Below are positions 1 through 64,000 of a DNA stretch of 64,000 nucleotides, in pieces. The notes beneath the pieces were generated by a model. The model was not told the DNA's origin. It was given only the letters and a program-made list of their open reading frames with translations, and did no database searches. The translations under genes and the position numbers were made by a program. This stretch comes from an uncultured Planctomycetota bacterium. GTDB lineage: Bacteria; Planctomycetota; PLA2; JAEUHO01. The stretch spans positions 992,001 through 1,056,000 of the forward strand of contig CAVVXN010000005.1 of the NCBI GenBank assembly GCA_963752285.1, read 5' to 3'. Position 1 is the stretch's first letter; the number at the start of each line of letters is the position of its first letter.

Positions 1-308
1 ACGACCGGCGGCGTGATCGTGCCGTGGTAGCCGAGCCCGATGTACGACCGCCAGACCTCGTTCTGGTCCGCGATGCCCCGGATCTCGCAGAGGACCTCCC
101 ACTCCGACGCGGCGGGCGGGAGGTCGAGGGGTCGCTCCAGCCGGATCGAACGCGGCACGGTGCGGTCCACGAGCTCGTCGAGGGAGGCGAGCCCGAGGAG
201 GTCCAACATCTGTCGGACCTCGTCGGCTCCGGGGCCGACGTGGCGTCGAAGGAAGCGGTCTGTCGGGGCGAGGGAGGCGTCGAGACGCGAGGCGGTGGTC
301 GTCGTCAT
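1..308 (-). CDS. gcvP: Glycine dehydrogenase (glycine cleavage P protein), 5' part running off the window edge
   Basis: Not in ORF track. Manual translation from ATG at 308: MTTTTASRLDASLAPTDRFLRRHVGPGADEVRQMLDLLGLASLDELVDRTVPRSIRL...NEVWRSYIGLGYHGTITPPV, the typical GcvP N-terminus. Confidence 0.92.
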   Translation of the reverse strand, partial: MTTTTASRLDASLAPTDRFLRRHVGPGADEVRQMLDLLGLASLDELVDRTVPRSIRLERPLDLPPAASEWEVLCEIRGIADQNEVWRSYIGLGYHGTITPPV

Positions 309-552
309 GGCGGGGTTTGGGGACCTCGGCGAGGCCGCGCGGATCGACTCGCGCGCGGCCCTCGGTTGGGTGTCGGAGCGTCATTCTGCCCGCGCTCGCC
401 CAGGCGCCCCCAGATTCGCGCGGGCGCCGCGCGACGGGCCTTTGGGCCGGCGGTCGGTCCCGCGCGGCGCGTGACCGCGGGGCGCGGTACCCTCGGCCGC
501 GTCCCGTCGGGCAGGGATCCCGCGGGCCGGCCGGGCGAGGCGAGGACGAGCG

Positions 553-1047
553 ATGAGCGGACGGGCCGAGACCGAGACCGGAGCCGGCGAGCGGAGCCTC
601 CAGGAGCGATTCGCGCCCGAGAACCGCTGCTTCGGCTGCGGCCCGGCGAACGAGAGGGGCCTCCGGATCCGGAGCTTCGAGGAGGGCGACGAGCTCGTGG
701 CGACGTGGCGCGCGTCCCCGCACCACGAGGCCTGGGACGGGACCGTGAACGGCGGCATCGTGAGCACGCTCCTCGACTGCCACGGCAACTGGACCGCGGC
801 CTGGCACCTCAAGCAGCGCCGCGGAACCGATGTGCTGCCCTCGACCGTGACGGCGGAGCTTCACGTGAAGCTCCTGAGGCCCACGCCGTCCCGGGAGCCG
901 TTGACGCTCCGGGCGAAGGTCGTCGAGTCCACGGACGACCGCGCGGTGGTCGAGGCGCGGATCGAGGCGGGGGGCAAGGTGACCGCGACGTGCCGGGGCG
1001 TGTTCGCGTCGGTGGAGCCGGGACACCCTGCGTACCACCGCTGGTGA
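553..1047 (+). CDS. PaaI-family (hotdog fold) thioesterase
   Basis: CFGCGPANERGL, VNGGIVSTLLD and TAELHVKLLRPTP motifs. Confidence 0.85.
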   Translation: MSGRAETETGAGERSLQERFAPENRCFGCGPANERGLRIRSFEEGDELVATWRASPHHEAWDGTVNGGIVSTLLDCHGNWTAAWHLKQRRGTDVLPSTVTAELHVKLLRPTPSREPLTLRAKVVESTDDRAVVEARIEAGGKVTATCRGVFASVEPGHPAYHRW

Positions 1048-1177
1048 GAGGTCGGGGCTCCGACGCGGCCCCCGACCACGAGCACGGGCCCGAGAGCGAG
1101 CACGCGCCCACGTCCCGGTGCCCGTGACCCCGTCCTGCGACGCGGGTAGTCTGTATCGCCCTCGAGGGAGTCCCGAC

Positions 1178-3442
1178 GTGCGGATCGCGTGCATCGGCGG
1201 CGGACCGGCCGCGCTCTACTTCGCGCTCCTGATGAAGAAGGCCCGGTCCGACGTGGACGTGACCGTCTTCGAGCGCAACCGCGCGGACGACACCTTCGGG
1301 TGGGGCGTCGTGTTCTCCGAAGAGACGCTCGGGAACATCCAGGCGGCGGACCCCATCTCGTACGCGGCGATCGCCGACCGCTTCGTGACCTGGGACGACA
1401 TCGACACGTACTTCCGGGGCGAGAAGGTCACCAGCACCGGGCACGGGTTCTGCGGGCTGGCGCGCGTCACGATGCTCCAGATCCTCCAGGCGCGCTGTCG
1501 GGAGCTGGGCGTAGACCTCGTCTTCGAACACGAGGTCGGGGACCTCGAGCCCCTGCTCGGGCACGACCTCGTCCTGGCCGCGGACGGGGTGAACAGCCGC
1601 GTCCGCGACCACGTCGCGGAGCACGTCCGCCCGCGCATCGAGTGGGGCGCGTGCCGGTTCGCGTGGCTCGGGACGACCCGTCCCCTCGACGCTTTTACGT
1701 TCGTGTTCCGCGAGAACGAGCACGGTCTCTTCGTCGTCCACGCGTACCCCTTCGAGCCCGGGCGGAGCACCTTCATCGTGGAGTGCCACGAGACGACGTG
1801 GCGCCGCGCCGGCCTCGATCGCGCGACCGAGGACGAGACCGTCCGCTACATGGCGGCCCTCTTCGAGGACCACCTGGACGGGCATCCCCTGCTCACGAAC
1901 CGCTCGATCTGGCGCTCCTTCCCCACGGTGACGAACGAGCGCTGGCACCACGGGAACGTCGTCCTCGTCGGCGACGCGGCGCACACCGCCCACTTCTCGA
2001 TCGGGTCCGGAACGAAGCTGGCGATGGAGGACTCCATCGCGCTCGTGGACGCGCTCCTCCGGCACGACCTCCGCGTGCCGGCGGCCCTCGCCGCGTACGA
2101 GGAGGCTCGTCACGTGGACGTCCTCAAGCTGCAAAAGGCGGCCCGTACGAGCCAGGCGTGGTTCGAGAACGCCAGCCGCTACCAAGGACAGAACCCGCTC
2201 GCCTTCGCGTTCAACCTCATGACGCGCTCCCAGCGCATCACGTACGAGAACCTCGCGGCGCGGGACCCGGACCTCGTCGAGCGCGTGACCGAGTGGTTCG
2301 GCGCCACGCACGGCGGACCGCGCCGCGCGGACGGTCGCGCCGCGCCCCCGATGTTCGCCCCCTTCGAGGCGCGGGGCGTACGCCTCGAGAACCGGGTGGT
2401 CGTGTCTCCCATGTGCCAGTACCGGGCCGTGGACGGCCGGGTGGGAGACTGGCACCTCGTCCACCTCGGCTCGTTCGCCCGCGGCGGCCCCGGGCTCGTC
2501 TTCACCGAGATGACGGACGTCTCGCCCGAGGCGAGGATCTCCCTCGGATGCGCCGGCATCTGGTCGGACGAGCACGTCGCCGCGTGGCGGCGCGTGGTCG
2601 AGTTCGTGCACGCCGAGAGCCCGTCGAAGATCGGGCTCCAGCTGGGCCACGCCGGTCGGAAGGGGTCGTGCCGCCTGCCCTGGGAGGGCGGCGACCCGCT
2701 CTCGAACGGGAGCGCGTGGACGACGCTCGGTCCCTCCGCGCTCCCCTACGACGACGACGGGCCCGCGCCGCGGCCGATGACGCGCGACGACATGGACCGC
2801 ACGATCGGTCTCTACGAGGCGGCGACGCGCCGGGCCGTCGCGGCGGGCTTCGACGTGATCGAGGTCCACATGGCGCACGGATACCTCCTCTCGTCGTTCC
2901 TCTCGCCCGCGGCGAACCACCGCACGGACGCGTACGGCGGGACCCTCGAGAACCGCCTCCGGTTCCCGCTCGAGGTCCTGGCCGCCGTGCGTGCGTGCTG
3001 GCCGTCCGACCGGCCGCTCTTCGTCCGCATCTCGGCGACCGACTGGCTCGAGGACGAGCCGGGTACGACGCCAGCGGACGCGGTCGGGATCGCCCGCGCG
3101 CTCTACGCGAACGGCGCGGACGTCGTGGACGTCTCGAGCGGGGGCAACTCGCCGCGCTCGGCGCCGCGCTACGGTCGCATGTACCAGGTGCCTTTCGCGG
3201 AGCGGATCCGGTACGAGGCGCCGGGTCCCGTCATGGCCGTCGGCGGCATCCAGGGGTGGGACCACGTGAACACGGTCCTCGCGGCCGAACGCGCCGACCT
3301 CTGCGCCCTGGCCCGCCCCCACCTCGTCGATCCGCACCTGACGCTCCGAGCCGCCGTCCACTACGGCGTGGACGCGCACCCGTGGCCGCGCTCCTACCTC
3401 CCCGCCCGTCCGGCGCCGCGCGCGGACGTGCCCTCCTCGTGA
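1178..3442 (+). CDS. Bifunctional salicylyl-CoA 5-hydroxylase / anthraniloyl-CoA monooxygenase-like protein (FAD monooxygenase fused to an Old Yellow Enzyme domain)
   Basis: GGGPAALY, DDTFGWGVVFS, GDAAHTAHFSIGSGTKLAMED, then NRVVVSPMCQY and EVHMAHGYLLSSFLSP. GTG at 1178 follows a GAGGGAG RBS. Confidence 0.92.
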   Translation: MRIACIGGGPAALYFALLMKKARSDVDVTVFERNRADDTFGWGVVFSEETLGNIQAADPISYAAIADRFVTWDDIDTYFRGEKVTSTGHGFCGLARVTMLQILQARCRELGVDLVFEHEVGDLEPLLGHDLVLAADGVNSRVRDHVAEHVRPRIEWGACRFAWLGTTRPLDAFTFVFRENEHGLFVVHAYPFEPGRSTFIVECHETTWRRAGLDRATEDETVRYMAALFEDHLDGHPLLTNRSIWRSFPTVTNERWHHGNVVLVGDAAHTAHFSIGSGTKLAMEDSIALVDALLRHDLRVPAALAAYEEARHVDVLKLQKAARTSQAWFENASRYQGQNPLAFAFNLMTRSQRITYENLAARDPDLVERVTEWFGATHGGPRRADGRAAPPMFAPFEARGVRLENRVVVSPMCQYRAVDGRVGDWHLVHLGSFARGGPGLVFTEMTDVSPEARISLGCAGIWSDEHVAAWRRVVEFVHAESPSKIGLQLGHAGRKGSCRLPWEGGDPLSNGSAWTTLGPSALPYDDDGPAPRPMTRDDMDRTIGLYEAATRRAVAAGFDVIEVHMAHGYLLSSFLSPAANHRTDAYGGTLENRLRFPLEVLAAVRACWPSDRPLFVRISATDWLEDEPGTTPADAVGIARALYANGADVVDVSSGGNSPRSAPRYGRMYQVPFAERIRYEAPGPVMAVGGIQGWDHVNTVLAAERADLCALARPHLVDPHLTLRAAVHYGVDAHPWPRSYLPARPAPRADVPSS

Positions 3443-4098
3443 GCGAACGCGGCGAGGAGATGGTCCGCCGCCAGCTCGAGGCCCACGGCATCGTCTCCGC
3501 GGCCGTGCTCGACGCCATGCGCCGCGTCCCCCGCGAGGCGTTCGTCCCCGCCGCCCTCCGGGCGAGCGCCTACGAGGACCGCGCGCTCCCGATCTCGTAC
3601 GGGCAGTCGATCTCGCAGCCGTTCGTCGTCGCCCGCATGGTGGAGGCGCTCGACCTCGCGCCTTCTGCCCGCGTGCTCGAGATCGGGACGGGCTCGGGAT
3701 ACGCCGCGGCGGTGCTCGCCGAGATCGCGGCCGAAGTGGTGACCGTCGAGCGCCTGGAGCCTCTCGCCACGGAGGCCCGCGAACGCCTCGCCGCCCTCGG
3801 CTACCGCAACGTGGAGGTCGTGGTGGGCGACGGTTCCGGCGGATGGCCCGCGCGGGCGCCCTACGACGGCATCCTCGTGTCGGCCGGCGCGCCGGCGCTG
3901 CCGACGAGCCTCGTCGGGGAGCTGGCCCCCGGCGGACGTCTGGTGATCCCCGTAGGAGCCCGGCCGGGCGAGCAGCGCCTGCTCGGCCTCGTGAAGGAGG
4001 AGGACGGGACCCTCCGGGAGGAGCGCCTGGGCGCCGTCCGGTTCGTGCCCCTGGTGGGCGACGAAGGTTGGCCGGACGACGCGGGCGCCGAGAGGTGA
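3439..4098 (+). CDS. pcm: Protein-L-isoaspartate O-methyltransferase
   Basis: 3' end of ORF 1189..4098: AMRRVPREAFVP, GQSISQPFVVARM, VLEIGTGSGY, VRFVPL. GTGA overlap with the upstream stop codon. Confidence 0.93.
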   Translation: MSERGEEMVRRQLEAHGIVSAAVLDAMRRVPREAFVPAALRASAYEDRALPISYGQSISQPFVVARMVEALDLAPSARVLEIGTGSGYAAAVLAEIAAEVVTVERLEPLATEARERLAALGYRNVEVVVGDGSGGWPARAPYDGILVSAGAPALPTSLVGELAPGGRLVIPVGARPGEQRLLGLVKEEDGTLREERLGAVRFVPLVGDEGWPDDAGAER

Positions 4099-4264
4099 GG
4101 ACGCGGCCTCCGCCACGAGGACGGGTACGCGCCGGGTTCACGATCGGACGACGTCGGGACCTCGGGGGAGACGCGCGAGGCTCGGGCCACCCATCCGGCC
4201 CACGAGCGCGCGCTCGTGCTCGGGGGCCTGGCCCGCGTTCCCGCGGCGCACGGCGGTCGCGCGC

Positions 4265-5047
4265 TCACCGGCCCGGTCCCCGTCTCCTCCGCGCGAAGCG
4301 CAGCGCCGACCACGTCGCGTCCACGGACGCGATCTTGAAGTCCACGAGACCCGCGGCGAGGCCCATCTCGCGGACCACCGCCCCACCGAGGTCGGTCTCG
4401 ACCCCCGACGCCTTCTTCGGCCACGCGAACCACACCCCGCCGAGCTCCGTGCGTCTCGCGAGCACCGCGAGGCGACGCGCCAGGTCCGCGCGGGATCGGA
4501 CGAAGCAGACCACCAGGTCGGTCTTCGCCGTGAGCCGCGCCGTCATCGCCGCGCCGTGACCGTCGAGCCGGTCCGCGAAGCCGGACGGCGCCGCCAGGAG
4601 CGCGACCCGAAGGCCGTCCCTGAGCCCGAGCTTGGCGGCGAGGGGCCGCCCCGCGTACGCGTCCAGGACCGGAGCCGGCACCACCGGGTCGCTCGGCGGC
4701 CGGGCGATCGCCTTCTGGATCGCGCCCTTCGCGCCGCGCCAGGAGGCGTAGGTCGCGTCCGGGAGCCGGGCCCGAACGCCCCCGACCTTCTCGGCGTCGC
4801 CGCCCAAGAACACGAGCGGAAGCTCGCGGGTGGCGGCCGAGCGTCGTATCGAGAGTCCCATCTCGCGCCCGTGGGACGGGAGGCGGTCGAGGTCGATCAC
4901 GACGGCGTCGGGCCGGGCCGCGCGCACCTCCCGGAGCGCCGGGCTGCCGCGCGACCGCGCGGTGCGCACCTCGAAGCCGAGGCGTTCCAGCGCCGCGCGC
5001 GCGCGCGCCTCTTCGCGACCGTGGTGGATCAGCCATGCGACGGGCAC
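4265..5047 (-). CDS. Degenerate receiver-like domain fused to a DUF3052-like domain
   Basis: PDAVVIDLDRLPSHGREMGLSIRR...LPLVFLGG, followed by YAGRPLAAKLG...VWFAWPKKASGVETDL...GLVDFKIASVDATWSALRF. Start approximate. Confidence 0.7.
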   Translation of the reverse strand: MPVAWLIHHGREEARARAALERLGFEVRTARSRGSPALREVRAARPDAVVIDLDRLPSHGREMGLSIRRSAATRELPLVFLGGDAEKVGGVRARLPDATYASWRGAKGAIQKAIARPPSDPVVPAPVLDAYAGRPLAAKLGLRDGLRVALLAAPSGFADRLDGHGAAMTARLTAKTDLVVCFVRSRADLARRLAVLARRTELGGVWFAWPKKASGVETDLGGAVVREMGLAAGLVDFKIASVDATWSALRFARRRRGPGR

Positions 5048-5181
5048 GAGCACATCGTACGCGCTCTTGCCTCCCAGACGGCCCGACGGTCGCTCCCGCC
5101 CGACGCCGCCGGCGGGGCCGGCCCGCCGCGCGTCCCGCGGCCCGCAGCGGGCGTGTCCGACCCCGCGGGCATAAGGGGCCG

Positions 5182-6477
5182 GTGCCGCGCTTCCTCGCCC
5201 GCCGCTATCTCGGCCGACGCATGCTCGTGCTCGCGGGCCTCGGCTTCGCCTCCGGTCTGCCGTCGAAGTACAAGACCCTCGGGGCGACGCTCCAGGCGTG
5301 GCTGTCCGACGCGAAGGTGGACATCGAGACGATCGGGCTCTTCGGGCTCGTCGGCCTTCCCTTCGCACTCAAGTTCCTCTGGGCGCCCCTCCTCGACCGC
5401 TACGTGCCGCCCTTCCTCGGTCGGCGGCGCGGGTGGCTGGTGGTCTTCCAGGGCGGGCTCGTGATCGCGCTCGCCCTGCTGGCGGTCTCGGGCCCCACCC
5501 GACCGGGCGCGGCGCTCGGGCCGCTGGCGGTCTCTGCCGTCGTGGTCGCGTTCCTCGCCGCGAGCCAGGACGTCGTGGCGGACGCGTATCGCACGGACCT
5601 CCTCGAGCGGGACGAACGCGCGGCCGGCGCGGCCATGTTCGTGAACGGATACCGGCTGGCGATGCTCGCGAGCGGCGGGGGCGCGTTGCTCCTCTCCACG
5701 GTGCTGCCCTGGCGCGTCGTCTACCTCCTCCTCGCGGTCTCGCTCGGGCTCGGGGTCGTCGCCGCGCTGGCCGCCCCCGAACCGCCCGGCGGCGACGAGC
5801 GACCGGCGACGCTGGGCGAGTCCCTCGTGATGCCGGGCGTGGACTTCGCGCGGCGTTACGGCCGGGGCGCGGTCTGGATCCTGCTCTTCGTCTTCCTGTT
5901 CAAGATCCCCGACGCCATGGCGGGCGCCATGACGACGCCGCTCCTGCTCGGCCCCGGCGGGCTCGGCTTCGACAAGGTCGAGGTCGCGTGGATCCGCGAG
6001 TGGCTCGGGCTCGGATTCGCCCTCGGCGGCGCCTGGCTGGGAGGACCCCTCGTGGCGCGCCTCGGGCTCGTTCGCTCGCTCTGGGTGCTCGGGTTCCTGC
6101 AGGCCGTCAGCAACCTCGGCTTCGCCCTGCTCTGCGGCGTCGGACGGAGCGCCCCCGCGCTGGCGGCGGTGGTCTCGGTCGAGAGCCTCTGCCAGGGGCT
6201 GACCGCGGCCGGCTTCGTGGCCTTCCTGATGGCCCTCTGCAACCGCCGCTACTCCGCCACGCAGTACGCGCTCCTCTCCGGGCTGATGGCGCTGACCGAC
6301 GTCCTGGTCGGTTCCGAGACGGGCTACCTCGTGGCGGGACTCGGATTTTCGGCCTTCTTCGTGGTGAGCGCCCTCGCCGGGCTGCCCGGGATGCTCCTCC
6401 TCCTCTGGATCCCGCGGCCCGACGCCCCCGCATCCGACGCCCCCGCACCCGACAGCCCCGCAACCGATGCCCCTTGA
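5182..6477 (+). CDS. ampG: AmpG-family muropeptide MFS transporter
   Basis: LGFASGLP, KFLWAPLLDRY, GRRRGW, ASQDVVADAYR, YSATQYALLS; many hydrophobic helices. Confidence 0.92.
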   Translation: MPRFLARRYLGRRMLVLAGLGFASGLPSKYKTLGATLQAWLSDAKVDIETIGLFGLVGLPFALKFLWAPLLDRYVPPFLGRRRGWLVVFQGGLVIALALLAVSGPTRPGAALGPLAVSAVVVAFLAASQDVVADAYRTDLLERDERAAGAAMFVNGYRLAMLASGGGALLLSTVLPWRVVYLLLAVSLGLGVVAALAAPEPPGGDERPATLGESLVMPGVDFARRYGRGAVWILLFVFLFKIPDAMAGAMTTPLLLGPGGLGFDKVEVAWIREWLGLGFALGGAWLGGPLVARLGLVRSLWVLGFLQAVSNLGFALLCGVGRSAPALAAVVSVESLCQGLTAAGFVAFLMALCNRRYSATQYALLSGLMALTDVLVGSETGYLVAGLGFSAFFVVSALAGLPGMLLLLWIPRPDAPASDAPAPDSPATDAP

Positions 6478-6925
6478 GCGGCCGGCTCTCCTCGTCCTCC
6501 TCGTCCTCCTCGTGCTCGTCACGGGCGTCTGGCTCGGCCTCCGCCTCGCGCGCCGCGTCCTCCGCGCACGCGTCGCGCGCACGCGACGGCTCGGCCGCGC
6601 AGGCGAGGAGCGCGCGCTTCGGCTGCTCGCGCGCGCCGGCTACGAGATCCTCGGGCGCGAGGTCACGGCCGAGGGCCGGCTCCACGTGGACGGTCGCGAG
6701 CGCGCGTTCCTCGTCCGCGCCGACGCGATCGTCCGCCGCCGCCGCCGGACGTACGTCGCCGAGATGAAGGGCGGTCCCCGCGTCTCGCGCGTGACGCATC
6801 GAGAGACCCGCCGTCAGATGCTCGAGTACGCGCTCGTCTTCGACGTGGACGGCGTGCTCCTGGTCGATGCCGAGGGGGGCCAGGTCCACGAGATCTCGTT
6901 CCCCGACCTCCGCCCGGGACGCTGA
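6467..6925 (+). CDS. N-terminally membrane-anchored PD-(D/E)XK nuclease-fold protein (YraN-like)
   Basis: Hydrophobic N-terminus; LGRAGEERALRLLARAGYEIL; ADAIV...VAEMK; RQMLEY. Confidence 0.6.
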   Translation: MPLERPALLVLLVLLVLVTGVWLGLRLARRVLRARVARTRRLGRAGEERALRLLARAGYEILGREVTAEGRLHVDGRERAFLVRADAIVRRRRRTYVAEMKGGPRVSRVTHRETRRQMLEYALVFDVDGVLLVDAEGGQVHEISFPDLRPGR

Positions 6926-6933
6926 CGAGGTTC

Positions 6934-7737
6934 CTACTCGACGACGCGCGGGTCCAAGTCCACGCCCACGGGGCAGTGGTCGGAGCCGGCGACCTCGGGA
7001 TGGATGTGCGCCGCCGTCACGTATCTCGCGGCCGCGCGGCTCGCGAGCACGTAGTCGATCCGCCAGCCGACATTCCTCGCCCGGGCTCCCTGTCGCTGGC
7101 TCCACCACGTGTAGTGCCCGCCCTCAGGCGTGGTGCGGCGAAACGTGTCGATCCATCCCGAAGCGATCCAGCGGTCCAGCTCGGCGCGCTCCGCGGGCAA
7201 AAACCCGCTCGTCCCGACGTTCGCCCGCGGCCGCGCGAGGTCGTTCTCGCGATGCGCCGTGTTGAAGTCGCCGATCACCAGGACGCGCCGACCCCCACGA
7301 CGAAGCGTGTCGAGCCGTTCGTGAAGCGCCCGGTAGAAGTCGAGCTTGAACGGCACCCGGTCGTTCGAGCGGTCCTTCCCGCTGCCGTTCGGGAAGTAGA
7401 CGTTCGCCACGACGAGCCGTCCGAACCGGGCGAGCTGGAGCCGGCCCTCCCGGTCGAACCGCCCGCCGTCGAGCGCGAGGTCCACGGCGTCGGGCGCGCG
7501 CCGCGAAAAGAGCGCCACCCCGCTGTACCCGGCGCGCTCCGCCGGCGCGAAGCAAGCGTGCCAGCCCGGGGGCTCCCGCAGGTGCCCCGGCAGGTCCTCC
7601 GGGCGCGCCCGGACCTCCTGCAGACCCACGACCGTGGCGGCCGACGCCTCGAGCCACCGCGAGAAGCCCCGCGCCTCGCAGGCGCGGATTCCGTTCACGT
7701 TCCACGAGAGGACGCGCAGCGCGGGAGCTCGTGCCAT
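6934..7737 (-). CDS. xth: Exodeoxyribonuclease III
   Basis: SWNVNGIRA, GLQEVR, GYSGVA, NVYFPNG, GDFNTAH, GWRIDY, SDHCPV. Confidence 0.95.
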   Translation of the reverse strand: MARAPALRVLSWNVNGIRACEARGFSRWLEASAATVVGLQEVRARPEDLPGHLREPPGWHACFAPAERAGYSGVALFSRRAPDAVDLALDGGRFDREGRLQLARFGRLVVANVYFPNGSGKDRSNDRVPFKLDFYRALHERLDTLRRGGRRVLVIGDFNTAHRENDLARPRANVGTSGFLPAERAELDRWIASGWIDTFRRTTPEGGHYTWWSQRQGARARNVGWRIDYVLASRAAARYVTAAHIHPEVAGSDHCPVGVDLDPRVVE

Positions 7738-7778
7738 GCCCGAACGGACTACCCGGCGTGGAGGATCGCGCCGGAGGG

Positions 7779-8114
7779 TCAGTGCCTCAGGTCTACGACG
7801 AGACGTCCCGACCCGAAGAGGCGGTCCCACTCCGCGGGCGAGATCGAGAGCGGCACCGGGAACGAGGCGTCGCCCGGGTGCGCGATGCCGGTCTTCGCGG
7901 CCTCGAGGGTCGCGAATCGCTTGTACGCGTTGTTCCGCTTGGCGGCGTTCGAGATCCGCCGTCCGCCCGCCGAGAGGCGCCAGTACGTGGTCTTCTCGAC
8001 CGGAGCGGGGGTCGTAGACGACCCACCGCCCCCGCCGCACCCCACCAGCGCGCCCAGCGTGAGCGCGCCCGCGCCCACGAGGAATCCACGGCGGGAGAGG
8101 TCCGACACGTCCAC
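7779..8114 (-). CDS. Small Tat-exported lipoprotein of unknown function
   Basis: SRRGFL twin-arginine motif, hydrophobic stretch, LVGC lipobox and Gly run; GGAG RBS before GTG at 8114. Confidence 0.75.
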   Translation of the reverse strand: MDVSDLSRRGFLVGAGALTLGALVGCGGGGGSSTTPAPVEKTTYWRLSAGGRRISNAAKRNNAYKRFATLEAAKTGIAHPGDASFPVPLSISPAEWDRLFGSGRLVVDLRH

Positions 8115-8129
8115 GCGCACTCCAGGAGA

Positions 8130-8348
8130 GAAATGAATGGCGGAGGGAGGCTCCGGCCCTCCCCGCCGGTTCAACGTCACCGTCAGCCCGACTTTGCGAT
8201 GCGGCCTTACGCCGGAAGCAGACGTGCCTATCCCGGTCCGCCCGGGGCCTTATGTGGGAGCTTCGGTATGAAGGCTCGCTCACGCGACCTACCCGCCCCA
8301 CCTTTTCATTCGCCTGCCTTGTGGTGCTCCTTTCCGCATCCTTTCCGC
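8130..8348 (-). ncRNA. Candidate structured non-coding RNA or 5' leader (rod-like, possibly 6S-like)
   Basis: Nested stems on the minus strand: GAUGCGG/CCGCAUC (8334-8340 with 8198-8204), AGGCAGGCG/CGUCUGCUU with G-U pairs (8311-8319 with 8216-8224), and an apical UCGC-GUGA-GCGA GNRA hairpin (8276-8287). Promoter-like site upstream; GC hairpin with a U-rich tail downstream. Confidence 0.4.
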
Positions 8349-8354
8349 GGCCAC

Positions 8355-8383
8355 ATGAGAATCGATTTCAGAGTCGAAGTCAA
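8355..8383 (-). promoter_or_regulatory. Sigma70-like promoter
   Basis: TTGACT-N17-TCTCAT on the minus strand in a locally AT-richer intergenic region. Confidence 0.4.
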
Positions 8384-8404
8384 CGGGACTTCGGGCCCAA
8401 AACG

Positions 8405-8443
8405 AAGAGGCGGGGCCGGCCCTCAGCCGACCCCGCCTCTTTC
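8405..8443. terminator. Intrinsic terminator-like hairpin downstream of the IPT/TIG gene
   Basis: Perfect 11-bp inverted repeat AAGAGGCGGGG...CCCCGCCTCTT with A/T-rich flanks. Confidence 0.65.
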
Positions 8444-8479
8444 ACGCGCTCCGGCGAGGGATCGCGCTCGAGCCGCGCG

Positions 8480-10219
8480 CTACGGGGGCCCCAGGAGCTC
8501 GGTCGAGTAGCCGCCGTTCCCGTTGGGGCGGAAGACCATGGAGTTCCCGAACAGGTTCGTCCCGCTGCTCCACTGCTGCCACGCGGCCTGTCCCGAAGAC
8601 CACGAAGGTTCCGACGACCAGTTCACGCCCACCTGGCTGTACGGGCTGCCCGGCGAGACGCCGACGGCGAGCGAGCTGTACCACGTGCTCGAGATCCAGA
8701 ACATCGCGAACTCGCCACTCGGCTTGATCTGCAACTGGGCGGTGACGGCCCCCCCGAGGTAGTACCAGTAGCAGTTCGAGAAGGTGAAGGTGAAGCGCGG
8801 CGGGTTCGCCGTCACCTTGTAGTAGGCGCCGGTGTAGTACGGCATCAGGTCCCATCCGACCAGCATGATGCAGGGGTAGGTCGAGAAGGTTCCGGAGTAG
8901 GAGGTGTGGATGCCGCCGAAGTCGATGTAGCCGTTGGCGTCGAGGTAGCCCTGCGACCAGTTGGTCCCGTAGAACGGGAAGTCGAACCCGAAGGACACGA
9001 GGCTCGAGTCGTCGTCGTAGAAGCTCGAGAGCAGGGTGCCGAAGCTCGTGTCGTACGTGGGCTTCCAGTGGTACGTGAAAGCGGCCAGCAGCGTGACGGT
9101 CCCGTGGGTGTTCGTGAGCGCCACGTCCACCGTCCCCTCGGACTGGCTCGGCGCATTGCAGGTGACCTGCGTGTCGTTCACGACGACGACGTTCGTGGCC
9201 TCGATGCTGCCGAACAAGATCGTCGGCGTGCCCGCGCCCACGTCCTGGAAGCCGCTCCCCGTCAGGGTGACCGGCGTCTCGACGTTCTCGAGGCCCTGGT
9301 TGGGGCTGATCGAGCTGAGGACGGGCGGCGGGAAGAACGTGAACGCGTCGGGGAGCGTGCTCTGGCCGTTCGTGTTCGACACGGCCACGGCCACGAGGCC
9401 CAGCGTCCCGCTCGGCGAGGTGACGCAGGTCAGGTGCTGGTCGTCGATGCGCGTGACGCTCGACGCCTGCTGCCCTCCGAACGTGACGCGGAGCACGCCT
9501 CCGGGGATCGTGAAGTAGTCGCCGGTGACCGTCACGAGCGTGCCGCCGTTGGCGCCGCCCGCGTTGGGGCTCACCGAGTAGACCTGCGGGATGGGCCCAC
9601 GGTACGTGAACGCGTCCGCGAGGCCCGCGGCCCCGTTGTGGTTCGTGACGATCACGTCCACGGGCTGCTCGAAGTAGACCTTCGGCGTGATGCACGTGAG
9701 GGTCGTGTCGTCCACGACCTGGAGGCCGGTCCCGGGGATGCCGCCGAACGTCGCGACGTTCTGGATGGGGTTGTTGTTGAGGAACCCCGTGCCGGTGAGG
9801 GTGACCAGGAGGCCTCCGTCGCGGCTCCCCTCCGTGGGGGTCAGGCTCGCGAGCGTCGGAGGCGGGTTGTACGTGAAACCGGACGCGAGCGACCCGCTGC
9901 CGGCGTTCTTCGTGACGCTCACCTCGACGGCTCCGGCCGCGTGGGGCGGCGTGGTGCACGTGATCGTCGTGTCGCTCTGCACGACGACCTGCGTCGCGGA
10001 CTCGCCTCCGATCTGGACGTCGGTGACGCCCAGGTCGTAGTTCACGAAGCCCGTCCCCTGGACGGTGATCTTGGTGCCACCACCGATCCCGCCCGTCGGC
10101 GGGTTCACGGCGGTCACGACCGGCGGCGCCTGCTGCTGTGTGCTGGAGCTCCCTCCGCCGCAGGCGGAGAGGCTGAGGGCGAGGAGGGCGACCGGGACAA
10201 TGACCCAGGAACCACGCAT
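8480..10219 (-). CDS. Surface lipoprotein with four IPT/TIG domains and a C-terminal NIDO-like aromatic domain
   Basis: 3' part of ORF 8480..12505 from MRGSWV. LSAC lipobox; four P..G...GGT.VT..G.GF...FTY repeats; DDDSSLVSFGFDFPFYG...ANGYIDFG. Confidence 0.85.
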   Translation of the reverse strand: MRGSWVIVPVALLALSLSACGGGSSSTQQQAPPVVTAVNPPTGGIGGGTKITVQGTGFVNYDLGVTDVQIGGESATQVVVQSDTTITCTTPPHAAGAVEVSVTKNAGSGSLASGFTYNPPPTLASLTPTEGSRDGGLLVTLTGTGFLNNNPIQNVATFGGIPGTGLQVVDDTTLTCITPKVYFEQPVDVIVTNHNGAAGLADAFTYRGPIPQVYSVSPNAGGANGGTLVTVTGDYFTIPGGVLRVTFGGQQASSVTRIDDQHLTCVTSPSGTLGLVAVAVSNTNGQSTLPDAFTFFPPPVLSSISPNQGLENVETPVTLTGSGFQDVGAGTPTILFGSIEATNVVVVNDTQVTCNAPSQSEGTVDVALTNTHGTVTLLAAFTYHWKPTYDTSFGTLLSSFYDDDSSLVSFGFDFPFYGTNWSQGYLDANGYIDFGGIHTSYSGTFSTYPCIMLVGWDLMPYYTGAYYKVTANPPRFTFTFSNCYWYYLGGAVTAQLQIKPSGEFAMFWISSTWYSSLAVGVSPGSPYSQVGVNWSSEPSWSSGQAAWQQWSSGTNLFGNSMVFRPNGNGGYSTELLGPP

Positions 10220-10417
10220 GCGTCCGTCTCCTAGCTCGGGCCGACCGGACCCCTCCCGGGGAACCGGCCCAGGGCGTGCTGCACACCGCGTACCCGCGGG
10301 GCGCACCCTACCGCGGGCCCCCCCCGGGGCGCAATATCCACGGGCAGCCCGCCGGACCGCGCGCGCCCCGCAGGGGCCGCGTTCCCCCCTAGCATGGACC
10401 CTCTCTCGGAACCGGTC

Positions 10418-11176
10418 ATGCGGCCCTCCACGGTGCTCCTCCTCCTCGCGGCGAACGTCGGGCTCGTCGCCCTCGGCCTGATCGCCTACGACGGCCTCCG
10501 GAGCGATCGAGCGAACCCGCTCGGCTCCCCGGCCGCCGCCACGCCCTCCGGCCCCCTGCGCCGCCTCGCCGACGGCCCCGAGCTCGAACCGGCGCCGGGC
10601 GCCCTCCCCGACGCCGTTAGGGCCCTGGAAACTCGGGTCGAGAGGCTCGAGGAGGGACTTGCCGCGCTCCGTCTGGCCGCGGACGAGGCCCGCCGAGGCG
10701 GCCCGCCCGGCGCCCCGGCTCCGGCTCCCGCCCCCGGCGGGTCCGTCCCCGCCGGCACCTCGTCGGATTCGGGGGTCGGCCCGGGCGACCCCGGCGCGCC
10801 GACCGAGTTCTCTCCCGAGGAGGTCCGTAAGTTCCGGGCGCTCGAGCAGCACGTCCACGACCTCGAGGATCAGGAACGAAAGGCCCATATCGCGGAGGAC
10901 TGGTACGCGAAGACGGGCGCCGACCTCGACCCGGACACGCGACACGAGGTGATCTCCGCCATCATGGAGTTCCGCCAGCGGACGATCGCTGCGATGGTCC
11001 AGACGAGCGAAACCGCACGCACCGAGGAGGAGCGCGCCCGCGCGATCGAGGACGCCCGGAAGGCGTACTGGGACCGGATCCGGCGGGCCGCTCCCTCCGA
11101 GCAGGCCGAGAAGATCCTCTCGGCGATCGGCCACTTTCCGGGCCTCGAGCGGTACGACGCCGGCTACCGGCGCTGA
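10418..11176 (+). CDS. Hypothetical membrane-anchored coiled-coil protein
   Basis: N-terminal TM helix, VRALETRVERLEEGLAAL coiled coil, Pro-rich linker, helical C-terminus. Confidence 0.65.
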   Translation: MRPSTVLLLLAANVGLVALGLIAYDGLRSDRANPLGSPAAATPSGPLRRLADGPELEPAPGALPDAVRALETRVERLEEGLAALRLAADEARRGGPPGAPAPAPAPGGSVPAGTSSDSGVGPGDPGAPTEFSPEEVRKFRALEQHVHDLEDQERKAHIAEDWYAKTGADLDPDTRHEVISAIMEFRQRTIAAMVQTSETARTEEERARAIEDARKAYWDRIRRAAPSEQAEKILSAIGHFPGLERYDAGYRR

Positions 11177-11263
11177 GGAGGCGCGAATGACCCCCGAGTG
11201 ATGCCGGGATGAGGCGCCCGTGACCCCGCTTCGCGTATCGAAGGGGGCATCGGGAGGAGCCTC

Positions 11264-12598
11264 ATGCGAGACGCGCTCTTCGTCGTGGTCGTGTCGTCGT
11301 TCCTGCTCGTCGCCGCGCGCCGTGCGTCGAGCGCCGACGACGCCGGCCGGGTCGCGCCGGTCACGTTGCACGTGCTCGCGGTGCCGCGACGTCGCGTCGC
11401 CTCGGTCCGCCGGGCGCCCGGGTTCGCCCTCGACCGCGAGCAGGTGCTCGCCCTGCTCCAGGACGCGCGGCGCGATCCCGCCATCGAGGTGCTGGCGCTG
11501 CGGCGCGTCACGGCGCACCTCGGCGAGAGCGTGCGGATCGCGCTCGTGCGCCCGATCTCGTACATCGCGCGCTACGGCGTGGAGGAGCAGGGCGACGAGG
11601 TGATCGCCGACCCGATCGTCTCGACGGTCGAGGAGGGCGTCACGGGCGAGGCGACGCTCCGAGAGGACGCGGGCCTGCTCTCGTTTCACGGCCGGCTCGA
11701 CATCACGTCGGTCGCGCGCCCGATCCGAGAGCGCACGGTCCGGCCCGTGCCGCACGGCGCGCCCATGACGATCCAGGAGCCCCAGACGAGCACGGAGGTG
11801 ATGAGTTTCGCCTTGGAAGTCTCGTCGAACGGCTGGCTGCTCGTCGGCGGCGCCGGCGGCTTCGCGCCCGGTGCCGCACCGACCGACGACCGGGGCGACG
11901 AGCGAGAGGTCGTGCTCCTGGTCCACGTCGGCGAGGTCGGCCCCGCCGGGTCGGGCGGGGGCGAGGACGTCGCCGACGCCGTCGAGATCGAGACGCGCTT
12001 CCTCGACGTGCCCTCCGACGTCGCAGCCCACGCGCTCGGTCCCGTCCGCGCGGGCGGTTCGGCCGCGCTCGCCCCGCTCGACCGCGCCACCCGCGCGCTC
12101 CTCCTCGAGGCTCCGGGCGCACGCGTCCTCGCCGCGCCGCGCGTGACGGCGCTCGCGGGCCGTCCCGCCGAGGTGAGCGTGATCGCCGAGACCGCGTACG
12201 TCCGCGACTACGAGGTCCACGAAGGGAAGGACGGTGTGCGCGTCGTCTCGCCGGTGGTGGCCACGCTCCAAGACGGCTTCCGGCTCGTCGTCTCCGCCCG
12301 GCCGAAGGCCGGCGGCTCCGTGCTCGTCCACGCACACGCCACCTTCGCGTGGCTGCACCGGCCGATCCCCGAGAAGGAGGTCGAGGTGGCGGGCCGCGCC
12401 GTGCGGGTCCAGTGCCCCGAGCTCGAGATCCGCGGGGTCGAGGCGGACGGGACCGTGACGGACGGGGCCTGGGTCGTGCTCGGCGGCCTCGGCGCGACGG
12501 AACACGGCGAGGCCCTCGTCCTGGTCCGGGTCCGGCGGGTCGAGCTCTCGAGCGCCGGCGGGGCGCCGGCGCCCGGGCGGGGCGTCAGGCCCCGCTGA
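11264..12598 (+). CDS. Exported protein with two tandem secretin-core-like repeats
   Basis: Signal peptide; [39 protein letters not shown] and WVVLGG, with a diverged copy of the same pattern upstream. Confidence 0.6.
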
Positions 12599-13160
12599 CC
12601 GACGCCTTCTCGATCACGACGCGCTCCGTCGGGCGGCCGCTCGGGCTCCCGCGCTTCTCCATCTGGGAGAGGACGTCCAAGCCCTCGACGACCTCGCCGA
12701 ACACGGTGTGCTTGCCGTCGAGCCAGGCCGTCGGCGCGAACGTGAGGAAGAACTGGCTGCCGTCGGTCCCCGGCCCGGCGTTCGCCATGCTGAGCCGGCC
12801 CGGCTGGTCGTGCTGCGCGGCCGGTGAGAACTCGCCCTCGTACTTGTAGCCGGGCCCGCCCGTGCCGGTCCCCTCCGGGCACCCGCCCTGCGCCATGAAG
12901 CCCGGGATCACACGGTGGAAGGTGAGCCCGTCGTAGAACCCGAGCCGGGTCAGGTAGATGGTGCTGGACACGTGCATGGGTGCGGCCTCGGGGAGGAGGC
13001 GGACCTTGATCGTCCCGAGGTTCGTCTCGAGGGTCCACGTCCAGGTCTTCCCCGACTCGAAGTCGGCCTTCGGCGGCTTGGGAAGGCGCGTGCGCCACCT
13101 CGCCTTCGAGGTGTCGATGCCCTGCTTCTCGATGAACGCGTCGATCGCTTGGAGCGTCAT
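12585..13160 (-). CDS. Cyclophilin-type peptidyl-prolyl cis-trans isomerase
   Basis: [47 protein letters not shown]. Confidence 0.95.
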
Positions 13161-13197
13161 GGGGAATCTTCCTTTCGGGGGAGGCGGGTTCGGCGGG

Positions 13198-14712
13198 TCA
13201 GGCGTCGTCCTGGCCGGGCTCCCAGCGGGCGAACCGCCAGCCGAGGAGCCGGACGAGCGCCGTCACCACGAGGAGGTGCACGCCGACCCCCACGAGCCCG
13301 GAGATCCAGATGCTCGACGTGATCCCGTACGCCACGGCGGCGACCGCGACGGCCGGCACGAGCGTCAAGAGGATCGCGAGCATCTGGAGCATCGACCAGA
13401 GAAAGCTCGCCTGCCGCGGGTCGCGGCCCAGGGTGAACGTCTCGATCAGCGCGAACACGCCGACGTCGAGGATCGGGAACGACGCGAGCGCGCCGAGGGT
13501 CGTGAGGGGGTCGAGGCGCTCCAATGCGGTGTACACGACGAGGACCGCGGCCTGGGCCGCGTAGACGAGCGTCGCCGGCACGGCCACCTGCGCGAGCGCC
13601 AACCGCACGGGGGAGAGCGGCAGGGTCTTCATCGACTCGAGGTGGTCGCGGAAGCCCCGGAAGCCGAGGGGGAGGTTCGCGACCAGCGGGAGGAATGCGA
13701 GGACCACGAGGATCGTCGTCGCGGAGCTGCCCCGGCGGCCCGACGCGAGGAGCACGACGAGCAGCACCACGACGAGGCCCACCACCATGCGCAGCCGGCG
13801 GCGCAGGAGCAGCGTGTTCAGCCACGCGACCGCCGCGGCGCCGGGGATCCCGCCCGCCGCCCGCCCGGGGCGTCCGGACGGCGCCTTGGCCGCCGCGAGC
13901 TGCCTCCGGCGGTCCGCGGCCGTGACGACCGTCGTCTCGACCACGTTGACCGGGAACGCGAGCACGAGCAAGAACGACACGGCGACCGAGACGCCGAGTC
14001 CGATGAGGGAGGGCAGCGCCGTGGCGAGGTCCGGCGCGACGGCCACGTGCCCCGCGGCGACGGCCGGGTAGAAGAGCACGGCCGCGGGCTTCGACGTGAT
14101 CACCTGCGAGAGCAGGGCGGTGACGTCGTCCGAGCCCGCGAGGCCGATGATCGCGATCGTCGCCGCGACGAGGAGGACCCCGATCACGACGATCCGCGAC
14201 AGGCGACGGAGCCGGCCGAAGAGGTGGTCCCCGATGCGCCCCGCGAGGAGCGTCGTGGCCGCTTGCAGGTGGGCCGCGACGGCGAGGCAGAGCACGGTGC
14301 CGAGGTAGGCCTGCCCGGGCCGGGGCAGACGGGCGGCGCCGAGGAACACGATGTAGAGCAGTCCGAGGACCAGGATCTGGCCGTACTGCCGCCCCAGGTG
14401 GTACGCGAGGATCTGTCGGCGACGGAAGGGGCCCGGCAGGACGTAGTCCATGTCGGCCGGGAGGAACCCGAGCCCGGGCTCCCCGATCCCCCCGAGCACG
14501 GCGAGGAGGAGGTAGAGGAGGAGCACCGCGACCAGGATGCCTTCCGCGCCCCCCGCACTCGCGCCCGGGGCCGCCATGCGGCCGCCGTACGCCATCGAGC
14601 CGAAGACCAAGATCAGCAGGGCGATCCCCGCGAGGCGGGTGGGCTTCCGGAAGACCCGCAGGATCGAGTTCTTCAGGCGGACGGCGAGCAGGTAGGCGAG
14701 CGCGCGGTCCAT
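13198..14712 (-). CDS. Putative ABC exporter permease
   Basis: Polytopic membrane protein from [21 protein letters not shown]; start codon overlaps the ATPase stop. Confidence 0.75.
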
Positions 14713-15563
14713 CAGCCGGTCGCGTCGCCCGCGTTCTCCGCCTCCTGCTGGGCGTCCGCACCCTCCGTGATCGCGAAGAAGGCCTCCTCGAACGACCCCT
14801 CCGTGCCCGGCGCCGCCGCCGCGCGGAGGTCGCCCACCGAGGCGAGCGCGACGCGCCGGCCCCCGTGGAGCACGAGCACCCGGTCGCAGAGCCGCTCGAC
14901 GAGGTCGAGCAGGTGCGACGAGACCACCACGGACGCCCCTTCGTTGGCGCGGCGGCGGATCGCGTCGCGGATCTGCCGGATGGCCTTCGGGTCGAGGCCC
15001 GTCAACGGCTCGTCCAGCACCAGCACCCGCGGTTCGCGCAGGAAGGCGCAGGCGAACGCGAGCTTCTGTCGCATGCCGCGCGAGAGCGTGCTTCCGAGCG
15101 CGTCGCGCTTCTCGGTGAGGTCGAGCTCCCGGAGCAGGTCCTCGGCGCGCGCGGCCCAGTCGGCCACGCGCCACGCGAGCGCGGTGAACCGGAGGTGCTC
15201 GAGCACGGTCACGTTGTCGAAGGGGTTCGGCGTGTCCGGCACGAACGCGAGCGCGCGCTTGGCGCGGATCGGGTCTCGAACCACGTCGTGACCGGCGACG
15301 AGGATCCGCCCGCCGCTCGGCCGGAGGATCCCCGCGAGCGCGCGGAGCGTCGTGGTCTTGCCCGCCCCGTTCGGCCCGACCAGGCCGAGGATCTCCCCCG
15401 CCGTGACGGAGAACGTGAGGTCGCGGACGGCGACCAGCTCGCCGTAGCGCTTCGAGAGGCCCTGGACGTCCAGGAGCACCGCCCGGGCCGCCTCGTCCGG
15501 CGCCCGGTCGTCCCCCGCGTCCGGTCCGCTCCCGGCCTCCGGTCCGGCGCTCCTCGGGTCCAC
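14712..15563 (-). CDS. ABC transporter ATP-binding protein
   Basis: GPNGAGKTT, LSRGMRQK, LVLDEP, SSH. GTG at 15563 follows AAGGAG. Confidence 0.93.
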   Translation of the reverse strand: MDPRSAGPEAGSGPDAGDDRAPDEAARAVLLDVQGLSKRYGELVAVRDLTFSVTAGEILGLVGPNGAGKTTTLRALAGILRPSGGRILVAGHDVVRDPIRAKRALAFVPDTPNPFDNVTVLEHLRFTALAWRVADWAARAEDLLRELDLTEKRDALGSTLSRGMRQKLAFACAFLREPRVLVLDEPLTGLDPKAIRQIRDAIRRRANEGASVVVSSHLLDLVERLCDRVLVLHGGRRVALASVGDLRAAAAPGTEGSFEEAFFAITEGADAQQEAENAGDATG

Positions 15564-15713
15564 GCGGCGATGCTCCTTCTTGCCTGCCGCCGGCCGGGGG
15601 AGCCGCGGCGGAGGAGGGGACACGCTACGGCCGCGCCCCGCCCCCCACCACCCCGTGCGCGACCTTCGAATCCACGAACGGAGACCGGTCGCGGCTCCGG
15701 GAATGGGGCGGGC

Positions 15714-17540
15714 TCAGACCTCGAGGCCGATCGCCCGCATGAGCGCGATCGCGTTGCTGCGCTCGACCACGCCGGGTCGCATGCGGTAGTCGAACGTGAC
15801 CCGGTCGCCCTCGAGCCGGTCCTCGAAGTGCACGTTCGCCATCCGGCCGTCCTCCTTCGCGATCGCGGCCAGCGCCAGGTCGTGGGTGGTGACGAGGCCG
15901 ATCGCGCCGCGGTCGAGGAGCGTGTGGAGCACGGCGGCGGCGCCGAGGCGCCGATCGTGCGAGTTCGTGCCCCCGAGCATCTCGTCGAGGAGGAAGAGCA
16001 CGGGGACCGACCCGCCCGCCGCGTCCACGACCTGCTTCAGGCGCGCGATCTCGGCGTAGAACCGCGACGCGCCCTCGGAGAGCGAGTCCTCGACGCGTAT
16101 GGCGGCGCCCACCGCGAGCGCCGTCACGCAAAGGGACGTCGCCCGCACGGGCGCGCCCGCGAGCGCGAGTACCACGTTCGTCCCCACGGTGCGGAGCAGC
16201 GTGCTCTTGCCCGACATGTTCGACCCGCTCACGAGGAGTCCCTGGGGCGCGTCCTCCCCCGGCGGCGCCGCGAGGCGCACGTCGTTGCGGATGTTCGTGG
16301 CGGCGGGGAGGAGGGGATGACCGATCCCGCGCGCCTCGAGACGCGGGCCCCCTGTGGCCTGTGACTCCTCCAGGACGGGGTAGGGGTCTTCGGGGTGCTC
16401 GTACGCGTACGCCGAGAGGGAGACGAGCGCCTCGAGCTCGCCGAGCGTGCGGATCCATTCGACGAGCGCGCCCCCGTTCGCGCGGCGCCAGGCCTCGATC
16501 CGCCACGCGAGGAGGGTTCCGATCGAGAACAGCCACGAGATGGGCAGGAAGATCTGGTTGCGCCTCGCGTCCACGTAGTCCATGAGGCGGACGAGACGCC
16601 GGACCTCCGCGGACGGAGAACGCCCCTCCCGTCCGAGCGCGGCGTAGAGGGCCTCCAGACGGCCGCCCGGGCCCGTGCCCTCCTCCAGGCCCTCCGACTC
16701 GAAGCGTTCGAGGAGGCGCATGGACAACGCGAGATCCTGCGCGGGCCGGTCGGCGGACTGGAGCACCGCGTCCACGCGCGCCCGGAAGGGGATCGCCACG
16801 GTCCCCTGGACGAGCGCGGCGACCAGGAAGGGGACCATCGGGCCCCCTGCGAACGCCCACCAGGAGAACGCCGCCGCCGTGATCGGCCCCAGGACGGCGA
16901 GCGCGCGGGGCACCGCGCGCCCCGCGAGCGCGAAGGGCGCCTCCGCCCACGCGCCGGCCGTCGCGCGGTCGAGCGCCGACGCGACCTCCTCCCCCGCGAG
17001 CGCGAGGTCCTCACGCAGGTCGAGCCGCGGCGCGAGACGCCGCACCGCCTCCTGGCGTGCGCGCGCGGCCGCGACGCCGTCCGGGGCGAGGAGCCATCCG
17101 GCGAGCGTCGTCTCGCCCGCGCGGGTCCGACAGGTGGAGAGGAGCTGAAACAGCGACGCCGTCCCGAAGAGGTCGAGATCGTCGGCGTACGGGTGATGTG
17201 GGGGGCGGAGTCCCTCGCCCGTCGCGCCGCCGCCCGCCCACCGGTCCTCGACGCGGTCGAGCCCGCGCTCGTAGAACCGCGCCGCCCGTTGCGCCTCGGC
17301 GTGCCGGGCCCGGAGCGAGCCGTGGACGAAGACGAGCGCCACGAACACGACGAGCGCGACCGCCGAGAAGAGGAGGGAGAGCACGTCCGCCGCCGCGAGG
17401 ATCGCGAGACCGAGGGCGACGGCGAACACCACGAGACGCGCCGTCCCGACGCGGGCGGCGGTCGCCGCCTCCGCGACCGAACGCGTCCGATGATGCGCCA
17501 GGCGGGAACGATAGACGTCGGCCGGGCCTGACTCCGCCAC
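15714..17540 (-). CDS. Membrane-anchored MutS-related ATPase (domain V type)
   Basis: TM helices, PYADDLDLFG, GSNMSGKST, SRFYAEI, LLDEMLGGTNS, TTHDL; no mismatch-binding domain evident. Confidence 0.88.
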   Translation of the reverse strand: MAESGPADVYRSRLAHHRTRSVAEAATAARVGTARLVVFAVALGLAILAAADVLSLLFSAVALVVFVALVFVHGSLRARHAEAQRAARFYERGLDRVEDRWAGGGATGEGLRPPHHPYADDLDLFGTASLFQLLSTCRTRAGETTLAGWLLAPDGVAAARARQEAVRRLAPRLDLREDLALAGEEVASALDRATAGAWAEAPFALAGRAVPRALAVLGPITAAAFSWWAFAGGPMVPFLVAALVQGTVAIPFRARVDAVLQSADRPAQDLALSMRLLERFESEGLEEGTGPGGRLEALYAALGREGRSPSAEVRRLVRLMDYVDARRNQIFLPISWLFSIGTLLAWRIEAWRRANGGALVEWIRTLGELEALVSLSAYAYEHPEDPYPVLEESQATGGPRLEARGIGHPLLPAATNIRNDVRLAAPPGEDAPQGLLVSGSNMSGKSTLLRTVGTNVVLALAGAPVRATSLCVTALAVGAAIRVEDSLSEGASRFYAEIARLKQVVDAAGGSVPVLFLLDEMLGGTNSHDRRLGAAAVLHTLLDRGAIGLVTTHDLALAAIAKEDGRMANVHFEDRLEGDRVTFDYRMRPGVVERSNAIALMRAIGLEV

Positions 17541-17648
17541 GCGATCCTCCGGGTGTCCGATGAACGGCGCTCGGCCGCCCCTCCGAGGGGGCGCCTATAC
17601 TCCCCCGGTCGGCCGACCCACGGGGGTTCGGCCCGGGAGGCCCCCCCG

Positions 17649-18500
17649 ATGCATGTCCGCCCGTGTGCGTGCCGAGTCCCCGGACTCGCGGCCCTCCTCC
17701 TCCTGGCCGCGTGTGGCGGCGGCGGAGGCGGGTCGTCGGCGGCCCCGGTCCAGCTCATCACCTCGAACGTGGTCCAGGCCATGCCCGCGGGCTACCGCGC
17801 GGTCTTCGACGCCTCCGCGCGCGTCAGCGTCAGCACCGCGCCGGTGCCGATCGACCTGACCGGCACGTACACGCTCTCGAACGAGGGCACGACCGTCGTC
17901 TACCCGCTCGACACGAGCCGCTCGGGCACGAAGGTCAAGAGCGAGATCGAGCTCGTGGTCCCGCAGATCGTGCGGAACCAGTACCCCAGCCTCCCGGCGA
18001 CGGTGCTCTTGACGCTGCGGGAGTACGTCGAGTTCGCGAACGACGGTACGTGGTACGCGCTCGGCGGCGACGCCGAAGACCCCACCGCCGTGCCGCCGGT
18101 CACGCACGTCTCGTGGGCCGCCACGCCGACGGTGGACTTCGAGCCGACGATCTTCCCCGGCCAGACGGTCGACGTACCCGAGACCGACGTCCTGGCCGAC
18201 GACCTCGTGACGGTCCTCGCGTCGCGCAAGAGCACGCGGACGGTGGCCCTCGCCACCGAGGTGCTCGACACACCTCTCGGACGCCTGGAGTGCTACCGCT
18301 CGGACGTGATCGAGACGGTCCAGCCGAACGCCCCCGGCGCGCTCCCCGTCGAGGTCACGTACCGCCGCTGGGAGCGACCCGACCTCGGTCTGATCCAGCT
18401 CCACCTCGAGAACTACCAGGTGACGGTGACCTACCAGATGCAGCCGGTGACGATCACGGTCCAGCGGATGGACGCCTACCTGCGCTCCCTCGCGCCCTGA
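17649..18500 (+). CDS. Hypothetical lipoprotein, beta-rich
   Basis: LLAAC lipobox with Gly run; protein-like composition (VLDTPLGRLECY...WERPDLGLIQ). Confidence 0.75.
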   Translation: MHVRPCACRVPGLAALLLLAACGGGGGGSSAAPVQLITSNVVQAMPAGYRAVFDASARVSVSTAPVPIDLTGTYTLSNEGTTVVYPLDTSRSGTKVKSEIELVVPQIVRNQYPSLPATVLLTLREYVEFANDGTWYALGGDAEDPTAVPPVTHVSWAATPTVDFEPTIFPGQTVDVPETDVLADDLVTVLASRKSTRTVALATEVLDTPLGRLECYRSDVIETVQPNAPGALPVEVTYRRWERPDLGLIQLHLENYQVTVTYQMQPVTITVQRMDAYLRSLAP

Positions 18501-18515
18501 CGAGGGTCGCGCCGG

Positions 18516-19772
18516 TCACGACTCGCTGGGCACGCCGAAGCGCGCGTGGTACCGGGCCGAGAGCCCCTCGACCTCGTCCTCCGCGAGCCCGAAGTCGGAC
18601 AGGGCGTAGCGGTGCACGCCGTGGCGGTGTCGCGGGTTCTCGGCGAGCCACCGCTCCATCCGGACCCGCATCGCGGCCGAGACGTCTCGTCCCGCCGCGG
18701 CCTGGACGCGCTCGACCACCTCGATGGGCCTCGCCACCAGGTCGGCGTAGAGCACCTCCACGACCCGCTGGCGGTCCCGCGCCTCGATCGGCTTCTCCAT
18801 CGCGTCCAGGACGCGCCGGCCGAGGCGCAGGGCCTGGCGGCCGAGCTCGAGGTCGTCCACCCGCGCCCCGACGAGGTGGCGCAGGAGCCGTACGAGGCTG
18901 CACGTGGAGGGGAGCACCTTCCGTGTGTCGCGGTGCGTGCGGACCACGATCGCGTCCGGATAGGCCTCGAGGAGCGCGGGGACCGACTGGAGGTGCGCCG
19001 GTGACTTGAGCAGCCAGCGCCCGCCGGGGCGGCTCCACTGCAGCACGCGGAGCTGGTCGGCGTGGAAGCGGTACGCATCCACGAACCGCGACGGCGGCTG
19101 GCCGTCGAGCCACTGCCGGTACGAGGGCACGTACGCGTAGAGGTGCCAAGCGGGCGACACGAACGTCCGCAGGAGCAGCGGGAGGCACTCCTCCGGCCCG
19201 GCGGCGGTGACCGCGTGGACCGACGGGAGCTCGGGCACGACGTCGAGGAGCATACGCACGTCGCGCGCGTGCTTCCGGGGTCTCGGGTCGCCGAAGAGAC
19301 CGCGCCGGGGCAACGGGTGGTACGCCTCCCAGCCGAGCAGAGGTCGCGCCTCCGGGTCCGCGGCGAGGAGGTTCTGGAGCAGCGTGGTGCCCGTGCGGGG
19401 GAAGCCCGCCACGAAGAGCGGCCGGTCGATCCGCTCCGCGGCGATCTCGGGGTTCGCGAGGACGAGGTCGCGGATCCGGAGACGGTTCTCGAGCGCGCGC
19501 GTCACCATGCCGCCCGCGACGAGGCGACCCAGCGGCGTCAGCCGCGCCTCCGCTTCGAGCGCGCGCGCGAGCACGGGGAGGGCCTCCACGACGGGCGCCT
19601 CGGCGAGGTCGTCGGCGGCGGCGTCCTGCACGCGCGCGCGGCGCCTCGCGCGGCGGAGCAGGCGGTCGGGGTCGAGCGCCGACCGGCCGAGCCCGACCCA
19701 GGCGCCCGCCCGGGCGGCGCGGCCCGCGAGACGGACGCCGGCGCGCGTGAGCGCGCCCCGTCGGGCGCTCAC
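18516..19772 (-). CDS. PAPS-dependent sulfotransferase
   Basis: 5'-PSB GFPRTGTT, WLLKSPAH and 3'-PB HRDTRKVLPS motifs; starts 10 bp after the PKS stop. Confidence 0.9.
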   Translation of the reverse strand: MSARRGALTRAGVRLAGRAARAGAWVGLGRSALDPDRLLRRARRRARVQDAAADDLAEAPVVEALPVLARALEAEARLTPLGRLVAGGMVTRALENRLRIRDLVLANPEIAAERIDRPLFVAGFPRTGTTLLQNLLAADPEARPLLGWEAYHPLPRRGLFGDPRPRKHARDVRMLLDVVPELPSVHAVTAAGPEECLPLLLRTFVSPAWHLYAYVPSYRQWLDGQPPSRFVDAYRFHADQLRVLQWSRPGGRWLLKSPAHLQSVPALLEAYPDAIVVRTHRDTRKVLPSTCSLVRLLRHLVGARVDDLELGRQALRLGRRVLDAMEKPIEARDRQRVVEVLYADLVARPIEVVERVQAAAGRDVSAAMRVRMERWLAENPRHRHGVHRYALSDFGLAEDEVEGLSARYHARFGVPSES

Positions 19773-19782
19773 GGCGCCCTCC

Positions 19783-22700
19783 TCACGAGGCCCGCCCGGC
19801 CACGGCGGTCTCCGCGAGGGCCACGGCGAGGACGTGGCCCCTCGTCACCGAGGTCCGGACGCGGAGGTCCGCTCCGCCCTCGTGGCGCACGTCGAACGCG
19901 CCGTCCGGGCAGATCCGGACGGCCTCGTACGCCTTCGGCCGCCCGCGAAGGCCGGTGCCCCGGGCCTTCGCCGCGGCCTCCTTCGCGCACCAGAGTCGCG
20001 TCGCCCACGTCGGGTCGTCCGGGTGCCCTGCTTCGGCGAGGCGGCGCACCTCGTCCTCCGTCGCGAACGAAGCGACGTCGAGGTCCCGCGCGGCGTCCGC
20101 GCGCTCGAGGTCCACCCCCACCGGGCCGGACGCGGCCACCGCGACGGCCGCGTCCTCGGTGTGGGACAGCGACAGGTAGGGCGCCGGACCTCCCCCCGCC
20201 TCGCGGACGCGCGGCGCGCCCGCCTCGTCCGTTCCGATGGAGACGGCCGCCGGATGGAGCATGTCGTCCCGGCCCGCGCGCCGCGCCAGGAAGGCGCGGA
20301 GCGCGTCCTTGAGCGCCGCGCGCCCGAGGAGCCAGGCGCGACGCCGACGCGGCGTCGCGTCGAGCGCGCGCCATGCCGCCTCCTCGTCGGCGTGGAGGAC
20401 GTTTCGCGCGAGCCAGTCGGGCGGCAGGTCGCGCACCGCGTCGGCGTCGAGCCACACCACGACGTCGCCGGGATCGAGGCCGAGCGCGGTCGGGTCGCCC
20501 TCGACCGGCTCGGCCAGCAGGTGACGCCGCGGCGCGCGGTGGTTCTCGAGCAGACGTCGCGGCCAGCGGAACGCGGCGTCGCGCCACCCCCGCAGGCGGA
20601 ACCACACGTGGCCCTCGCCGTCCTCCACCTCGACGTCCGCGACGGTGCGCCGACGCTCCCAGTCGACCTCCCTGAGCTCCGCGCGCGCGGGGCACCGCGT
20701 GCCCGGCGCGGGGCTCGCGCGGTACAGCTCGACCCGGTCCACGGCCACCGGGAGCACGTAGCCCTCCTCTCCGTGGAACCACGACCCCACGAGCTGTCCC
20801 GCGCCGTCGAGCGTAACGGGGTCGAGCAGGAGGTGCGGGTCGGGCTCGCCGCGGAACAGCTCGTCCCGGCGCAGCACCTCGAGCGTCCCGGCGACGCCGC
20901 GCCCGCGGCGCTCCGTGAGCTCCGCGAGGCAGCGGAACCGTGGGCCGTGGAACAGCTCCCCGTCCTCGTAGAGGCGACGTGCCGTCGTGCCGAACGGCCG
21001 GTCGTCCGGGAAGCGCGTGAACGCGAACCGGACCGTCTCGCGGTAGCGCGTACCCAGGTGGACGTCGGCGCGCGCGACCCGATCGTCCCCCACGGACGCC
21101 TCCACGCGCACGACGGCCGCCTCGGCCGAGCGCCGCCGGACCTCGGCCCGGACCGCCACGCGCACCCGGTCCACGCCCTCGAACGCGATCCAGCGCCGGG
21201 CCCGCACGTCCTCGAGCGCCACGAGGCCGAGACCCGGCGCGAGGTGGACCGCGTGTTCCGACAGCATCTCCATGGTCATCGTGAGCGGGACGACGGGGAG
21301 ACACAGCGCGAGCGGCTTCTCGCCCCGCGCGTTCGAGAACACGTGGTCGGCGAGCCAGGGGTGCTCGGCGAGCGCGAGGTCCACGACGGTCTCGAGCCGC
21401 ACGCCCGGCTCGTGCGCCGTGACCCGTCCCACGAACGGCATCCGCCCGCGCGGCGCGCGCAGCTCCCTCGCGGCCGACGCGCGCGGGGCCTGCGGCGGGA
21501 CGGGGGGCGCCGGCGACGCGGCCAAGACCGGGGCCACCGCCTCCGCCTCGGTCTCCGGCGGTGCATCCGGCGCCTCGTGCATCGGAGGCCAGTAGAAGCT
21601 GAGGGGGACCGCGGCGCGCGGGGGCGACGCGGGGTCGCGCGGTCGGTCGAGGTCGATCGGCGCCGGGCGCCGCGCGGGGAAGAGCCCCGTCCGGTCGATC
21701 GCGAAGCCGTGCGCGAAGAGCTGGCCCGCGAGCGCCTGGATCTGCGTCAACGGCTCGCGGTGCGCCACGTCCATCGCCACGCAGACCACGTCGTCCCGGT
21801 CGAGCACGGAGCGGCTGTTCGCCGCCATCGTCCCCGACCCGATCTGCACGATGAAGCGCGCGCCCTCGTCGGCCATGCGTCGCATCGTCTGCCAAAAGCG
21901 GATGGGGCGCGACACGTTGGTGCGGAGCACGCGATCGACGTCGTCCGGGTCGCCACGGATCGGCGCTCCGAGCACCGCCGACCAGATCTCGATCCGCGCC
22001 GGACGAAGGCGCTCCAGCTTGCCGAGCGCCTTCGCGAACTCCGCCTCCACGTCGGCGAGGTGCGGCGTGTGGATGGGCGGGAACGGCAACGGCTGCGCGA
22101 GGATCCGCGCGCCACGGAGGGCTTCGGCGAGCGCGCGCACCGCCGTCTCGGGCCCTCCCACCACCTGGGTCGTCGGCGAGAGGTGGAGGCCGATCGACAC
22201 GCCCGGATGCGCGGCCAGGAAGGGGAGGAGCTCCTCCTCCGACGCCCCCACCATCGCGATGATGCCGGTGCCCTGGACGGGGAGCTGGATGTCGAACGCC
22301 TTCCAGAAGCCCGGCACGTGCTCCTCGAAGTCGGTCATCCCGGCGGCGAGCACCGCGGAGACGTCGCCGAGGCTCTGCCCGCACACCATGTCGGCCCGCA
22401 CACCGAGCGAGCAGAGGATCCGCCAGGCCGCCTCGTTGTTCGCGAGCATCCCCATGTGGGAGAGGCTCCGCGCGTCGGGGCGCGCGGGCGCCTCGGCCTC
22501 CGACGCCGACACGCGGGGCGGCGGCGCGAACCGCGCGAGGAGCGCCGCGCGCGTCTCGGCCGGCAGGTGCGGCGGCGGCACGAGGAGGAGGCTCGTCGGG
22601 ACGGGGTCCCCGGGGTTCCCGTCGCGCCGCTCCACGTGGTCGAAGACCTCGCGGGCCGCCGGGAAGTGGAGGCAGGTCTCGAGCAGGTGGCGCGGGAACT

Positions 22701-24561
22701 CGCCGACGAGGCCCGGGAACGCGAGGCCCGGGAACACGGCCGCGATCCGACCGCGCGGCCCGTCCACTCCCGTCGCCGGGTCCGAGACGTAGAGGAGATC
22801 GGCCTCCCGGGTCTCGAGCGCGCCGGACTCGATCGCGGCGACGAGCGCGTCGAGCCGCGGCTCGAGCGGCTCGGACGCGTCGTGCACGAACGCGAGCCGC
22901 GCGGCGTCCTGTGCGCGCGCCTCGCCCAGGGCGGCCCACGCGAGGTCCTCGAGCGTCGCCGCGCGCCGGTCGGCGCGCACGAACGCGAGGAGGCGCCGGA
23001 GCCGCGCCGCGACCGCCACGCGGTCGCGGCCCGAGAACAGGAGGACCTCCGTCGCGCGGCGGACGCGACTCTCGGGCGCGCGCGCGACGAGCACGGGTCC
23101 GCCGAGGGCCTCCTCCGACTCCGTGCGCCCGGCGCCGGGGACAACCACCCGCGTCGCGCGCGCGGGCACGGGCCGCGCCTCCTCCAGCACGACGTGCGCG
23201 TCGATGCCCCCGAAGCCGAAGGCGTCCACGCCCGCGCGGCGGGGCGCGGCCGGCGACTCGAGCCAGGGACGCGCGGCGCCGGGGACCCAGAACGACGTGT
23301 CGGCGAGCGCGGGGTGGGGCTGCTCGCAGTGGAGGCTCGGGTAGACCACCTTGTTCGAGAGCGAGAGCGCGGTCTTGATCAGCGCGGCCACGCCCGCGGC
23401 GGGCATCAGGTGGCCGATCATCGACTTCACGGAGCCCAGCGGGCGCGCCGGCACGCCGCCGCGCGGCGGACCGAACACACGGCGCAGCGTCTCCAGCTCG
23501 ACGTCGTCGCCCTCGCGCGTCCCCGTGCCGTGCGCCTCGACGAGCCCGATCGTCTCGGGATCGACGCCGGCGTCGTGGTACGCCCGCTCGAGCGCCCGCA
23601 CCTGTCCCCCCGCCGCGGGGGCGAGGACGCCGCGCTGGCGTCCGTCGCTCGCACTGCCGGCGCCCTTGACGATCGCCCACACCGGGTGGCGGCGGGCGAT
23701 CGCGTCGTCCAGGCGCTCGAGCACGACGGCGCCCGCGCCCTCGCCGATGAGCATGCCGTCCGCGCGCCGGTCGAACGGCCGGATGCGTTCGGAGGGCGAG
23801 ATCGCGAGGATCCGGTCGAAGAGCCACCAGAACGCCGGCACCTGCGTGAGGTTGACGCCCGCCGCGACGGCGATCTCCGCGCGCCCGTCGCGGAGCCGGA
23901 GCACGGCGGTCTCGAGGGCGAGGAGCGACGAAGCGCACGCGCCGTCCACCGTGAAGGCCGAGCCGCCGAGGTCCAGGCGGTTCGCCGCGCGGGACGGGAC
24001 GAGATTGGGGATGCTCGAGGCGAGCCCGTCCACGTCGTACGGAGGAAGCGTGCGGCGCAGGGCGGCGTCGATCCCGTCGAGGAGCTCCGGGCCGAGGCCC
24101 GGCGCGCGCGACGAGAGGAAGCGCGAGAAGCGGTCGATGCCCTCCGACCGCAGGAACACCTCCATCATCTTGTTGCTGGTGTAGCCGCCGCGCCCGACGA
24201 TCAGGTCGGTCGCGGCGCGCCGCGGGTCGTCGCGACCGACGCCGGCGTCTTCGAGCGCCCGCGCGACCACGTCGAGCAGCAGGAACTGGTCGGGATCGCC
24301 GTCCCGCGCGATCCTCGGCATGATGCCGTACCGCGCGCCGTCGAACCAGTGCGGCGTGTCGAGGAACCCGCCGCGGCGGAAGCGGATGTGCGCCTCGTGG
24401 TCCGAAGGGACCTCGTGGTTCTGCGCGCCGGGCCAGCGCTCCCGGGGGAGATCCCGGAGCGCGTCCACGCCGCGAGCCAGGTTGCTCGCGAACGTCGCGA
24501 GGTCCGGCGCGCCGGGGAACACGCACGCCATCCCGACGATCGCGACGTCCCTCTCGCTCAT
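19783..24561 (-). CDS. Type I PKS/Pfa-like synthase subunit 2: KS-AT-DH-PPTase, no ACP seen
   Basis: From MSERDVAIVGMACVFPGA. KS: DGACASS, EAHGTGT, GHLMPAAG. AT: GQSLGD. DH: HPWLADH...DGAGQ. PPTase: LSLSHT, GVDLE, WCAKEAAAKA. Confidence 0.9.
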   Translation of the reverse strand: MSERDVAIVGMACVFPGAPDLATFASNLARGVDALRDLPRERWPGAQNHEVPSDHEAHIRFRRGGFLDTPHWFDGARYGIMPRIARDGDPDQFLLLDVVARALEDAGVGRDDPRRAATDLIVGRGGYTSNKMMEVFLRSEGIDRFSRFLSSRAPGLGPELLDGIDAALRRTLPPYDVDGLASSIPNLVPSRAANRLDLGGSAFTVDGACASSLLALETAVLRLRDGRAEIAVAAGVNLTQVPAFWWLFDRILAISPSERIRPFDRRADGMLIGEGAGAVVLERLDDAIARRHPVWAIVKGAGSASDGRQRGVLAPAAGGQVRALERAYHDAGVDPETIGLVEAHGTGTREGDDVELETLRRVFGPPRGGVPARPLGSVKSMIGHLMPAAGVAALIKTALSLSNKVVYPSLHCEQPHPALADTSFWVPGAARPWLESPAAPRRAGVDAFGFGGIDAHVVLEEARPVPARATRVVVPGAGRTESEEALGGPVLVARAPESRVRRATEVLLFSGRDRVAVAARLRRLLAFVRADRRAATLEDLAWAALGEARAQDAARLAFVHDASEPLEPRLDALVAAIESGALETREADLLYVSDPATGVDGPRGRIAAVFPGLAFPGLVGEFPRHLLETCLHFPAAREVFDHVERRDGNPGDPVPTSLLLVPPPHLPAETRAALLARFAPPPRVSASEAEAPARPDARSLSHMGMLANNEAAWRILCSLGVRADMVCGQSLGDVSAVLAAGMTDFEEHVPGFWKAFDIQLPVQGTGIIAMVGASEEELLPFLAAHPGVSIGLHLSPTTQVVGGPETAVRALAEALRGARILAQPLPFPPIHTPHLADVEAEFAKALGKLERLRPARIEIWSAVLGAPIRGDPDDVDRVLRTNVSRPIRFWQTMRRMADEGARFIVQIGSGTMAANSRSVLDRDDVVCVAMDVAHREPLTQIQALAGQLFAHGFAIDRTGLFPARRPAPIDLDRPRDPASPPRAAVPLSFYWPPMHEAPDAPPETEAEAVAPVLAASPAPPVPPQAPRASAARELRAPRGRMPFVGRVTAHEPGVRLETVVDLALAEHPWLADHVFSNARGEKPLALCLPVVPLTMTMEMLSEHAVHLAPGLGLVALEDVRARRWIAFEGVDRVRVAVRAEVRRRSAEAAVVRVEASVGDDRVARADVHLGTRYRETVRFAFTRFPDDRPFGTTARRLYEDGELFHGPRFRCLAELTERRGRGVAGTLEVLRRDELFRGEPDPHLLLDPVTLDGAGQLVGSWFHGEEGYVLPVAVDRVELYRASPAPGTRCPARAELREVDWERRRTVADVEVEDGEGHVWFRLRGWRDAAFRWPRRLLENHRAPRRHLLAEPVEGDPTALGLDPGDVVVWLDADAVRDLPPDWLARNVLHADEEAAWRALDATPRRRRAWLLGRAALKDALRAFLARRAGRDDMLHPAAVSIGTDEAGAPRVREAGGGPAPYLSLSHTEDAAVAVAASGPVGVDLERADAARDLDVASFATEDEVRRLAEAGHPDDPTWATRLWCAKEAAAKARGTGLRGRPKAYEAVRICPDGAFDVRHEGGADLRVRTSVTRGHVLAVALAETAVAGRAS

Positions 24562-27500
24562 CGTCGCCCCGGGGTCGTGCCTCCGCGGGCGAGCGCGGGC
24601 GCGCCGACCGCCCACACCACCTCCGGTGACCGCTCCGTCGTTCGCCGGATCTCGTCGAGGAACGCCTCGCTCCCGTCCGCGGGGTCGATCAGCCCGATCC
24701 CCCGCTCCCGGTAGACGCGGCGGAGCCCGTCCGAGAGCATCCCGCCGTCCCACGGGCCCCAGTTGATCGCGACGACGCGCGCCGGCCAGCGCCGGTCGAG
24801 GTCGGCCGCGAGCTTGTTCAGGACCTCGTTGGCGGCGCTGTAGTCCGCCTGGCCCGCGTTCCCGAACCGGCCGGACACCGACGAGAAGAACGCGAGGAAG
24901 CGGAGCCGCTCGGGGTCGAGCCGCCGCGCGAGCACGAGCGCGGGCCGCACCTTCGTGTCGAACACCCGCGCGCAGGACGCGGCGGTCTTGTCCTCGATGC
25001 GCCGATCCTCGACCACGCCGGCGGCGTGGATCACGCCGTCGATCCGTCCGTGCCGCGCGTACACGTCGTCGATCAGGTTCCCGAACGCCTCGTCGTCGCG
25101 GACGTCGAGGGCGTGGTACTCGACCGCGGCGCCCGTGGCCTCGAGGGCCGCGAGGTTCGCGCGGACCTCGCGCTCCACCAGGACCCGTCGCGCCTCCGTC
25201 TCGATCGCCTCCGGCCGCGGCGGCGCGCCCGACGCGGCGGCACGGCGCGCCAGCGCCGCGCGAAGGGCGGCGCCGTCCCGCGCGCCGGCGAGGTCGGCCG
25301 GCTCGGCCGCCGGCCCCGGTCGGGGCGAGCGCCCGACGATCACGAGCAGCGCCCCGGACGCCGCGGCGAGACGCTTCAGCACCTCGGCGGTGATCCCGCG
25401 CGCGCCGCCCGTCACGAGCACGACCGACTCCGCGTCGAGGGGCAGCGCGGCGAGCGCGCCGGCGTCGCCGCCGGGGTGGCCGTCGCCATCCCCGTGGCCG
25501 TTGCCGTTCCCCGTGCCGTTCCCGGCCCCCGAGCCGTTCCCGTGCCCGCCGGCGGCGGCGAGGTCGAGACGCCAGCGGCCGGCGCGGTCGAGGCCCACCT
25601 CGACCAGGTCGTCCGTCGCGCCCGCCTCGGCGGCGAGCCGCGTCAGCACGATCTCGGCGTCGGCGTCGGGGTCGACGTCGATCGACTTCACCCGGACGCC
25701 GGGCCACTCCTTCGCCAGCGCCTTGAAGAAGCCGACGCTCGCCGCCTGCGCCACCGCGAGCGGGCGCCGGCCCCCGAGGCCGAAGCGACCGTCGAGCGCG
25801 GTGACGTTCAACAGCAGGGCGCCTCCGGCCTCCGCCGACGCCCGGAGGTCGGGGCCGAACGCCTGCCCCACGGTCAGCAGCTGCCGGAGGATCCGCGCCC
25901 CCGCGCCGGCCTCGTCCGTCGCGTCCCGCACCCTGGGATCGAGGCCCAGGAGGTTCACGAGGGCGCCGACGCGCCGTCCGCCGTCCGCGAGGACCGCGCG
26001 GAGGCGGTCCACCGCCGCGCGGTCCTCGAGGTCCACGGCGAAGCGACGCTCGTCGAGGCGTTCGAACCCGCGACCCGGCAGCACCTGCCACGCGGGGACC
26101 CCGGCGCTCCGGAGCCCGCTCCCGATCGCGCCGTACGCCTCGGGCCCGTCTCCGAGCACGAGCACGCCCGCGTCCGGCGCGAGCCCGAGTGTCGTCGGCT
26201 CGAGATCCGCCGGAGGAAGCGCGGCCTCGACGCTCTCGAGCACCCACCGCTCGACGGGACGGGCCGGCGGCGAAGCGACGGTCGCCGCCGACGGGGTGTC
26301 GGTGGTCGCCGTCGCGCTCCCGGACGGCGCGGCCCCGGACGGCGGGGCCGCGGGGGCGACGGACGCGCGGGCCGCGCGGGCGTTCGTGCCGTCGTCGGCC
26401 GGCGACGGCGGCACGTCGGCGCCGACCACCTCGCGCTGGTGCGCGTAGCGCTCGACGATCGCGCCTATCGTCTTGAGCCGCGTGAACTCGGCCAGCACCT
26501 CCTCCTCGTCCTGGTCGGGGTCGGCGAAGTAGCGGTGGTAGCGCTTCAAGGCCGAGAAGATCTCCATCAGCTTGATGGAGTCGATTCCGAGGCCCGCCTC
26601 GAGCGGCACGTCCGGGAGGAGCAGATCCTCCGGGTAGCCCGTGCGCCGGCTCACCTCGCGGAGCAGCTCCTGGTGGAACGTCTCGACCGAGGGCGCCTCG
26701 CCGGCCGCGGCCTCGCCCGTCACCGCGCGCGCGCCCCCGGCCGTGTCGCTCGCGGCGGGCGTGTCGGACGACACGTCGTTCCCTCGCGCCGCCCCCGGCC
26801 CGGGCGCGGACGGATCGGCGCCCCCGCCCCCGACCTCGGGCGACCCCGGCGACGCGAGCGGCTCGAGCGGCGCGAGGACCGGCGTCGGCACGACGCCGAG
26901 GAAGGCGGGCTCGGCGCCGGAGGCCCCCGCCTCCGCGGGCGGGCGGACCGGGGGGACCGAGCCCGACGGGGTCCCGTCGAGGAGCCGCGTCTGGAGCTCG
27001 ATCAGCCGCTCGAATACGCGCTGCTGCTCGCGCTGGAGGCCGATCCAGTCGCGGATCGTCCGCTGGACCTCGAGCGGGAGGGTCGCATCGCCCCGCGCGC
27101 CGCGGACCTCCGGTCCGAGCGGCCGTTCGATGGGCGCGGGCGTCGGGGACGGCGGCGGAGCGGGGGACGGATCGGGCTCGGGCATCGGCGGAGGGTCGCC
27201 GCTCTCGCCGTCCCGTCCACCCGCGCGCGGGGTGCGGGCGGGCGCGGGCACGACGGCACGCGCCTTGGGCGCGGACGCGGGCCCGTCCGCGGGCGACGCG
27301 CCCGGGGCCGCGGATCGCGCGGCCTCTCCGGCCCGGGGGGCGACGGGCGAGACGCCGCCCGGCTCCACGAGCACGTCGGTCGGCCGGACCCTCTCGGCCT
27401 CGCGGATCTCGCGCGTCACCTCCGAGAGCCCCCGCGACCCGAAGCCTCGGCGCGTGAAGAGCGGCGCGAGGTCCACCTCGAGCCCGATCGCGAACGCGCG

Positions 27501-30500
27501 CGCGAGGAGCCTCGCGAGGACGAGCCCTCCGGGCTCGCCGGGAAGGTCGAGCGGGAGGGTCACGTGCGGCCGCCCCTCGAGGATCCGGCGCACGAACCCG
27601 GAGAGGATCCCGCCGGGACCCGCCTCGACGAACACCCGCGCGCCCGCGTCGTGCATCGCGCGGACCTGCTCTACGAACCGCACGGGATGCGAGAGGTGAC
27701 GCCCCAGCAGCTCCTTCATCGCCACGACGTCGCGCGGGTACGGCTTGGCGGTCACGTTGCTGTGCACCGGGACCGCCGGCGGCCGCATCGCGACCTTCTC
27801 GAGCTCCGGCAGGATCGCCTTCGAGGCCTCCGTGACGAGCGCGGTGTGGAACGCGGCCGACACCGGGACACGCCGGGCCGCGAGCCCACGGGCCGCGAGA
27901 CGGGTGAGGCCCTCGTCCACCGCCGCGCGCGGGCCGGCCACGATCGTCTGGCGGGGCGCGTTCAGGTTCGCGATCTCGAGACCCAGATGCTCCTCGGCGA
28001 GGGCCGCCCGGACCTCGTCCTCGCCGGCCGCGACGGCGATCATCCCGCCCTCGCCCTCGGCGGCGACGTCGTGGACCGCGGCGCCGCGGAGCGCAGAGAC
28101 GACGAGCAGGTCGCGTCGCCCGTACGCGCCGGCGGCGTGGAGCGCGACGTACTCGCCGTACGAATGCCCGGCGGTGAAGGCGGGCCGGAGGCCGAACGTC
28201 GCGAGCACGTCGAGCGCGAAGAGCTCGACCGCGCCGAGCGCGGGCTGGGCGACGCGCGTGTCCTCGAGCTCCTCCCGCCGGCGGCGACGGTCGGCCTTCG
28301 TCCACGCCGGCTGCGGGAACACGTAGGCGGACAGCGGCACCGGCAGCAGGTCGCGCAGGAGGTGGTCGGCCTCCTCGAACACGCTCGTGTCGAACCCGGC
28401 GGTCGTGACGAGGTCGCCGAGCATGCCGATGCGCTGCGCGCCCTGGCCCGGGAACAGGAAGGCGACCTCCTTCGCGCGCGCCGGGGGCGCGTCCGAGAGC
28501 CAGGTCCCGCGCGCCTCGTCGAGGCCCGCCCCCGCGGCGAGCGCCTCACGCGCCCTCGCGAGCGCCGATCGGAGGTCCGAGAGCGAGGACGCCACGACGC
28601 CGAGCCGCGCCGCGTCGGGCCCGTCACGGTCGCGTGCGCGCTCGTCGGCGTGGACCGCGGCGGCCACGCGCGCGAGGGCGCCCTCGGGCAGGCCGGCCGT
28701 CTCGCCCTCGATCCTCGCGACCGCCTCCGCGAGGGCCTCGCGCGTCGGGCGCCCGATCGACACCACCTCGGCGTCGCGCGGCGCGAGGTCCCGCGTCGCG
28801 TCCGGGCAAAACGCGTCCTCGTACGCCTCCAGGACCACGTGGAAGTTCGTCCCCCCGAACCCGAACGCGCTGACGCCCGCGCGGCGCGCCGGGTGGCGCA
28901 CGTCGCGGATCCAGGGCCGCCGCTCGGTGTTCGCGTACACGCGGGAGCCCGCTTCGAGGAGACGCGGGTTCGGGCGCTCCACGTGGAGCGTGGGCGGCAG
29001 CGTGCGGTGCGAGAGCGCCAGCGCCGTCTTCACGAGGCCGGCGAGGCCCGCCGCGGTCTTCGCGTGGCCGATCTGCGACTTCACGGAGCCGATCGCACAC
29101 GTCGGACGCCCGGGACCGAGCACGGCCTGGAGCGACTCGATCTCGGCCGCGTCCCCCACCGCCGTGCCGGTCGCGTGGGCCTCGATCAGCTCGACGGTCG
29201 CCGGGTCCACACCGGCGTCCTCGTACGCACGACGCAGCGCGAGGACCTGCCCCGCGGGATGCGGCGCCGTCAGGCTCCGGTTCCGCCCGTCGCTCGAGGT
29301 CCCGATGCCCCGGATCACCGCGTACACGTCGTCGCCGTCGCGCTCCGCGTCCTCGAGGCGCTTCAGCACGACGGCCCCGACGCCCTCGCCGAGCACGATC
29401 CCGTCCGCGCCGGCGTCGAAGGGGCGCGGCACGTCCCCCGGCGTGAGTGCCTGGGTCTTCGCGAAGCCCATGAACGTGAACGCGTTGTTCGAGCCGTCGG
29501 CCGCGCCGACCACGACCACGTCGGCGACGCGTGACCGGAGCTGTCCCACGGCGGCGTGGAGCGCCGCCAGCGACGACGAGCACGCGGCGTCCACCACGTA
29601 GTTCGCACCCATGAGGTCGAGCCGGTTCGCGATGCGACCGGCGATCAGGTTGGGGAGCACGCCGGGGAACACGTCCTCGGTCCACGGGGGCAGGGCGGCC
29701 CGCACCGATTCGACCGCCCGCCGCCGCGCGTCGTCGCCGAGCGACGATGTGCGGAGGAGGAGCTGCTCGACCATCGTGCGGAACACGTACGAGATGCCCA
29801 GGTCGTGGATCCCGCTCGACCCGAAGATCACGCTCGTCCGCTCGCGCGGGAAGGGATGGCGGTCGAAGCCCGCGTCCTCGAGCGCGCGCCGCGCGGTCTC
29901 GAGCGCCAGGAGCTGCACGGGCTCGAGGTGCGTCACGGTCGCCGGCGGGATGCCGTAGCGCAGCGGGTCGAAGCGGATCGGCTCCAGGAACGCGCCCCGG
30001 CGCGCGTAGAGCCGGTCGGGCGCGCGACGGTCGGGGTCGTAGAAGAGGCTCGGGCTCCATCGCGACTCGGGCACGTCCCGGACCGCGTCCGCGCCCCGGA
30101 GCACGCACGCCCAGAACGAGGCGAGGTCGGGCGCGCCCGGGAAGCAGCACGCCATGCCCACGATCGCGATGCGCTCCCCGCCGCTGCGCCGGCGCGCGCC
30201 GACCGCGAGCGGCACGGCGTGCCGGTGCGTCCACTCGACCGCGCCGCGGGAGACCGCGTCGTGGAGCGCCGCCATCGACTGCCGGCCGTCGCGGAGCGTC
30301 GCGACGTCGCCGAGCATGAACATGCCCTCTCGCCGCTGTTCGGACGAGTCCACGCGCTCGAGCTCGCCCTCGAGGCGTTCGGCGCGGGACGCGAGGTCGT
30401 CGGCCTCCGCGTCGGCTCGCCCGCGGCGTCGGAGTCCCTTCGAGGCGACGCGGAGCCGCCCCACGTTCAGGATCTCCAGGTCCACCCGCACGTCCTCGGC

Positions 30501-32264
30501 CGAGCGGCCGGCCGCGAGGAGCGAGCGCCGGCGACTCCTGAACTCCTCCGCGAACGCCGTGTCGGCGCACCGGGAGGCGTGGCCGAGCCCCGAGCGAAGG
30601 AGCGTCGTCCTCCGGCAGGCGATCGCCTCTTCCTGGAACGCGGGTGAGATCGCGCCCGTCGCCACGGCCTCGGGGGTGAAGAGGTAGGCGGTCCCCAGGA
30701 GGACGCCGATCGCGACGCCCCGCTCCACGAGGCCCGCGGCGAGCGTCTGCACCATGCCCGCGGAGGCCGCGTCGTGGATGCCGCCCGCGAAGAGCACCCG
30801 GACGGTCGCGAGGTCCACGCCCGCGTCGCAGAGACGGTCGATCGCGCTCTGCCACAGCACGAAGCTCGACCGCGGCCCGACGTGGCCGCCGCACTCGCGC
30901 CCCTCGAGGACGAAGCGGCGCGCGCCCTCCACGAGGAACGCCTCGAGCAGGCCGGGCGACGGGACGTGCAGGTACGTCTCGATGCCCTCGGCCTCGAGCG
31001 CCGCGGCCTGCGCGGGCCGCCCGCCGGCGACGATCGCGAAGCGTGGTCGGATCTCGCGCACGACCCGGAGCTGCTCCTCACGGAGCTGCGGCGGGACGAA
31101 GCCCAGGATCCCGACGCCCCACGGCGACGCGCCGAGCTGGGAACGGGCGCCCTCGAGCATTCGCCGTACGGCGTCCTCGCGCAGGAGGGCGAGCGCGAAG
31201 AACGGGAGCGCGCCGTGCTCGGCGACCGCGCGCGCGAAGGCGGGCACGTCGCTGACGCGCGTCATGGGCCCCTGGACGACCGGGTACCGGGTCCCGTGGA
31301 CGCGGGCGAGCGTCGCGTCGGGCGCCAAGGCGCGCTGGGCGGGCGCGCGGTCCAGATGGTGCCGCACCTCGGCGCGGTACCGCTCGAGGATCCGCCCGAG
31401 CGTGCCCGCGGTCTTCGCGAGGCGCGCCGCGAAGGCGACGCCCTGTCCCATCGGGACGGGCCCGCCGGACTCCGGCGGTCGCTCGCGCCAGCGGGCGAGG
31501 ACGGCGCGCACCGCCTCGAGCCCGCCGGGCTCCGCGACCTCGAGCGCGGCGACCGCGTCGCGGTCCTCGTGCCGGAACAGCCGGACCGCGGCCCCCTCTT
31601 CCGCGAGCAGGACCGTCTCGGTCCCGTCGAGGGCCTCGAGGCGCCGGCGCTCCCGCGCGTCGAACGGCGCCTCCCGCGCGAGCCAGGTCTCCTCCGAGAG
31701 GACCACGCCCTCCGCGCCCCCGAGCCGGAGCGCGGCCGCGACGTCGGGGCCCGTGGCGCCGCGGACGAGGTAGGGCAGGCCCAGCCGCTCTCCCACGGCC
31801 TGCACGAAGAGGAACGTCGAGAGCGCGCCCGCCCGCCCCCCGGCCTCCTGGCCGACCAGGACGACGGTGTCGGGACGGGCGTCCCGGGCCGCACGCGCCT
31901 GATCGGGGTCGTACGCCTCGACGTACACGCGATCGGCGAGACGCCGGGCCTGCCGCACCGCCTCCGCCACACGCGCGGGGTCGCCGGAGAGACCGGCCAG
32001 GAGGAGGACCGGGACCTTTCCGTCCGCGAGCCCCTGGAGCGCCTCGGGCATCCGCCCCGGCGCGTCCCAGACGTTCCACCGGACGCCCCACGCCCCGCCT
32101 TCCCTCGCGTGCCGCCGCAGGCGGTCGAGCTCGGCGCGCCGTCGATCGAGGGGGGCCGAGAGCCCGAGGTCGAGCAACCCGACCGCGCCCGCCCGGGCCG
32201 CCGCGATCGCGAGTCCCGCGTCGAGGCGATGCTCCGGCGTCAGGACGACCCAGGTCGTGGACAT
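24558..32264 (-). CDS. Type I PKS/Pfa-like synthase subunit 1: degenerate ER-ER(PfaD/FabK type)-KS-AT-ACP-KR
   Basis: ER: QGPMTRVSD, EGRECGGHVG, AGGIHD. KS: DAACSSS, EAHATGT, GHAKTAAG. AT: GHSYGE, AFHT. ACP: LGIDSIK. KR: TGGARGIT, YSAAN. Confidence 0.92.
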   Translation of the reverse strand: MSTTWVVLTPEHRLDAGLAIAAARAGAVGLLDLGLSAPLDRRRAELDRLRRHAREGGAWGVRWNVWDAPGRMPEALQGLADGKVPVLLLAGLSGDPARVAEAVRQARRLADRVYVEAYDPDQARAARDARPDTVVLVGQEAGGRAGALSTFLFVQAVGERLGLPYLVRGATGPDVAAALRLGGAEGVVLSEETWLAREAPFDARERRRLEALDGTETVLLAEEGAAVRLFRHEDRDAVAALEVAEPGGLEAVRAVLARWRERPPESGGPVPMGQGVAFAARLAKTAGTLGRILERYRAEVRHHLDRAPAQRALAPDATLARVHGTRYPVVQGPMTRVSDVPAFARAVAEHGALPFFALALLREDAVRRMLEGARSQLGASPWGVGILGFVPPQLREEQLRVVREIRPRFAIVAGGRPAQAAALEAEGIETYLHVPSPGLLEAFLVEGARRFVLEGRECGGHVGPRSSFVLWQSAIDRLCDAGVDLATVRVLFAGGIHDAASAGMVQTLAAGLVERGVAIGVLLGTAYLFTPEAVATGAISPAFQEEAIACRRTTLLRSGLGHASRCADTAFAEEFRSRRRSLLAAGRSAEDVRVDLEILNVGRLRVASKGLRRRGRADAEADDLASRAERLEGELERVDSSEQRREGMFMLGDVATLRDGRQSMAALHDAVSRGAVEWTHRHAVPLAVGARRRSGGERIAIVGMACCFPGAPDLASFWACVLRGADAVRDVPESRWSPSLFYDPDRRAPDRLYARRGAFLEPIRFDPLRYGIPPATVTHLEPVQLLALETARRALEDAGFDRHPFPRERTSVIFGSSGIHDLGISYVFRTMVEQLLLRTSSLGDDARRRAVESVRAALPPWTEDVFPGVLPNLIAGRIANRLDLMGANYVVDAACSSSLAALHAAVGQLRSRVADVVVVGAADGSNNAFTFMGFAKTQALTPGDVPRPFDAGADGIVLGEGVGAVVLKRLEDAERDGDDVYAVIRGIGTSSDGRNRSLTAPHPAGQVLALRRAYEDAGVDPATVELIEAHATGTAVGDAAEIESLQAVLGPGRPTCAIGSVKSQIGHAKTAAGLAGLVKTALALSHRTLPPTLHVERPNPRLLEAGSRVYANTERRPWIRDVRHPARRAGVSAFGFGGTNFHVVLEAYEDAFCPDATRDLAPRDAEVVSIGRPTREALAEAVARIEGETAGLPEGALARVAAAVHADERARDRDGPDAARLGVVASSLSDLRSALARAREALAAGAGLDEARGTWLSDAPPARAKEVAFLFPGQGAQRIGMLGDLVTTAGFDTSVFEEADHLLRDLLPVPLSAYVFPQPAWTKADRRRRREELEDTRVAQPALGAVELFALDVLATFGLRPAFTAGHSYGEYVALHAAGAYGRRDLLVVSALRGAAVHDVAAEGEGGMIAVAAGEDEVRAALAEEHLGLEIANLNAPRQTIVAGPRAAVDEGLTRLAARGLAARRVPVSAAFHTALVTEASKAILPELEKVAMRPPAVPVHSNVTAKPYPRDVVAMKELLGRHLSHPVRFVEQVRAMHDAGARVFVEAGPGGILSGFVRRILEGRPHVTLPLDLPGEPGGLVLARLLARAFAIGLEVDLAPLFTRRGFGSRGLSEVTREIREAERVRPTDVLVEPGGVSPVAPRAGEAARSAAPGASPADGPASAPKARAVVPAPARTPRAGGRDGESGDPPPMPEPDPSPAPPPSPTPAPIERPLGPEVRGARGDATLPLEVQRTIRDWIGLQREQQRVFERLIELQTRLLDGTPSGSVPPVRPPAEAGASGAEPAFLGVVPTPVLAPLEPLASPGSPEVGGGGADPSAPGPGAARGNDVSSDTPAASDTAGGARAVTGEAAAGEAPSVETFHQELLREVSRRTGYPEDLLLPDVPLEAGLGIDSIKLMEIFSALKRYHRYFADPDQDEEEVLAEFTRLKTIGAIVERYAHQREVVGADVPPSPADDGTNARAARASVAPAAPPSGAAPSGSATATTDTPSAATVASPPARPVERWVLESVEAALPPADLEPTTLGLAPDAGVLVLGDGPEAYGAIGSGLRSAGVPAWQVLPGRGFERLDERRFAVDLEDRAAVDRLRAVLADGGRRVGALVNLLGLDPRVRDATDEAGAGARILRQLLTVGQAFGPDLRASAEAGGALLLNVTALDGRFGLGGRRPLAVAQAASVGFFKALAKEWPGVRVKSIDVDPDADAEIVLTRLAAEAGATDDLVEVGLDRAGRWRLDLAAAGGHGNGSGAGNGTGNGNGHGDGDGHPGGDAGALAALPLDAESVVLVTGGARGITAEVLKRLAAASGALLVIVGRSPRPGPAAEPADLAGARDGAALRAALARRAAASGAPPRPEAIETEARRVLVEREVRANLAALEATGAAVEYHALDVRDDEAFGNLIDDVYARHGRIDGVIHAAGVVEDRRIEDKTAASCARVFDTKVRPALVLARRLDPERLRFLAFFSSVSGRFGNAGQADYSAANEVLNKLAADLDRRWPARVVAINWGPWDGGMLSDGLRRVYRERGIGLIDPADGSEAFLDEIRRTTERSPEVVWAVGAPALARGGTTPGRR

Positions 32265-32425
32265 CGGCGGTCCGCTAGACGCTCCCAAGTGCCTCCCTCG
32301 CCTGCCGGCCCCGGCGACCGAGTGTACCCGCCCCCCCGACCGGCCCGGGTTCAGGCGATGTCGGGGCGGCCTTCCCTTCGGGCCCGGCGGGCGCGGCGCG
32401 ATCATCCCCGGCTCGGGAGACCTCG

Positions 32426-35400
32426 ATGGACACGCGCGTAAGGCAGCGGAAGACCGACCGGATCGAGCAGGTCGTGGCCCAGCTCTCGGAGCGCTGGGAC
32501 GCAGCCGAGCGGGACCAGGTCGAGGCGTTCGTGCGCGCCTTCTACCGCGGCGTCCCGCCCGCCGACGTGGCCGACGCCTCGGCGGAGACCCTCTACGGGG
32601 CGGCGATCGCCGTCTGGCGCTTCTCGGAGCTGAGGGAGCCCGGCCACGCCAAGGTCCGGGTCTACACCCCCACCAGCGACGAGCACGGATGGGACTCGCC
32701 CCACACGGTCGTCGAGATCGTGAACGCCGACATGCCCTTCCTCGTGGACTCCGTTACCGCCGAGCTCCAGCACCTCGACGCGGAGGTGGCGCTCGTGATC
32801 CACCCCCTCCTCGACGTGGCCCGCGACGCCGAGGGCCACCGGGTCGCGATCGGCGAGGCGGCGATGGGCCACCCCGGCGTCCGCCGCGAGTCCTGGATGC
32901 AGATCCAGGTCCGGGCCCAGCCCCATTCCCAGCACGCGGAGATGGCCCGCGCCGTCGAGTCGGCCCTCGCGGACGTCCGCGCGGCGGTCGAGGACTGGGC
33001 GGAGATGCTCGAGCGGACCCACGCGCTGGCCGCGGAGCTCCGGTCGAAGGCCGGCGGCGACGGCGAGGCCGAGGACGCCGCGTTCCTCGAGTGGCTGACC
33101 GAGGACTTCTTCACCTTCCTCGGCTACCGGGAGTACGCCTTCACGCCCCAGGACGGAACGTGGCTCGGCACGGTCCTCGAGCCGACCGGGCTCGGCCTCC
33201 TGCGCGCGAGCGAGGCCCGCGTGTTCGACGGCCTGCTCGGGGGTGGGCTCGTCCCGCCCGACGTCGTCGCCTTCCTCGGCGAACCGGATCGCGTCAGGGT
33301 CACGAAGGCGAACCGGCGCTCCACGGTCCACCGTCCCGTGCTCCTCGACACGATCTCCGTGAAGCGACTCGACGACGAGGGGCGGGTGGTCGGGTGTCAC
33401 GTGCTCGTGGGCCTCTTCGCCTCGCGCGCGTACGCGGCGAGCCCGTGGAACGTGCCGATCCTCCGGCAGAAGGTCGGACGGGTCCTCGCGCGGGCCAACG
33501 TCCCGCCCGACACGCACGACGGGCGCGCGCTGCTCCACATCCTCACGTCGTTCCCGCGCGACGAGCTGTTCCAGATCACGGAGTCCGAGCTCGAGGCGGC
33601 GGCGTTCGGGATCCTCGACCTGCAGGAGCGTCCGCGCATCGCGCTCTTCGCGCGCGCAGACCCGTTCGAACGGTTCGTCTCGTGCCTCGTCTTCGCGCCG
33701 CGCGAGCGGTACGACACGGCGCTCCGGCTGCGCTTCCAGGACGTCCTCACGACCGCGTGGCGCGGGCACATCGCCTCGTACCACACCCAGCTCGACGACT
33801 CGCCCCTGGTCCGCCTGCACTTCACGATCGAGACCACGCCGGGCCAGGTCCCCGTCACCGACGTCACCGAGGTGGAGGACCTCCTCGTCGAGGCGGGGCG
33901 CTCGTGGGGCGACCGCCTCCAGTCCGCGCTCGTCGAGGTGCGCGGCGAGGAGCAGGGCATCCGCTGGTTCCGGCGCTACGGCCAGGCCTTCCCGGCGGCG
34001 TACCGCGAGACGTTTCACGCGCACGAGGCGGTGGCCGACGTCGCACACGTGGAGGCCGCGCTCGCGAACGGCGGGCTCGCGCTGAACCTCTACCGCCCGC
34101 TCGAGGCGCCGGAGCACCTGCTCCACTTCAAGATCTACGCGCTCGGCGCGCCGCTGCCGCTCTCCAACGTGCTGCCCATGCTCGAGAACATGGGGTTCCT
34201 CGTGCTGGGCGAGGAGCCGTACCGCCTCCGCCCGACCGACCTCGACCGGCCCTTCTGGATTCGCGACCTCGTGCTCGAGACGGCGGCTCCGGGGTCGGTG
34301 GACCTCGACCGCGTGCGCGGTCCCTTCCACGAGGCGTTCGCGCAGCTCTGGAAGGGCGAGCTCGAGAACGACGGCTTCAACCGCCTGGTCCTCCTGGCGG
34401 GTCTCTCCGCGCGCGAGGTGACGGTGCTCCGCGCGTACTGCAAGTACCTCCGCCAGGCGCGAATGCCCTTCAGCCAGGCGTACGTGGAGCAGACCCTCTC
34501 CAGCGAGCCCGAGATCGCGAAGCGGCTCGTGGACCTGTTCTACGCGCGACTCGACCCGGAACGACGGGACGGCGGCGCGACCGAGGAGGGCGAGATCGTC
34601 GAGGAGGTACGCCGCCTCCTCGACCGCGTCTCGAACCTCGACATGGACCGCATCATCCGGCGCTATCTCGAGACGATCGGCGCCACCCTGCGGACGAACT
34701 ACTTCCAGCCCGACGCGAGCGGGGCGCCGAAGGCCTACCTTTCGTTCAAGCTCGACTCCCGCCGCATCACGAGTCTCCCGCAGCCGCGCCCGTACCGCGA
34801 GATCTTCGTGTACAGCCCGCGCGTGGAGGCCGTCCACCTGCGGGGCGGCAAGGTGGCGCGCGGCGGGATCCGATGGAGCGACCGTCCCGAGGACTTCCGC
34901 ACGGAGGTGCTCGGCCTCATGAAGGCGCAGATGGTGAAGAACGCCGTCATCGTCCCGGTCGGGTCGAAGGGCGGGTTCTTCGTCAAGCGCCCGCCGGCTC
35001 CCGACGCGGGACGCGAGGCGCTCACCGAGGAGGTGGTCGCCTGCTACCGCACGCTGATGCGCGGCCTCCTCGACCTGACCGACAACCTCGAGGGCGCGGC
35101 CGTACGACCGCCCCTCCACGTCGTCCGGCACGACGAGGACGACCCGTACCTCGTCGTGGCCGCCGACAAGGGGACGGCGACGTTCAGCGACATCGCGAAC
35201 GGGATCTCGTCGGACTACGGGTTCTGGCTCGACGACGCGTTCGCTTCGGGCGGGTCGGCCGGCTACGACCACAAGAAGATGGGCATCACGGCGCGGGGCG
35301 CCTGGGAGTGCGTGCGGCGGCACTTCCGCGAGATGGGCAAGGACATCCAGTCCGAGGACTTCACGGTCGTCGGCGTGGGCGACATGTCGGGCGACGTGTT

Positions 35401-37255
35401 CGGCAACGGGATGCTCCTCTCCGAGCACATCCGGTTGCTCGGCGCGTTCGACCACCGACACGTCTTCGTGGACCCCGATCCCGACCCGGCGGCCTCCCTC
35501 GCCGAACGGCGCCGCCTCTTCGACCTCCCCCGCTCCTCGTGGGAGGACTACGACCGGTCCCGGATCTCGCGCGGCGGCGGGGTGTTCGAGCGGTCCGCGA
35601 AGTCGGTCCCCGTGTCTGCCGAGATGCGCGCGTGCTTCGACATCCAGGCCGACACGGTGACGCCGGCCGAGCTGATGCACGCCCTCCTCGGGGCCGACGT
35701 CGAGCTCCTCTGGCTCGGCGGCATCGGCACCTACGTGAAGTCCACCTCCGAGAGCCACGCCGACGCCGGCGACCGCGCGAACGACGCGATCCGCATCGAC
35801 GCGACGGAGCTCCGCGTCAAGGTCGTCGGCGAGGGCGCGAACCTCGGCCTCACCCAGCGGGGCCGGATCCAGGCGGCGCTCGGAGGGGTCCGGCTGAACA
35901 CGGACGCGCTCGACAACTCGGCCGGCGTGGACTGCTCGGACCACGAGGTGAACATCAAGATCCTGCTGGGCGAGGTCGAGCGGGCCGGCGAGATCACGCG
36001 CACGCAGCGCGACCACCTGCTCCACGAGATGACCGACGAGGTCGGCGAGCTGGTGCTGCGCGACAACGACCTCCAGTCCCAGGCCCTGAGCGTGGCCCAG
36101 CAGAAGGGCGTCGCCGGGCTCGACCCCGTGGGTCGGTTCATGCGCGCGCTCGAGAAGGAGGGCCGCCTCGACCGGGCGCTCGAGTTCCTGCCGAGCGACG
36201 AGACGCTCGCGGAGCGCCTGAAGAACCGCGTGGGCCTGACGAGACCCGAGCTCGCCGTGCTCCTCGCCTACGCGAAGATCGTGCTCTACGACGAGCTCCT
36301 CGCCTCGTCCCTGCCCGACGACCCGTGGATGGCCGAGGAGCTCGCGCACTACTTCCCACGGCCGCTCCGGGAGGCGCACGGCGCCGCGATCCCGCGACAC
36401 CGTCTCCGCCGCGAGATCGTGGCGACGGTGGTGACGAACGCGATGCTCAACCGCGTGGACCTGACGTTCGTCCACGACGCGAAGGAGAAGACGGGTCTCC
36501 CGGCCGCGGACGTGGCACGCGCGTGGCTCGCGGCCCGGGACGTCTTCGACCTGCCCGCCGTCTGGCGCCAGATCGAGGACCCCGAGATGGCGATCCCCGC
36601 CGCGGTCCAGGCCGAGATGCTCGCCGAGACCTCCCGCCTCCTCGAGCACGCGGTGCTCTGGATGGCCCAAAACCTCCCCCGCCCGCTCGACGTGCCGGCC
36701 ACCGTGGCCTCGTACGGCGCGGGCGTGCGCGAGCTCTCGGACCACCTGGACGCGCTCCTTCCGGAGTCGCACCGGCACGACCGCGACCTCCGCGCGATCC
36801 GGTACGTCGAGCGCGGCGCGCCGCGGGGCCTCGCCGAGCGCGTCGCCGGCCTCGAGGCCCTCGAGCCCGCGTGCGACGTCGTGCGCATCGCCGCGGCCGC
36901 CGAGGTCAGCGTCCAGCGCGCGGCCGAGGTCTACTACGCGGTCGGCGAGGCGTTCGGCTTCGACTGGCTTCACCGGGTCGCCGCCCGCCTGCCCGCGGAC
37001 TCCTCGTGGGAGAAGCTCGCGGTCCTCGCGCTCGGCGACGACCTCTACGCGCACCAGGGCGCGCTGACCACGAGCGTGCTGCTCGTGCCCCCCGACGACC
37101 TGCCCCCCGCCGAGGCCATCCGGCGCTGGACGGAGGGCCGGGAGGCGATCGTCGAGCGCACGAGGCGGCTCCTGCAGGAGCTCGAGACCGCGGCGCGGCC
37201 CGACCTCGCGATGGTCGCGGTCGCCGCGCGTCACCTCAAGGGGATGGCGGGCTGA
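32426..37255 (+). CDS. gdhB: Large NAD-specific glutamate dehydrogenase
   Basis: DMPFLVDS, HLRGGKVARGGIRWSDR, KAQMVKNAVIVP, VVAADKGTATFSD, GYDHK, DCSDHEVNIKI; 1609 aa. Confidence 0.96.
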   Translation: MDTRVRQRKTDRIEQVVAQLSERWDAAERDQVEAFVRAFYRGVPPADVADASAETLYGAAIAVWRFSELREPGHAKVRVYTPTSDEHGWDSPHTVVEIVNADMPFLVDSVTAELQHLDAEVALVIHPLLDVARDAEGHRVAIGEAAMGHPGVRRESWMQIQVRAQPHSQHAEMARAVESALADVRAAVEDWAEMLERTHALAAELRSKAGGDGEAEDAAFLEWLTEDFFTFLGYREYAFTPQDGTWLGTVLEPTGLGLLRASEARVFDGLLGGGLVPPDVVAFLGEPDRVRVTKANRRSTVHRPVLLDTISVKRLDDEGRVVGCHVLVGLFASRAYAASPWNVPILRQKVGRVLARANVPPDTHDGRALLHILTSFPRDELFQITESELEAAAFGILDLQERPRIALFARADPFERFVSCLVFAPRERYDTALRLRFQDVLTTAWRGHIASYHTQLDDSPLVRLHFTIETTPGQVPVTDVTEVEDLLVEAGRSWGDRLQSALVEVRGEEQGIRWFRRYGQAFPAAYRETFHAHEAVADVAHVEAALANGGLALNLYRPLEAPEHLLHFKIYALGAPLPLSNVLPMLENMGFLVLGEEPYRLRPTDLDRPFWIRDLVLETAAPGSVDLDRVRGPFHEAFAQLWKGELENDGFNRLVLLAGLSAREVTVLRAYCKYLRQARMPFSQAYVEQTLSSEPEIAKRLVDLFYARLDPERRDGGATEEGEIVEEVRRLLDRVSNLDMDRIIRRYLETIGATLRTNYFQPDASGAPKAYLSFKLDSRRITSLPQPRPYREIFVYSPRVEAVHLRGGKVARGGIRWSDRPEDFRTEVLGLMKAQMVKNAVIVPVGSKGGFFVKRPPAPDAGREALTEEVVACYRTLMRGLLDLTDNLEGAAVRPPLHVVRHDEDDPYLVVAADKGTATFSDIANGISSDYGFWLDDAFASGGSAGYDHKKMGITARGAWECVRRHFREMGKDIQSEDFTVVGVGDMSGDVFGNGMLLSEHIRLLGAFDHRHVFVDPDPDPAASLAERRRLFDLPRSSWEDYDRSRISRGGGVFERSAKSVPVSAEMRACFDIQADTVTPAELMHALLGADVELLWLGGIGTYVKSTSESHADAGDRANDAIRIDATELRVKVVGEGANLGLTQRGRIQAALGGVRLNTDALDNSAGVDCSDHEVNIKILLGEVERAGEITRTQRDHLLHEMTDEVGELVLRDNDLQSQALSVAQQKGVAGLDPVGRFMRALEKEGRLDRALEFLPSDETLAERLKNRVGLTRPELAVLLAYAKIVLYDELLASSLPDDPWMAEELAHYFPRPLREAHGAAIPRHRLRREIVATVVTNAMLNRVDLTFVHDAKEKTGLPAADVARAWLAARDVFDLPAVWRQIEDPEMAIPAAVQAEMLAETSRLLEHAVLWMAQNLPRPLDVPATVASYGAGVRELSDHLDALLPESHRHDRDLRAIRYVERGAPRGLAERVAGLEALEPACDVVRIAAAAEVSVQRAAEVYYAVGEAFGFDWLHRVAARLPADSSWEKLAVLALGDDLYAHQGALTTSVLLVPPDDLPPAEAIRRWTEGREAIVERTRRLLQELETAARPDLAMVAVAARHLKGMAG

Positions 37256-37808
37256 CGCCGCGCGCCGCCGGTTTCCTCCGGCGGCGCGCGCGGAGCCCGT
37301 GGAGCACGACGAGAGCGACGCCGACGGGGACCCAGATCCCCGCCAGCTCCGTCCCGAACACGTGCATCCCCCGGGCCGTGAAGAACCCGGACACCGAGAG
37401 CGGCGCGACCGGGATCGGCCGCCACGCGAAGAAGGAGCGGGCGCGCGAGAAGGGCGCGAGGAACGCGATCCCGCTCCCGCCGTCGGTCATCGCGTCGAGC
37501 GCGCCGTGGGTCGCGATCGCCAGGACGAGTGCCAGGGCCGCGCGGGCCCGCGACGGCCGGGGGCGGGGTCGGAGGAGGAGCGCCGTCGCGACGCCGACGA
37601 CGACGGCGAACGCGATCGAGTGCGTGAGCCCGCGGTGCGAGAGGAGGTCGCCGCGGCGCGCGTGGAGCGCGCGCATCAGGAGCACGTCCGCGTCGGGCAG
37701 CGCCGCCCACGCGGCGCCGAGGAGGAGGAGCCGGGGCGCGGCCCGCCGGCCCGCGACGACGTCCACGGTCGCGAGGCCCACCAGCGCGTGCGTCGGGATG
37801 GTGGCCAC
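37236..37808 (-). CDS. Membrane-bound metal-dependent hydrolase (YdjM-like)
   Basis: THAL, LPDAD, HRGLTHS, HGALDAMTDGG motifs. Confidence 0.88.
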   Translation of the reverse strand: MATIPTHALVGLATVDVVAGRRAAPRLLLLGAAWAALPDADVLLMRALHARRGDLLSHRGLTHSIAFAVVVGVATALLLRPRPRPSRARAALALVLAIATHGALDAMTDGGSGIAFLAPFSRARSFFAWRPIPVAPLSVSGFFTARGMHVFGTELAGIWVPVGVALVVLHGLRARRRRKPAARGVSPPSP

Positions 37809-37905
37809 GTGCGGAGGCTACGCACGCGTCCGGGGCAGGGCGCGCGCCGATCCCCCGCCACGCGGGGCTCCCCCCGGTCGCCGCGCGGGCCCGCGCGCTC
37901 CGGCG

Positions 37906-39513
37906 CTACTGCTCGCCCTTGCAGGGCGGCGGCGCGAGGCCGTTCGCGCGGGGCGCCGCCGCGCCGTACGGCGTCGTGTAGACCTCGCCCTCCTCGTTCG
38001 ACGCGTCGTGCCAGATCCGGTCGCGGAGCGCCTGCATCGCGGCGCAGAGGCAGGGGTCGAAGACCTGGTCCGGGGGGATCCGTCCGGTCCCCTTGCCGAG
38101 GTCCTCCTTCTCGCCCGGGTCGAACCAGAGGTCGTACGCCTCCTCGCGGACCTGACCCGTCGCGAGGTCGAACGTGGCGATGTACTTCCAGCGGGCCGTC
38201 CGGGCGGAGAGACGGACCGCGTCCACGTCCTCGCCGGTGTTCACCTGCGTGAGGCGCTCCTCCGAGATCACGGGGCGGCACCACGTGCTGCCGTCGAGCA
38301 CGGACATCGCGGAGCGTCCCTGGATGCCCTCGAGCGGCGCGAGCCCCGCCCACGCGAAGTACGTCGGGAGGACGTCCACGAGCCCCACCTCGGCCCGGAC
38401 CACGTGGCCGCCCTGGAACGGCGGCGGCCCGACCATGACGAGCGGCACGCGCACCACCTCGTCGTACAGGAACAGTCCGTGCGCCAGGTTTCCATGCTCG
38501 CCGAACGCCTCGCCGTGGTCGGCCGTGACCACGACGAGCGTGTTCTCGAGCAGGCCCTGCTTCTCGAGCGACTCGTACGCGCGCTCGAGCTGGCCGTCCA
38601 CCCAGGTGACGCCGTCGAAGTACGCGGTCCGGAGCTCCGTGGCGAGCTCCGGCTTGGGGTCCTTGCCGTAGCCGCTGTACTTGTAGCGCTGGAGGACCTC
38701 GCCGAGCGCGGGTCCCCCGCGCGCCAGGGTGAGCGCATAGCTCTCCTCGGCGTCGAGGGAGCAGGCGCGGAAGAGGTCGGCCGGCGACGCGTCGTCCCGG
38801 AACAGCTCCGGGTGCCGCTCGACGGGGTGGATCGACCCGTTCGGCCAGGGGTGGTTCTTCTCCCCGTACGGATCGTGCGCCTCGTACGTGTGGAGCAGGA
38901 GGAAGAACGGCTTCGACCGGTCCCGCGTCCGGCTCCACCGCGCCACGGCGCCTGCGGTGTCGGGGAACGAGAAGGTCGTCCGCTTGTGCCGGAACCCCTG
39001 GAGCAGGCTGTCGCCGCTGCGCTGGAACCACGTCCCGTTGACGAACGCCGCGGTGTCGTATCCGTAGCCGTTCGAGAGGATCTCCGCGAACGTCGTGATC
39101 GCCTCGGGGAGGTTCCAGTCGGCGAGCACCTGGTACTGTCCGTGCTCGCTCGGGAGGAGCCCCGTGAGGAGGCTGGTCATCGACGGGAGGGTCCACGGCG
39201 CCGCGGCGGTCGCGCTCGTGAACCGGACCCCCCGCTCCGCCAGGGACGCGAGGAACGGCATGTGGCCCTCGCCGCCCGCCGTCTCCTCCACCGCGGGGAG
39301 CGCGTCGGCCCGGAGCGCGTCGATCACGATCACGATCAGGTTCGGCGGGTGCTTCGGCGCGGTCACCCCCTCGACGCGCCGGCCCTCCTGGTCGTAGGCG
39401 TGCCCCCCGGGGGCGGGCGTCCGGCGGCCACAGCCGAACGTGAGCGCCACCAGGAGGAGCGCGGCGCGCGCGGTCCGGGTCCCGATCGTGAACCGTGCGG
39501 TCCGGTCCGGCAC
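37906..39513 (-). CDS. Sulfatase-like lipoprotein, paralog A
   Basis: PNLIVIVIDALRAD, WTLPSMTSLLTG, HTYEAHDPY, TADHGEAFGEH, YDL..DP.E; TFGC lipobox; GGAGG RBS. Confidence 0.88.
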   Translation of the reverse strand: MPDRTARFTIGTRTARAALLLVALTFGCGRRTPAPGGHAYDQEGRRVEGVTAPKHPPNLIVIVIDALRADALPAVEETAGGEGHMPFLASLAERGVRFTSATAAAPWTLPSMTSLLTGLLPSEHGQYQVLADWNLPEAITTFAEILSNGYGYDTAAFVNGTWFQRSGDSLLQGFRHKRTTFSFPDTAGAVARWSRTRDRSKPFFLLLHTYEAHDPYGEKNHPWPNGSIHPVERHPELFRDDASPADLFRACSLDAEESYALTLARGGPALGEVLQRYKYSGYGKDPKPELATELRTAYFDGVTWVDGQLERAYESLEKQGLLENTLVVVTADHGEAFGEHGNLAHGLFLYDEVVRVPLVMVGPPPFQGGHVVRAEVGLVDVLPTYFAWAGLAPLEGIQGRSAMSVLDGSTWCRPVISEERLTQVNTGEDVDAVRLSARTARWKYIATFDLATGQVREEAYDLWFDPGEKEDLGKGTGRIPPDQVFDPCLCAAMQALRDRIWHDASNEEGEVYTTPYGAAAPRANGLAPPPCKGEQ

Positions 39514-39686
39514 GTGGCGTGACCTCCACCCGGGAGCGTACCGCTCCCGTCGGGACCCTGGCCGCAAACCCGGGACCGGACCGACCCGGCCGGGGCGGGC
39601 CTGGCCCCTCGCGCCCCGGTCCCGACCGGTGGTGGCGACGGGCTGGAAACCGGGTACCCACCGGCTGCCCAGGCGGTTCGACCCGG

Positions 39687-40841
39687 TCAGAGGTCCTCGA
39701 GGAAGCGGATCAGCGCGTCCCGCTCGGCCGGGGAGAGCGCGGTGTAGGCGTTCCGGACGGCGAGCGCCTCGCCGTCGTGGAGCGCGATGGCCTCCGCGAG
39801 CGTCTCGGCCCGCCCGTCGTGCAGGTACGGCGCCGTGGACGCGACGCCCCAGAGGGGCGGCGTGCGGTACACCCCCGCCTCGGCGCCGGGCTCGGCCATC
39901 CCCCGGAAGCCCGCCCCCATCACGCGGTGGAGGAGGAGGTCCGAGTAGAGCCGCACGGGTACGCCCTGGTCGTCGAGGAGCGACGGGACGTGGCACTTCG
40001 CGCAGCCGACGCTCGTGAAGAGCGCCTCGCCCTGGGCCACGGCGGGATCCTGCGAGCCCGTCCTCGGCGGCGGCGCGAGGTTGCGGAGGAAGAAGCCGAG
40101 GTCTCCGACTCGCGTCTCGTCGATCTCCGGGTCGGGGGCGAGGTCGGCGTCCGTCCGGAGCCCGAATCCACGCCCGACGTCCGCCGTCGTGATGCCGCAC
40201 TCCGTCCCGAGGGCGTCGCGCACGAAGTCGTCGATGCGGGGGATCTGCGCCTTCCAGCCGTAGCGCCCGATCTCCTCCTGCCCGGCCACCATGACCCGGC
40301 GGGCGCGGCCCGCGACGCCGTCTCCGTCGAGGTCGGAGGGGTCCTCGTTCGCGAGGATCTCGGCGTCCGGGATGTGGGCGATCCGCCCGAGCCCGAAGAG
40401 CGGCGGAGGCTGGCGCTGCTCGAACACGTCGGCCGTGCCGACGGGGTACTCCTCGCGCGTGCCGAGCGGCGGCGGCCGGAGCTTCTGGAGCACCTGGCCG
40501 CCGGGCAGGTCCTCGAACGGGCCGGCGCCGCCGTGGTCGAGCCCGAAGCGCGAGACGTTCAGCTCGAGGCCGCCCGAGCCGCCGAGGACGGGGTCGCGGT
40601 GGCAGGCGCGGCAGGAGTCCGCGTTGAAGTCCGGCGCGCCGAGGCCGTCGGCGTTCGAGAAGTCGCGGTCGAACTCCGCACGACCCTGGAGCCACCGGTC
40701 CCGGTCGGCCGACGAGAGCCCGGGGACCGGCCCGCCGGTCTGACCCGCCGGGGGCGGAGGCGGCGGCGCCGGTCCCGCCTCGACCACGAGCGCGGCGCCC
40801 AGGACGAGGAGACCGGCGAGGGCCACCCGGCCGCCTCCCAT
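39687..40841 (-). CDS. Di-heme oxidoreductase (DHOR) family protein, exported
   Basis: DGLG...SCRACH, PPLFGLG, DGDGVAGR, GRYGWKA, GCAKCH, YSDLLLH, RTPPLWG, YLHDGRA. Confidence 0.9.
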   Translation of the reverse strand: MGGGRVALAGLLVLGAALVVEAGPAPPPPPPAGQTGGPVPGLSSADRDRWLQGRAEFDRDFSNADGLGAPDFNADSCRACHRDPVLGGSGGLELNVSRFGLDHGGAGPFEDLPGGQVLQKLRPPPLGTREEYPVGTADVFEQRQPPPLFGLGRIAHIPDAEILANEDPSDLDGDGVAGRARRVMVAGQEEIGRYGWKAQIPRIDDFVRDALGTECGITTADVGRGFGLRTDADLAPDPEIDETRVGDLGFFLRNLAPPPRTGSQDPAVAQGEALFTSVGCAKCHVPSLLDDQGVPVRLYSDLLLHRVMGAGFRGMAEPGAEAGVYRTPPLWGVASTAPYLHDGRAETLAEAIALHDGEALAVRNAYTALSPAERDALIRFLEDL

Positions 40842-42124
40842 CACAGCTCCTCCAGGAAAGCCAGGAGGTCGTCCTGGTCCGCGGCCGCGAGGGCCAGGAA
40901 CGCGTTCCTCGACGCCAGGGCCTCCCCGCCGTGGAGGACGACCGCCTCGCGCAGGGTGTCGGCCCGCCCGTCGTGCAGGTAGGGCGCGTGCATCGACACG
41001 CCCCACAGCGGCTGCGTCCTGAACTCGGACCCCGTGGTCGAGCCGTCGTTCGCCGAGGTCTGGGGCACGCCGAAGCTGATGCCGTCCGCGAGGTCCGGTC
41101 CCATGTCGTGCAGAAGGAGGTCGGTGTACGGCTGGATCGCCCCGCGCGGCGTTGGGAGCGACGGCACGTGGCACGCGACGCAGCCGGCCTCCTGGAAGCG
41201 CGCGGACCCGCGCGTGCCCCGCGCGTCGAGCACGGGCGTCGGCGGCGGAGCGAGGAACCGCCCGAACAGGACGAGGTCCGAGAGGTCCTGGGCGCCGAGC
41301 TCGGGGTCCTGAACGCCATCCTGGTCGATGGTCGGGTCGTTGGGGTTCGCCGAGACCTGACCGGTGCCGGGCGGAGGGATCGGCTTCGGCGAGGCGACCA
41401 ACGGGTTCGTCGTGATCCCCATCTGGTTCTGGAGCGGGCCGCGCGTGAACCGCTCGATCGTCGAGGACTGGCACTTGACGCCGAGGCGGCCGAGGTCGCC
41501 GGCGTCCGTGTTGTAGCGGCCGCTGATCCCGTCTCGGTCCAGGTCGTCGGGGTCCGCGCGCGACACGATGTCGCTCTCGGGGACCATCTCGAACAGGCCG
41601 ACCCCGAACACGGGGAGCGCGTTTCGCTGCGCGGACACCACGGGGAACCCGAGGTACGTGTCGGGGAGCGGCGTCCGCCCGCCGGTCAGGCTGAAGGTCG
41701 ATGTCGGATGCGTGGCGCCGGTCCCGTACGCGGGGATCACGGGTCCGAGGAACGGCGGCAGGGGCTGGAGCGAGCCGGAGAAGCCGTACTTCGCGAGATA
41801 GAAGTTCCGGTACCGCTTCGAGGATCCGCCCGGCATCGGCGTGCTGTGGCAGGAGGCGCAGGCGGTGGCGTTGTAGAACGGCCCGAGTCCCTCGCTCGGC
41901 CGGAACCGACGGACGAACACGGCCCGGCCGCGCTCGAACGCCTGCTGCTCGGCGGCGGTGAGTCCCGGGATGGGGTCCCCGAGCTTCTGGGCCGGCGTGG
42001 GCGGGACCGTGGGGACGGCTCCACCGCCGCCCCCGCCGCAGCCCCCGAACACGGCCGCTGCCAGGACTGCCGCCCCGAGCGCGAGTCGCCGTGCGTACGT
42101 CGCTGTCGAACAGGTGCCGGGCAA
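40841..42124 (-). CDS. Di-heme oxidoreductase (DHOR) family lipoprotein
   Basis: GLGPFYNATACASCH, DRDGISGR, GCVACH, YTDLLLHDMG, RTQPLWG, YLHDGRA; FGGC lipobox; TTG start after AGGAG. Confidence 0.9.
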   Translation of the reverse strand: MPGTCSTATYARRLALGAAVLAAAVFGGCGGGGGGAVPTVPPTPAQKLGDPIPGLTAAEQQAFERGRAVFVRRFRPSEGLGPFYNATACASCHSTPMPGGSSKRYRNFYLAKYGFSGSLQPLPPFLGPVIPAYGTGATHPTSTFSLTGGRTPLPDTYLGFPVVSAQRNALPVFGVGLFEMVPESDIVSRADPDDLDRDGISGRYNTDAGDLGRLGVKCQSSTIERFTRGPLQNQMGITTNPLVASPKPIPPPGTGQVSANPNDPTIDQDGVQDPELGAQDLSDLVLFGRFLAPPPTPVLDARGTRGSARFQEAGCVACHVPSLPTPRGAIQPYTDLLLHDMGPDLADGISFGVPQTSANDGSTTGSEFRTQPLWGVSMHAPYLHDGRADTLREAVVLHGGEALASRNAFLALAAADQDDLLAFLEEL

Positions 42125-42248
42125 GGGCGACTCTCCTGAACACCGGGAGTATCCCCGGCGGGGCCCCCGGTGGCAATCGGGAGACCGCCGAACCGTCACG
42201 TCGGGGGGGGCTCCCGAGGCCCGCGTCGGTATCCTCGCCCGCATCCGC

Positions 42249-43048
42249 ATGGGCTGGCGATGGCGATTCCTGAGACCCCGCCTTCCCGGACCCGTGGTCC
42301 GGGCGATCTACCGTGCGTACGAGCGGGGGCTTCTCGAGGAAATCCGCCGCCTCCCCGTCCCCGGTCACGTCGGCTTCATCATGGACGGGAACCGCCGACA
42401 CGCCCTCGCCCAGGGGCGCCTCCCCTGGGAGGGCCACCGTCTGGGCTCGGACACGGTCGAGGCCCTGGTCGAGTGGGGGCGCGAGATCGGGGTCCGCACG
42501 ATGACCCTCTACGCCTTCTCGACCGAGAACTTCCAGCGTCCGGACGAGGAGGTGAGCACCTTGATGGCGCTCTTCGCGCACCGCCTCGCGGATCTCGCCG
42601 TGGACCCGCGCATCCTCGACCACCACGTGCAGGTCCGGGTCCTCGGGCGCACGGAGATGCTCCCCCCCGAGGTCCTGGAGGCGATCCACACCGTCGAGAC
42701 GGCGACCGAGTCGTTCGACGCATACCGGCTGAACTTCTGCATCGCGTACGGCGGGCGACAGGAGATCCTCGACGCCGTCCACCACATCCTCGAGAAGATC
42801 GAGCGGGGCGAGCTCGACCGGGGCAACGTGGACGAGCACGTGTTCGGCCAGCACCTGTACACGGGCGGCGACGACCCCGACCTGATCATCCGCACGGGGG
42901 GGAGTCGCGGCTCAGCAACTTCCTCCTCTACCAGGCCGCGTACTCCGAGCTCTACTTCACGGACGTCTACTTCCCCTCCTTTCGTCGCATCGACTTCCTT
43001 CGCGTCATCCGGGACTACCAGCGTCGCCGGCGCCGCTACGGCCGCTGA
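42249..43048 (+). pseudogene. uppS: cis-prenyltransferase (UppS family) with a 1-base frameshift in a G7 run; may be an intact gene with a sequencing error
   Basis: One frame has [38 protein letters not shown]. Another frame continues [19 protein letters not shown]...RRYGR. The switch is at 42896-42902. Confidence 0.88.
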
Positions 43049-43170
43049 GCCCAGGCCCGACCCGGGGCCTCCGACCCATTGCCGGCGCGCGCGGCGAGGC
43101 GCAGGCTCTCGCCCACGCGAGACGCCGGCCCGCGTGACGAGAGGCCAGGTCGGCGCGGAGGAAGACCCCG

Positions 43171-43566
43171 ATGAACCGTCAGCAGGTGTACGACGAGATC
43201 CAGGCGACCTTGGGCGTGCTGCCCGGCTTCCTGAAGCAGCTCCCCGACACGACCCTGGAGCTCGAGTGGAAGCTCCTCGTCCGCAGCCAGATGGACCCCG
43301 GGCCGATCCCGAACAAGTACCGCGAGCTGATCGGGCTCGGGATCGCCGCCACGACGAAGTGCCGCTACTGCGTCTACTTCCACACGGAAATGGCGAAGCT
43401 GAACGGCGCGAGCGACGCCGAGATCGAGGACGCCATCCACTACGCGAAGTCCTCCGCGGGCTGGAGCGCCTACCTGAACGGGAGCCAGATCGAGTACGAC
43501 GAGTTCACGCGCGAGATCGACCAGGCCGTGGCGTACGTTCGCGAGCAGATGTCGGCGACCGCCTGA
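43171..43566 (+). CDS. Carboxymuconolactone decarboxylase / AhpD-family protein
   Basis: KYRELIGLGIAATTKCRYCVYFH (CxxC plus His). Confidence 0.9.
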   Translation: MNRQQVYDEIQATLGVLPGFLKQLPDTTLELEWKLLVRSQMDPGPIPNKYRELIGLGIAATTKCRYCVYFHTEMAKLNGASDAEIEDAIHYAKSSAGWSAYLNGSQIEYDEFTREIDQAVAYVREQMSATA

Positions 43567-43720
43567 GCCGTTCGGACCCACCGCACGCGCCACGCGCGGC
43601 GGCAGCACGATCTGGTAGCCGGCGATCCACCCGCGGGGGCCGCCGTCCGGAACGACGGAAGCGGTCCTTCGCCCGCGCGAGGCGCCGAATGGGACGCGCC
43701 GGGCGACGGCCCCCGTCGGC

Positions 43721-45340
43721 GTGGCGTCGGGCCTGGGATTTGCCTCCGACCCTGGGATCCGAGGAGGATCCCCCATTCGCCCCCGACGCCTCCTGTTCGG
43801 GACGGTACTGGCACTCCTGCTCGGCTGCGGCGGCCGCGACGCCCCGCGCGGTGGGCGCGCGTACGACCCGGACGGCCGCCTCCTCGTCGAGCGCCCCCGC
43901 CCGGCGCACCTGCCGAACCTCCTCGTCATCGTGCTCGACGCCGTGCGGGCGGACGCCCTGCCGCCCTTGAACGAGACGAGCGAGTCGCCCACGCGCATGC
44001 CGTTCTACGCCTCGCTCGCCGACCGCGGCGTGCGCTTCACGAACGCCTCCTCGGCGGCGAGCTGGACGCTGCCGTCGATGATGAGCCTCCTGACCGGGCT
44101 CCTCCCGAGCGACCACGGCCAGGTGGACCTCGTGGCCGACTGGAGCATGCCGGCCGCCGTCACCACGTTCGCCGAGGTGCTGAGCGCGGGCTACGGATAC
44201 GAGACCGCCGCCTTCGTGAACGGGAACTGGTTCAAGCGCTCGGGGGACAGCCTGCTCCAGGGGTTCGCGACGCGCTCGCCGATGTTCGCGCTCCGGGACG
44301 TGTCGGGACGCGTCCGCCGTTGGAACCGCGACCGCGACAAGGCACGCCCGTTCTTCCTGGTCCTCCACACGTACGAGGCGCACGATCCCTACGGCGAGCG
44401 GAACCACCCCTGGCCGCCGGTGCCCATCGAGCACCGGACGATCGACCCCGCGCTCCTCGCCGAGGGCGCGGATCCCGCGGAGGTCTTCCGGCGCTGCTAC
44501 CTCGACGCGGACACCTCCATGGAGCTCGGCCTCACCTGGGGCCCACGCCTCGGGAGCCTGCTCCAGCGCTACAAGTTCAGGGGCTACGCCGAACATCCGC
44601 GCCCCGACATCGCCGCCGAGCTCGAGGCGGCGTACTGGAACGGTGTCTCGTGGGTGGACGGGCTCCTCGAGCGGGCCTGGACGGAGCTCGAGCACGACGG
44701 GCTCCTCGACGACACGCTGGTGGTGGTGACGGCGGACCACGGCGAGGCGTTCGGCACGCACGGGAACCTTGCGCACGGGCTCTACCTCTACGACGAGCTC
44801 GTCCACGTCCCCTTGGTGATGATCGGTCCGCCCCCGTTCTCGGGCGGGCGGCTCGTCACGGAGGAGGTCGGGCTCGTGGACGTGCTCCCGACGTTCCTCG
44901 ACTGGGCCGGCCTGGCGCCCCTCGAGCCCTCCAATGGTCGTTCCGCCCGTTCGCTCGTCGAAGGGGGGAGCTGGTGCCGTCCCGTGGTCAGCGAGGAGCG
45001 GCTCACGAGCACGAGCACGGGAACGCCGGTGGACGCGTGGCGGATCTCGGCGCGCACGGAGAGGTGGAAGTACATCGCCACGTTCCACCTGGACACCGGA
45101 CACGTGGCCGAGGAGGCCTATGACCTCTGGTTCGACCCGGACGAGAGGGACGACCTCGCCAAGGGAACGGGTCTCCTGCCCTCGGAGCAGGTGTTCGACC
45201 CGTGCCTCTGCGCCGCGATGGAGGCCGTCCGTGGCCGCATCTGGCACACGGTGGCCGGGGACGACGCGGCGCCCCTGCCGGACGTCGCGGCCCCCGGCGG
45301 CGCGGGCCCGCGTCCTACGCCCTGTCGCTCGACCCCCTGA
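43721..45340 (+). CDS. Sulfatase-like lipoprotein, paralog B
   Basis: PNLLVIVLDAVRAD, WTLPSMMSLLTG, HTYEAHDPY, TADHGEAFG; LLGC lipobox. Start approximate. Confidence 0.88.
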   Translation: MASGLGFASDPGIRGGSPIRPRRLLFGTVLALLLGCGGRDAPRGGRAYDPDGRLLVERPRPAHLPNLLVIVLDAVRADALPPLNETSESPTRMPFYASLADRGVRFTNASSAASWTLPSMMSLLTGLLPSDHGQVDLVADWSMPAAVTTFAEVLSAGYGYETAAFVNGNWFKRSGDSLLQGFATRSPMFALRDVSGRVRRWNRDRDKARPFFLVLHTYEAHDPYGERNHPWPPVPIEHRTIDPALLAEGADPAEVFRRCYLDADTSMELGLTWGPRLGSLLQRYKFRGYAEHPRPDIAAELEAAYWNGVSWVDGLLERAWTELEHDGLLDDTLVVVTADHGEAFGTHGNLAHGLYLYDELVHVPLVMIGPPPFSGGRLVTEEVGLVDVLPTFLDWAGLAPLEPSNGRSARSLVEGGSWCRPVVSEERLTSTSTGTPVDAWRISARTERWKYIATFHLDTGHVAEEAYDLWFDPDERDDLAKGTGLLPSEQVFDPCLCAAMEAVRGRIWHTVAGDDAAPLPDVAAPGGAGPRPTPCRSTP

Positions 45341-45359
45341 CCCGGCCCGACCAGGGCTT

Positions 45360-46559
45360 CTAGCGCTCGCGTCCCACGGCGCGCTCGAGCTGCTCGAGCT
45401 CGTTTCGGAGCGCCTCGAGCTCTGCGCGGAGGACGCGGAGCTGCTGGCGGACCTCGGTGTCGGACCGCGCGCCCGCCTCGCGCGCCCGCGGTCCGGGGTG
45501 TGCGCCGTCGGCGTGCGCCTCGTGCCCGTCGGCGTCGCGCTCGTGCTCGCGGCTCTCGTGCTCCTCGCCCTGCTCCTCCTGGCCCTCGTGCTCCTCGCCC
45601 TCCTCGGCTTCCGTGGCCTCGTCCGACTCGCCCGCGCTCCGGCGCTCGTAGAACCGCGCGAGGTCCAGGCAGTACGCACGGTGCGCGCCGCCGCTCTCCT
45701 CGTGGAGGAGGCTCCCCGCGACGCGAAGGAGCTGGATCACGCGCTCCATCGAGAGGCCCTCGGCCGCTTGGCCGAGCGCCTCGGCGGACGCGCCGGCGAG
45801 CTGGAGCTCGCCGAGCTTCACGAACCGCCCCATCCACTCCGCCTCGTCCCCGTGGCCGGCCTCGGCCAGCGCCTGCTCCGCGACCTTCAACACCTCGAGG
45901 CGCTTCGCGCGGTCGTCGAGGTAGGTCAGGTCGCCGTGGCCCTCGCGCTCGCGCGCGTGCGCCTCCTCGCCGCCCTCGTTCGCGGGGTGCTGATACCAGT
46001 CGGCCAGCGCGCGTGCGAGCGCCGCGCGGCGCTCGTTCCCCCGCTCGTCCTGCAGCTTGGCGGAGGCGCGCAGCAGCTCGACCACGGCGTTCACCGAGAT
46101 GCCCTGGGCGTCCTCGGGGCGCGCCGTGCCCGCCTGCTGGCGCTCGCCGGCGTTGATCACGCGGGCGAGGTACTTCGCGAAGTCCTCCTTCTTCGCGTCC
46201 CGGAACACGTCCTGGGCCTGCCCCAGGATCTCGAGACGGTGGCGGAGGGCGTCCATGTGCGCGTGCGGGTCGAATCCCGCCGGCGCGGCGTCGCCCCGGC
46301 CCTTCCGCGCCGCGGCGCGGCGCTCGCGCACGTGGTTCGCGATGCGCTGGAGCCGCTCGAGCGCGTCCTGCTCGTGGAGCTCCTTCAGCGCGGTCATGCC
46401 CACCTCGAGCCGGTGGATCAGGCTCGCGTACGCCGGGTCGTCGAGCGGCGGGGACGCGTCGTCCCCGGGACCCGCGAGCGCGGACCCGGCGAGGAGACCG
46501 GCGAGCAGCACCGCGACGCTCGCGCCCGCGACGAGACGAAACCTGTGGATCGACGGCAT
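45360..46559 (-). CDS. Exported helical protein with an internal duplication and a His/Glu-rich tail
   Basis: Signal peptide; two similar helical units; EEHEGQEEQGEEHESREHE segment; C-terminal coiled coil. Confidence 0.7.
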   Translation of the reverse strand: MPSIHRFRLVAGASVAVLLAGLLAGSALAGPGDDASPPLDDPAYASLIHRLEVGMTALKELHEQDALERLQRIANHVRERRAAARKGRGDAAPAGFDPHAHMDALRHRLEILGQAQDVFRDAKKEDFAKYLARVINAGERQQAGTARPEDAQGISVNAVVELLRASAKLQDERGNERRAALARALADWYQHPANEGGEEAHAREREGHGDLTYLDDRAKRLEVLKVAEQALAEAGHGDEAEWMGRFVKLGELQLAGASAEALGQAAEGLSMERVIQLLRVAGSLLHEESGGAHRAYCLDLARFYERRSAGESDEATEAEEGEEHEGQEEQGEEHESREHERDADGHEAHADGAHPGPRAREAGARSDTEVRQQLRVLRAELEALRNELEQLERAVGRER

Positions 46560-46635
46560 GGATGTCCTCCCGAGACGGCGAAGGACTACCCATGCTACGA
46601 CGCCGACGTGGAACCCCGTCGGCGGGCCGGATGGC

Positions 46636-47442
46636 TCAGAACCGCCACTCCGCGCCGGTCGGCAGGAGGACGAGCAGGACGAGGAGCACGCCGAGCGAGC
46701 CCCACCGCCAGGCCGGCCGGAACGCGCCGTCGGGTCGGAGGACCTGCCGCGCGAGCCGGGGCTCGATCTCGGACACGAACCCCGGCGGCTGCCCGAGCCG
46801 TTCGACCCGGAGCCAGGCGTCGAAGGCGCCCACCAGCGCGAGGGCCGCGAGCGCGGGGACGAGCCGGCCGAGCGCGGCGCCCGCGAGGAGCACGCCCATC
46901 CGTTCCCCGCGGAGCCAGAGGCCGGTGTCGGCGGCCATGCGCGTCGGACCGGACAGGGCGCGGAGGAGGGGCAGCCACGCGCCGATCACGAGCACCAGCA
47001 TCCCGAGCACGAACCCCACCTGCGAGAGGTGGCTGGCGAGACCGACGACGAGCCCCGCGGTCATCAGGAGGTCCACGAGCGGGTTCAACGCGCGCGCCAG
47101 CCCGGACGCGTCGCGGATCTCCGGACCCGCCGGCGCCAGCGAGACCTCGCCCGCGAGGAGGGCGAGGGCGCCGAGCACGGCGGCGATCCCGGGGTGATCC
47201 AGCACGAAGAGGAACGTCGCGGTGGCCGCGAAGGCGACCGAGAAGGACATCAGCGTGTCGGGACCGACGCCGCGCGCACGGAGCGCGTCGGCGATGCGGT
47301 CCCGCACCGAGGCGGCCGAGTCACAGGGCGCGACGGGCGCGGCTCCGGGGGCCGGCGGGACCGTCCAGACAGGACCGGCGGCGCGGGCCCGCGCGAAGCG
47401 CGGGGTCGTGGCGCGGGGGGCGGAGAGCGGGGGCGTGGACAT
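46636..47442 (-). CDS. Membrane protein resembling a degenerate CDP-alcohol phosphatidyltransferase
   Basis: IADALRARGVGPDTL and GLWLRGERMGVLL resemble PgsA-type segments, but the catalytic Asp motif is largely missing. Confidence 0.5.
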   Translation of the reverse strand: MSTPPLSAPRATTPRFARARAAGPVWTVPPAPGAAPVAPCDSAASVRDRIADALRARGVGPDTLMSFSVAFAATATFLFVLDHPGIAAVLGALALLAGEVSLAPAGPEIRDASGLARALNPLVDLLMTAGLVVGLASHLSQVGFVLGMLVLVIGAWLPLLRALSGPTRMAADTGLWLRGERMGVLLAGAALGRLVPALAALALVGAFDAWLRVERLGQPPGFVSEIEPRLARQVLRPDGAFRPAWRWGSLGVLLVLLVLLPTGAEWRF

Positions 47443-47544
47443 CGCGCGTGCTACCTCCGGGAGGCCTGGAAGGACCCCGGAGGGAGCATAGCGTTCGCCC
47501 GGTTCAGGTTCGGTTCGAACGGGGCGGCGGACCGCGCGGGCGCC

Positions 47545-48582
47545 TCACCTCGGCTTCGCGAGACGCAGGTCCGTTCGATAGAGCAGGTGCGCGTCCGCGC
47601 GCGCCGCGGTCAGGACCTCGCGAACGAGCCCCAGCCCGGGCACCACCAGGCGCTCGATCGACGTCGCGCCGGACGTTCCCGCGAGGACGACGAGCACGGC
47701 CGTACCGGAGCGGGTCCCGTCGGGCGTCTCGACGTCCACCGACCGCCACGCGCGTCCCACCTGTCGAGGGCCGCCGTCGTCGGGCCTCCACGTCCAGTCG
47801 AACGTCGCGCCGGGGAACTGCGGCCAGATCGGCTGCGGCGGGTCGAGGTCCTCGACCTGATCACCCTGCTTCCGCCGCGTCACGAAGAGTCCGTAGTCGG
47901 TCGAAGTCCACCACTCCTCGAGGACGGTGGCCTCGTTTCGCTGGATCAGAACGTGCGCCCCACGCTCGTCGTGGCCGGCCACGACGTATCGCCCGCGCGC
48001 GCGGAGCACGCCGTCCGATCCCGGCTCGACGCCCGGCAGCGAGAGCTTCACGCCCTCTCCCGGCGTCATCGTGAAGTCGTAGCTCCACGCCGTGCCGTCC
48101 GTGAGGGGGAGCCGCGCGTCGGATCCGGACGCGGGCAGGGGTTTCGGCCCGGCGACCACGCGGATCCCGGTCGAGGCCCACGGCGCGCCGTCGAGGAGGG
48201 TGTCGAGACGGTACGCGCCCGCGGGCATGTCCCGCGGCAGCGTGTACGAGACCGTCCCGCGCCGGGCCGTCCCGAGCGTGAGGTCCTTCCGCGCGAGCTC
48301 CGTGTTCGGCGCGGCGGCGTCGCCGACCGAGACCGCCGTCCACACGCTCGTCAGGACCTTGGGGTTCGCGCCTTCGGCGAGGTGGAAGGCCACGCAGATC
48401 GCGCGAAAGCCCGCGGGCACCTCCGTGAGCGGCACGACGGGCGACCCGTCCGCGGCGCCCGCGAGACAGACCACCAGGGGCGGGTCGGTCGTGTGCGGGC
48501 GCCCGGCGGGCGGCTCCGCCTCGACGGGCGGGGCGAGGTGGATCAGCGCGGCCAACACCACGCCGAGGGCCACACCCCGCAT
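47545..48582 (-). CDS. Hypothetical exported protein
   Basis: Signal peptide; Ig-like MPAGAYRLDTLLDG domain followed by LPLTDGTAWSY...VPGLGLVRE. Confidence 0.7.
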   Translation of the reverse strand: MRGVALGVVLAALIHLAPPVEAEPPAGRPHTTDPPLVVCLAGAADGSPVVPLTEVPAGFRAICVAFHLAEGANPKVLTSVWTAVSVGDAAAPNTELARKDLTLGTARRGTVSYTLPRDMPAGAYRLDTLLDGAPWASTGIRVVAGPKPLPASGSDARLPLTDGTAWSYDFTMTPGEGVKLSLPGVEPGSDGVLRARGRYVVAGHDERGAHVLIQRNEATVLEEWWTSTDYGLFVTRRKQGDQVEDLDPPQPIWPQFPGATFDWTWRPDDGGPRQVGRAWRSVDVETPDGTRSGTAVLVVLAGTSGATSIERLVVPGLGLVREVLTAARADAHLLYRTDLRLAKPR

Positions 48583-48609
48583 GGCCGCCTCCTTCCGGGA
48601 CGTCCCGGC

Positions 48610-49701
48610 CTACATGACCCCTGCGACGCGTGCCGGGCGCCGACCCATCTCGCGCAGCCAGCGCAGATGGGAGCGGAGCGCACGATAGCACGAGCGGTTC
48701 ACGCGGTACCGCACACCATGGTCCCGGCACGTCTGGGCCACGATCGTCGCGAGCGCGGGATAGTGGACGTGGCTCACGTGCGGAAACAGGTGGTGCACGG
48801 CCTGGTAGTTGAGGCCGCCGAGGTACCAGGTCGTGACGGGGCTTCCCGGCGCGAAGTCCACCGACGTGTTGAGCTGATGGACGGCCCACTCGGTGGACGA
48901 GCCGGCGGGCGTCGGGACCTCGGGAAAGTCGGCCTCTTCCACACAGTGGGCCAGCTGGAAGACGACCGTGAGGGTGAGACCGGTCGCGACCTGCATCGTG
49001 AGGTGGAACAGGAGACCGATCGCCCAGCCGTGCGCGATCACCGGCAGGACGAAGGACCACGTGAAGACGAAGGCCTTGCCCCCCAGGAAGTACAACCACT
49101 CCCGACCGCGCGGCCGCGGGAGCCTGTGCGCTCCGATCTTTCCGGTCGCGATGTTGTAGAAGTCGTCGAACCAGACCCACTTCACCCCGAAGAGGGCGTA
49201 GAGCAGCCACACGTACACGTGCTGGAACCGGTGGAAGAACAGCCAGCGCTGGCCCGGCGCCAACCGAAGGAGCGCCCCCGCCTCGATGTCCTGGTCGATC
49301 CCGACCAGGTTGGGGTACGTGTGGTGGACCACGTTGTGCTTGAGCCGCCAGATGTGCGAGCTCCCTCCGATGAGGTCGAGCACGCGCGCCAGCATGCGGT
49401 TCACGCCGGGCCGTGACGAGTAGGCGCCGTGGCTCGCGTCGTGCATCACGCAGAACCCGAGGCCCGCGAGGCCGAACGAGGAGACGAGCGCGCAGGCGAC
49501 CGTGACGAGGACTCCTCCCGGGCCGAACATGAAGAACGCCCAGGCCCCCGCCATCACGAGGCCGATCACGATGGACTTCGCCCACAAACGGGGTCCGCCG
49601 AAGGGCGAGCGGCCCGATTCGTCGAAGTACCGCGCCACACGCGCACGCAGGTCTCGATAGAGCGGGGCACCGGCCTGGAACTGAACACGAGCGTCGTGCA
49701 A
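48610..49701 (-). CDS. Membrane fatty acid (acyl-CoA) desaturase
   Basis: His boxes HDASH, HNVVHH and QAVHHLFP; GGLNYQ. Probable TTG start at 49701. Confidence 0.92.
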   Translation of the reverse strand: MHDARVQFQAGAPLYRDLRARVARYFDESGRSPFGGPRLWAKSIVIGLVMAGAWAFFMFGPGGVLVTVACALVSSFGLAGLGFCVMHDASHGAYSSRPGVNRMLARVLDLIGGSSHIWRLKHNVVHHTYPNLVGIDQDIEAGALLRLAPGQRWLFFHRFQHVYVWLLYALFGVKWVWFDDFYNIATGKIGAHRLPRPRGREWLYFLGGKAFVFTWSFVLPVIAHGWAIGLLFHLTMQVATGLTLTVVFQLAHCVEEADFPEVPTPAGSSTEWAVHQLNTSVDFAPGSPVTTWYLGGLNYQAVHHLFPHVSHVHYPALATIVAQTCRDHGVRYRVNRSCYRALRSHLRWLREMGRRPARVAGVM

Positions 49702-49898
49702 CTCGGTACTCCGGGGACCGTCGCCCGCGGATCCCCCCTCGGGGACCGGACGGCGATGGACCGGGGAAGAGCGTAGCAGCCGGGGAGGAGGTCCCGGGTC
49801 TTTGAAATCGGCGTCGAGGGCCGACCCGATTCCGGACGCGCGTCCCCCACCGGGGCAGCGGCGTGTCGCCGCGCCGGTTCTCGGGCTCCGCCCGGCCC

Positions 49899-50186
49899 CT
49901 ACTTGCGCTTCGTCTTGCGCTTCGGCTTGAGGCCGCGACCGGCGAGCATCTTGCGCACCCGCGCGCGGTGCTGGGCGGGCGTGAGCGACGCCCAGTAGCT
50001 GCGCTGACCCGCGCTCAGGCTCGCGGGAGTTGCCCGGCCCGCGCCGCGTCCCTTGCCCGACTTCGCGGCGCTCGACTTGGCGTTCGCGATCGCCTTCGAG
50101 CTCTCTTCGACGAGGTCGTTCACCGCTTCGAGTAGCTGATGCACCGCGTTCTCGATTCGCTTCGCGTGGTTCTTGCGTCGGGCCAT
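49899..50186 (-). CDS. Small Lys/Arg-rich protein, possible nucleoid-associated protein
   Basis: 95 aa; amphipathic N-terminal helix, basic linker and tail; purine-rich RBS. Confidence 0.65.
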   Translation of the reverse strand: MARRKNHAKRIENAVHQLLEAVNDLVEESSKAIANAKSSAAKSGKGRGAGRATPASLSAGQRSYWASLTPAQHRARVRKMLAGRGLKPKRKTKRK

Positions 50187-50369
50187 GGGATCTCTCTCTC
50201 CGAGTAGGTCTGGGGCGGATCCTACCAGCGGTTCGGGTGATGGGGCGCATCAAACGAGGGTCGAGCATCCTCGGAACGTCGAATCACGCTCCGTCAAAGA
50301 GGGTCTCGCGAGGCGAATCAGGGAATCCGATTGCCTCCCGGCAGCCCGGTGAAGGGTATTGTCAGCCAG

Positions 50370-51335
50370 TCAATCCGGGGTCGCCCGGTCCGGCCCGGCC
50401 CGGCGCCCGGAACGACGCGCCCGGTCCCGAAGCCCCTCGGCGACGGCCCGGGCCGGGACCGCGAGCACGACGAGCGCGCCCGCCCCCACGACCACCCCCG
50501 CCACAGCGGCCGTGGCGTACGGCAGGTCGAGCCCGGCGCCGAGCGTCGCCCCGAGGAGAGACCCCACCAGGGCCACCGCCACGGACGTCAGGACCACCAC
50601 GGTGGGACGCGCGGCGACCCGCTCGGCGGCGGCCGGCGGCAAGGTGAGGCAGGCGAAGAGGAAGGGCGCACCGACCCGCGGCGCCGCCAGGGCCACCAGG
50701 CCGCCGAAGAGGACTGCGAACGCCGCCTCCAGGCGCACGACGGGGTAGCCCACGGCCCGCGCGTGGTCGCGGTCGAACGCGATCGCCGCGAGCGGTCGCG
50801 CCAGCGCCACCGTCACGAGCGCGATGGCGGGCATCGTCCCGGCGAGGACGCGCACGTCGCCCCAATCGAGGAACAACAGCGTCTTCCCCTCGGACAGCGC
50901 CCGCATCTCCTCGGTGCCGTGCGGGTCCTGCGAGAGCAGCAGCACGGAGAGGGCGGCGGCGGAGAGGAAACACGCGGCGGCGGCTCGCTCCTGCCCCCGA
51001 CGCGCCGCGCGCCCGATCGGGACGAGAAGCAGCGCGGCGATCGCCGTCGCCAGGATCACCAGCAGCGAACGGTCGTGGAAGACGTCCGGCAGGACCGCGG
51101 TGATCCCCAGCTGCGGGAGGAGCGTGACGTGGCCCAGCGCGAACGCCGTCCCCACGGTGGCCGTCTCCGGCACGGCGAGGCCGGCCCAGATGAGCCGCCG
51201 CCAGCGAAGCACGACACCAACCGCCCCTGCGCAGCCGGCGATGAAGAGACCCCCCGCCATCGCCTGGGGCGCGAGGTCGTAGGCCTGCCGCACGGACTCG
51301 AAGCCCGGAATCCACTCGAGCCACGATCCCATCAT
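50370..51335 (-). CDS. Zn/Mn ABC transporter permease (ZnuB-like)
   Basis: Polytopic; AIAFDRDHARAVG, LTLPPAAA; coupled to the ATPase. Confidence 0.82.
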   Translation of the reverse strand: MMGSWLEWIPGFESVRQAYDLAPQAMAGGLFIAGCAGAVGVVLRWRRLIWAGLAVPETATVGTAFALGHVTLLPQLGITAVLPDVFHDRSLLVILATAIAALLLVPIGRAARRGQERAAAACFLSAAALSVLLLSQDPHGTEEMRALSEGKTLLFLDWGDVRVLAGTMPAIALVTVALARPLAAIAFDRDHARAVGYPVVRLEAAFAVLFGGLVALAAPRVGAPFLFACLTLPPAAAERVAARPTVVVLTSVAVALVGSLLGATLGAGLDLPYATAAVAGVVVGAGALVVLAVPARAVAEGLRDRARRSGRRAGPDRATPD

Positions 51336-51967
51336 CCTCCCTCGCCGAGTCGAATCACGCAGTCGGCATCGGCCTCGACGTCGTGCAACCCGTGGCACAC
51401 CCACAGCACACCCACGTTGCGCTCGCGGACCTCGCGCTCGACGATCTGGATCACCTCGCGCTCGCCCGCGACGTCCACGCCCGCCGTGGGCTCGTCGAGT
51501 ACGAGGAGCGAAGGTCTCGTCACCAGCGCGCGTGCCAACAGGACGCGCCGCCGCTCTCCGCCGGACAGCCGGTCGTAGCGCCGTGTGGGCGGTGCGCGAA
51601 AACCGACCTCGTCGAGCGCGGCCCGCACGGCCCGGGCCGCGAAGGTACGCGCGGGCCACGGGATCCCCTGGCTCACGACGCTCACGGCTGGGAAGGGGAT
51701 GCCCGAGTCGCTGGGATCGAGCTGCGGGACGAAGCCCAGGGCGAGGCCCCGGGCCCGCACGACCCGACCCCGGTCCGGACGGAGCAGCCCGAGGAGGATT
51801 CTCAAGAGGGTGCTCTTGCCGGCGCCGTTCGGCCCCGTGAGCGCGACGACGCCCCCCGGGACGATGTCCAGGGAGAGCCCTTGGAACAGGGTGCGCCCCC
51901 CCACCCGCGCCGAGAGGTCCTCGGCACGGAGGAGGGGCGGCTCGGTCGTGTGGCTCCCGGCGGTCAT
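51332..51967 (-). CDS. Zn/Mn ABC transporter ATPase (ZnuC-like)
   Basis: GPNGAGKST, GFVPQ, LSGGERRRVLLARAL, LDEPTAGVD. Confidence 0.9.
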   Translation of the reverse strand: MTAGSHTTEPPLLRAEDLSARVGGRTLFQGLSLDIVPGGVVALTGPNGAGKSTLLRILLGLLRPDRGRVVRARGLALGFVPQLDPSDSGIPFPAVSVVSQGIPWPARTFAARAVRAALDEVGFRAPPTRRYDRLSGGERRRVLLARALVTRPSLLVLDEPTAGVDVAGEREVIQIVEREVRERNVGVLWVCHGLHDVEADADCVIRLGEGG

Positions 51968-52956
51968 CGCGCCGGGGGTCCGAGGGCGCGCAACAGCACG
52001 TCCGCGTTCCTCCGGTACATCGAGATCAGGTCCGGTGCGTCCGGCGTCGCGCCCGGCATGTGCGCCATCAGGACGGCTCTCGCCCCGGTCTGTTGCGCGA
52101 ACGACTGGACGGGTCCCTCCGGCTGGAACACCTCGTAGAGGATCGCCTTGACCTTCCCGCTCTTGCTCTGCACGGCGAGGTCCCGGACGTGGGAGGCCGT
52201 CGGCGGCACCCCGGGCTTGGGCTCCAGCGTGCCGAGCACGTTCAGCCCGAGCCGCTGGGCCAGGTACAGCATGTCGCTGTGGTACGACACGACCGACTCG
52301 CCCCGGTACGGCTTGAAGCTCTCGAGCATGCCGCCGGTTCGCGGTCCCGACTCCGCGCCACCCGAGTGCTTCCCGAGCAGCAGGTCGCTCACCTCCTCAC
52401 GGAGGCGCTTCGCGTTCTCCTGGAAGTCGCGTGCGCCGTCGGGTCGGAGCACGGAGAGCGCCGCCGCCACCTCGTCGCCGACGATCACGGCGTTCGCGGG
52501 GTCCAGCAGGTAGTGCGGGTTTCCGAAGGGGTGCACGTCGCCGAGCGCGCGGCTCACCTGCCCGCCCTCCGGGACCTCGAGCTTCTTGATGCGGGCGCTC
52601 GCGTCGAGGTACCCGGTGCTGCCCGGACGGATCTTCGGGTTGGCGCCGTCGCGGAGGATCAACGGCAGGTACCCGACCTCGAGGTCCATGCCCATCACCA
52701 CGAGCAGCTCAGCTTGGTTGCCCATGCGAATGAAGGAGGGACGCGCGTCCAGGAAGTGCGGGTCCTCGCCACCGCGGCAGAGGCTTTGGACGCTCACGTG
52801 CGCACCCCCGACGCGGCGCACGATGTCCGCGAGATCGGTCGTCGTCGTGAGCACGGACACCGAGCCGGAGGCCGCACGCGCGCGGGGTCCGGAGAGAGAG
52901 AGGAGCGGAAGCGCGAGCGCGACCGACGCAACGAGTCGAAGCGGACGATGGGTCAT
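51964..52956 (-). CDS. Zn/Mn ABC substrate-binding protein (ZnuA/TroA-like)
   Basis: GEDPHF, DVHPFGNPHY, YH, EPKPGVPPT. Confidence 0.92.
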   Translation of the reverse strand: MTHRPLRLVASVALALPLLSLSGPRARAASGSVSVLTTTTDLADIVRRVGGAHVSVQSLCRGGEDPHFLDARPSFIRMGNQAELLVVMGMDLEVGYLPLILRDGANPKIRPGSTGYLDASARIKKLEVPEGGQVSRALGDVHPFGNPHYLLDPANAVIVGDEVAAALSVLRPDGARDFQENAKRLREEVSDLLLGKHSGGAESGPRTGGMLESFKPYRGESVVSYHSDMLYLAQRLGLNVLGTLEPKPGVPPTASHVRDLAVQSKSGKVKAILYEVFQPEGPVQSFAQQTGARAVLMAHMPGATPDAPDLISMYRRNADVLLRALGPPAR

Positions 52957-52969
52957 GGGAGGATCCCTT

Positions 52970-54616
52970 CTAGAACTTGTGGGCGCCGTGCTTGCCGAGC
53001 GAGAAGTCGAAGTTGAGCCACACGCTCCAGTTGCCGTCCACGTTTCTGGGGAACGCGCTCGAGAGACCGGTCACGTCGTCGTAGCTCACCTGGAGTCGGA
53101 TGCGGCTGAACTCGCTGGGGTAGTAGGTGAGCGCGCCGCTCACGCGCGTGTGGTCGCCGGCGTAGGCGCCGTTGCTCCACGCCTGATCGACCCGAAGCCC
53201 GACGCTCCAGGGCCGATGGAAGCCGTAGACGAGCTCGGAGTAGAAGCCCTTGTCGATGTAGTCGAACGCGTCTACGTGGACGGGCATGGTGCCGCCGAGG
53301 CCGTCGTCGACCAGGCGGTCTTGGTCGGCGGCACGGAAGTCGCGCAGCAGGAACTCCGTTTGCCACTGGGCCCAGGGCCAGCCCGCGTCCGATTTGTCGG
53401 CCCTCCACTTGAGGAACAGGTCCCCGCCGTAGACCCGCGTACGGCCCCCCTCCCCGGTGCCGTTCGGGCCGATGGCGAAGGAAGCTCCACCGAGCACGGA
53501 GAGCGTCCCGCAGTGGACGCCGCGGAAGTCCTTGCTCGCCTCGGCCCGGAAGTGGTACGCGAGGTCATCGAGGGCCTTCACGTCGTGATGCTGATATTCG
53601 TGCAGCCCGATCTCCTCGCCGTCGGCGCCGAAGAACGGGACCTGCGTCTCACCGCGCGCGTTCTGCACGCCGGCGAGCAGCGTCACGGGGAAGCACGTGT
53701 GCGGGACGATCCACGAGAGGCGTGCGCCCTGTCCGCGCAGTCCGTCCGCACCGAACGCGCGGCCGAGGATCACCGGGAAGTTGACGAACTGCCACGTGTG
53801 CGGATGCGACGGGTTCAGCCGGCCGAACTCCGTGAAGAACTGGCCGATCTTGAGCTGCAGGCTGCAGGGGAGGGAGGTCGTGAGGGCGTACGCCTCTTCC
53901 AGCTCGAACTCGCTCTCCCCCTCCTCCGAGAGCTTGTAGACCACGTCGAAGAACCCGTAGAAGTACGGATCGACGTCGGCACTCGCCACGACCTCTTCGT
54001 TTCGCGCGTTGAACCCTCTCACGTGCGGATCGTGGTCGCCGAGCGCGATGGCTCCCGAGAGCGCGTCGTCCGTCGCCGTCGAGGTCCCGACCGTCGCGTC
54101 GAGGACCACCGACAGGTCGAGCAGCGTCCCCGCGCTCGGGATCACCGCGTTCTCGGGCACGCCCTGGAAGAGGTCCCGCTCCGTGAGGTAGTCCTCGACG
54201 ACTCCAGTGACCTCTTCCCGCGTGAGGCCGTGCTCCGGCGCCGCGGCACCGCCCGAGGAGGGGGTGCCCTCGGGGGGCGCGCCTCCCTCCGGGCCCTCGG
54301 GTGCCGGTCCGGGCTCCGTGTCGCCCGATGGCGCCGGACCGGGGGACGCGCCCCCGGTCGGCGCGGCGGCGGCACCGGCCCCTCCGCCGTGCTCGAGCGC
54401 CTCGAGGCGCCGCTCGAATGCCGCCCGGTCCGCCTCACGGGCGTTCTTCTCCGCCTCGAGCTCCTTGCGGAGGCGCTGGACCTCCGCGCTCGTGTCCCCG
54501 TCCGCCCGGGCGGGGCACACGTCGGCGAACGCGACGACCGCGATCGCGCAAGAGATGACGAGGAGACGGCGCACCGTCTCTCCCGAACCGACCACGTTCC
54601 ACGTCCTCGTGCTCAC
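52970..54616 (-). CDS. Outer-membrane beta-barrel metal uptake porin/receptor
   Basis: Signal peptide, coiled coil, ELEEAY, FGRLNPSHPHTW, SEFSRIRLQ, C-terminal LGKHGAHKF; precedes the ABC genes. Confidence 0.8.
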   Translation of the reverse strand: MSTRTWNVVGSGETVRRLLVISCAIAVVAFADVCPARADGDTSAEVQRLRKELEAEKNAREADRAAFERRLEALEHGGGAGAAAAPTGGASPGPAPSGDTEPGPAPEGPEGGAPPEGTPSSGGAAAPEHGLTREEVTGVVEDYLTERDLFQGVPENAVIPSAGTLLDLSVVLDATVGTSTATDDALSGAIALGDHDPHVRGFNARNEEVVASADVDPYFYGFFDVVYKLSEEGESEFELEEAYALTTSLPCSLQLKIGQFFTEFGRLNPSHPHTWQFVNFPVILGRAFGADGLRGQGARLSWIVPHTCFPVTLLAGVQNARGETQVPFFGADGEEIGLHEYQHHDVKALDDLAYHFRAEASKDFRGVHCGTLSVLGGASFAIGPNGTGEGGRTRVYGGDLFLKWRADKSDAGWPWAQWQTEFLLRDFRAADQDRLVDDGLGGTMPVHVDAFDYIDKGFYSELVYGFHRPWSVGLRVDQAWSNGAYAGDHTRVSGALTYYPSEFSRIRLQVSYDDVTGLSSAFPRNVDGNWSVWLNFDFSLGKHGAHKF

Positions 54617-54726
54617 GAATCCTCCTCCGGTTCGCGCGAAGCGGACGAGGGGAGGCGCCGCTCGGGCGGCGACGAGCCGCCGGCACGCGCTCCGGAACGC
54701 GAATGCGCCCCTCCGCTACGCGGTGT

Positions 54727-55128
54727 TCACGCGACCGGAGAAGCGGGTGGACCGCGGGGACTCGCGGAGGTGAGGTCGGGAGCGCGCGGCGGGACGGAAC
54801 GGACCGCGAGGACCGGCCGCGCGCCGTGGAAGCCGCGCGGTGGCAGCGACGCCGGTGCGACGGTCGTAGAGCCGCGCGCCGCGTGTATGGCCTGGCAGAG
54901 GGCGCACGAGGCCGGGTCGTGTACCGGGCCGCCGCTCCCGTCGCGGACGCTCGGCGCCGAAGACGCGTCCCGCGCGATCGCGCGCGCGTGGCCCGCCGTG
55001 GCGCCCTCGCCGTGGATCGCCGGGAGGATGATCTGCGCCCAGGGAAGGAGCGAGACCGCCACGGCGGCGAAGAACCGCGGGCCGAGGATGCGCCTCTTCA
55101 CGACCGCGGGAGTATGGCCCCCTTCCAT
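54727..55128 (-). CDS. DUF2946-like leader protein with CxxC and C-terminal RGPP
   Basis: Hydrophobic N-terminus, HDPASCALCQAIH, Pro-rich tail ending SPRGPPASPVA. Start may be GTG at 55101. Confidence 0.72.
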   Translation of the reverse strand: MEGGHTPAVVKRRILGPRFFAAVAVSLLPWAQIILPAIHGEGATAGHARAIARDASSAPSVRDGSGGPVHDPASCALCQAIHAARGSTTVAPASLPPRGFHGARPVLAVRSVPPRAPDLTSASPRGPPASPVA

Positions 55129-55317
55129 GCGCCTGGCAAGGCCCCGCCGGTGGCCGGTGGAGCCACCGTCTCGCCGGTCTCCCTGACGTCTTCCCGGGCA
55201 GGGCAGGTCGCACCGCCCGTCGAGGCGCCCCCGCAAACACGCCGCACCATCGTCGGCGTCGAGATCGGAACGCACGAGTCTCGCTTGCGACTCCGCCCCG
55301 GGGAGCCCGAGGCGCGC

Positions 55318-55788
55318 TCAGGACCGTTGGCGAAGCGCCTCCAGGACGTGGCGCGGGTGCTCGCCCGCGTCGCTCACGCGCTTCCAGTGCTTCACGACCT
55401 TCCCGTCGGGCCCGATCCAGACCGTCGAGCGGATGACGCCGGTGGTCTTCTTGCCGTAGAGCGTCTTCTCGCCCCACGCGCCGTACGCCTGCATCACCTC
55501 ATGCGTCGGATCGGAGAGCAGCGGGAAGGGGAGCTCGTGCTTCTCGGCGAACCGCTGGTGCGAGTCGGCGCCGTCCGGCGACACGCCGAGCACCACGGCC
55601 CCCGCCGCCTCGATGTCCTTCGTGAGGTCGCGGAAGCACTGCGCCTCCTTCGTGCAGCCGGGCGTGTCGTCCTTGGGGTAGAAGTAGACGATCACGTCCT
55701 TCCCCGCGTAGTCCTTCACCGCGTGCTTCACGCCCTCCGCGTCGGGGAGCGAGAACGCAGGCGCCTTCCGGCCTTCCTCGATGGGCAT
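55318..55788 (-). CDS. bcp: Thioredoxin-dependent thiol peroxidase (BCP/PrxQ)
   Basis: YFYPKDDTPGCTKEAQCFRD, FPLLSD, GVIRSTVWIGPDG. Confidence 0.95.
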   Translation of the reverse strand: MPIEEGRKAPAFSLPDAEGVKHAVKDYAGKDVIVYFYPKDDTPGCTKEAQCFRDLTKDIEAAGAVVLGVSPDGADSHQRFAEKHELPFPLLSDPTHEVMQAYGAWGEKTLYGKKTTGVIRSTVWIGPDGKVVKHWKRVSDAGEHPRHVLEALRQRS

Positions 55789-56078
55789 CGCGGGCTCCTC
55801 CGATGAGTCGCGGCGGGATGCTACCAGCGCCGTCCGGACGCCGTGCCACCGGACCCTCCGGCTCCCACCTCGTCTCGGGCCAGACGACACGACGCGGTCG
55901 GCCGACGGGGCCGCCGCTCGCGGAGCCGTGGACCGCGCGCCGCATGTTCGGGCCCGCCCGGCCGGAGCCGACCCCCGGTCGGCCATGCCGGACGTGGGGC
56001 GCACCGCGGTCGAGACGCGCGCGAACCGGACCCTCCGGCGGTCGAGCGCCTCCGCCTCGGCCCCGACCGGCCCGGCGT

Positions 56079-56210
56079 CCAGCGGAGCACGATCGGGCGC
56101 ACGAGATCGCGATCGTCGATCACGATGTCCGCCCGCGGCGCCGGGTCGAACGCCTCCAGGTAGAGAGCCTGACCCTCCTCGTAGCGCCGGAACCGTCCCG
56201 CGAGCGGGTC
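56079..56210 (-). pseudogene. Remnant resembling the C-terminus of a uridine kinase-like P-loop protein
   Basis: FRRYEEGQALYLEAFDPAPRADIVIDDRDLVRPIVL; no upstream P-loop found in any frame. Confidence 0.45.
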
Positions 56211-56339
56211 CACGGGACCGAGCGCCCGTCGCGCGCGAGGGTGCCCGGCACGCGACTCGGGAGTCTCCACTCGGCAGCGTCCTACGACCACGCCCGCGCC
56301 CAGGACCCCCTCGTCGCGCCCGGGGTAGGGTACAGCGTT

Positions 56340-56367
56340 CGGACGCCCTCGGACGCCCTCGGACGCC
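56340..56367. repeat. Tandem 10-mer repeat
   Basis: CGGACGCCCT CGGACGCCCT CGGACGCC. Confidence 0.6.
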
Positions 56368-56464
56368 GCTCGTGCCCGCTCGCGGCTTCGCGCTCCGCGA
56401 CCGCCGCGCCCCGAACACGGCTACGCTACGCCGCGCCGTCCGCCGGAGGCCGATGGGGCCAGCC

Positions 56465-56611
56465 ATGGGAAGAAACGCACGTCGAGTCCTCCTCGTGGCC
56501 ACCCTCGTCGTCCTGGCGGGCATGATCACGACGTTGTTCCTCGCCTCGGCCGAGCACTGGGGACGAACGCCCGAGCGGCCGACGCCGCGCCTCGACGCGC
56601 CGCCGAAGTAG
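56465..56611 (+). CDS. Small single-TM protein (48 aa)
   Basis: MGRNARRVLLVATLVVLAGMITTLFLASAEHWGRTPERPTPRLDAPPK. Confidence 0.5.
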   Translation: MGRNARRVLLVATLVVLAGMITTLFLASAEHWGRTPERPTPRLDAPPK

Positions 56612-56694
56612 GGCTCCCCCGAAGTAGGGCGCGGCAGAAATGGGGCGCCGCCGGCCACGCGGCCTGCGTCCGCCCGCCGCGCTACCCTCCGCGC

Positions 56695-57621
56695 ATGCGC
56701 CGCGCCCCCGCCCTCCTCGTCGCGCTCCTCGGCCTCTCGGCCCTCTGCGTGCCCGCATGCGGGTCGGCATCTTCGGGCTCCACCCCGGCGCCCGACCTCT
56801 TCGTGCACGCGTCCGCGGTCGTCAACACCGACGACCTGCGCCTGTCTTACGACCTCTGGCCCTCGAGGACGCCCGCCGCGCCCCGGACGCCCGTCGTGCT
56901 GATCGGGGGCTTCCCCACGGACGTGAAGGAGGACTGGGCGGACGTCGCCCGCGCGCTCTCGACGGATCGGGACGTGTTGACGTACGACCCGCGCGGCGTC
57001 GGGGAGACCGGGATCGGGCCGACGCCAGGCAGCTACACGCAGAACCAGATGGACGTCGATCTCGAGGAGCTGATCCAGCAGGTGTTCCCGACCGCGAAGC
57101 CCTGCCTCGTCGGATGCTCGGTGCGCGGGCGGATCGCGCTCCAGCGCGCGTTCGACTCGTTCAACGACTCGAGCCTGGTGCTCGCCGGCGCCGCGGGCTC
57201 GACGCCCACCTTGGGGCCCGACCACGCGGCGTTCGTGGACGTCTTCGGGAACGCGTCGTGGGGAACGAATCCCGACCTCTCGACGCGGCTGGACCTCGCG
57301 AAGATCGTCCTCGACGCGCCGGCCGACCGGGTCGCGCTCGTCGCCGCGCTCGGCCAGGGGAACCGCCCCGGCGGGGGGGCGATGCGATGGAGCGGCTTCC
57401 TCACCGGGGCCACCCCGGGAATCCAGTTCATCTCGCTCCCGACCCTGGTGCTCGCGGGAAGCGCGGATCGCGTGTACGCCCCGGACACGGGCCAGGCGCT
57501 CGCGACGGAGATCGGAGGTTCGGCGAGCTTCTACGAGGTCCCGGGCGGTGCGCACGCGTTCTGGTTCGACGATCCCCTGGGCTTCGCGGCCGAGATCCGA
57601 GCGTTCGTGGACTCGCTCTGA
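56695..57621 (+). CDS. Alpha/beta-hydrolase fold lipoprotein
   Basis: PVVLIGG, YDPRGVGET, GCSVRG, PTLVLAGSAD, GGAH; VPAC lipobox-like. Confidence 0.8.
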   Translation: MRRAPALLVALLGLSALCVPACGSASSGSTPAPDLFVHASAVVNTDDLRLSYDLWPSRTPAAPRTPVVLIGGFPTDVKEDWADVARALSTDRDVLTYDPRGVGETGIGPTPGSYTQNQMDVDLEELIQQVFPTAKPCLVGCSVRGRIALQRAFDSFNDSSLVLAGAAGSTPTLGPDHAAFVDVFGNASWGTNPDLSTRLDLAKIVLDAPADRVALVAALGQGNRPGGGAMRWSGFLTGATPGIQFISLPTLVLAGSADRVYAPDTGQALATEIGGSASFYEVPGGAHAFWFDDPLGFAAEIRAFVDSL

Positions 57622-57668
57622 TCGCCGTACGAGGGCGGGCTGGGCACCCTGGCCGTGTGGAGAACGCC

Positions 57669-59030
57669 GTGGCCCCGCGCCGTGCTCGGAGACGGCGAGG
57701 GTCGGCCGTGCTTACGCTCGCCCTGGTGCTCGCAACCGTCCTGACGTCCGGCGTCGGCGCGACGGCCGGCGCCCGCGTGGCCGATCTCCGCCTCCAGCTC
57801 CTCACGGCCGACGGCGGGCGGTCCGAGATCGAGATCGACCGCGCCGTTTGCCGGGACGCCGAGGCGCGCGCGGCCGACGGGGGAGAGCCGCGTCTGCGTC
57901 TCGCGCTTCGGCCGGGTGACGCGCTGGTCCTTCACACCGCCGACGCGAGGGCCATCGCCGCGAACGTGCGCGTGCACGTCCCCGACCCGGTTCCACCCGT
58001 GCTGACGGGCGTCGTGCCGGCCCGCGACCACCCGGCGCTCTCGAACCTCGTGCTCCAGGTCGTGGACGAGGACGGCCCGCTCCCCGGAGCCGCTCTCGAC
58101 TGGGGCGAAACGGACGACCCCTCGCCCACGACGCGCGCCGACGCGGAGGGGCGGATCGTCGTCGCGGCGCGGCCCGCGATGAAGGGCACGCCGACGGAGC
58201 CGCCGCTGCGCCGCTATCTCGCTACGGAGTGGTGCGTGCACGCGCCGGGTCACACGGCCTCGACACGGCGCCCCCTCGCCCTCCCGGTCTACGACGACGT
58301 GGCCGGCGCGGCCTGGCTTGCGACGGGGCGCTACCCGGTCCTCCTCGCCCGCCGAACGGGCCCGCAAGCCGGGAACGAGCGCGCGATCCACGTCGTGGAC
58401 GCACGCTGGCATCCGGTGCCCTTCGCACGCGTGGACGTCGTGTTCCCCGCCTTGCCCGAGGTCGTGACGCTCGGCGCGTACGATGCCGTGCGCGACGGCT
58501 TCCGGCGCACGGACGAACACGGTGTGGCGGAGGTACCGGTCCCCCTTTCGGTGGGGCTCCAGGTGCGCGTCGGCGGTGCGCCGGTCGCCACGTTCGGCCT
58601 CGCGGACGCGGCGTGGCCCCCGAGGGCGCTCGGCCCGCGCGACCTTCGCCTGCCGGAGCTCGCGGACGCGACGCTCGTGATCGACGACGTTCCGGCGGAC
58701 GCGACCGCGCAGCTCTGCGCCGGAGCGGGGACGGGCGACCGGACCGCGGTCGCCCCCGCCTCCACGACGCTCGACGCCGAGGCGCGGGACCTCCTCGGCG
58801 AGAACGGCTGCGTATTCCCCTTCTGGCTCTGCGGCCCGAGGCCCATCCTCGCGTCGCCCCGGACGACGCTTCAAGTGAACCTCGCCGTGGGCCGGCCCAC
58901 GTCGCTGCTCCTCGACGCCAGGACGGGGCGCCGGCGGTGGACCGTGGCGCCCGATCACGGCGGCCCGTGGCGCGCCACGGCGCGCTGGTCGGACCTGCCG
59001 CAGCGCGACGGAGCGCCGAACACCCGTTAG
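57669..59030 (+). CDS. Hypothetical exported protein
   Basis: 3' part of ORF 56640..59030; signal-like segment; two VVD..G.P...A.V...TD..G beta-sandwich-like patterns. Confidence 0.55.
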   Translation: MAPRRARRRRGSAVLTLALVLATVLTSGVGATAGARVADLRLQLLTADGGRSEIEIDRAVCRDAEARAADGGEPRLRLALRPGDALVLHTADARAIAANVRVHVPDPVPPVLTGVVPARDHPALSNLVLQVVDEDGPLPGAALDWGETDDPSPTTRADAEGRIVVAARPAMKGTPTEPPLRRYLATEWCVHAPGHTASTRRPLALPVYDDVAGAAWLATGRYPVLLARRTGPQAGNERAIHVVDARWHPVPFARVDVVFPALPEVVTLGAYDAVRDGFRRTDEHGVAEVPVPLSVGLQVRVGGAPVATFGLADAAWPPRALGPRDLRLPELADATLVIDDVPADATAQLCAGAGTGDRTAVAPASTTLDAEARDLLGENGCVFPFWLCGPRPILASPRTTLQVNLAVGRPTSLLLDARTGRRRWTVAPDHGGPWRATARWSDLPQRDGAPNTR

Positions 59031-59084
59031 CGATCGGGCGACTGCGGGACGCTGGCGGCCGGACGGACCGGTCCGGATGCGCGT

Positions 59085-59702
59085 TCAAGGGACGTGCGCG
59101 AGCGTCTCGTCCACCGAGGGTCGGTCCACGATTCGGTCGCCGACGACGCGCCAGAGGACGCGCCGTTCGCCGTCGAGGACGAACGTCGCCGGCAGCGCGG
59201 AGTCCTTGCCCTCCTGGCGCACACCGTAGGCCGCGGCGAGGCGGAGGTCGGTGTCGCTGACCAGGGGAAAGGCGAGACCGAGCTTCTTCGCGAGGTCGGC
59301 CGCCTGCTCGGGCGTGTCGGCGCTGACCGCCACGAGCCGGGCGCCCGCGGCCTCGATCCGTCCCCGCTGGTCCTGCAGCCCGCCGAGCTGCTTGCGGCAC
59401 CAGGGTCACCAGTGCCCGCGATAGAAGACGACGATGGTGGGCGTTCCCGGCTTCATGCCCTCGACGTCCGGTGCGAGGTCCCCCACCGCCAGCGGCTCGT
59501 CGCGCGCCGCGAGGACCCGCTTCCCGACCTCGGCCTCGACCGCCGGGTCGATGCGCTCGCGGTACGGCGGTGACGAGGGCGCGACCGCCGGCGAGGCGCC
59601 CTCGCCCGTCCCCTTGCCGCAGCCGACGAGCGACAGCCCGAACGCCACGAGCGCCACGAACGCAGCGGGGAAGGGAACGAGCCGGGTCGTCAAGGCGCCC
59701 AC
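59085..59702 (-). CDS. Peroxiredoxin-like (AhpC/TSA) lipoprotein, probable selenoprotein (in-frame UGA at 59406-59408)
   Basis: ORFs 59406..60122 and 59085..59333 share a frame. Read-through gives VVFYRGHW-U-PWCRKQL...VAVSAD...FPLVSD...PATFVLD. LVGC lipobox. Start approximate. Confidence 0.85.
59367..59403 (-). promoter_or_regulatory. Putative bacterial SECIS element
   Basis: Just 3' of the UGA: lower stem CUGGU/ACCAG and upper stem GCAGCUC-GGC-GGGCUGC. Confidence 0.6.
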
Positions 59703-60154
59703 CGGGTCGAAGCGTAGCCGGGGTGTCGGGGCGAGGGGCTGCTGCCGGGCACGACACGCGAGGTCCCCGCGTGTCCACGACGCCGGGACCGTCGGACCGT
59801 GGGGAGGAAGGAGGATCGGACGCCCGGAGGCGTCCGCTCGCCTCCGTGGCGCGTACGCCCTCGACGCGGTCGCACTTCGCGAGCCCCTCTCCCGCGCTCG
59901 TCCCGCTCGCGAGCGTCGCCATCCTGCTGGCGCTCTACCTCCACCCGGTCTCCGCATACCTCCACCTCCTCTGATTCCCGATCGAGGCCAAAGCGACGAC
60001 CGAGCCCGCGCTCGACTCGGCGCTGCTCCGCGGGCGCGGCCCCCGCGTGCCTCCCCCGCGGAATCGAGGCCGGAACGGCCCCCGAGGGGCGTTACGCGAC
60101 CTGTGGACCTGAATATCCTCAATACGAACCGACCCCTTAGTCGATCGGGAATAT

Positions 60155-60778
60155 GTGAAGACCTCGCGGACTCCGTCCCGCTCCCGCGGGGGGCGAGTCC
60201 CCGGGCGGGACACCCGACCTGGGGCCGCCCCGGTGGCCGGTTCCGCGAGCCTCACACGAACTCTCTACGAACCGCGGTCACGTGCGGCTCCGCCTCTCGA
60301 TCCGGCGCTGCCGCGGTCCCCGGCCCGCCGCCTGACCGCGGGCTTCACCCTGCTCGAGCTGCTCGTCGTGACCGGGATCATCTCGATCCTGGCGTCGATG
60401 GCGATCCCCTCGTTCCAGCAGGCGCTCGGGATCGCCCGACAGACGCGTGCGGTCCAGGAGCTCCGGGCGCTCTCCCGCGACATCGACGCGTACCTGATCC
60501 GGAACGGTGCGCTCCCGGACGCTCTCGCCGACGTGGGCCGCGCGTCGCTTCGTGACCCGTGGGGCCACCCCTACGCGTACCTGCGCATCGACGGCGGCAA
60601 GAAGGGGAACGGCCAGGTACGCAAGGACCACAATCTCGTCCCGCTCAACACCGACTACGACCTCTACAGCATGGGCCCCGACGGGAAGAGCGTCTCGCCC
60701 TTGACGGCCGCGCAGAGCCGGGACGACGTCGTGCGCGCCCAGAACGGCGAGTTCTACGGGCCGGCGTCCGGGTACTGA
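60155..60778 (+). CDS. Prepilin/GspG-like pseudopilin
   Basis: G|FTLLELLVV cleavage motif, DPWGHPYAY, DYDLYSMGPDG. True start may lie downstream. Confidence 0.88.
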   Translation: MKTSRTPSRSRGGRVPGRDTRPGAAPVAGSASLTRTLYEPRSRAAPPLDPALPRSPARRLTAGFTLLELLVVTGIISILASMAIPSFQQALGIARQTRAVQELRALSRDIDAYLIRNGALPDALADVGRASLRDPWGHPYAYLRIDGGKKGNGQVRKDHNLVPLNTDYDLYSMGPDGKSVSPLTAAQSRDDVVRAQNGEFYGPASGY

Positions 60779-60786
60779 GCGCTCCG

Positions 60787-63384
60787 ATGTCGCTGCAAGA
60801 ACGCGCCCGCGGTCCGATCGGCCGCAGGATCGTGTGGATCTTCCTCCTCTCGGCGCTGGTTCCCCTGCTCGCGTTCGCGTGGATCTCGCGCGCCCGCGTG
60901 GCGCATCAGATCGAGTGGGATACGGAGACCCGACTCGCGCAGGACCTGAAGGCGGCGGGCGTCACACTCGTCGAGCGACTACGCGTCGCCGCAGAGGAGC
61001 TCGAACGCCTCGCCGCGACGGCACCGCGTGGATCCGGCGTCGTCTCGCTGGCCCCCGCCCGGCGGTTCGCAGAGCTCCGCGTCGAGGCGCCCACGGGGGC
61101 GGCCCGACCGCAGGCCGCCGCGCGGCGGGGCGCGACCTCCACGCCGGTTCGCCTCGATCCGCGGCCGGGCGCGACCGGCTCCGCCGATCTCTGGCTCGTG
61201 ACGCCGATCCCCGCTCGGGAGGACTTCCTCGCCGCGCGCATCGACCCCGCGTTTCTCTTCGAGGACGCCGGCCTCGAGTGCCCGCCCGCGCGACTCTCGG
61301 TGCACCTCGAGAACGGCGAGCTGGTCCGCCGGATCGGCGAGGGATCGCCTCCGCCCTCCGTGCTGCGCTCGCAGGGTCTCGGGGAGCGGGTCACGGGAGC
61401 CCTCGCGTGGGACGACGGCGAAGGGGCCCGACGGGGCCGGTTCTGGGAGGTGTTCCTGCTCCCGCGCTTCGGGCAAAACCTCGTCGTGACGGTGCACCGC
61501 GCCGAGGCCGACGTGACGGCGCCCGTGCATGCGTTCGACCGCGACTTCCTCCGCATCGTCCTCCTCACCCTGGCCGCGGTTGGACTCCTCAGTCTCGTTC
61601 AGATCCGCCGCGTCCTGACGCCCGTGAAGGGGCTCGTCCAGGCCAGCGAACGGATCGCCGCGCAGCGCTTCGACGCCCGTGTACCGGTGCGGGGCTCGGA
61701 CGAGTTCGCCGTGCTCGGCCGCGCCTTCAACGCGATGGCGGCCGACCTCGAGCGGCGGACCACCGTGATGCACACCGTCAACGCCTTCGGCGCGAGCCTG
61801 TCGGTGGAGACCGACATGCAGGCGCTCGTCGGAAAGCTCATCCACGGCGCCGTATCGCTCTTCCACGTGGACGGGGTCCTCGTCCACCTCGTGGACGACG
61901 ACGGACGGCTCCGGGTGAGCCACCTCTGCATCGGCACCCGGGACCTGGAGACGACCGTCGAGCCCGGGTCGGACCTGGCTGTGTCGCTCGGGCTGGACGG
62001 CGCGACGCGCGGGACGGGCGCTCCCCGGAGGAGCGCTGCGTTCCCCAGCGTCGAGGAGACGACGATCGAGGTGGACGCGACGCTCCGAGCGCTCGCCCAT
62101 CGCCTCAAGTACACGCTGAAGGACTGGCTCGTGCTGCCGATGCGCGATCGCGACGGCGAGGTGGCCGGCGCCCTCACCCTCTTCAACCCCCGACGCGGGG
62201 GGGAGCGTCCCGGACGTTTCGACACGGACACCATGGACGTGGCGAGGTCGCTCGTGGCCCAGGCGACCGTCGCCATCAGCAACGCACGCCTTCGCGACGA
62301 GTTCAAGGGGCTGTTCGACGCGCTGATCCAGACGATCGCCGTGGCCGTGGACGAGCAGTCGCCCTACACGGGAGGACACTCCCGCCGCGTGCCGGAGATC
62401 GCGATGCAGCTCCTCGAGAAGGTCCATTCGAGCGACCTCCGCCCCTTCGCAGAGGTTTCCTTCTCCGAGAACCAGGTCTACGAGATGCGGGTCGCCGCGA
62501 TGCTCCACGACTGCGGCAAGGTCGTCACGCCGGTCCACGTCATCGACAAGTCCACGAAGCTCCAGACGATCTGCGACCGGATCCGCCTCTTGGAGCAACG
62601 CTTCGAGACCGCGGTGCGCGAGGCCGAGGCGCGCCGACTGCGTCGGGCCGCGGAGACGGCGGGCGTGGACCTCGCGCAGGCCGATCGGGAACTCGCCACG
62701 GACGTCCGGCGCATGCGGCAGGACCTGGCCTTCCTCCACGGCGTCAATCGCGGCGCCGAGCACATGAGCGACGCGGACGTCCTGCGCGTACTTTCCATCT
62801 CGAGCCGGTGGACCTGGCGGGGCCTCGACGGGGAGCTCCGCAGGTTCCTCGAGCCGAACGAGGAGGCGAACCTCTGCATACGGCGGGGGACGCTGACGGA
62901 CGAGGAGCGCGCGATCGTCAATCGCCACGTCGAGTCCACGATCCGGATGCTCCAGCAGCTCCCGTTCCCCGCTCGCCTCCGCGACGTCCCGAAGATCGCC
63001 GGGAGCCACCACGAGCGCGTGGACGGGCGTGGCTTCCCGTGCGGGCTTCGCGGCGACGAGATCCCGCTCCAGGGACGAATCCTCGCCGTGGCCGACGTGT
63101 TCGAGGCCCTGACGGCCCGCGACCGACCCTATCGGCCCGCGAAGCGTCTCTCGGAAGCCCTCGAGATCATGACCCAGATGGCCCGGACAGGACACCTCGA
63201 CGCGAACGTCTTCCGGGTGTTCCTCGACTCCGACATCTGGCGCCGCTACGCCGACGAGACGATCGACCCGGAGCAACGCGACGACGTGGACGTGGACGCG
63301 CTCCGGGCCGCGCTCGACACACAGGACGCCGGGACCCCGCTCGCCCGAACGCCCGCCCCCGCCGAGCGTCGCGGGCCCCCGTAG
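60787..63384 (+). CDS. Membrane sensor with HAMP, GAF and HD-GYP phosphodiesterase domains
   Basis: Two TM helices, DEFAVLGRAFNAM, SPYTGGHSRRV, LHDCGK, HHERVDGRGFP, AVADVFEALT. Confidence 0.9.
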   Translation: MSLQERARGPIGRRIVWIFLLSALVPLLAFAWISRARVAHQIEWDTETRLAQDLKAAGVTLVERLRVAAEELERLAATAPRGSGVVSLAPARRFAELRVEAPTGAARPQAAARRGATSTPVRLDPRPGATGSADLWLVTPIPAREDFLAARIDPAFLFEDAGLECPPARLSVHLENGELVRRIGEGSPPPSVLRSQGLGERVTGALAWDDGEGARRGRFWEVFLLPRFGQNLVVTVHRAEADVTAPVHAFDRDFLRIVLLTLAAVGLLSLVQIRRVLTPVKGLVQASERIAAQRFDARVPVRGSDEFAVLGRAFNAMAADLERRTTVMHTVNAFGASLSVETDMQALVGKLIHGAVSLFHVDGVLVHLVDDDGRLRVSHLCIGTRDLETTVEPGSDLAVSLGLDGATRGTGAPRRSAAFPSVEETTIEVDATLRALAHRLKYTLKDWLVLPMRDRDGEVAGALTLFNPRRGGERPGRFDTDTMDVARSLVAQATVAISNARLRDEFKGLFDALIQTIAVAVDEQSPYTGGHSRRVPEIAMQLLEKVHSSDLRPFAEVSFSENQVYEMRVAAMLHDCGKVVTPVHVIDKSTKLQTICDRIRLLEQRFETAVREAEARRLRRAAETAGVDLAQADRELATDVRRMRQDLAFLHGVNRGAEHMSDADVLRVLSISSRWTWRGLDGELRRFLEPNEEANLCIRRGTLTDEERAIVNRHVESTIRMLQQLPFPARLRDVPKIAGSHHERVDGRGFPCGLRGDEIPLQGRILAVADVFEALTARDRPYRPAKRLSEALEIMTQMARTGHLDANVFRVFLDSDIWRRYADETIDPEQRDDVDVDALRAALDTQDAGTPLARTPAPAERRGPP

Positions 63385-63571
63385 GCCCTCGGGCGCGCGA
63401 CGGGTTCGAGGGTGGGGGTACGGGTGCGCGCGTCGTGAACGACGGGCGATCGGGCTCCCCCCGGCCAGGTCCGTCGCGCGCGTGCGCCGGGCCACCTGAC
63501 GGGACGTCGTCACGTCTCCTCGGCCCCGGGGTCCACGAGCCGGGCAGGCCGTACCGTTCCCGGACCATGGC

Positions 63572-64000
63572 ATGATGGGGCTCGGGGCTCTCGTGGGGTT
63601 CGGGCTCCCGCGCGGAGCCTCCGCGTGGGGACCCGGAGCGTCCTCACCACCGCTCCCGGGAGCCGAAGTGGCGCTCGTCGCGTACGTGCTCGTTCTGCTC
63701 GCCCTCGCCGCGGGGACCGTCTGGCTTGGACGACGCGCCCGGTCGTCGGGGCAGGCGGAGCGAGCCCCCGTTCGCACGAGCTCGGCGGCCGGGGCCGCCA
63801 TGGTCCTGGCCCTGGCCGGGGCGGTGGGCTGTGCCGCCGAGGTCGTGTCGGACGTGATGCGGGACTCCTCCCAGTCCGCCGACGGGTCGTGGGGCGTGCT
63901 CCCGGGATACGAGCCCGTGGTCGTCATCGCGGCGGGCGCCACCGCGCTCGGGCTGTTCACCTTCGGTCGGCTCTCCCTCGACCCGCGTTCGGCGCGCGGA
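63572..64000 (+). CDS. Membrane protein, 5' part running off the window edge
   Basis: Open frame from ATG at 63572 with several hydrophobic segments (VALVAYVLVLLALAAGTVWLG). Confidence 0.5.
   Translation, partial: MMGLGALVGFGLPRGASAWGPGASSPPLPGAEVALVAYVLVLLALAAGTVWLGRRARSSGQAERAPVRTSSAAGAAMVLALAGAVGCAAEVVSDVMRDSSQSADGSWGVLPGYEPVVVIAAGATALGLFTFGRLSLDPRSARG

Follow-up and report, generated by a model that had tools for sequence, protein, structure and literature searches.

The operon described here lies in a window of 64,000 nucleotides, the whole stretch of DNA that was analysed, from an uncultured planctomycete, and comprises three coupled genes, A, B and a sulfotransferase (ST) gene, all on the minus strand as judged by reading frames, profiles and motifs (Table 1). 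Genes A and B overlap by ATGA at 24558-24561, and a spacer of 10 bp, GGAGGGCGCC, with GGAGG inside it, separates gene B from the ST gene; these positions reproduce those given in a preliminary description of the same DNA. The start of gene A is placed at the ATG at 32264 and not at the longer ORF start at 32405, as its homologues align from residue 1-4. Pfam recognises an NMO/FabK-type enoyl reductase (ER), KS, AT and KR in gene A, KS, AT, PS-DH and ACPS in gene B and Sulfotransfer_3 in the third gene (E 9e-38), with a weak PP-binding match in gene A (20.1 bits, cut-off 20.8), and the catalytic motifs are whole in all synthase domains save the pseudo-enoyl reductase ER'. The domain strings and the ST proposed previously are confirmed by Pfam and motifs, as are the Cys/His/His triads of both KS domains. 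The claim of a single ACP also stands, one being found by profile and one when the window's ACP was searched against the entire genome, while the proposed self-priming finds its basis in the phosphopantetheinyl transferase (PPTase) fused into gene B, the motifs of which are kept. As had been noted, thioesterase and terminal reductase are missing, in that no such family was matched in the three proteins by Pfam and TIGRFAM profiles. A promoter and terminator scan of 17400-33000 returned none and is uninformative at a GC content of 77%. No lipid exporter adjoins the window's operon; Planctomycetaceae members of the family have one.

Table 1. Genes and domains of the operon, with positions in the window.
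Feature	Position	Strand	Characteristics
Gene A	24558..32264	-	2568 aa, ArsA-like; ER'-ER-KS1-AT1-ACP-KR
ER', pseudo-enoyl reductase	31335..32264	-	EAGGR; catalytic His missing
ER, FMN-dependent FabK/PfaD-type enoyl reductase	30195..31334	-	ECGGH at 457-461; TIGR03151
KS1	28827..30176	-	Cys895/His1030/His1067
AT1, malonyl-type	27594..28460	-	PGQG, GHSYG, Arg at Ser+25, AFH
ACP, single	26445..26702	-	Ser1896 in GIDS; flanked by long Pro/Ala-rich linkers
KR, catalytic part	24747..25424	-	GGARGIT, VVED, Tyr2475
Gene B	19783..24561	-	1592 aa; KS2-AT2-DH-PPTase; C-terminal half ArsD-like
KS2	23173..24552	-	Cys209/His344/His384
AT2, predicted non-malonyl	21742..22764	-	PGLA, GQSLG with Ser730, Ala at Ser+25, PIH with His831; clade-specific insert
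DH, PKS-type double-hotdog	20587..21444	-	His1073/Asp1252
PPTase, fused	19822..20529	-	GVDLE, WCAKEA
ST gene	18516..19772	-	418 aa; predicted Stf1/Stf9-type PAPS-dependent sulfotransferase

The residues on which gene A would depend are strongly conserved. The KS1 triad is kept in 50/50 family rows, the KR Tyr in 62/62, and the Arg at Ser+25 of AT1 in 54/54, together with GHSxG and xFH, where the definitions of malonyl-AT motifs follow passages of PMC12895367. The GGH motif of ER is found in all 41 family members, and the His of motif III has been proposed as the ER catalytic residue in section 2.5 of PMC13311796; ER', in which this residue is missing, is probably a structural partner of ER. 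Some other family members have two to five ACPs.

In gene B, the KS2 triad is present in all 97 rows, of which at least two are duplicates, and this marks KS2 as a genuine KS rather than a chain-length factor (CLF). The neighbouring AT2 keeps the Ser-His dyad, the Arg at Ser+25 being absent in 71/71 homologues and the Gln of the PGQ motif in all 70 rows aligned there; a Lys or Arg stands one position before the Arg column in about a quarter of AT2 rows, those of G001 and L002 not among them. Judged by these residues, AT2 is not a malonyl transferase. A Pks13-like condensation with a carboxyacyl extender was considered and set aside, AT2 being without the carboxylate-binding Arg. The same Arg and Gln losses are described, in passages of PMC12895367, for PfaB, which moves long chains and some homologues of which hydrolyse them, and the proteins transfer palmitoyl to ACP in vitro; by analogy, AT2 is a candidate long-chain transfer or release domain. 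A model of AT2 (pLDDT 77, 10 sequences) shows a generic AT fold and is silent on specificity, and a PfaB structure is absent among the fold matches listed for it. As KS2 groups near the family's own KS1 and not with pfa-like outgroups (at a weakly supported node, 0.56), what AT2 has in common with PfaB is probably analogy. Further along gene B, the DH His is kept in 69/70 rows (with one gap) and the DH Asp in 70/70, and a second PPTase is encoded elsewhere in the window's genome.

By sequence comparison, the nearest characterised relative of this synthase is the Azotobacter-type Ars phenolic-lipid synthase, and not Pfa or Hgl. Ars is represented here by a cluster on the Beijerinckia indica plasmid pBIND02, in which two type III PKSs accompany a synthase of 2674 aa and a DH-PPTase of 629 aa; it is assigned to Type P by its organism and gene order. 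Type P, as set out in passages of PMC3098273 (Shulse and Allen 2011), unites Beijerinckia indica and Azotobacter vinelandii, with phenolic-lipid chains of C22-C26 and two type III PKS genes flanked, while passages of PMC4824345 and PMC6274091 present ArsA as a fatty acid synthase whose ACP-bound chains go straight to ArsB and ArsC. The Beijerinckia ArsA-like protein shares the domain string of gene A, ER'-ER included, and is co-linear with it (44.7% over 2060 columns plus 41.3% over 765; by domain, ER' 35%, ER 57%, KS 59%, AT 48%, ACP 46% and KR 45%), and its ArsD-like partner matches the two domains of the DH-PPTase half of gene B at 38% and 34%. In FastTree trees with midpoint roots, the Beijerinckia proteins nest within clade I, the clade of the window's synthase, with support of 0.999 for KS-AT-KR (51 sequences) and 0.99 for DH.

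The two systems differ at one conspicuous point, in that the Ars-type cluster has two type III PKSs where the window has KS2-AT2 fused to DH-PPTase; in addition, it has two ACPs against the window's one, and in the window the ST follows. No type III PKS was found in the window, and the sole match in the genome lies about 900 kb off (C5:108.4-109.6 kb, 23-28% identity). Its presence alone speaks for this distant enzyme feeding on the operon's chain. As KS2-AT2 occurs in all three clades of the family, the simplest history, read from midpoint-rooted trees, is that type III PKSs came to stand in Ars where KS2-AT2 had been lost. Since the Ars-type cluster does without KS2-AT2, the unit appears to be unneeded for the reductive cycle and to handle the finished chain, and it is probably a chain-capping and release unit.

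The operon had originally been read as an iterative Pfa/Hgl-like long-chain synthase, and while the iterative long-chain part of that reading stands, the placing of Pfa/Hgl as closest relative does not, Ars being nearer. The likeness lies in the iterative type I design, the FMN-type ER, two KS domains and two AT domains, the second of them non-malonyl, a trait of Pfa that the AT2 motifs appear to match. TIGR02813, which describes PfaA-like KS-AT-ACP-KR proteins, scores 933.5 bits, under its cut-off of 1010.1. Whereas Pfa has tandem ACPs in PfaA, a KS-CLF didomain, two FabA-type DH/isomerases and a stand-alone PfaD-type ER, the window has one ACP, neither the didomain nor the isomerases, a DH of PKS type and an FMN-dependent ER that is joined, together with a dead copy, to the N-terminus; no third KS-like domain was found in genes A and B with Pfam. 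The heterocyst-glycolipid synthase Hgl has a terminal reductase, and the window differs from both Pfa and Hgl in having its PPTase fused and no such reductase. Hgl also has a KS-CLF-AT protein (HglC, in passages of PMC3098273), where the window has no CLF. Closer in layout, a fused pfaD-pfaA gene with a pfaBC homologue lacking KS-CLF has already been published for Ottowia thiooxydans (in passages of PMC13291983), a cluster that shares with the window a fused ER and PfaA homologue with a CLF-less partner, and the uncharacterised pfaD-pfaA fusion clusters of this kind are described with NRPS/PKS or glycosyltransferase neighbours. The PPTase motif hShxH given in PMC3098273 for Types M-T is found in the window's family, and the window's layout is possibly among Types M-O of that paper, as judged from portions of its text and not from its domain drawings; the word 'sulfotransferase' is absent from its main text as covered here.

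The two-gene core is common and not unusual, with 613 relatives of gene B at E<=1e-100 among 8000 candidates scored. Genome and metagenome loci with the two-gene layout come from Actinomycetota, Acidobacteriota, Gemmatimonadota, Chloroflexota, Desulfobacterota, Nitrospinota and Planctomycetota; the distribution is patchy, the synthase being found in 2/40 genomes of the window's class and 8/401 of a sample of the phylum, the window's genome counted. A tree of KS2 resolves three clades, the window's being clade I. Clade II is actinobacterial, with ACP, hydrolase, GT1 and methyltransferase neighbours, and clade III has ACP, a phosphodiesterase-family protein, hydrolase and SDR neighbours. A first metagenome scan gave no synthase relative, and a second gave relatives mostly of clades II and III. 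The two-gene synthase is in this respect a wide, uncharacterised family, to clade I of which the ST is specific, and the three-gene version is the smallest member seen, self-priming and with one tailoring enzyme. Several observations concern the genomic background: the lack of an FtsZ match in the window's genome (89% complete) and the hydrazine synthase carried by genomes of the same phylum point to a planctomycete host, a search with PF07596 matched nothing anywhere, controls included, and in a comparison of insertion sites the flanking GDH was found in one of five family genomes, on another contig than the MutS-like gene.

The ST aligns over its whole chain with the mycobacterial Stf9 (2z6v) and Stf1 (2zq5), at E 2e-48 and 3e-40 respectively and about 30% identity, and its model (pLDDT 93.6) reaches a TM of 0.78 to Stf9 and 0.75 to Stf1. 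Against the STs of CurM and Ols the TM is 0.31 and 0.33, at 12-15% identity and with profile matches of E 7e-7 and 3e-9, and the fold of the sugar-sulfating Stf0 lies far off (TM 0.23). The enzyme is of the Stf1/Stf9 type, not of the CurM/Ols type. What it shares with CurM and Ols is the pairing of a PKS with a PAPS-dependent ST of the broad Sulfotransfer_3 group; in those systems the ST is an embedded domain followed by a thioesterase (TE), whereas that of the window is stand-alone, structurally distant and without an adjoining TE. The motif PRTGTT occupies residues 125-130, with R281 and S289 also present, and R126, T129, T130, R281 and S289 are conserved in 94-99% of 135 sequences; we take RTGTT to be the PAPS 5' loop and the Arg and Ser to be 3' binding residues. 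An amphipathic N-terminal helix, recurring in 10/10 homologues checked, is weak evidence for contact with the membrane. Genes for PAPS supply, APS kinase and CysDN, are present in the window's genome. A precedent for lipid substrates comes from ErSULT of Eubacterium ramulus, to which the window's ST is likened through their shared match to Stf1 and not by direct alignment: according to passages of PMC13449962, its model fits Stf1 at 1.08 A, it sulfates 3- and 16-hydroxyhexadecanoic acid (hydroxypalmitate, four tested), and the substrate of Stf1 is stated as unknown. The literature passages covered contain no link of Stf1, Stf9 or ErSULT to a lipid synthase.

Synteny, co-divergence and co-occurrence in genomes all identify the ST as a member of the synthase cluster, as had been proposed. 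It is the first gene after the PPTase in G001, of the same genus (52%), in a Planctomycetaceae MAG (43%) and in an Acidobacteriota MAG (41%). Four more of the top gene-B and ST homologue pairs come from same-sized contigs (6902, 314210, 6909 and 14345) of the same source, and these, co-located by inference from contig size and source, make up four of the eight core pairs. The eight linked STs fall in one clade (support 1.0), with 28 database proteins of context not known, and the identities of ST and gene B co-vary (rho 0.88 for the 8 pairs, permutation p 0.0006; rho 0.91 for 12 pairs with four Planctomycetaceae pairs added). This ST type is adjacent to the synthase in 8/17 clade-I, 0/17 clade-II and 0/33 clade-III loci, many of them with short flanks. 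With wider flanks it lies near the synthase in 10/18 clade-I loci, against 0/50 in the other clades, through the addition of G043, where GT1, ST and an exporter stand about 12 kb upstream, and of the second G493 synthase copy, which has the ST directly upstream; the counts omit three basal loci, one of which has a more distant ST three genes downstream. The other eight clade-I loci have no ST in the available DNA, two being almost flankless, and other ST types occur at four clade II/III loci, one of clade III having an ST followed by cysN/cysC/cysD. Scans of the class of G037 (0/4), the order of G041 (1/251) and the class of G039 (5/251, with ACP or hydrolase next) added no further ST-linked locus.

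At the level of genomes, a sample of 301 held the clade-I synthase in 10, the ST type in 15 and both in 9, which places the ST type in 9/10 genomes with the clade-I synthase and 6/291 others; 7 of the 10 clade-I genomes are of one genus, kin are not independent and few candidates were scored per genome, and counted by genus the co-occurrence is 3/4 against 6/77 (p about 0.001). Co-divergence and co-occurrence can also come from shared ancestry and block transfer. Extra ST copies lie in unrelated places in several Planctomycetaceae genomes, and a P450 follows the type at three scanned loci with no synthase, as it does one additional copy in G415. In one clade-I genome no ST was found at E<=1e-20 and a fused 3-hydroxyacyl-CoA dehydrogenase sits beside the synthase, other family members have GT1 glycosyltransferases in the slot of the ST, and G466 and G043 have both GT1 and ST. 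Because ST, GT1 and 3-hydroxyacyl-CoA dehydrogenase all act on hydroxyl or 3-oxo groups, these neighbours provide the main, indirect argument for a hydroxylated product.

We regard it as very probable that the ST acts on the product of the A and B synthase in some form, and on balance we favour, with a good deal less assurance, an O-sulfated very-long-chain hydroxy lipid as what the operon makes. The fused PPTase would prime the single ACP, after which AT1 would load malonyl and repeated rounds of KS1, KR, gene-B DH and ER would build a saturated chain of about C22-C26, as ArsA and ArsD do, the cycle being deduced from homology and the chain length borrowed from Ars. KS2 may then carry the finished chain through one or a few final extensions, halting at the 3-hydroxy stage, and AT2, without the malonyl-binding Arg, may remove it from the ACP by hydrolysis or transfer, in analogy to PfaB. 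Finally, the ST would move sulfate from PAPS onto the hydroxyl; the resulting sulfate ester would be an anionic lipid, probably destined for the cell envelope. Given activity of KR, DH and ER alike, the product could also be a fully reduced acid.

The alternative that fares best, though we consider it unlikely, is that KS2-AT2 acts as ArsB and ArsC do, adding two or three unreduced malonyl units to give an alkylpyrone or alkylresorcinol, of which the ST sulfates a ring hydroxyl. KS2-AT2 does occupy the gene position of the Ars-type type III PKSs, the Ars proteins nest in clade I, and the GT1 and methyltransferase neighbours of other clades would suit a phenolic acceptor; the PAPS-dependent Cpz8 sulfates a triketide pyrone (passages of PMC6731281), a precedent at the level of the reaction. 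Against a ring, however, Pfam matched no cyclase or product-template domain in the three proteins, repeated cycles by a type I KS would have to be gated, as the KS shares its one ACP with an active KR, and the fused 3-hydroxyacyl-CoA dehydrogenase in some members suggests an aliphatic 3-hydroxy or 3-oxo acyl group.

It is less probable still that AT2 passes the chain to a sugar or glycerolipid acceptor, or loads a long starter, with the ST sulfating the head group of a sulfoglycolipid-like product. The movement of palmitoyl to ACP by PfaB in vitro means that AT2 may transfer rather than hydrolyse, and the loci with both GT1 and ST would agree with a glycosylated acceptor, but no glycosyltransferase lies between synthase and ST in the window, in G001 or in the two MAG loci, and the resemblance to the sugar-sulfating Stf0 is slight.

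The preliminary description had also entertained a release driven by sulfation, as in CurM/Ols, whereby the ST sulfates a 3-hydroxyacyl-ACP and AT2, in the role of hydrolase, sets off a decarboxylative elimination that leaves a very long terminal alkene. We find this very improbable and do not retain it. The absence of a thioesterase, the Ser-His dyad of the AT in its alpha/beta-hydrolase subdomain and the hydrolysis of acyl-ACP by some PfaB homologues (in passages of PMC12895367) would all fit such a route; the ST, however, is of the Stf1/Stf9 type and far from both CurM and Ols in fold, and clades II and III keep the core with the ST type at none of their 50 loci in the available DNA, while one clade-I genome has none at E<=1e-20. 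Since AT2 itself provides a candidate release route, the missing thioesterase requires no sulfation-based release. That the ST is a mere passenger travelling with the block and serving an unrelated substrate is likewise very improbable, for while its family is widespread, also alone or with P450s and SDRs, and G013 has the ST type with the synthase absent, ST and synthase stay linked in two phyla, with ST identities of 38-60% and in three positions (downstream, upstream co-directional and upstream divergent), with ST and synthase trees that agree.

The operon works like the secondary-lipid synthases of Ars and Pfa but fits neither of these nor the CurM/Ols scheme, for want of type III PKSs, of a CLF and tandem ACPs, and of a TE, respectively. 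A literature search, with most subscription papers outside its reach, returned no report of such a synthase with a sulfotransferase, nor of a product, in line with the earlier statement that no characterised product was known for the combination. A wide family of two-gene synthases with no known product is now placed beside a characterised pathway, Ars, and KS2-AT2 is picked out as what the type III PKSs took the place of, so that its role can be tested directly; with its three genes, the window's operon, as the smallest member, is suited to heterologous expression. A bolder picture, which we offer tentatively and would not call probable, is that the family represents the ancestor of the Azotobacter phenolic-lipid pathway, in which a type I cap, KS2-AT2, builds and frees a polar head (an unreduced polyketide ring or polyol) with neither type III PKS nor thioesterase, and which with its co-evolved ST yields a class of envelope lipid, sulfated and very long in chain, that has not been described before, made by Planctomycetota and Acidobacteriota that are uncultured; actinomycetes and anammox bacteria, in the sister clades, would equip the same core with other head groups. 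If the favoured reading is true, the operon would supply the first pathway-linked substrate for the Stf1/Stf9 fold, and its product, sulfated and very long in chain, would add a new anionic lipid to those of bacteria and might serve as a biomarker for planctomycetes not yet in culture.

The window and the same-genus genome with a relative of the operon share both flanks of the operon (window 13198-18500 and 32426-37255), which include a divergent gene for a large NAD-glutamate dehydrogenase, a MutS-V protein, an ABC exporter pair and a convergent 315-aa ORF that gave no match in a Pfam search. Elsewhere in the window's genome (G000), a lone type III PKS has MMPL and FAD-oxidoreductase genes nearby and is unlinked to the operon. 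A second lipid cluster (locus L277, C5:1785000-1805000) holds the genome's second PPTase and, besides several KS encoded as separate proteins, enoyl-CoA hydratases, an SDR and a FabA-like protein. On another contig, cysC-cysD-cysN is adjoined by NRPS-like genes and a thioesterase (locus L276, C2:52000-66000), with additional Sulfotransfer_3 matches at C2:23-49 kb.

Sulfotransferases also occur in other settings. At four Planctomycetaceae loci (L267, L284, L286 and L287), a cytochrome P450 gene directly follows a Stf1-type sulfotransferase, the two forming a hydroxylate-then-sulfate pair. In Gemmatimonadaceae, the genes immediately after the synthase at locus L005 are those for an ACP and for a Sulfotransfer_3 enzyme of another type, along with cysN/cysC/cysD; here, sulfation has been recruited independently, with its own PAPS supply.

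The Planctomycetaceae members of the synthase family (L112, L229, L231-L234, L236 and L289) for the most part lack the ER'-ER unit, and they carry an HlyD-ABC-FtsX-FtsX exporter, which may resemble the DevBCA glycolipid exporter. Gene B itself varies. In five genomes with hydrazine synthase alpha (anammox), the PPTase of the gene-B homologue comes immediately after the AT, and no match to the DH was found in this homologue. At one such locus, L116, the genes that follow encode an ACP, a flippase, a phosphodiesterase-family protein, PIG-L, GNAT and GT4, a set of neighbours that suggests surface-glycan acylation. In other cases (L235 and proteins P0103, P0107, P0108 and P0109), a 3-hydroxyacyl-CoA dehydrogenase is fused at the gene B C-terminus, in two dissimilar forms.

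Positions of further loci and features
Feature	Location	Strand	Remark
Sulfatase	window ~37906-41319		
Sulfatase	window ~43721-45340		
Lone type III PKS	G000:C5:108376-109569		= L274:8376-9569
Gemmatimonadaceae locus with synthase, ACP, Sulfotransfer_3 and cysN/cysC/cysD	L005:10065-14899	+	
Anammox gene-B homologues	L116, L243, L244		genomes G185, G124, G202; family f33
Gene B-3-hydroxyacyl-CoA dehydrogenase fusion	L235:3909-9800	-	
Clade III examples	L010:12140-22022, L134, L186		
Clade II examples	L273:3009-17980, L016, L018		L273, Streptomyces plasmid

Clade III, the most frequent form of the family, has a conserved cassette of a stand-alone ACP, an alkaline-phosphatase-superfamily (phosphodiesterase) protein, an alpha/beta hydrolase and an SDR, often with a GT1 glycosyltransferase; no product of this form with its cassette was found in the literature searched. 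The actinobacterial clade II has an ACP, an alpha/beta hydrolase, GT1 and a methyltransferase as neighbours, and as it occurs in cultured Streptomyces and Kitasatospora, this form is readily testable.

Follow-up and report, generated by a model that had tools for sequence, protein, structure and literature searches.

Does the TGA at 59406-59408 on the reverse strand of the DNA analysed here – a stretch of 64 kb, hereafter the window – terminate a gene, or is it read as an amino acid within one? Gene calling with translation table 11 returns two open reading frames in the same frame, 59406-60122(-) and 59085-59333(-). The initial annotation held that this pair is a single frame cut by a single TGA, and translation bears this out: with TGA read as U, 59085-59702(-) gives one unbroken frame of 205 residues, and the codon at 59406-59408 is the sole internal stop of the frame 59088-59702(-). 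The codon lies in the context cac tgg TGA ccc tgg tgc (H-W-U-P-W-C), precisely at the position of the first cysteine of a FYRGxW-C-PxC motif. On the sequence evidence set out below we consider that this TGA most probably encodes selenocysteine (Sec), and that 59088-59702(-) is an intact gene for a 205-residue peroxiredoxin-like (Prx-like) UxxC selenoprotein; our rough probability for this reading is 0.85.

The immediate surroundings of the TGA have the character of coding DNA on both sides, with a GC3 of 0.93 before the codon and 0.97 after it. A survey of all TGAs of the window in six frames, requiring 40 stop-free codons and coding-type GC3 on both flanks, returned this TGA as the only one in the 64 kb. 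TGA is also the stop of 17 of the 19 window genes supported by Pfam – the candidate selenoprotein gene among them – and the codon is therefore not reassigned genome-wide. The features of the gene are collected in Table 1. Besides the GTG given there, a TTG at 59693(-) is a possible start and would yield a protein beginning M-T-T-R-L. A promoter and terminator scan of 58900-60250 was uninformative: nothing resembling a promoter was found, and the single terminator-like site, at 60148-60129(-), precedes the gene. The neighbouring genes encode a hypothetical secreted protein, a T2SS-G-like pilin and a HAMP-GAF-HD protein; elsewhere in the window the relatives of an NAD-glutamate dehydrogenase, which reach at most 76% identity, belong to Thermoanaerobaculia, other Acidobacteriota and Rhodospirillales.

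Table 1. Features of the predicted selenoprotein gene, in window coordinates.
Feature	Position	Strand	Basis
Predicted CDS, Prx-like UxxC selenoprotein, 205 codons	59088..59702	-	Open frame with TGA=U, GC3, Pfam
Predicted start GTG	59702	-	Inferred from sequence
Predicted lipoprotein signal peptide, residues 1-27 (Arg7, hydrophobic L8-V26)	59622..59702	-	Hydropathy and lipobox pattern
Lipobox L25-V26-G27-C28 (Cys28 as putative lipidated N-terminus of the mature protein)	59619..59630	-	Pattern match
AhpC/TSA (thioredoxin-fold) domain, residues 86-182	59157..59447	-	Pfam, E 2.7e-24
In-frame TGA, predicted selenocysteine codon U99	59406..59408	-	Cys column in homologs; TGA in relatives
SECIS-like element (upper hairpin 59375-59391; lower stem to positions 4-45)	59364..59405	-	Fold, covariation, synonymous resampling
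Cys102 (TGC), putative resolving partner in U-P-W-C	59397..59399	-	Invariant among 25 aligned homologs
Pro171 in L-P-A-T-F	59190..59192	-	Invariant in 25 homologs; at least 90% in alignment of 121
Terminal stop codon TGA	59085..59087	-	Translation

A critical issue is what other proteins carry at the position of the TGA. A search of a large protein collection found 305 homologs of the window protein. Among 25 aligned homologs the TGA column holds cysteine in 24 and tryptophan in one, and in an alignment of 121 sequences at least 90% of the column is cysteine; the claim that the TGA replaces the first cysteine of FYRGxWCPxC is thus upheld by the alignments. An in-frame UGA at a column of conserved catalytic cysteine is one of the criteria for a selenoprotein. 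The sole homolog with tryptophan in this column, P0002, is also the closest relative of the window protein (67% identical) and is encoded on a contig of 1193 nt. P0002 contains five tryptophans: three stand opposite tryptophans of the window protein and the other two opposite the window's internal TGA and its terminal TGA, and the sequence runs on past the position of the window's terminal stop. These extra tryptophans at precisely the two TGA codons point to mistranslation of a TGA-bearing gene; most simply, a table with TGA as tryptophan was applied to P0002, whose gene would then also carry TGA at the predicted Sec codon.

Evidence that the TGA is a shared feature of a family came from a scan of 185,579 species genomes with the pattern F-[YF]-R-G-x-W-TGA-P-x-C. 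The scan found at least 120 loci in as many species genomes and across many phyla, where simple arithmetic with equal base frequencies predicts about two chance matches. In all 120 loci among the matches listed, read-through of the TGA leads into AhpC/TSA-type frames homologous to the window protein (E < 1e-5): UGA at the same codon in orthologs, with an open frame behind it, is a further criterion for a selenoprotein. The alignment of homologs at the TGA site, which the initial annotation had proposed as a check, thus speaks for its reading twice over, through the cysteines of the protein homologs and through the TGA of these 120 of 120 loci. Most of the listed loci stay open for about 100 codons or more past the TGA; a few short frames, for example those of L095 and L105, stop at the edge of the locus or at an early stop codon. 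The listed loci span Acidobacteriota, Gemmatimonadota, Poribacteria, Dehalococcoidia, Myxococcota, several proteobacterial classes and other phyla, and include a member from Geobacter (L047); the window's own genome is absent among the matches listed. The best TGA-bearing matches among those listed are L070, from Polyangium sp. (4e-35), and L040, from a Polyangiaceae metagenome-assembled genome (2e-34), both of them Polyangia. The flanks of L070 (Rieske, STAS, ClpB-like and DUF1501) share nothing with those of the window gene; at L040 a composition filter left no usable ORFs for this comparison. Cys-form sites matching G-x-W-TGY-P-x-C occur neither in the 1.27 Mb of listed loci nor in the window.

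A quick tree of 57 rows – the best 56 BLAST hits and the window protein, obtained with a quick search and rooted at the midpoint – groups the window protein with P0002 (support 99). The next nearest are L070 (Sec), P0006 (Cys) and L051 (Sec), followed by a clade of 15 Cys forms. The Sec/Cys label requires at least seven changes on this tree, of which four are forced by well-supported branches. Switching between Sec and Cys is a theme suggested in PMC1794560.

The presence of Cys forms near the window protein in this tree is one of three observations in keeping with an alternative in which the window gene is a pseudogene, or the product of a sequencing or assembly error: a recent change of TGC or TGT to TGA at the catalytic codon, leaving a fragment of 98 residues or nothing at all. 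The others are that Cys codons lie one base away from TGA, and that Sec machinery is lacking from the 64-kb window, in which ARAGORN found no tRNA-Sec, Pfam searches of 26 + 23 ORFs found no SelA, SelB or SelD, and tblastn with selA and selB queries from L017 and L028 gave a single match at E 0.2. We nonetheless regard this alternative as unlikely. The nearest relative, P0002, apparently has TGA at the same codon, and L070 and L040, the next nearest genome relatives among the matches listed, carry it too. Identity between the window protein and P0002 is 72/106 behind the TGA and 18/29 in the part of the domain before it; being no lower behind the TGA than before, it indicates equal constraint on the protein on either side of this codon. 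The frame contains no further stops or frameshifts, its GC3 of 0.97 behind the TGA is that of a coding sequence, and the hairpin that follows the codon stands in the same register as that of 23 other TGA-bearing genes. Reading the TGA as Sec carries a prediction of its own, namely that the genome has selA, selB, selD and tRNA-Sec outside the window.

The initial annotation also pointed to a SECIS-like hairpin just downstream of the TGA. By a criterion given in PMC1088965, a bacterial SECIS element is a stem-loop that follows the UGA directly and holds a G in its small apical loop, and such a stem-loop is found here. Counted from the U of UGA, the upper hairpin occupies positions 18-34, with GGC in the loop at 25-27, and starts 14 nt behind the TGA. 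The predicted fold of the whole element, 59364-59405, has an energy of -20.3 kcal/mol, which compared with dinucleotide shuffles amounts to z = -0.69 (50 of 200 shuffles were as stable) in DNA of 74% G+C; a longer stretch gave z = +0.85. Fold energy is thus unexceptional in DNA of this composition, and support for the hairpin comes from relatives, not from the window by itself. Rfam had no matches over the whole window at gathering thresholds and only chance-level ones (E 1.1-4.2) around the TGA, a null that is uninformative for bacterial SECIS elements.

The relatives were surveyed as 121 UGA-anchored sequences, comprising the 120 loci among the matches listed and the window. In 44 of the 121 the loop starts at position 24-25, and the exact 18-34 hairpin is present in 23 sequences, window included; in another 44 the loop starts at position 20 and reads AGUU(G/A); and a third register, with a UGGAU-type loop, was recognised by eye. 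For the analysis of covariation the groups were formed by loop letters only and the pairs counted afterwards. In the 18-34 register (n = 24, including the window) 95.8% of cells are paired and four of seven pairs show compensatory changes on both sides, with a covariation score of 0.331 against a shuffle mean of 0.109 (reached by none of 500 shuffles) and at most 0.064 for slid partners; related sequences can exceed shuffles without structure, and the slid partners, which are the fairer control, are clearly lower. In the 14-30 register (n = 56) 79.8% are paired, all six pairs show both-side changes, and the score is 0.693 against 0.240 when shuffled. Behind one and the same codon, the Prx-like family uses hairpins in two or more registers that covary.

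A second line of evidence comes from resampling of synonymous codons, drawn from the codon usage of each gene itself. Over the 15 codons that follow the TGA, the fold is 3 kcal/mol more stable than in the synonymous resamples (mean z -1.16), with z below zero in 101 of 121 sequences (Wilcoxon p 2e-15), while five control stretches of the same genes have mean z of -0.15 to -0.42; one run evaluated 120 of the 121 sequences, the remaining frame behind the TGA being too short. The window gene taken singly gave z of -2.9 and -2.55 (none of 100 resamples as stable), but a control stretch 20 codons further on gave -3.05, and the single-gene test is therefore not specific: it is the result for the family that carries weight. 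The hairpin overlaps the codons of Q-L-G-x-L-Q, which are palindromic in themselves. What supports the SECIS-like hairpin is accordingly not its fold energy but the compensatory changes in the 18-34 register together with the synonymous controls.

Direct evidence that TGA is a Sec codon in the Prx-like family is provided by loci in which its genes stand beside the Sec machinery itself. ARAGORN identified 12 tRNA genes in the 1.27 Mb of listed loci, four of which are tRNA-Sec. In all four of these loci (L017, L027, L028 and L057) selB adjoins the TGA-bearing gene, and in L017, L027 and L028 so does selA; in L057 the C-terminal part of selB is present and the locus ends there. In L017 the order is selA, selB, tRNA-Sec and the Prx-like gene, the last within 200 nt. 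In some Proteobacteria, then, the Prx-like gene lies directly beside selA-selB-tRNA-Sec.

These loci also bear on an alternative in which the UGA is recoded as something other than Sec – Trp, Cys or Gly, by a suppressor tRNA or a variant code – to give a full-length protein free of selenium. P0002 is on record with W at the TGA site, and the window is without tRNA-Sec, as this alternative would have it. We consider it very improbable: TGA terminates most of the supported window genes, the selenoprotein gene included; P0002 has a W opposite the window's true stop as well, a sign of a wrong translation table and not of biology; homologs have a catalytic cysteine in this column, for which Trp or Gly is no substitute; and members of the family sit beside selA-selB-tRNA-Sec. 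That the frame is instead two genes, one for a small lipoprotein that stops at 59406 and another for a separate protein of 82 residues from a GTG at 59333, is the outcome of table 11 calling but is scarcely tenable, given that neither piece is a complete thioredoxin fold, that the AhpC-TSA domain of Pfam runs straight across the TGA and the confident structural model likewise crosses the junction, and that the full-length homologs are all single chains.

If the TGA is read as Sec, a correct call adds one selenoprotein to the genome. Standard annotation would split or truncate the gene. The window protein reaches the cut-off of no NCBIfam model, and pipelines would therefore be expected to split the gene, as had been anticipated from the sequence; P0002 was seemingly mistranslated with TGA as W.

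The nature of the encoded protein can be judged from its predicted structure. In an AlphaFold2 model built with 121 aligned sequences pLDDT exceeds 94 for residues 70-205 and is about 50 for residues 1-45, and U99 stands directly before the helix 100-111 of a confident Prx/Trx fold. Pro171 resembles the cis-Pro of thioredoxin-like oxidoreductases, and the predicted active site combines a U-x-x-C centre of thioredoxin type with a Prx-like fold. Peroxiredoxins carry the signature P-x-x-x-[TS]-x-x-C together with a conserved catalytic Arg. The window protein keeps neither the motif nor the Arg, and a true peroxiredoxin was rejected. Of the initial description of the product as peroxiredoxin-like, what stands is the Prx-like fold and the AhpC/TSA domain; the active site is thioredoxin-like, with Pro171 at the position of the Prx Arg.

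The N-terminus raises the question of where such a protein would act. The consensus of the lipobox is [LVI][ASTVI][GAS]C, and a signal peptide that ends in a lipobox cysteine is the criterion for a lipoprotein. By pattern the window protein has one – R7, a hydrophobic stretch at 8-26 and LVGC28 – and the lipobox noted at the outset therefore holds as a pattern match and recurs in relatives. After Cys28 the chain continues with a Gly/Ser/Pro/Ala-rich stretch modelled as disordered. By eye, a cysteine follows a hydrophobic N-terminus at the same place in about 15 of 25 homologs, P0002 among them. Of the 121 sequences (listed loci and window) 103 have a complete 5' end; 48 of these 103 have a hydrophobic N-terminal segment and a crude lipobox pattern picks out eight, with the window, L070 and L040 in this group. 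The members linked to selA-selB are without a signal peptide. The window protein, P0002, L070 and L040 may be lipid-anchored extracytoplasmic Prx-like selenoproteins, a proposal that, on these patterns, we regard as evenly balanced; if it is true, the cytoplasmic membrane of a high-G+C bacterium would carry on its outer face a redox centre of the selenylsulfide type. Of 12 papers listed out of 42 that matched a full-text search, none describes, by title or abstract, a lipoprotein form of the Prx-like selenoprotein family, and the words lipoprotein, signal peptide and periplasm are absent from a 2026 review (PMC13188914). A preprint (10.1101/2022.07.06.499078) reports selenoproteins from other families that are exported, some of them by way of lipoprotein signal peptides. 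The lipid-anchored form, if real, would offer a convenient case for what selenium brings to an extracytoplasmic redox protein.

Taken together these observations suggest the following course of events. Selenocysteine would be inserted at the UGA of codon 99, where the hairpin that lies 14-31 nt downstream (59375-59391), with its G-rich apical loop, would recruit SelB with its Sec-tRNA(Sec) to the ribosome. The precursor would then be exported, cleaved before Cys28 to a mature form of 178 residues and lipidated there, such that a tether of 40 residues rich in Gly, Ser, Pro and Ala would hang the domain outside the cytoplasmic membrane. Sec99 and Cys102 may form a reversible selenylsulfide, and since this selenylsulfide would lie in a thioredoxin fold, we propose that the protein acts as a thiol-disulfide oxidoreductase, or reductant of oxidised thiols, and not as a classical peroxiredoxin.

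How does such a protein compare with known systems? In structure the window protein is most like peroxiredoxins of the BCP/PrxQ and AhpE types (2cx3, 3hjp, 5epf and 4x1u; Foldseek E 2e-11 to 7e-10), among them Bcp4 (3hjp, E 2e-11), BcpB (5epf) and AhpE (4x1u, TM 0.80 normalised to the target). BCP 2cx3 is also the best PDB match by sequence (E 1.2e-10). In this comparison Cys102 of the window protein stands opposite the peroxidatic Cys and 'RGHWUPWC' opposite 'PAAFSPVC'; however, the Thr/Ser position of the peroxiredoxins is taken by Sec99, the Pro four residues before that Thr/Ser by Arg95, and the catalytic Arg of 'KRAVF' by Pro171. The window also encodes an ordinary Cys-type Bcp with the sequence PKDDTPGCTKE, at 55321-55800(-), 3.3 kb from the selenoprotein gene.

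A second likeness is to ResA, TlpA and CcmG (DsbE), which are located extracytoplasmically and tethered to the membrane, as the window protein in its predicted form would be. In the comparison with ResA (3c71, E 2.2e-9) WCPHC stands opposite WUPWC and the LPTTF of PLPTTF opposite LPATF, its Pro facing Pro171, but the fold of the window protein is closer to Prx and Sec replaces the first Cys. Membership of ResA, DsbE or TlpA was rejected on NCBIfam scores (38.9 vs 170, 25.8 vs 123.15 and 20 vs 230), and Pfam searches of the window ORFs found no cytochrome-maturation genes near the gene. The best NCBIfam match of all is the SelL-related redox protein NF040769 (E 3.7e-14, residues 86-163); membership was again rejected, with 52.7 bits against a cut-off of 120. 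SelL is itself called 'a Prx-like protein' in PMC2398784.

The closest correspondence is with selenoproteins that have been described since 2004: judged by its sequence, the window protein adds a further member to the Prx-like (PF00578, UxxC) family of selenoproteins already published. Table 2 of PMC2398784 counts, in ocean samples, 225 selenoproteins and 2,740 Cys homologs under 'Prx-like 1, pfam00578, UxxC', and a definition of the Prx-like UxxC family is given in PMC1088965 as well. PMC13188914 lists the 'Prx-like thiol:disulfide oxidoreductase, PF00578, UxxC, UxxU' as 'predicted with high confidence', citing its reference 12, words that we take to mean that the family rests on prediction and not on biochemistry. 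The combination that marks the family – a PF00578 domain with UxxC at a thioredoxin-type site – is present in the window protein as U99-P-W-C102, and the equivalence is judged from Pfam family, motif and the Geobacter member L047. The available portions of the papers on the family give no lipoprotein or exported form, whereas the window protein has a lipobox. Shared by both are the PF00578 domain, UxxC with Sec first, many Cys homologs and a SECIS-type hairpin that stands directly behind the UGA with a G in its small apical loop.

Alignment A2, which comprises the 45 nt anchored at the UGA from the window and from 120 of the loci in other genomes with a peroxiredoxin (Prx)-like gene and a TGA at the same motif, reveals at least three distinct hairpin registers after the same Sec codon within one protein family. 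Counting from the U of the UGA, the first has a GGN loop at positions 25-27 and the second an AGUU(G/A) loop at positions 20-24, and in both we found covariation; the third, with a UGGAU loop at positions 23-27, was recognized by eye only.

In four of these loci (L017, L027, L028 and L057), which belong to metagenome-assembled genomes of Beta-, Alpha- and unclassified proteobacteria, selB and tRNA-Sec directly adjoin the Prx-like TGA gene. A selA gene is also present in the first three, while from L057 only the end of selB is visible. L027 additionally carries an 'AhpD-related (seleno)protein' (NF041238) between the Prx-like TGA gene and the genes of the Sec machinery. This gene, too, may be interrupted by a Sec codon, since the profile match stops at position 238 of 357, where the frame ends.

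The database protein nearest to the product of the window's Sec gene (P0002, 67% identical) derives from a contig of 1193 nt. Both TGA positions of the window gene are exactly aligned with Trp in this protein, which continues beyond the true stop of the window gene: P0002 looks like the product of a translation table in which TGA is read as Trp.

The remaining features of the window are collected in the table below. Redox and sulfur genes form one small group among them, and in none of its members did the flanking-composition test (40 stop-free codons of coding-type GC3 on both sides, all six frames) detect an in-frame TGA. The closest relatives of the large glutamate dehydrogenase are just 75-76% identical over the catalytic domain in a collection of 5.8 billion proteins, and its own record belongs to a 2.35-Mb contig; no closely related sequenced organism is represented in that collection. 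The tRNA-Pro(CGG) reported by ARAGORN is probably a false call: the T arm is weak, the anticodon stem is mismatched, it falls in 80% G+C sequence within the PKS-like gene's long frame (stop to stop), and Rfam finds no tRNA in the window. Yet the call does have a GTTCGA motif and sits upstream of the first Pfam domain in that frame.

Features of the window other than the Sec gene
Feature	Position	Strand	Remarks
PKS or PUFA-synthase-like frame	24561-32753	-	2731 codons; NMO-type enoyl reductase, KS, AT, KR domains
Fatty-acid desaturase and sulfotransferase	48613-50283, 18519-19844	-, -	
'tRNA-Pro(CGG)', doubtful	31646-31733	-	88 nt; anticodon at position 38
Large NAD-glutamate dehydrogenase	32279-37252	+	
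Redox/sulfur gene group	40844-45337		di-haem oxidoreductase/peroxidase (DHOR), CMD/AhpD-like protein, sulfatase
CMD/AhpD-like protein of this group	43138-43563	+	
Cys-type Bcp/PrxQ peroxiredoxin	55321-55800	-	AhpC-TSA, E 9.3e-40; contains …YFYPKDDTPGCTKE…

A distance of 3.3 kb separates the ordinary Bcp/PrxQ gene from the Sec gene, and thus a classical peroxidase and a UxxC form of one Pfam family occur together in the same genome.
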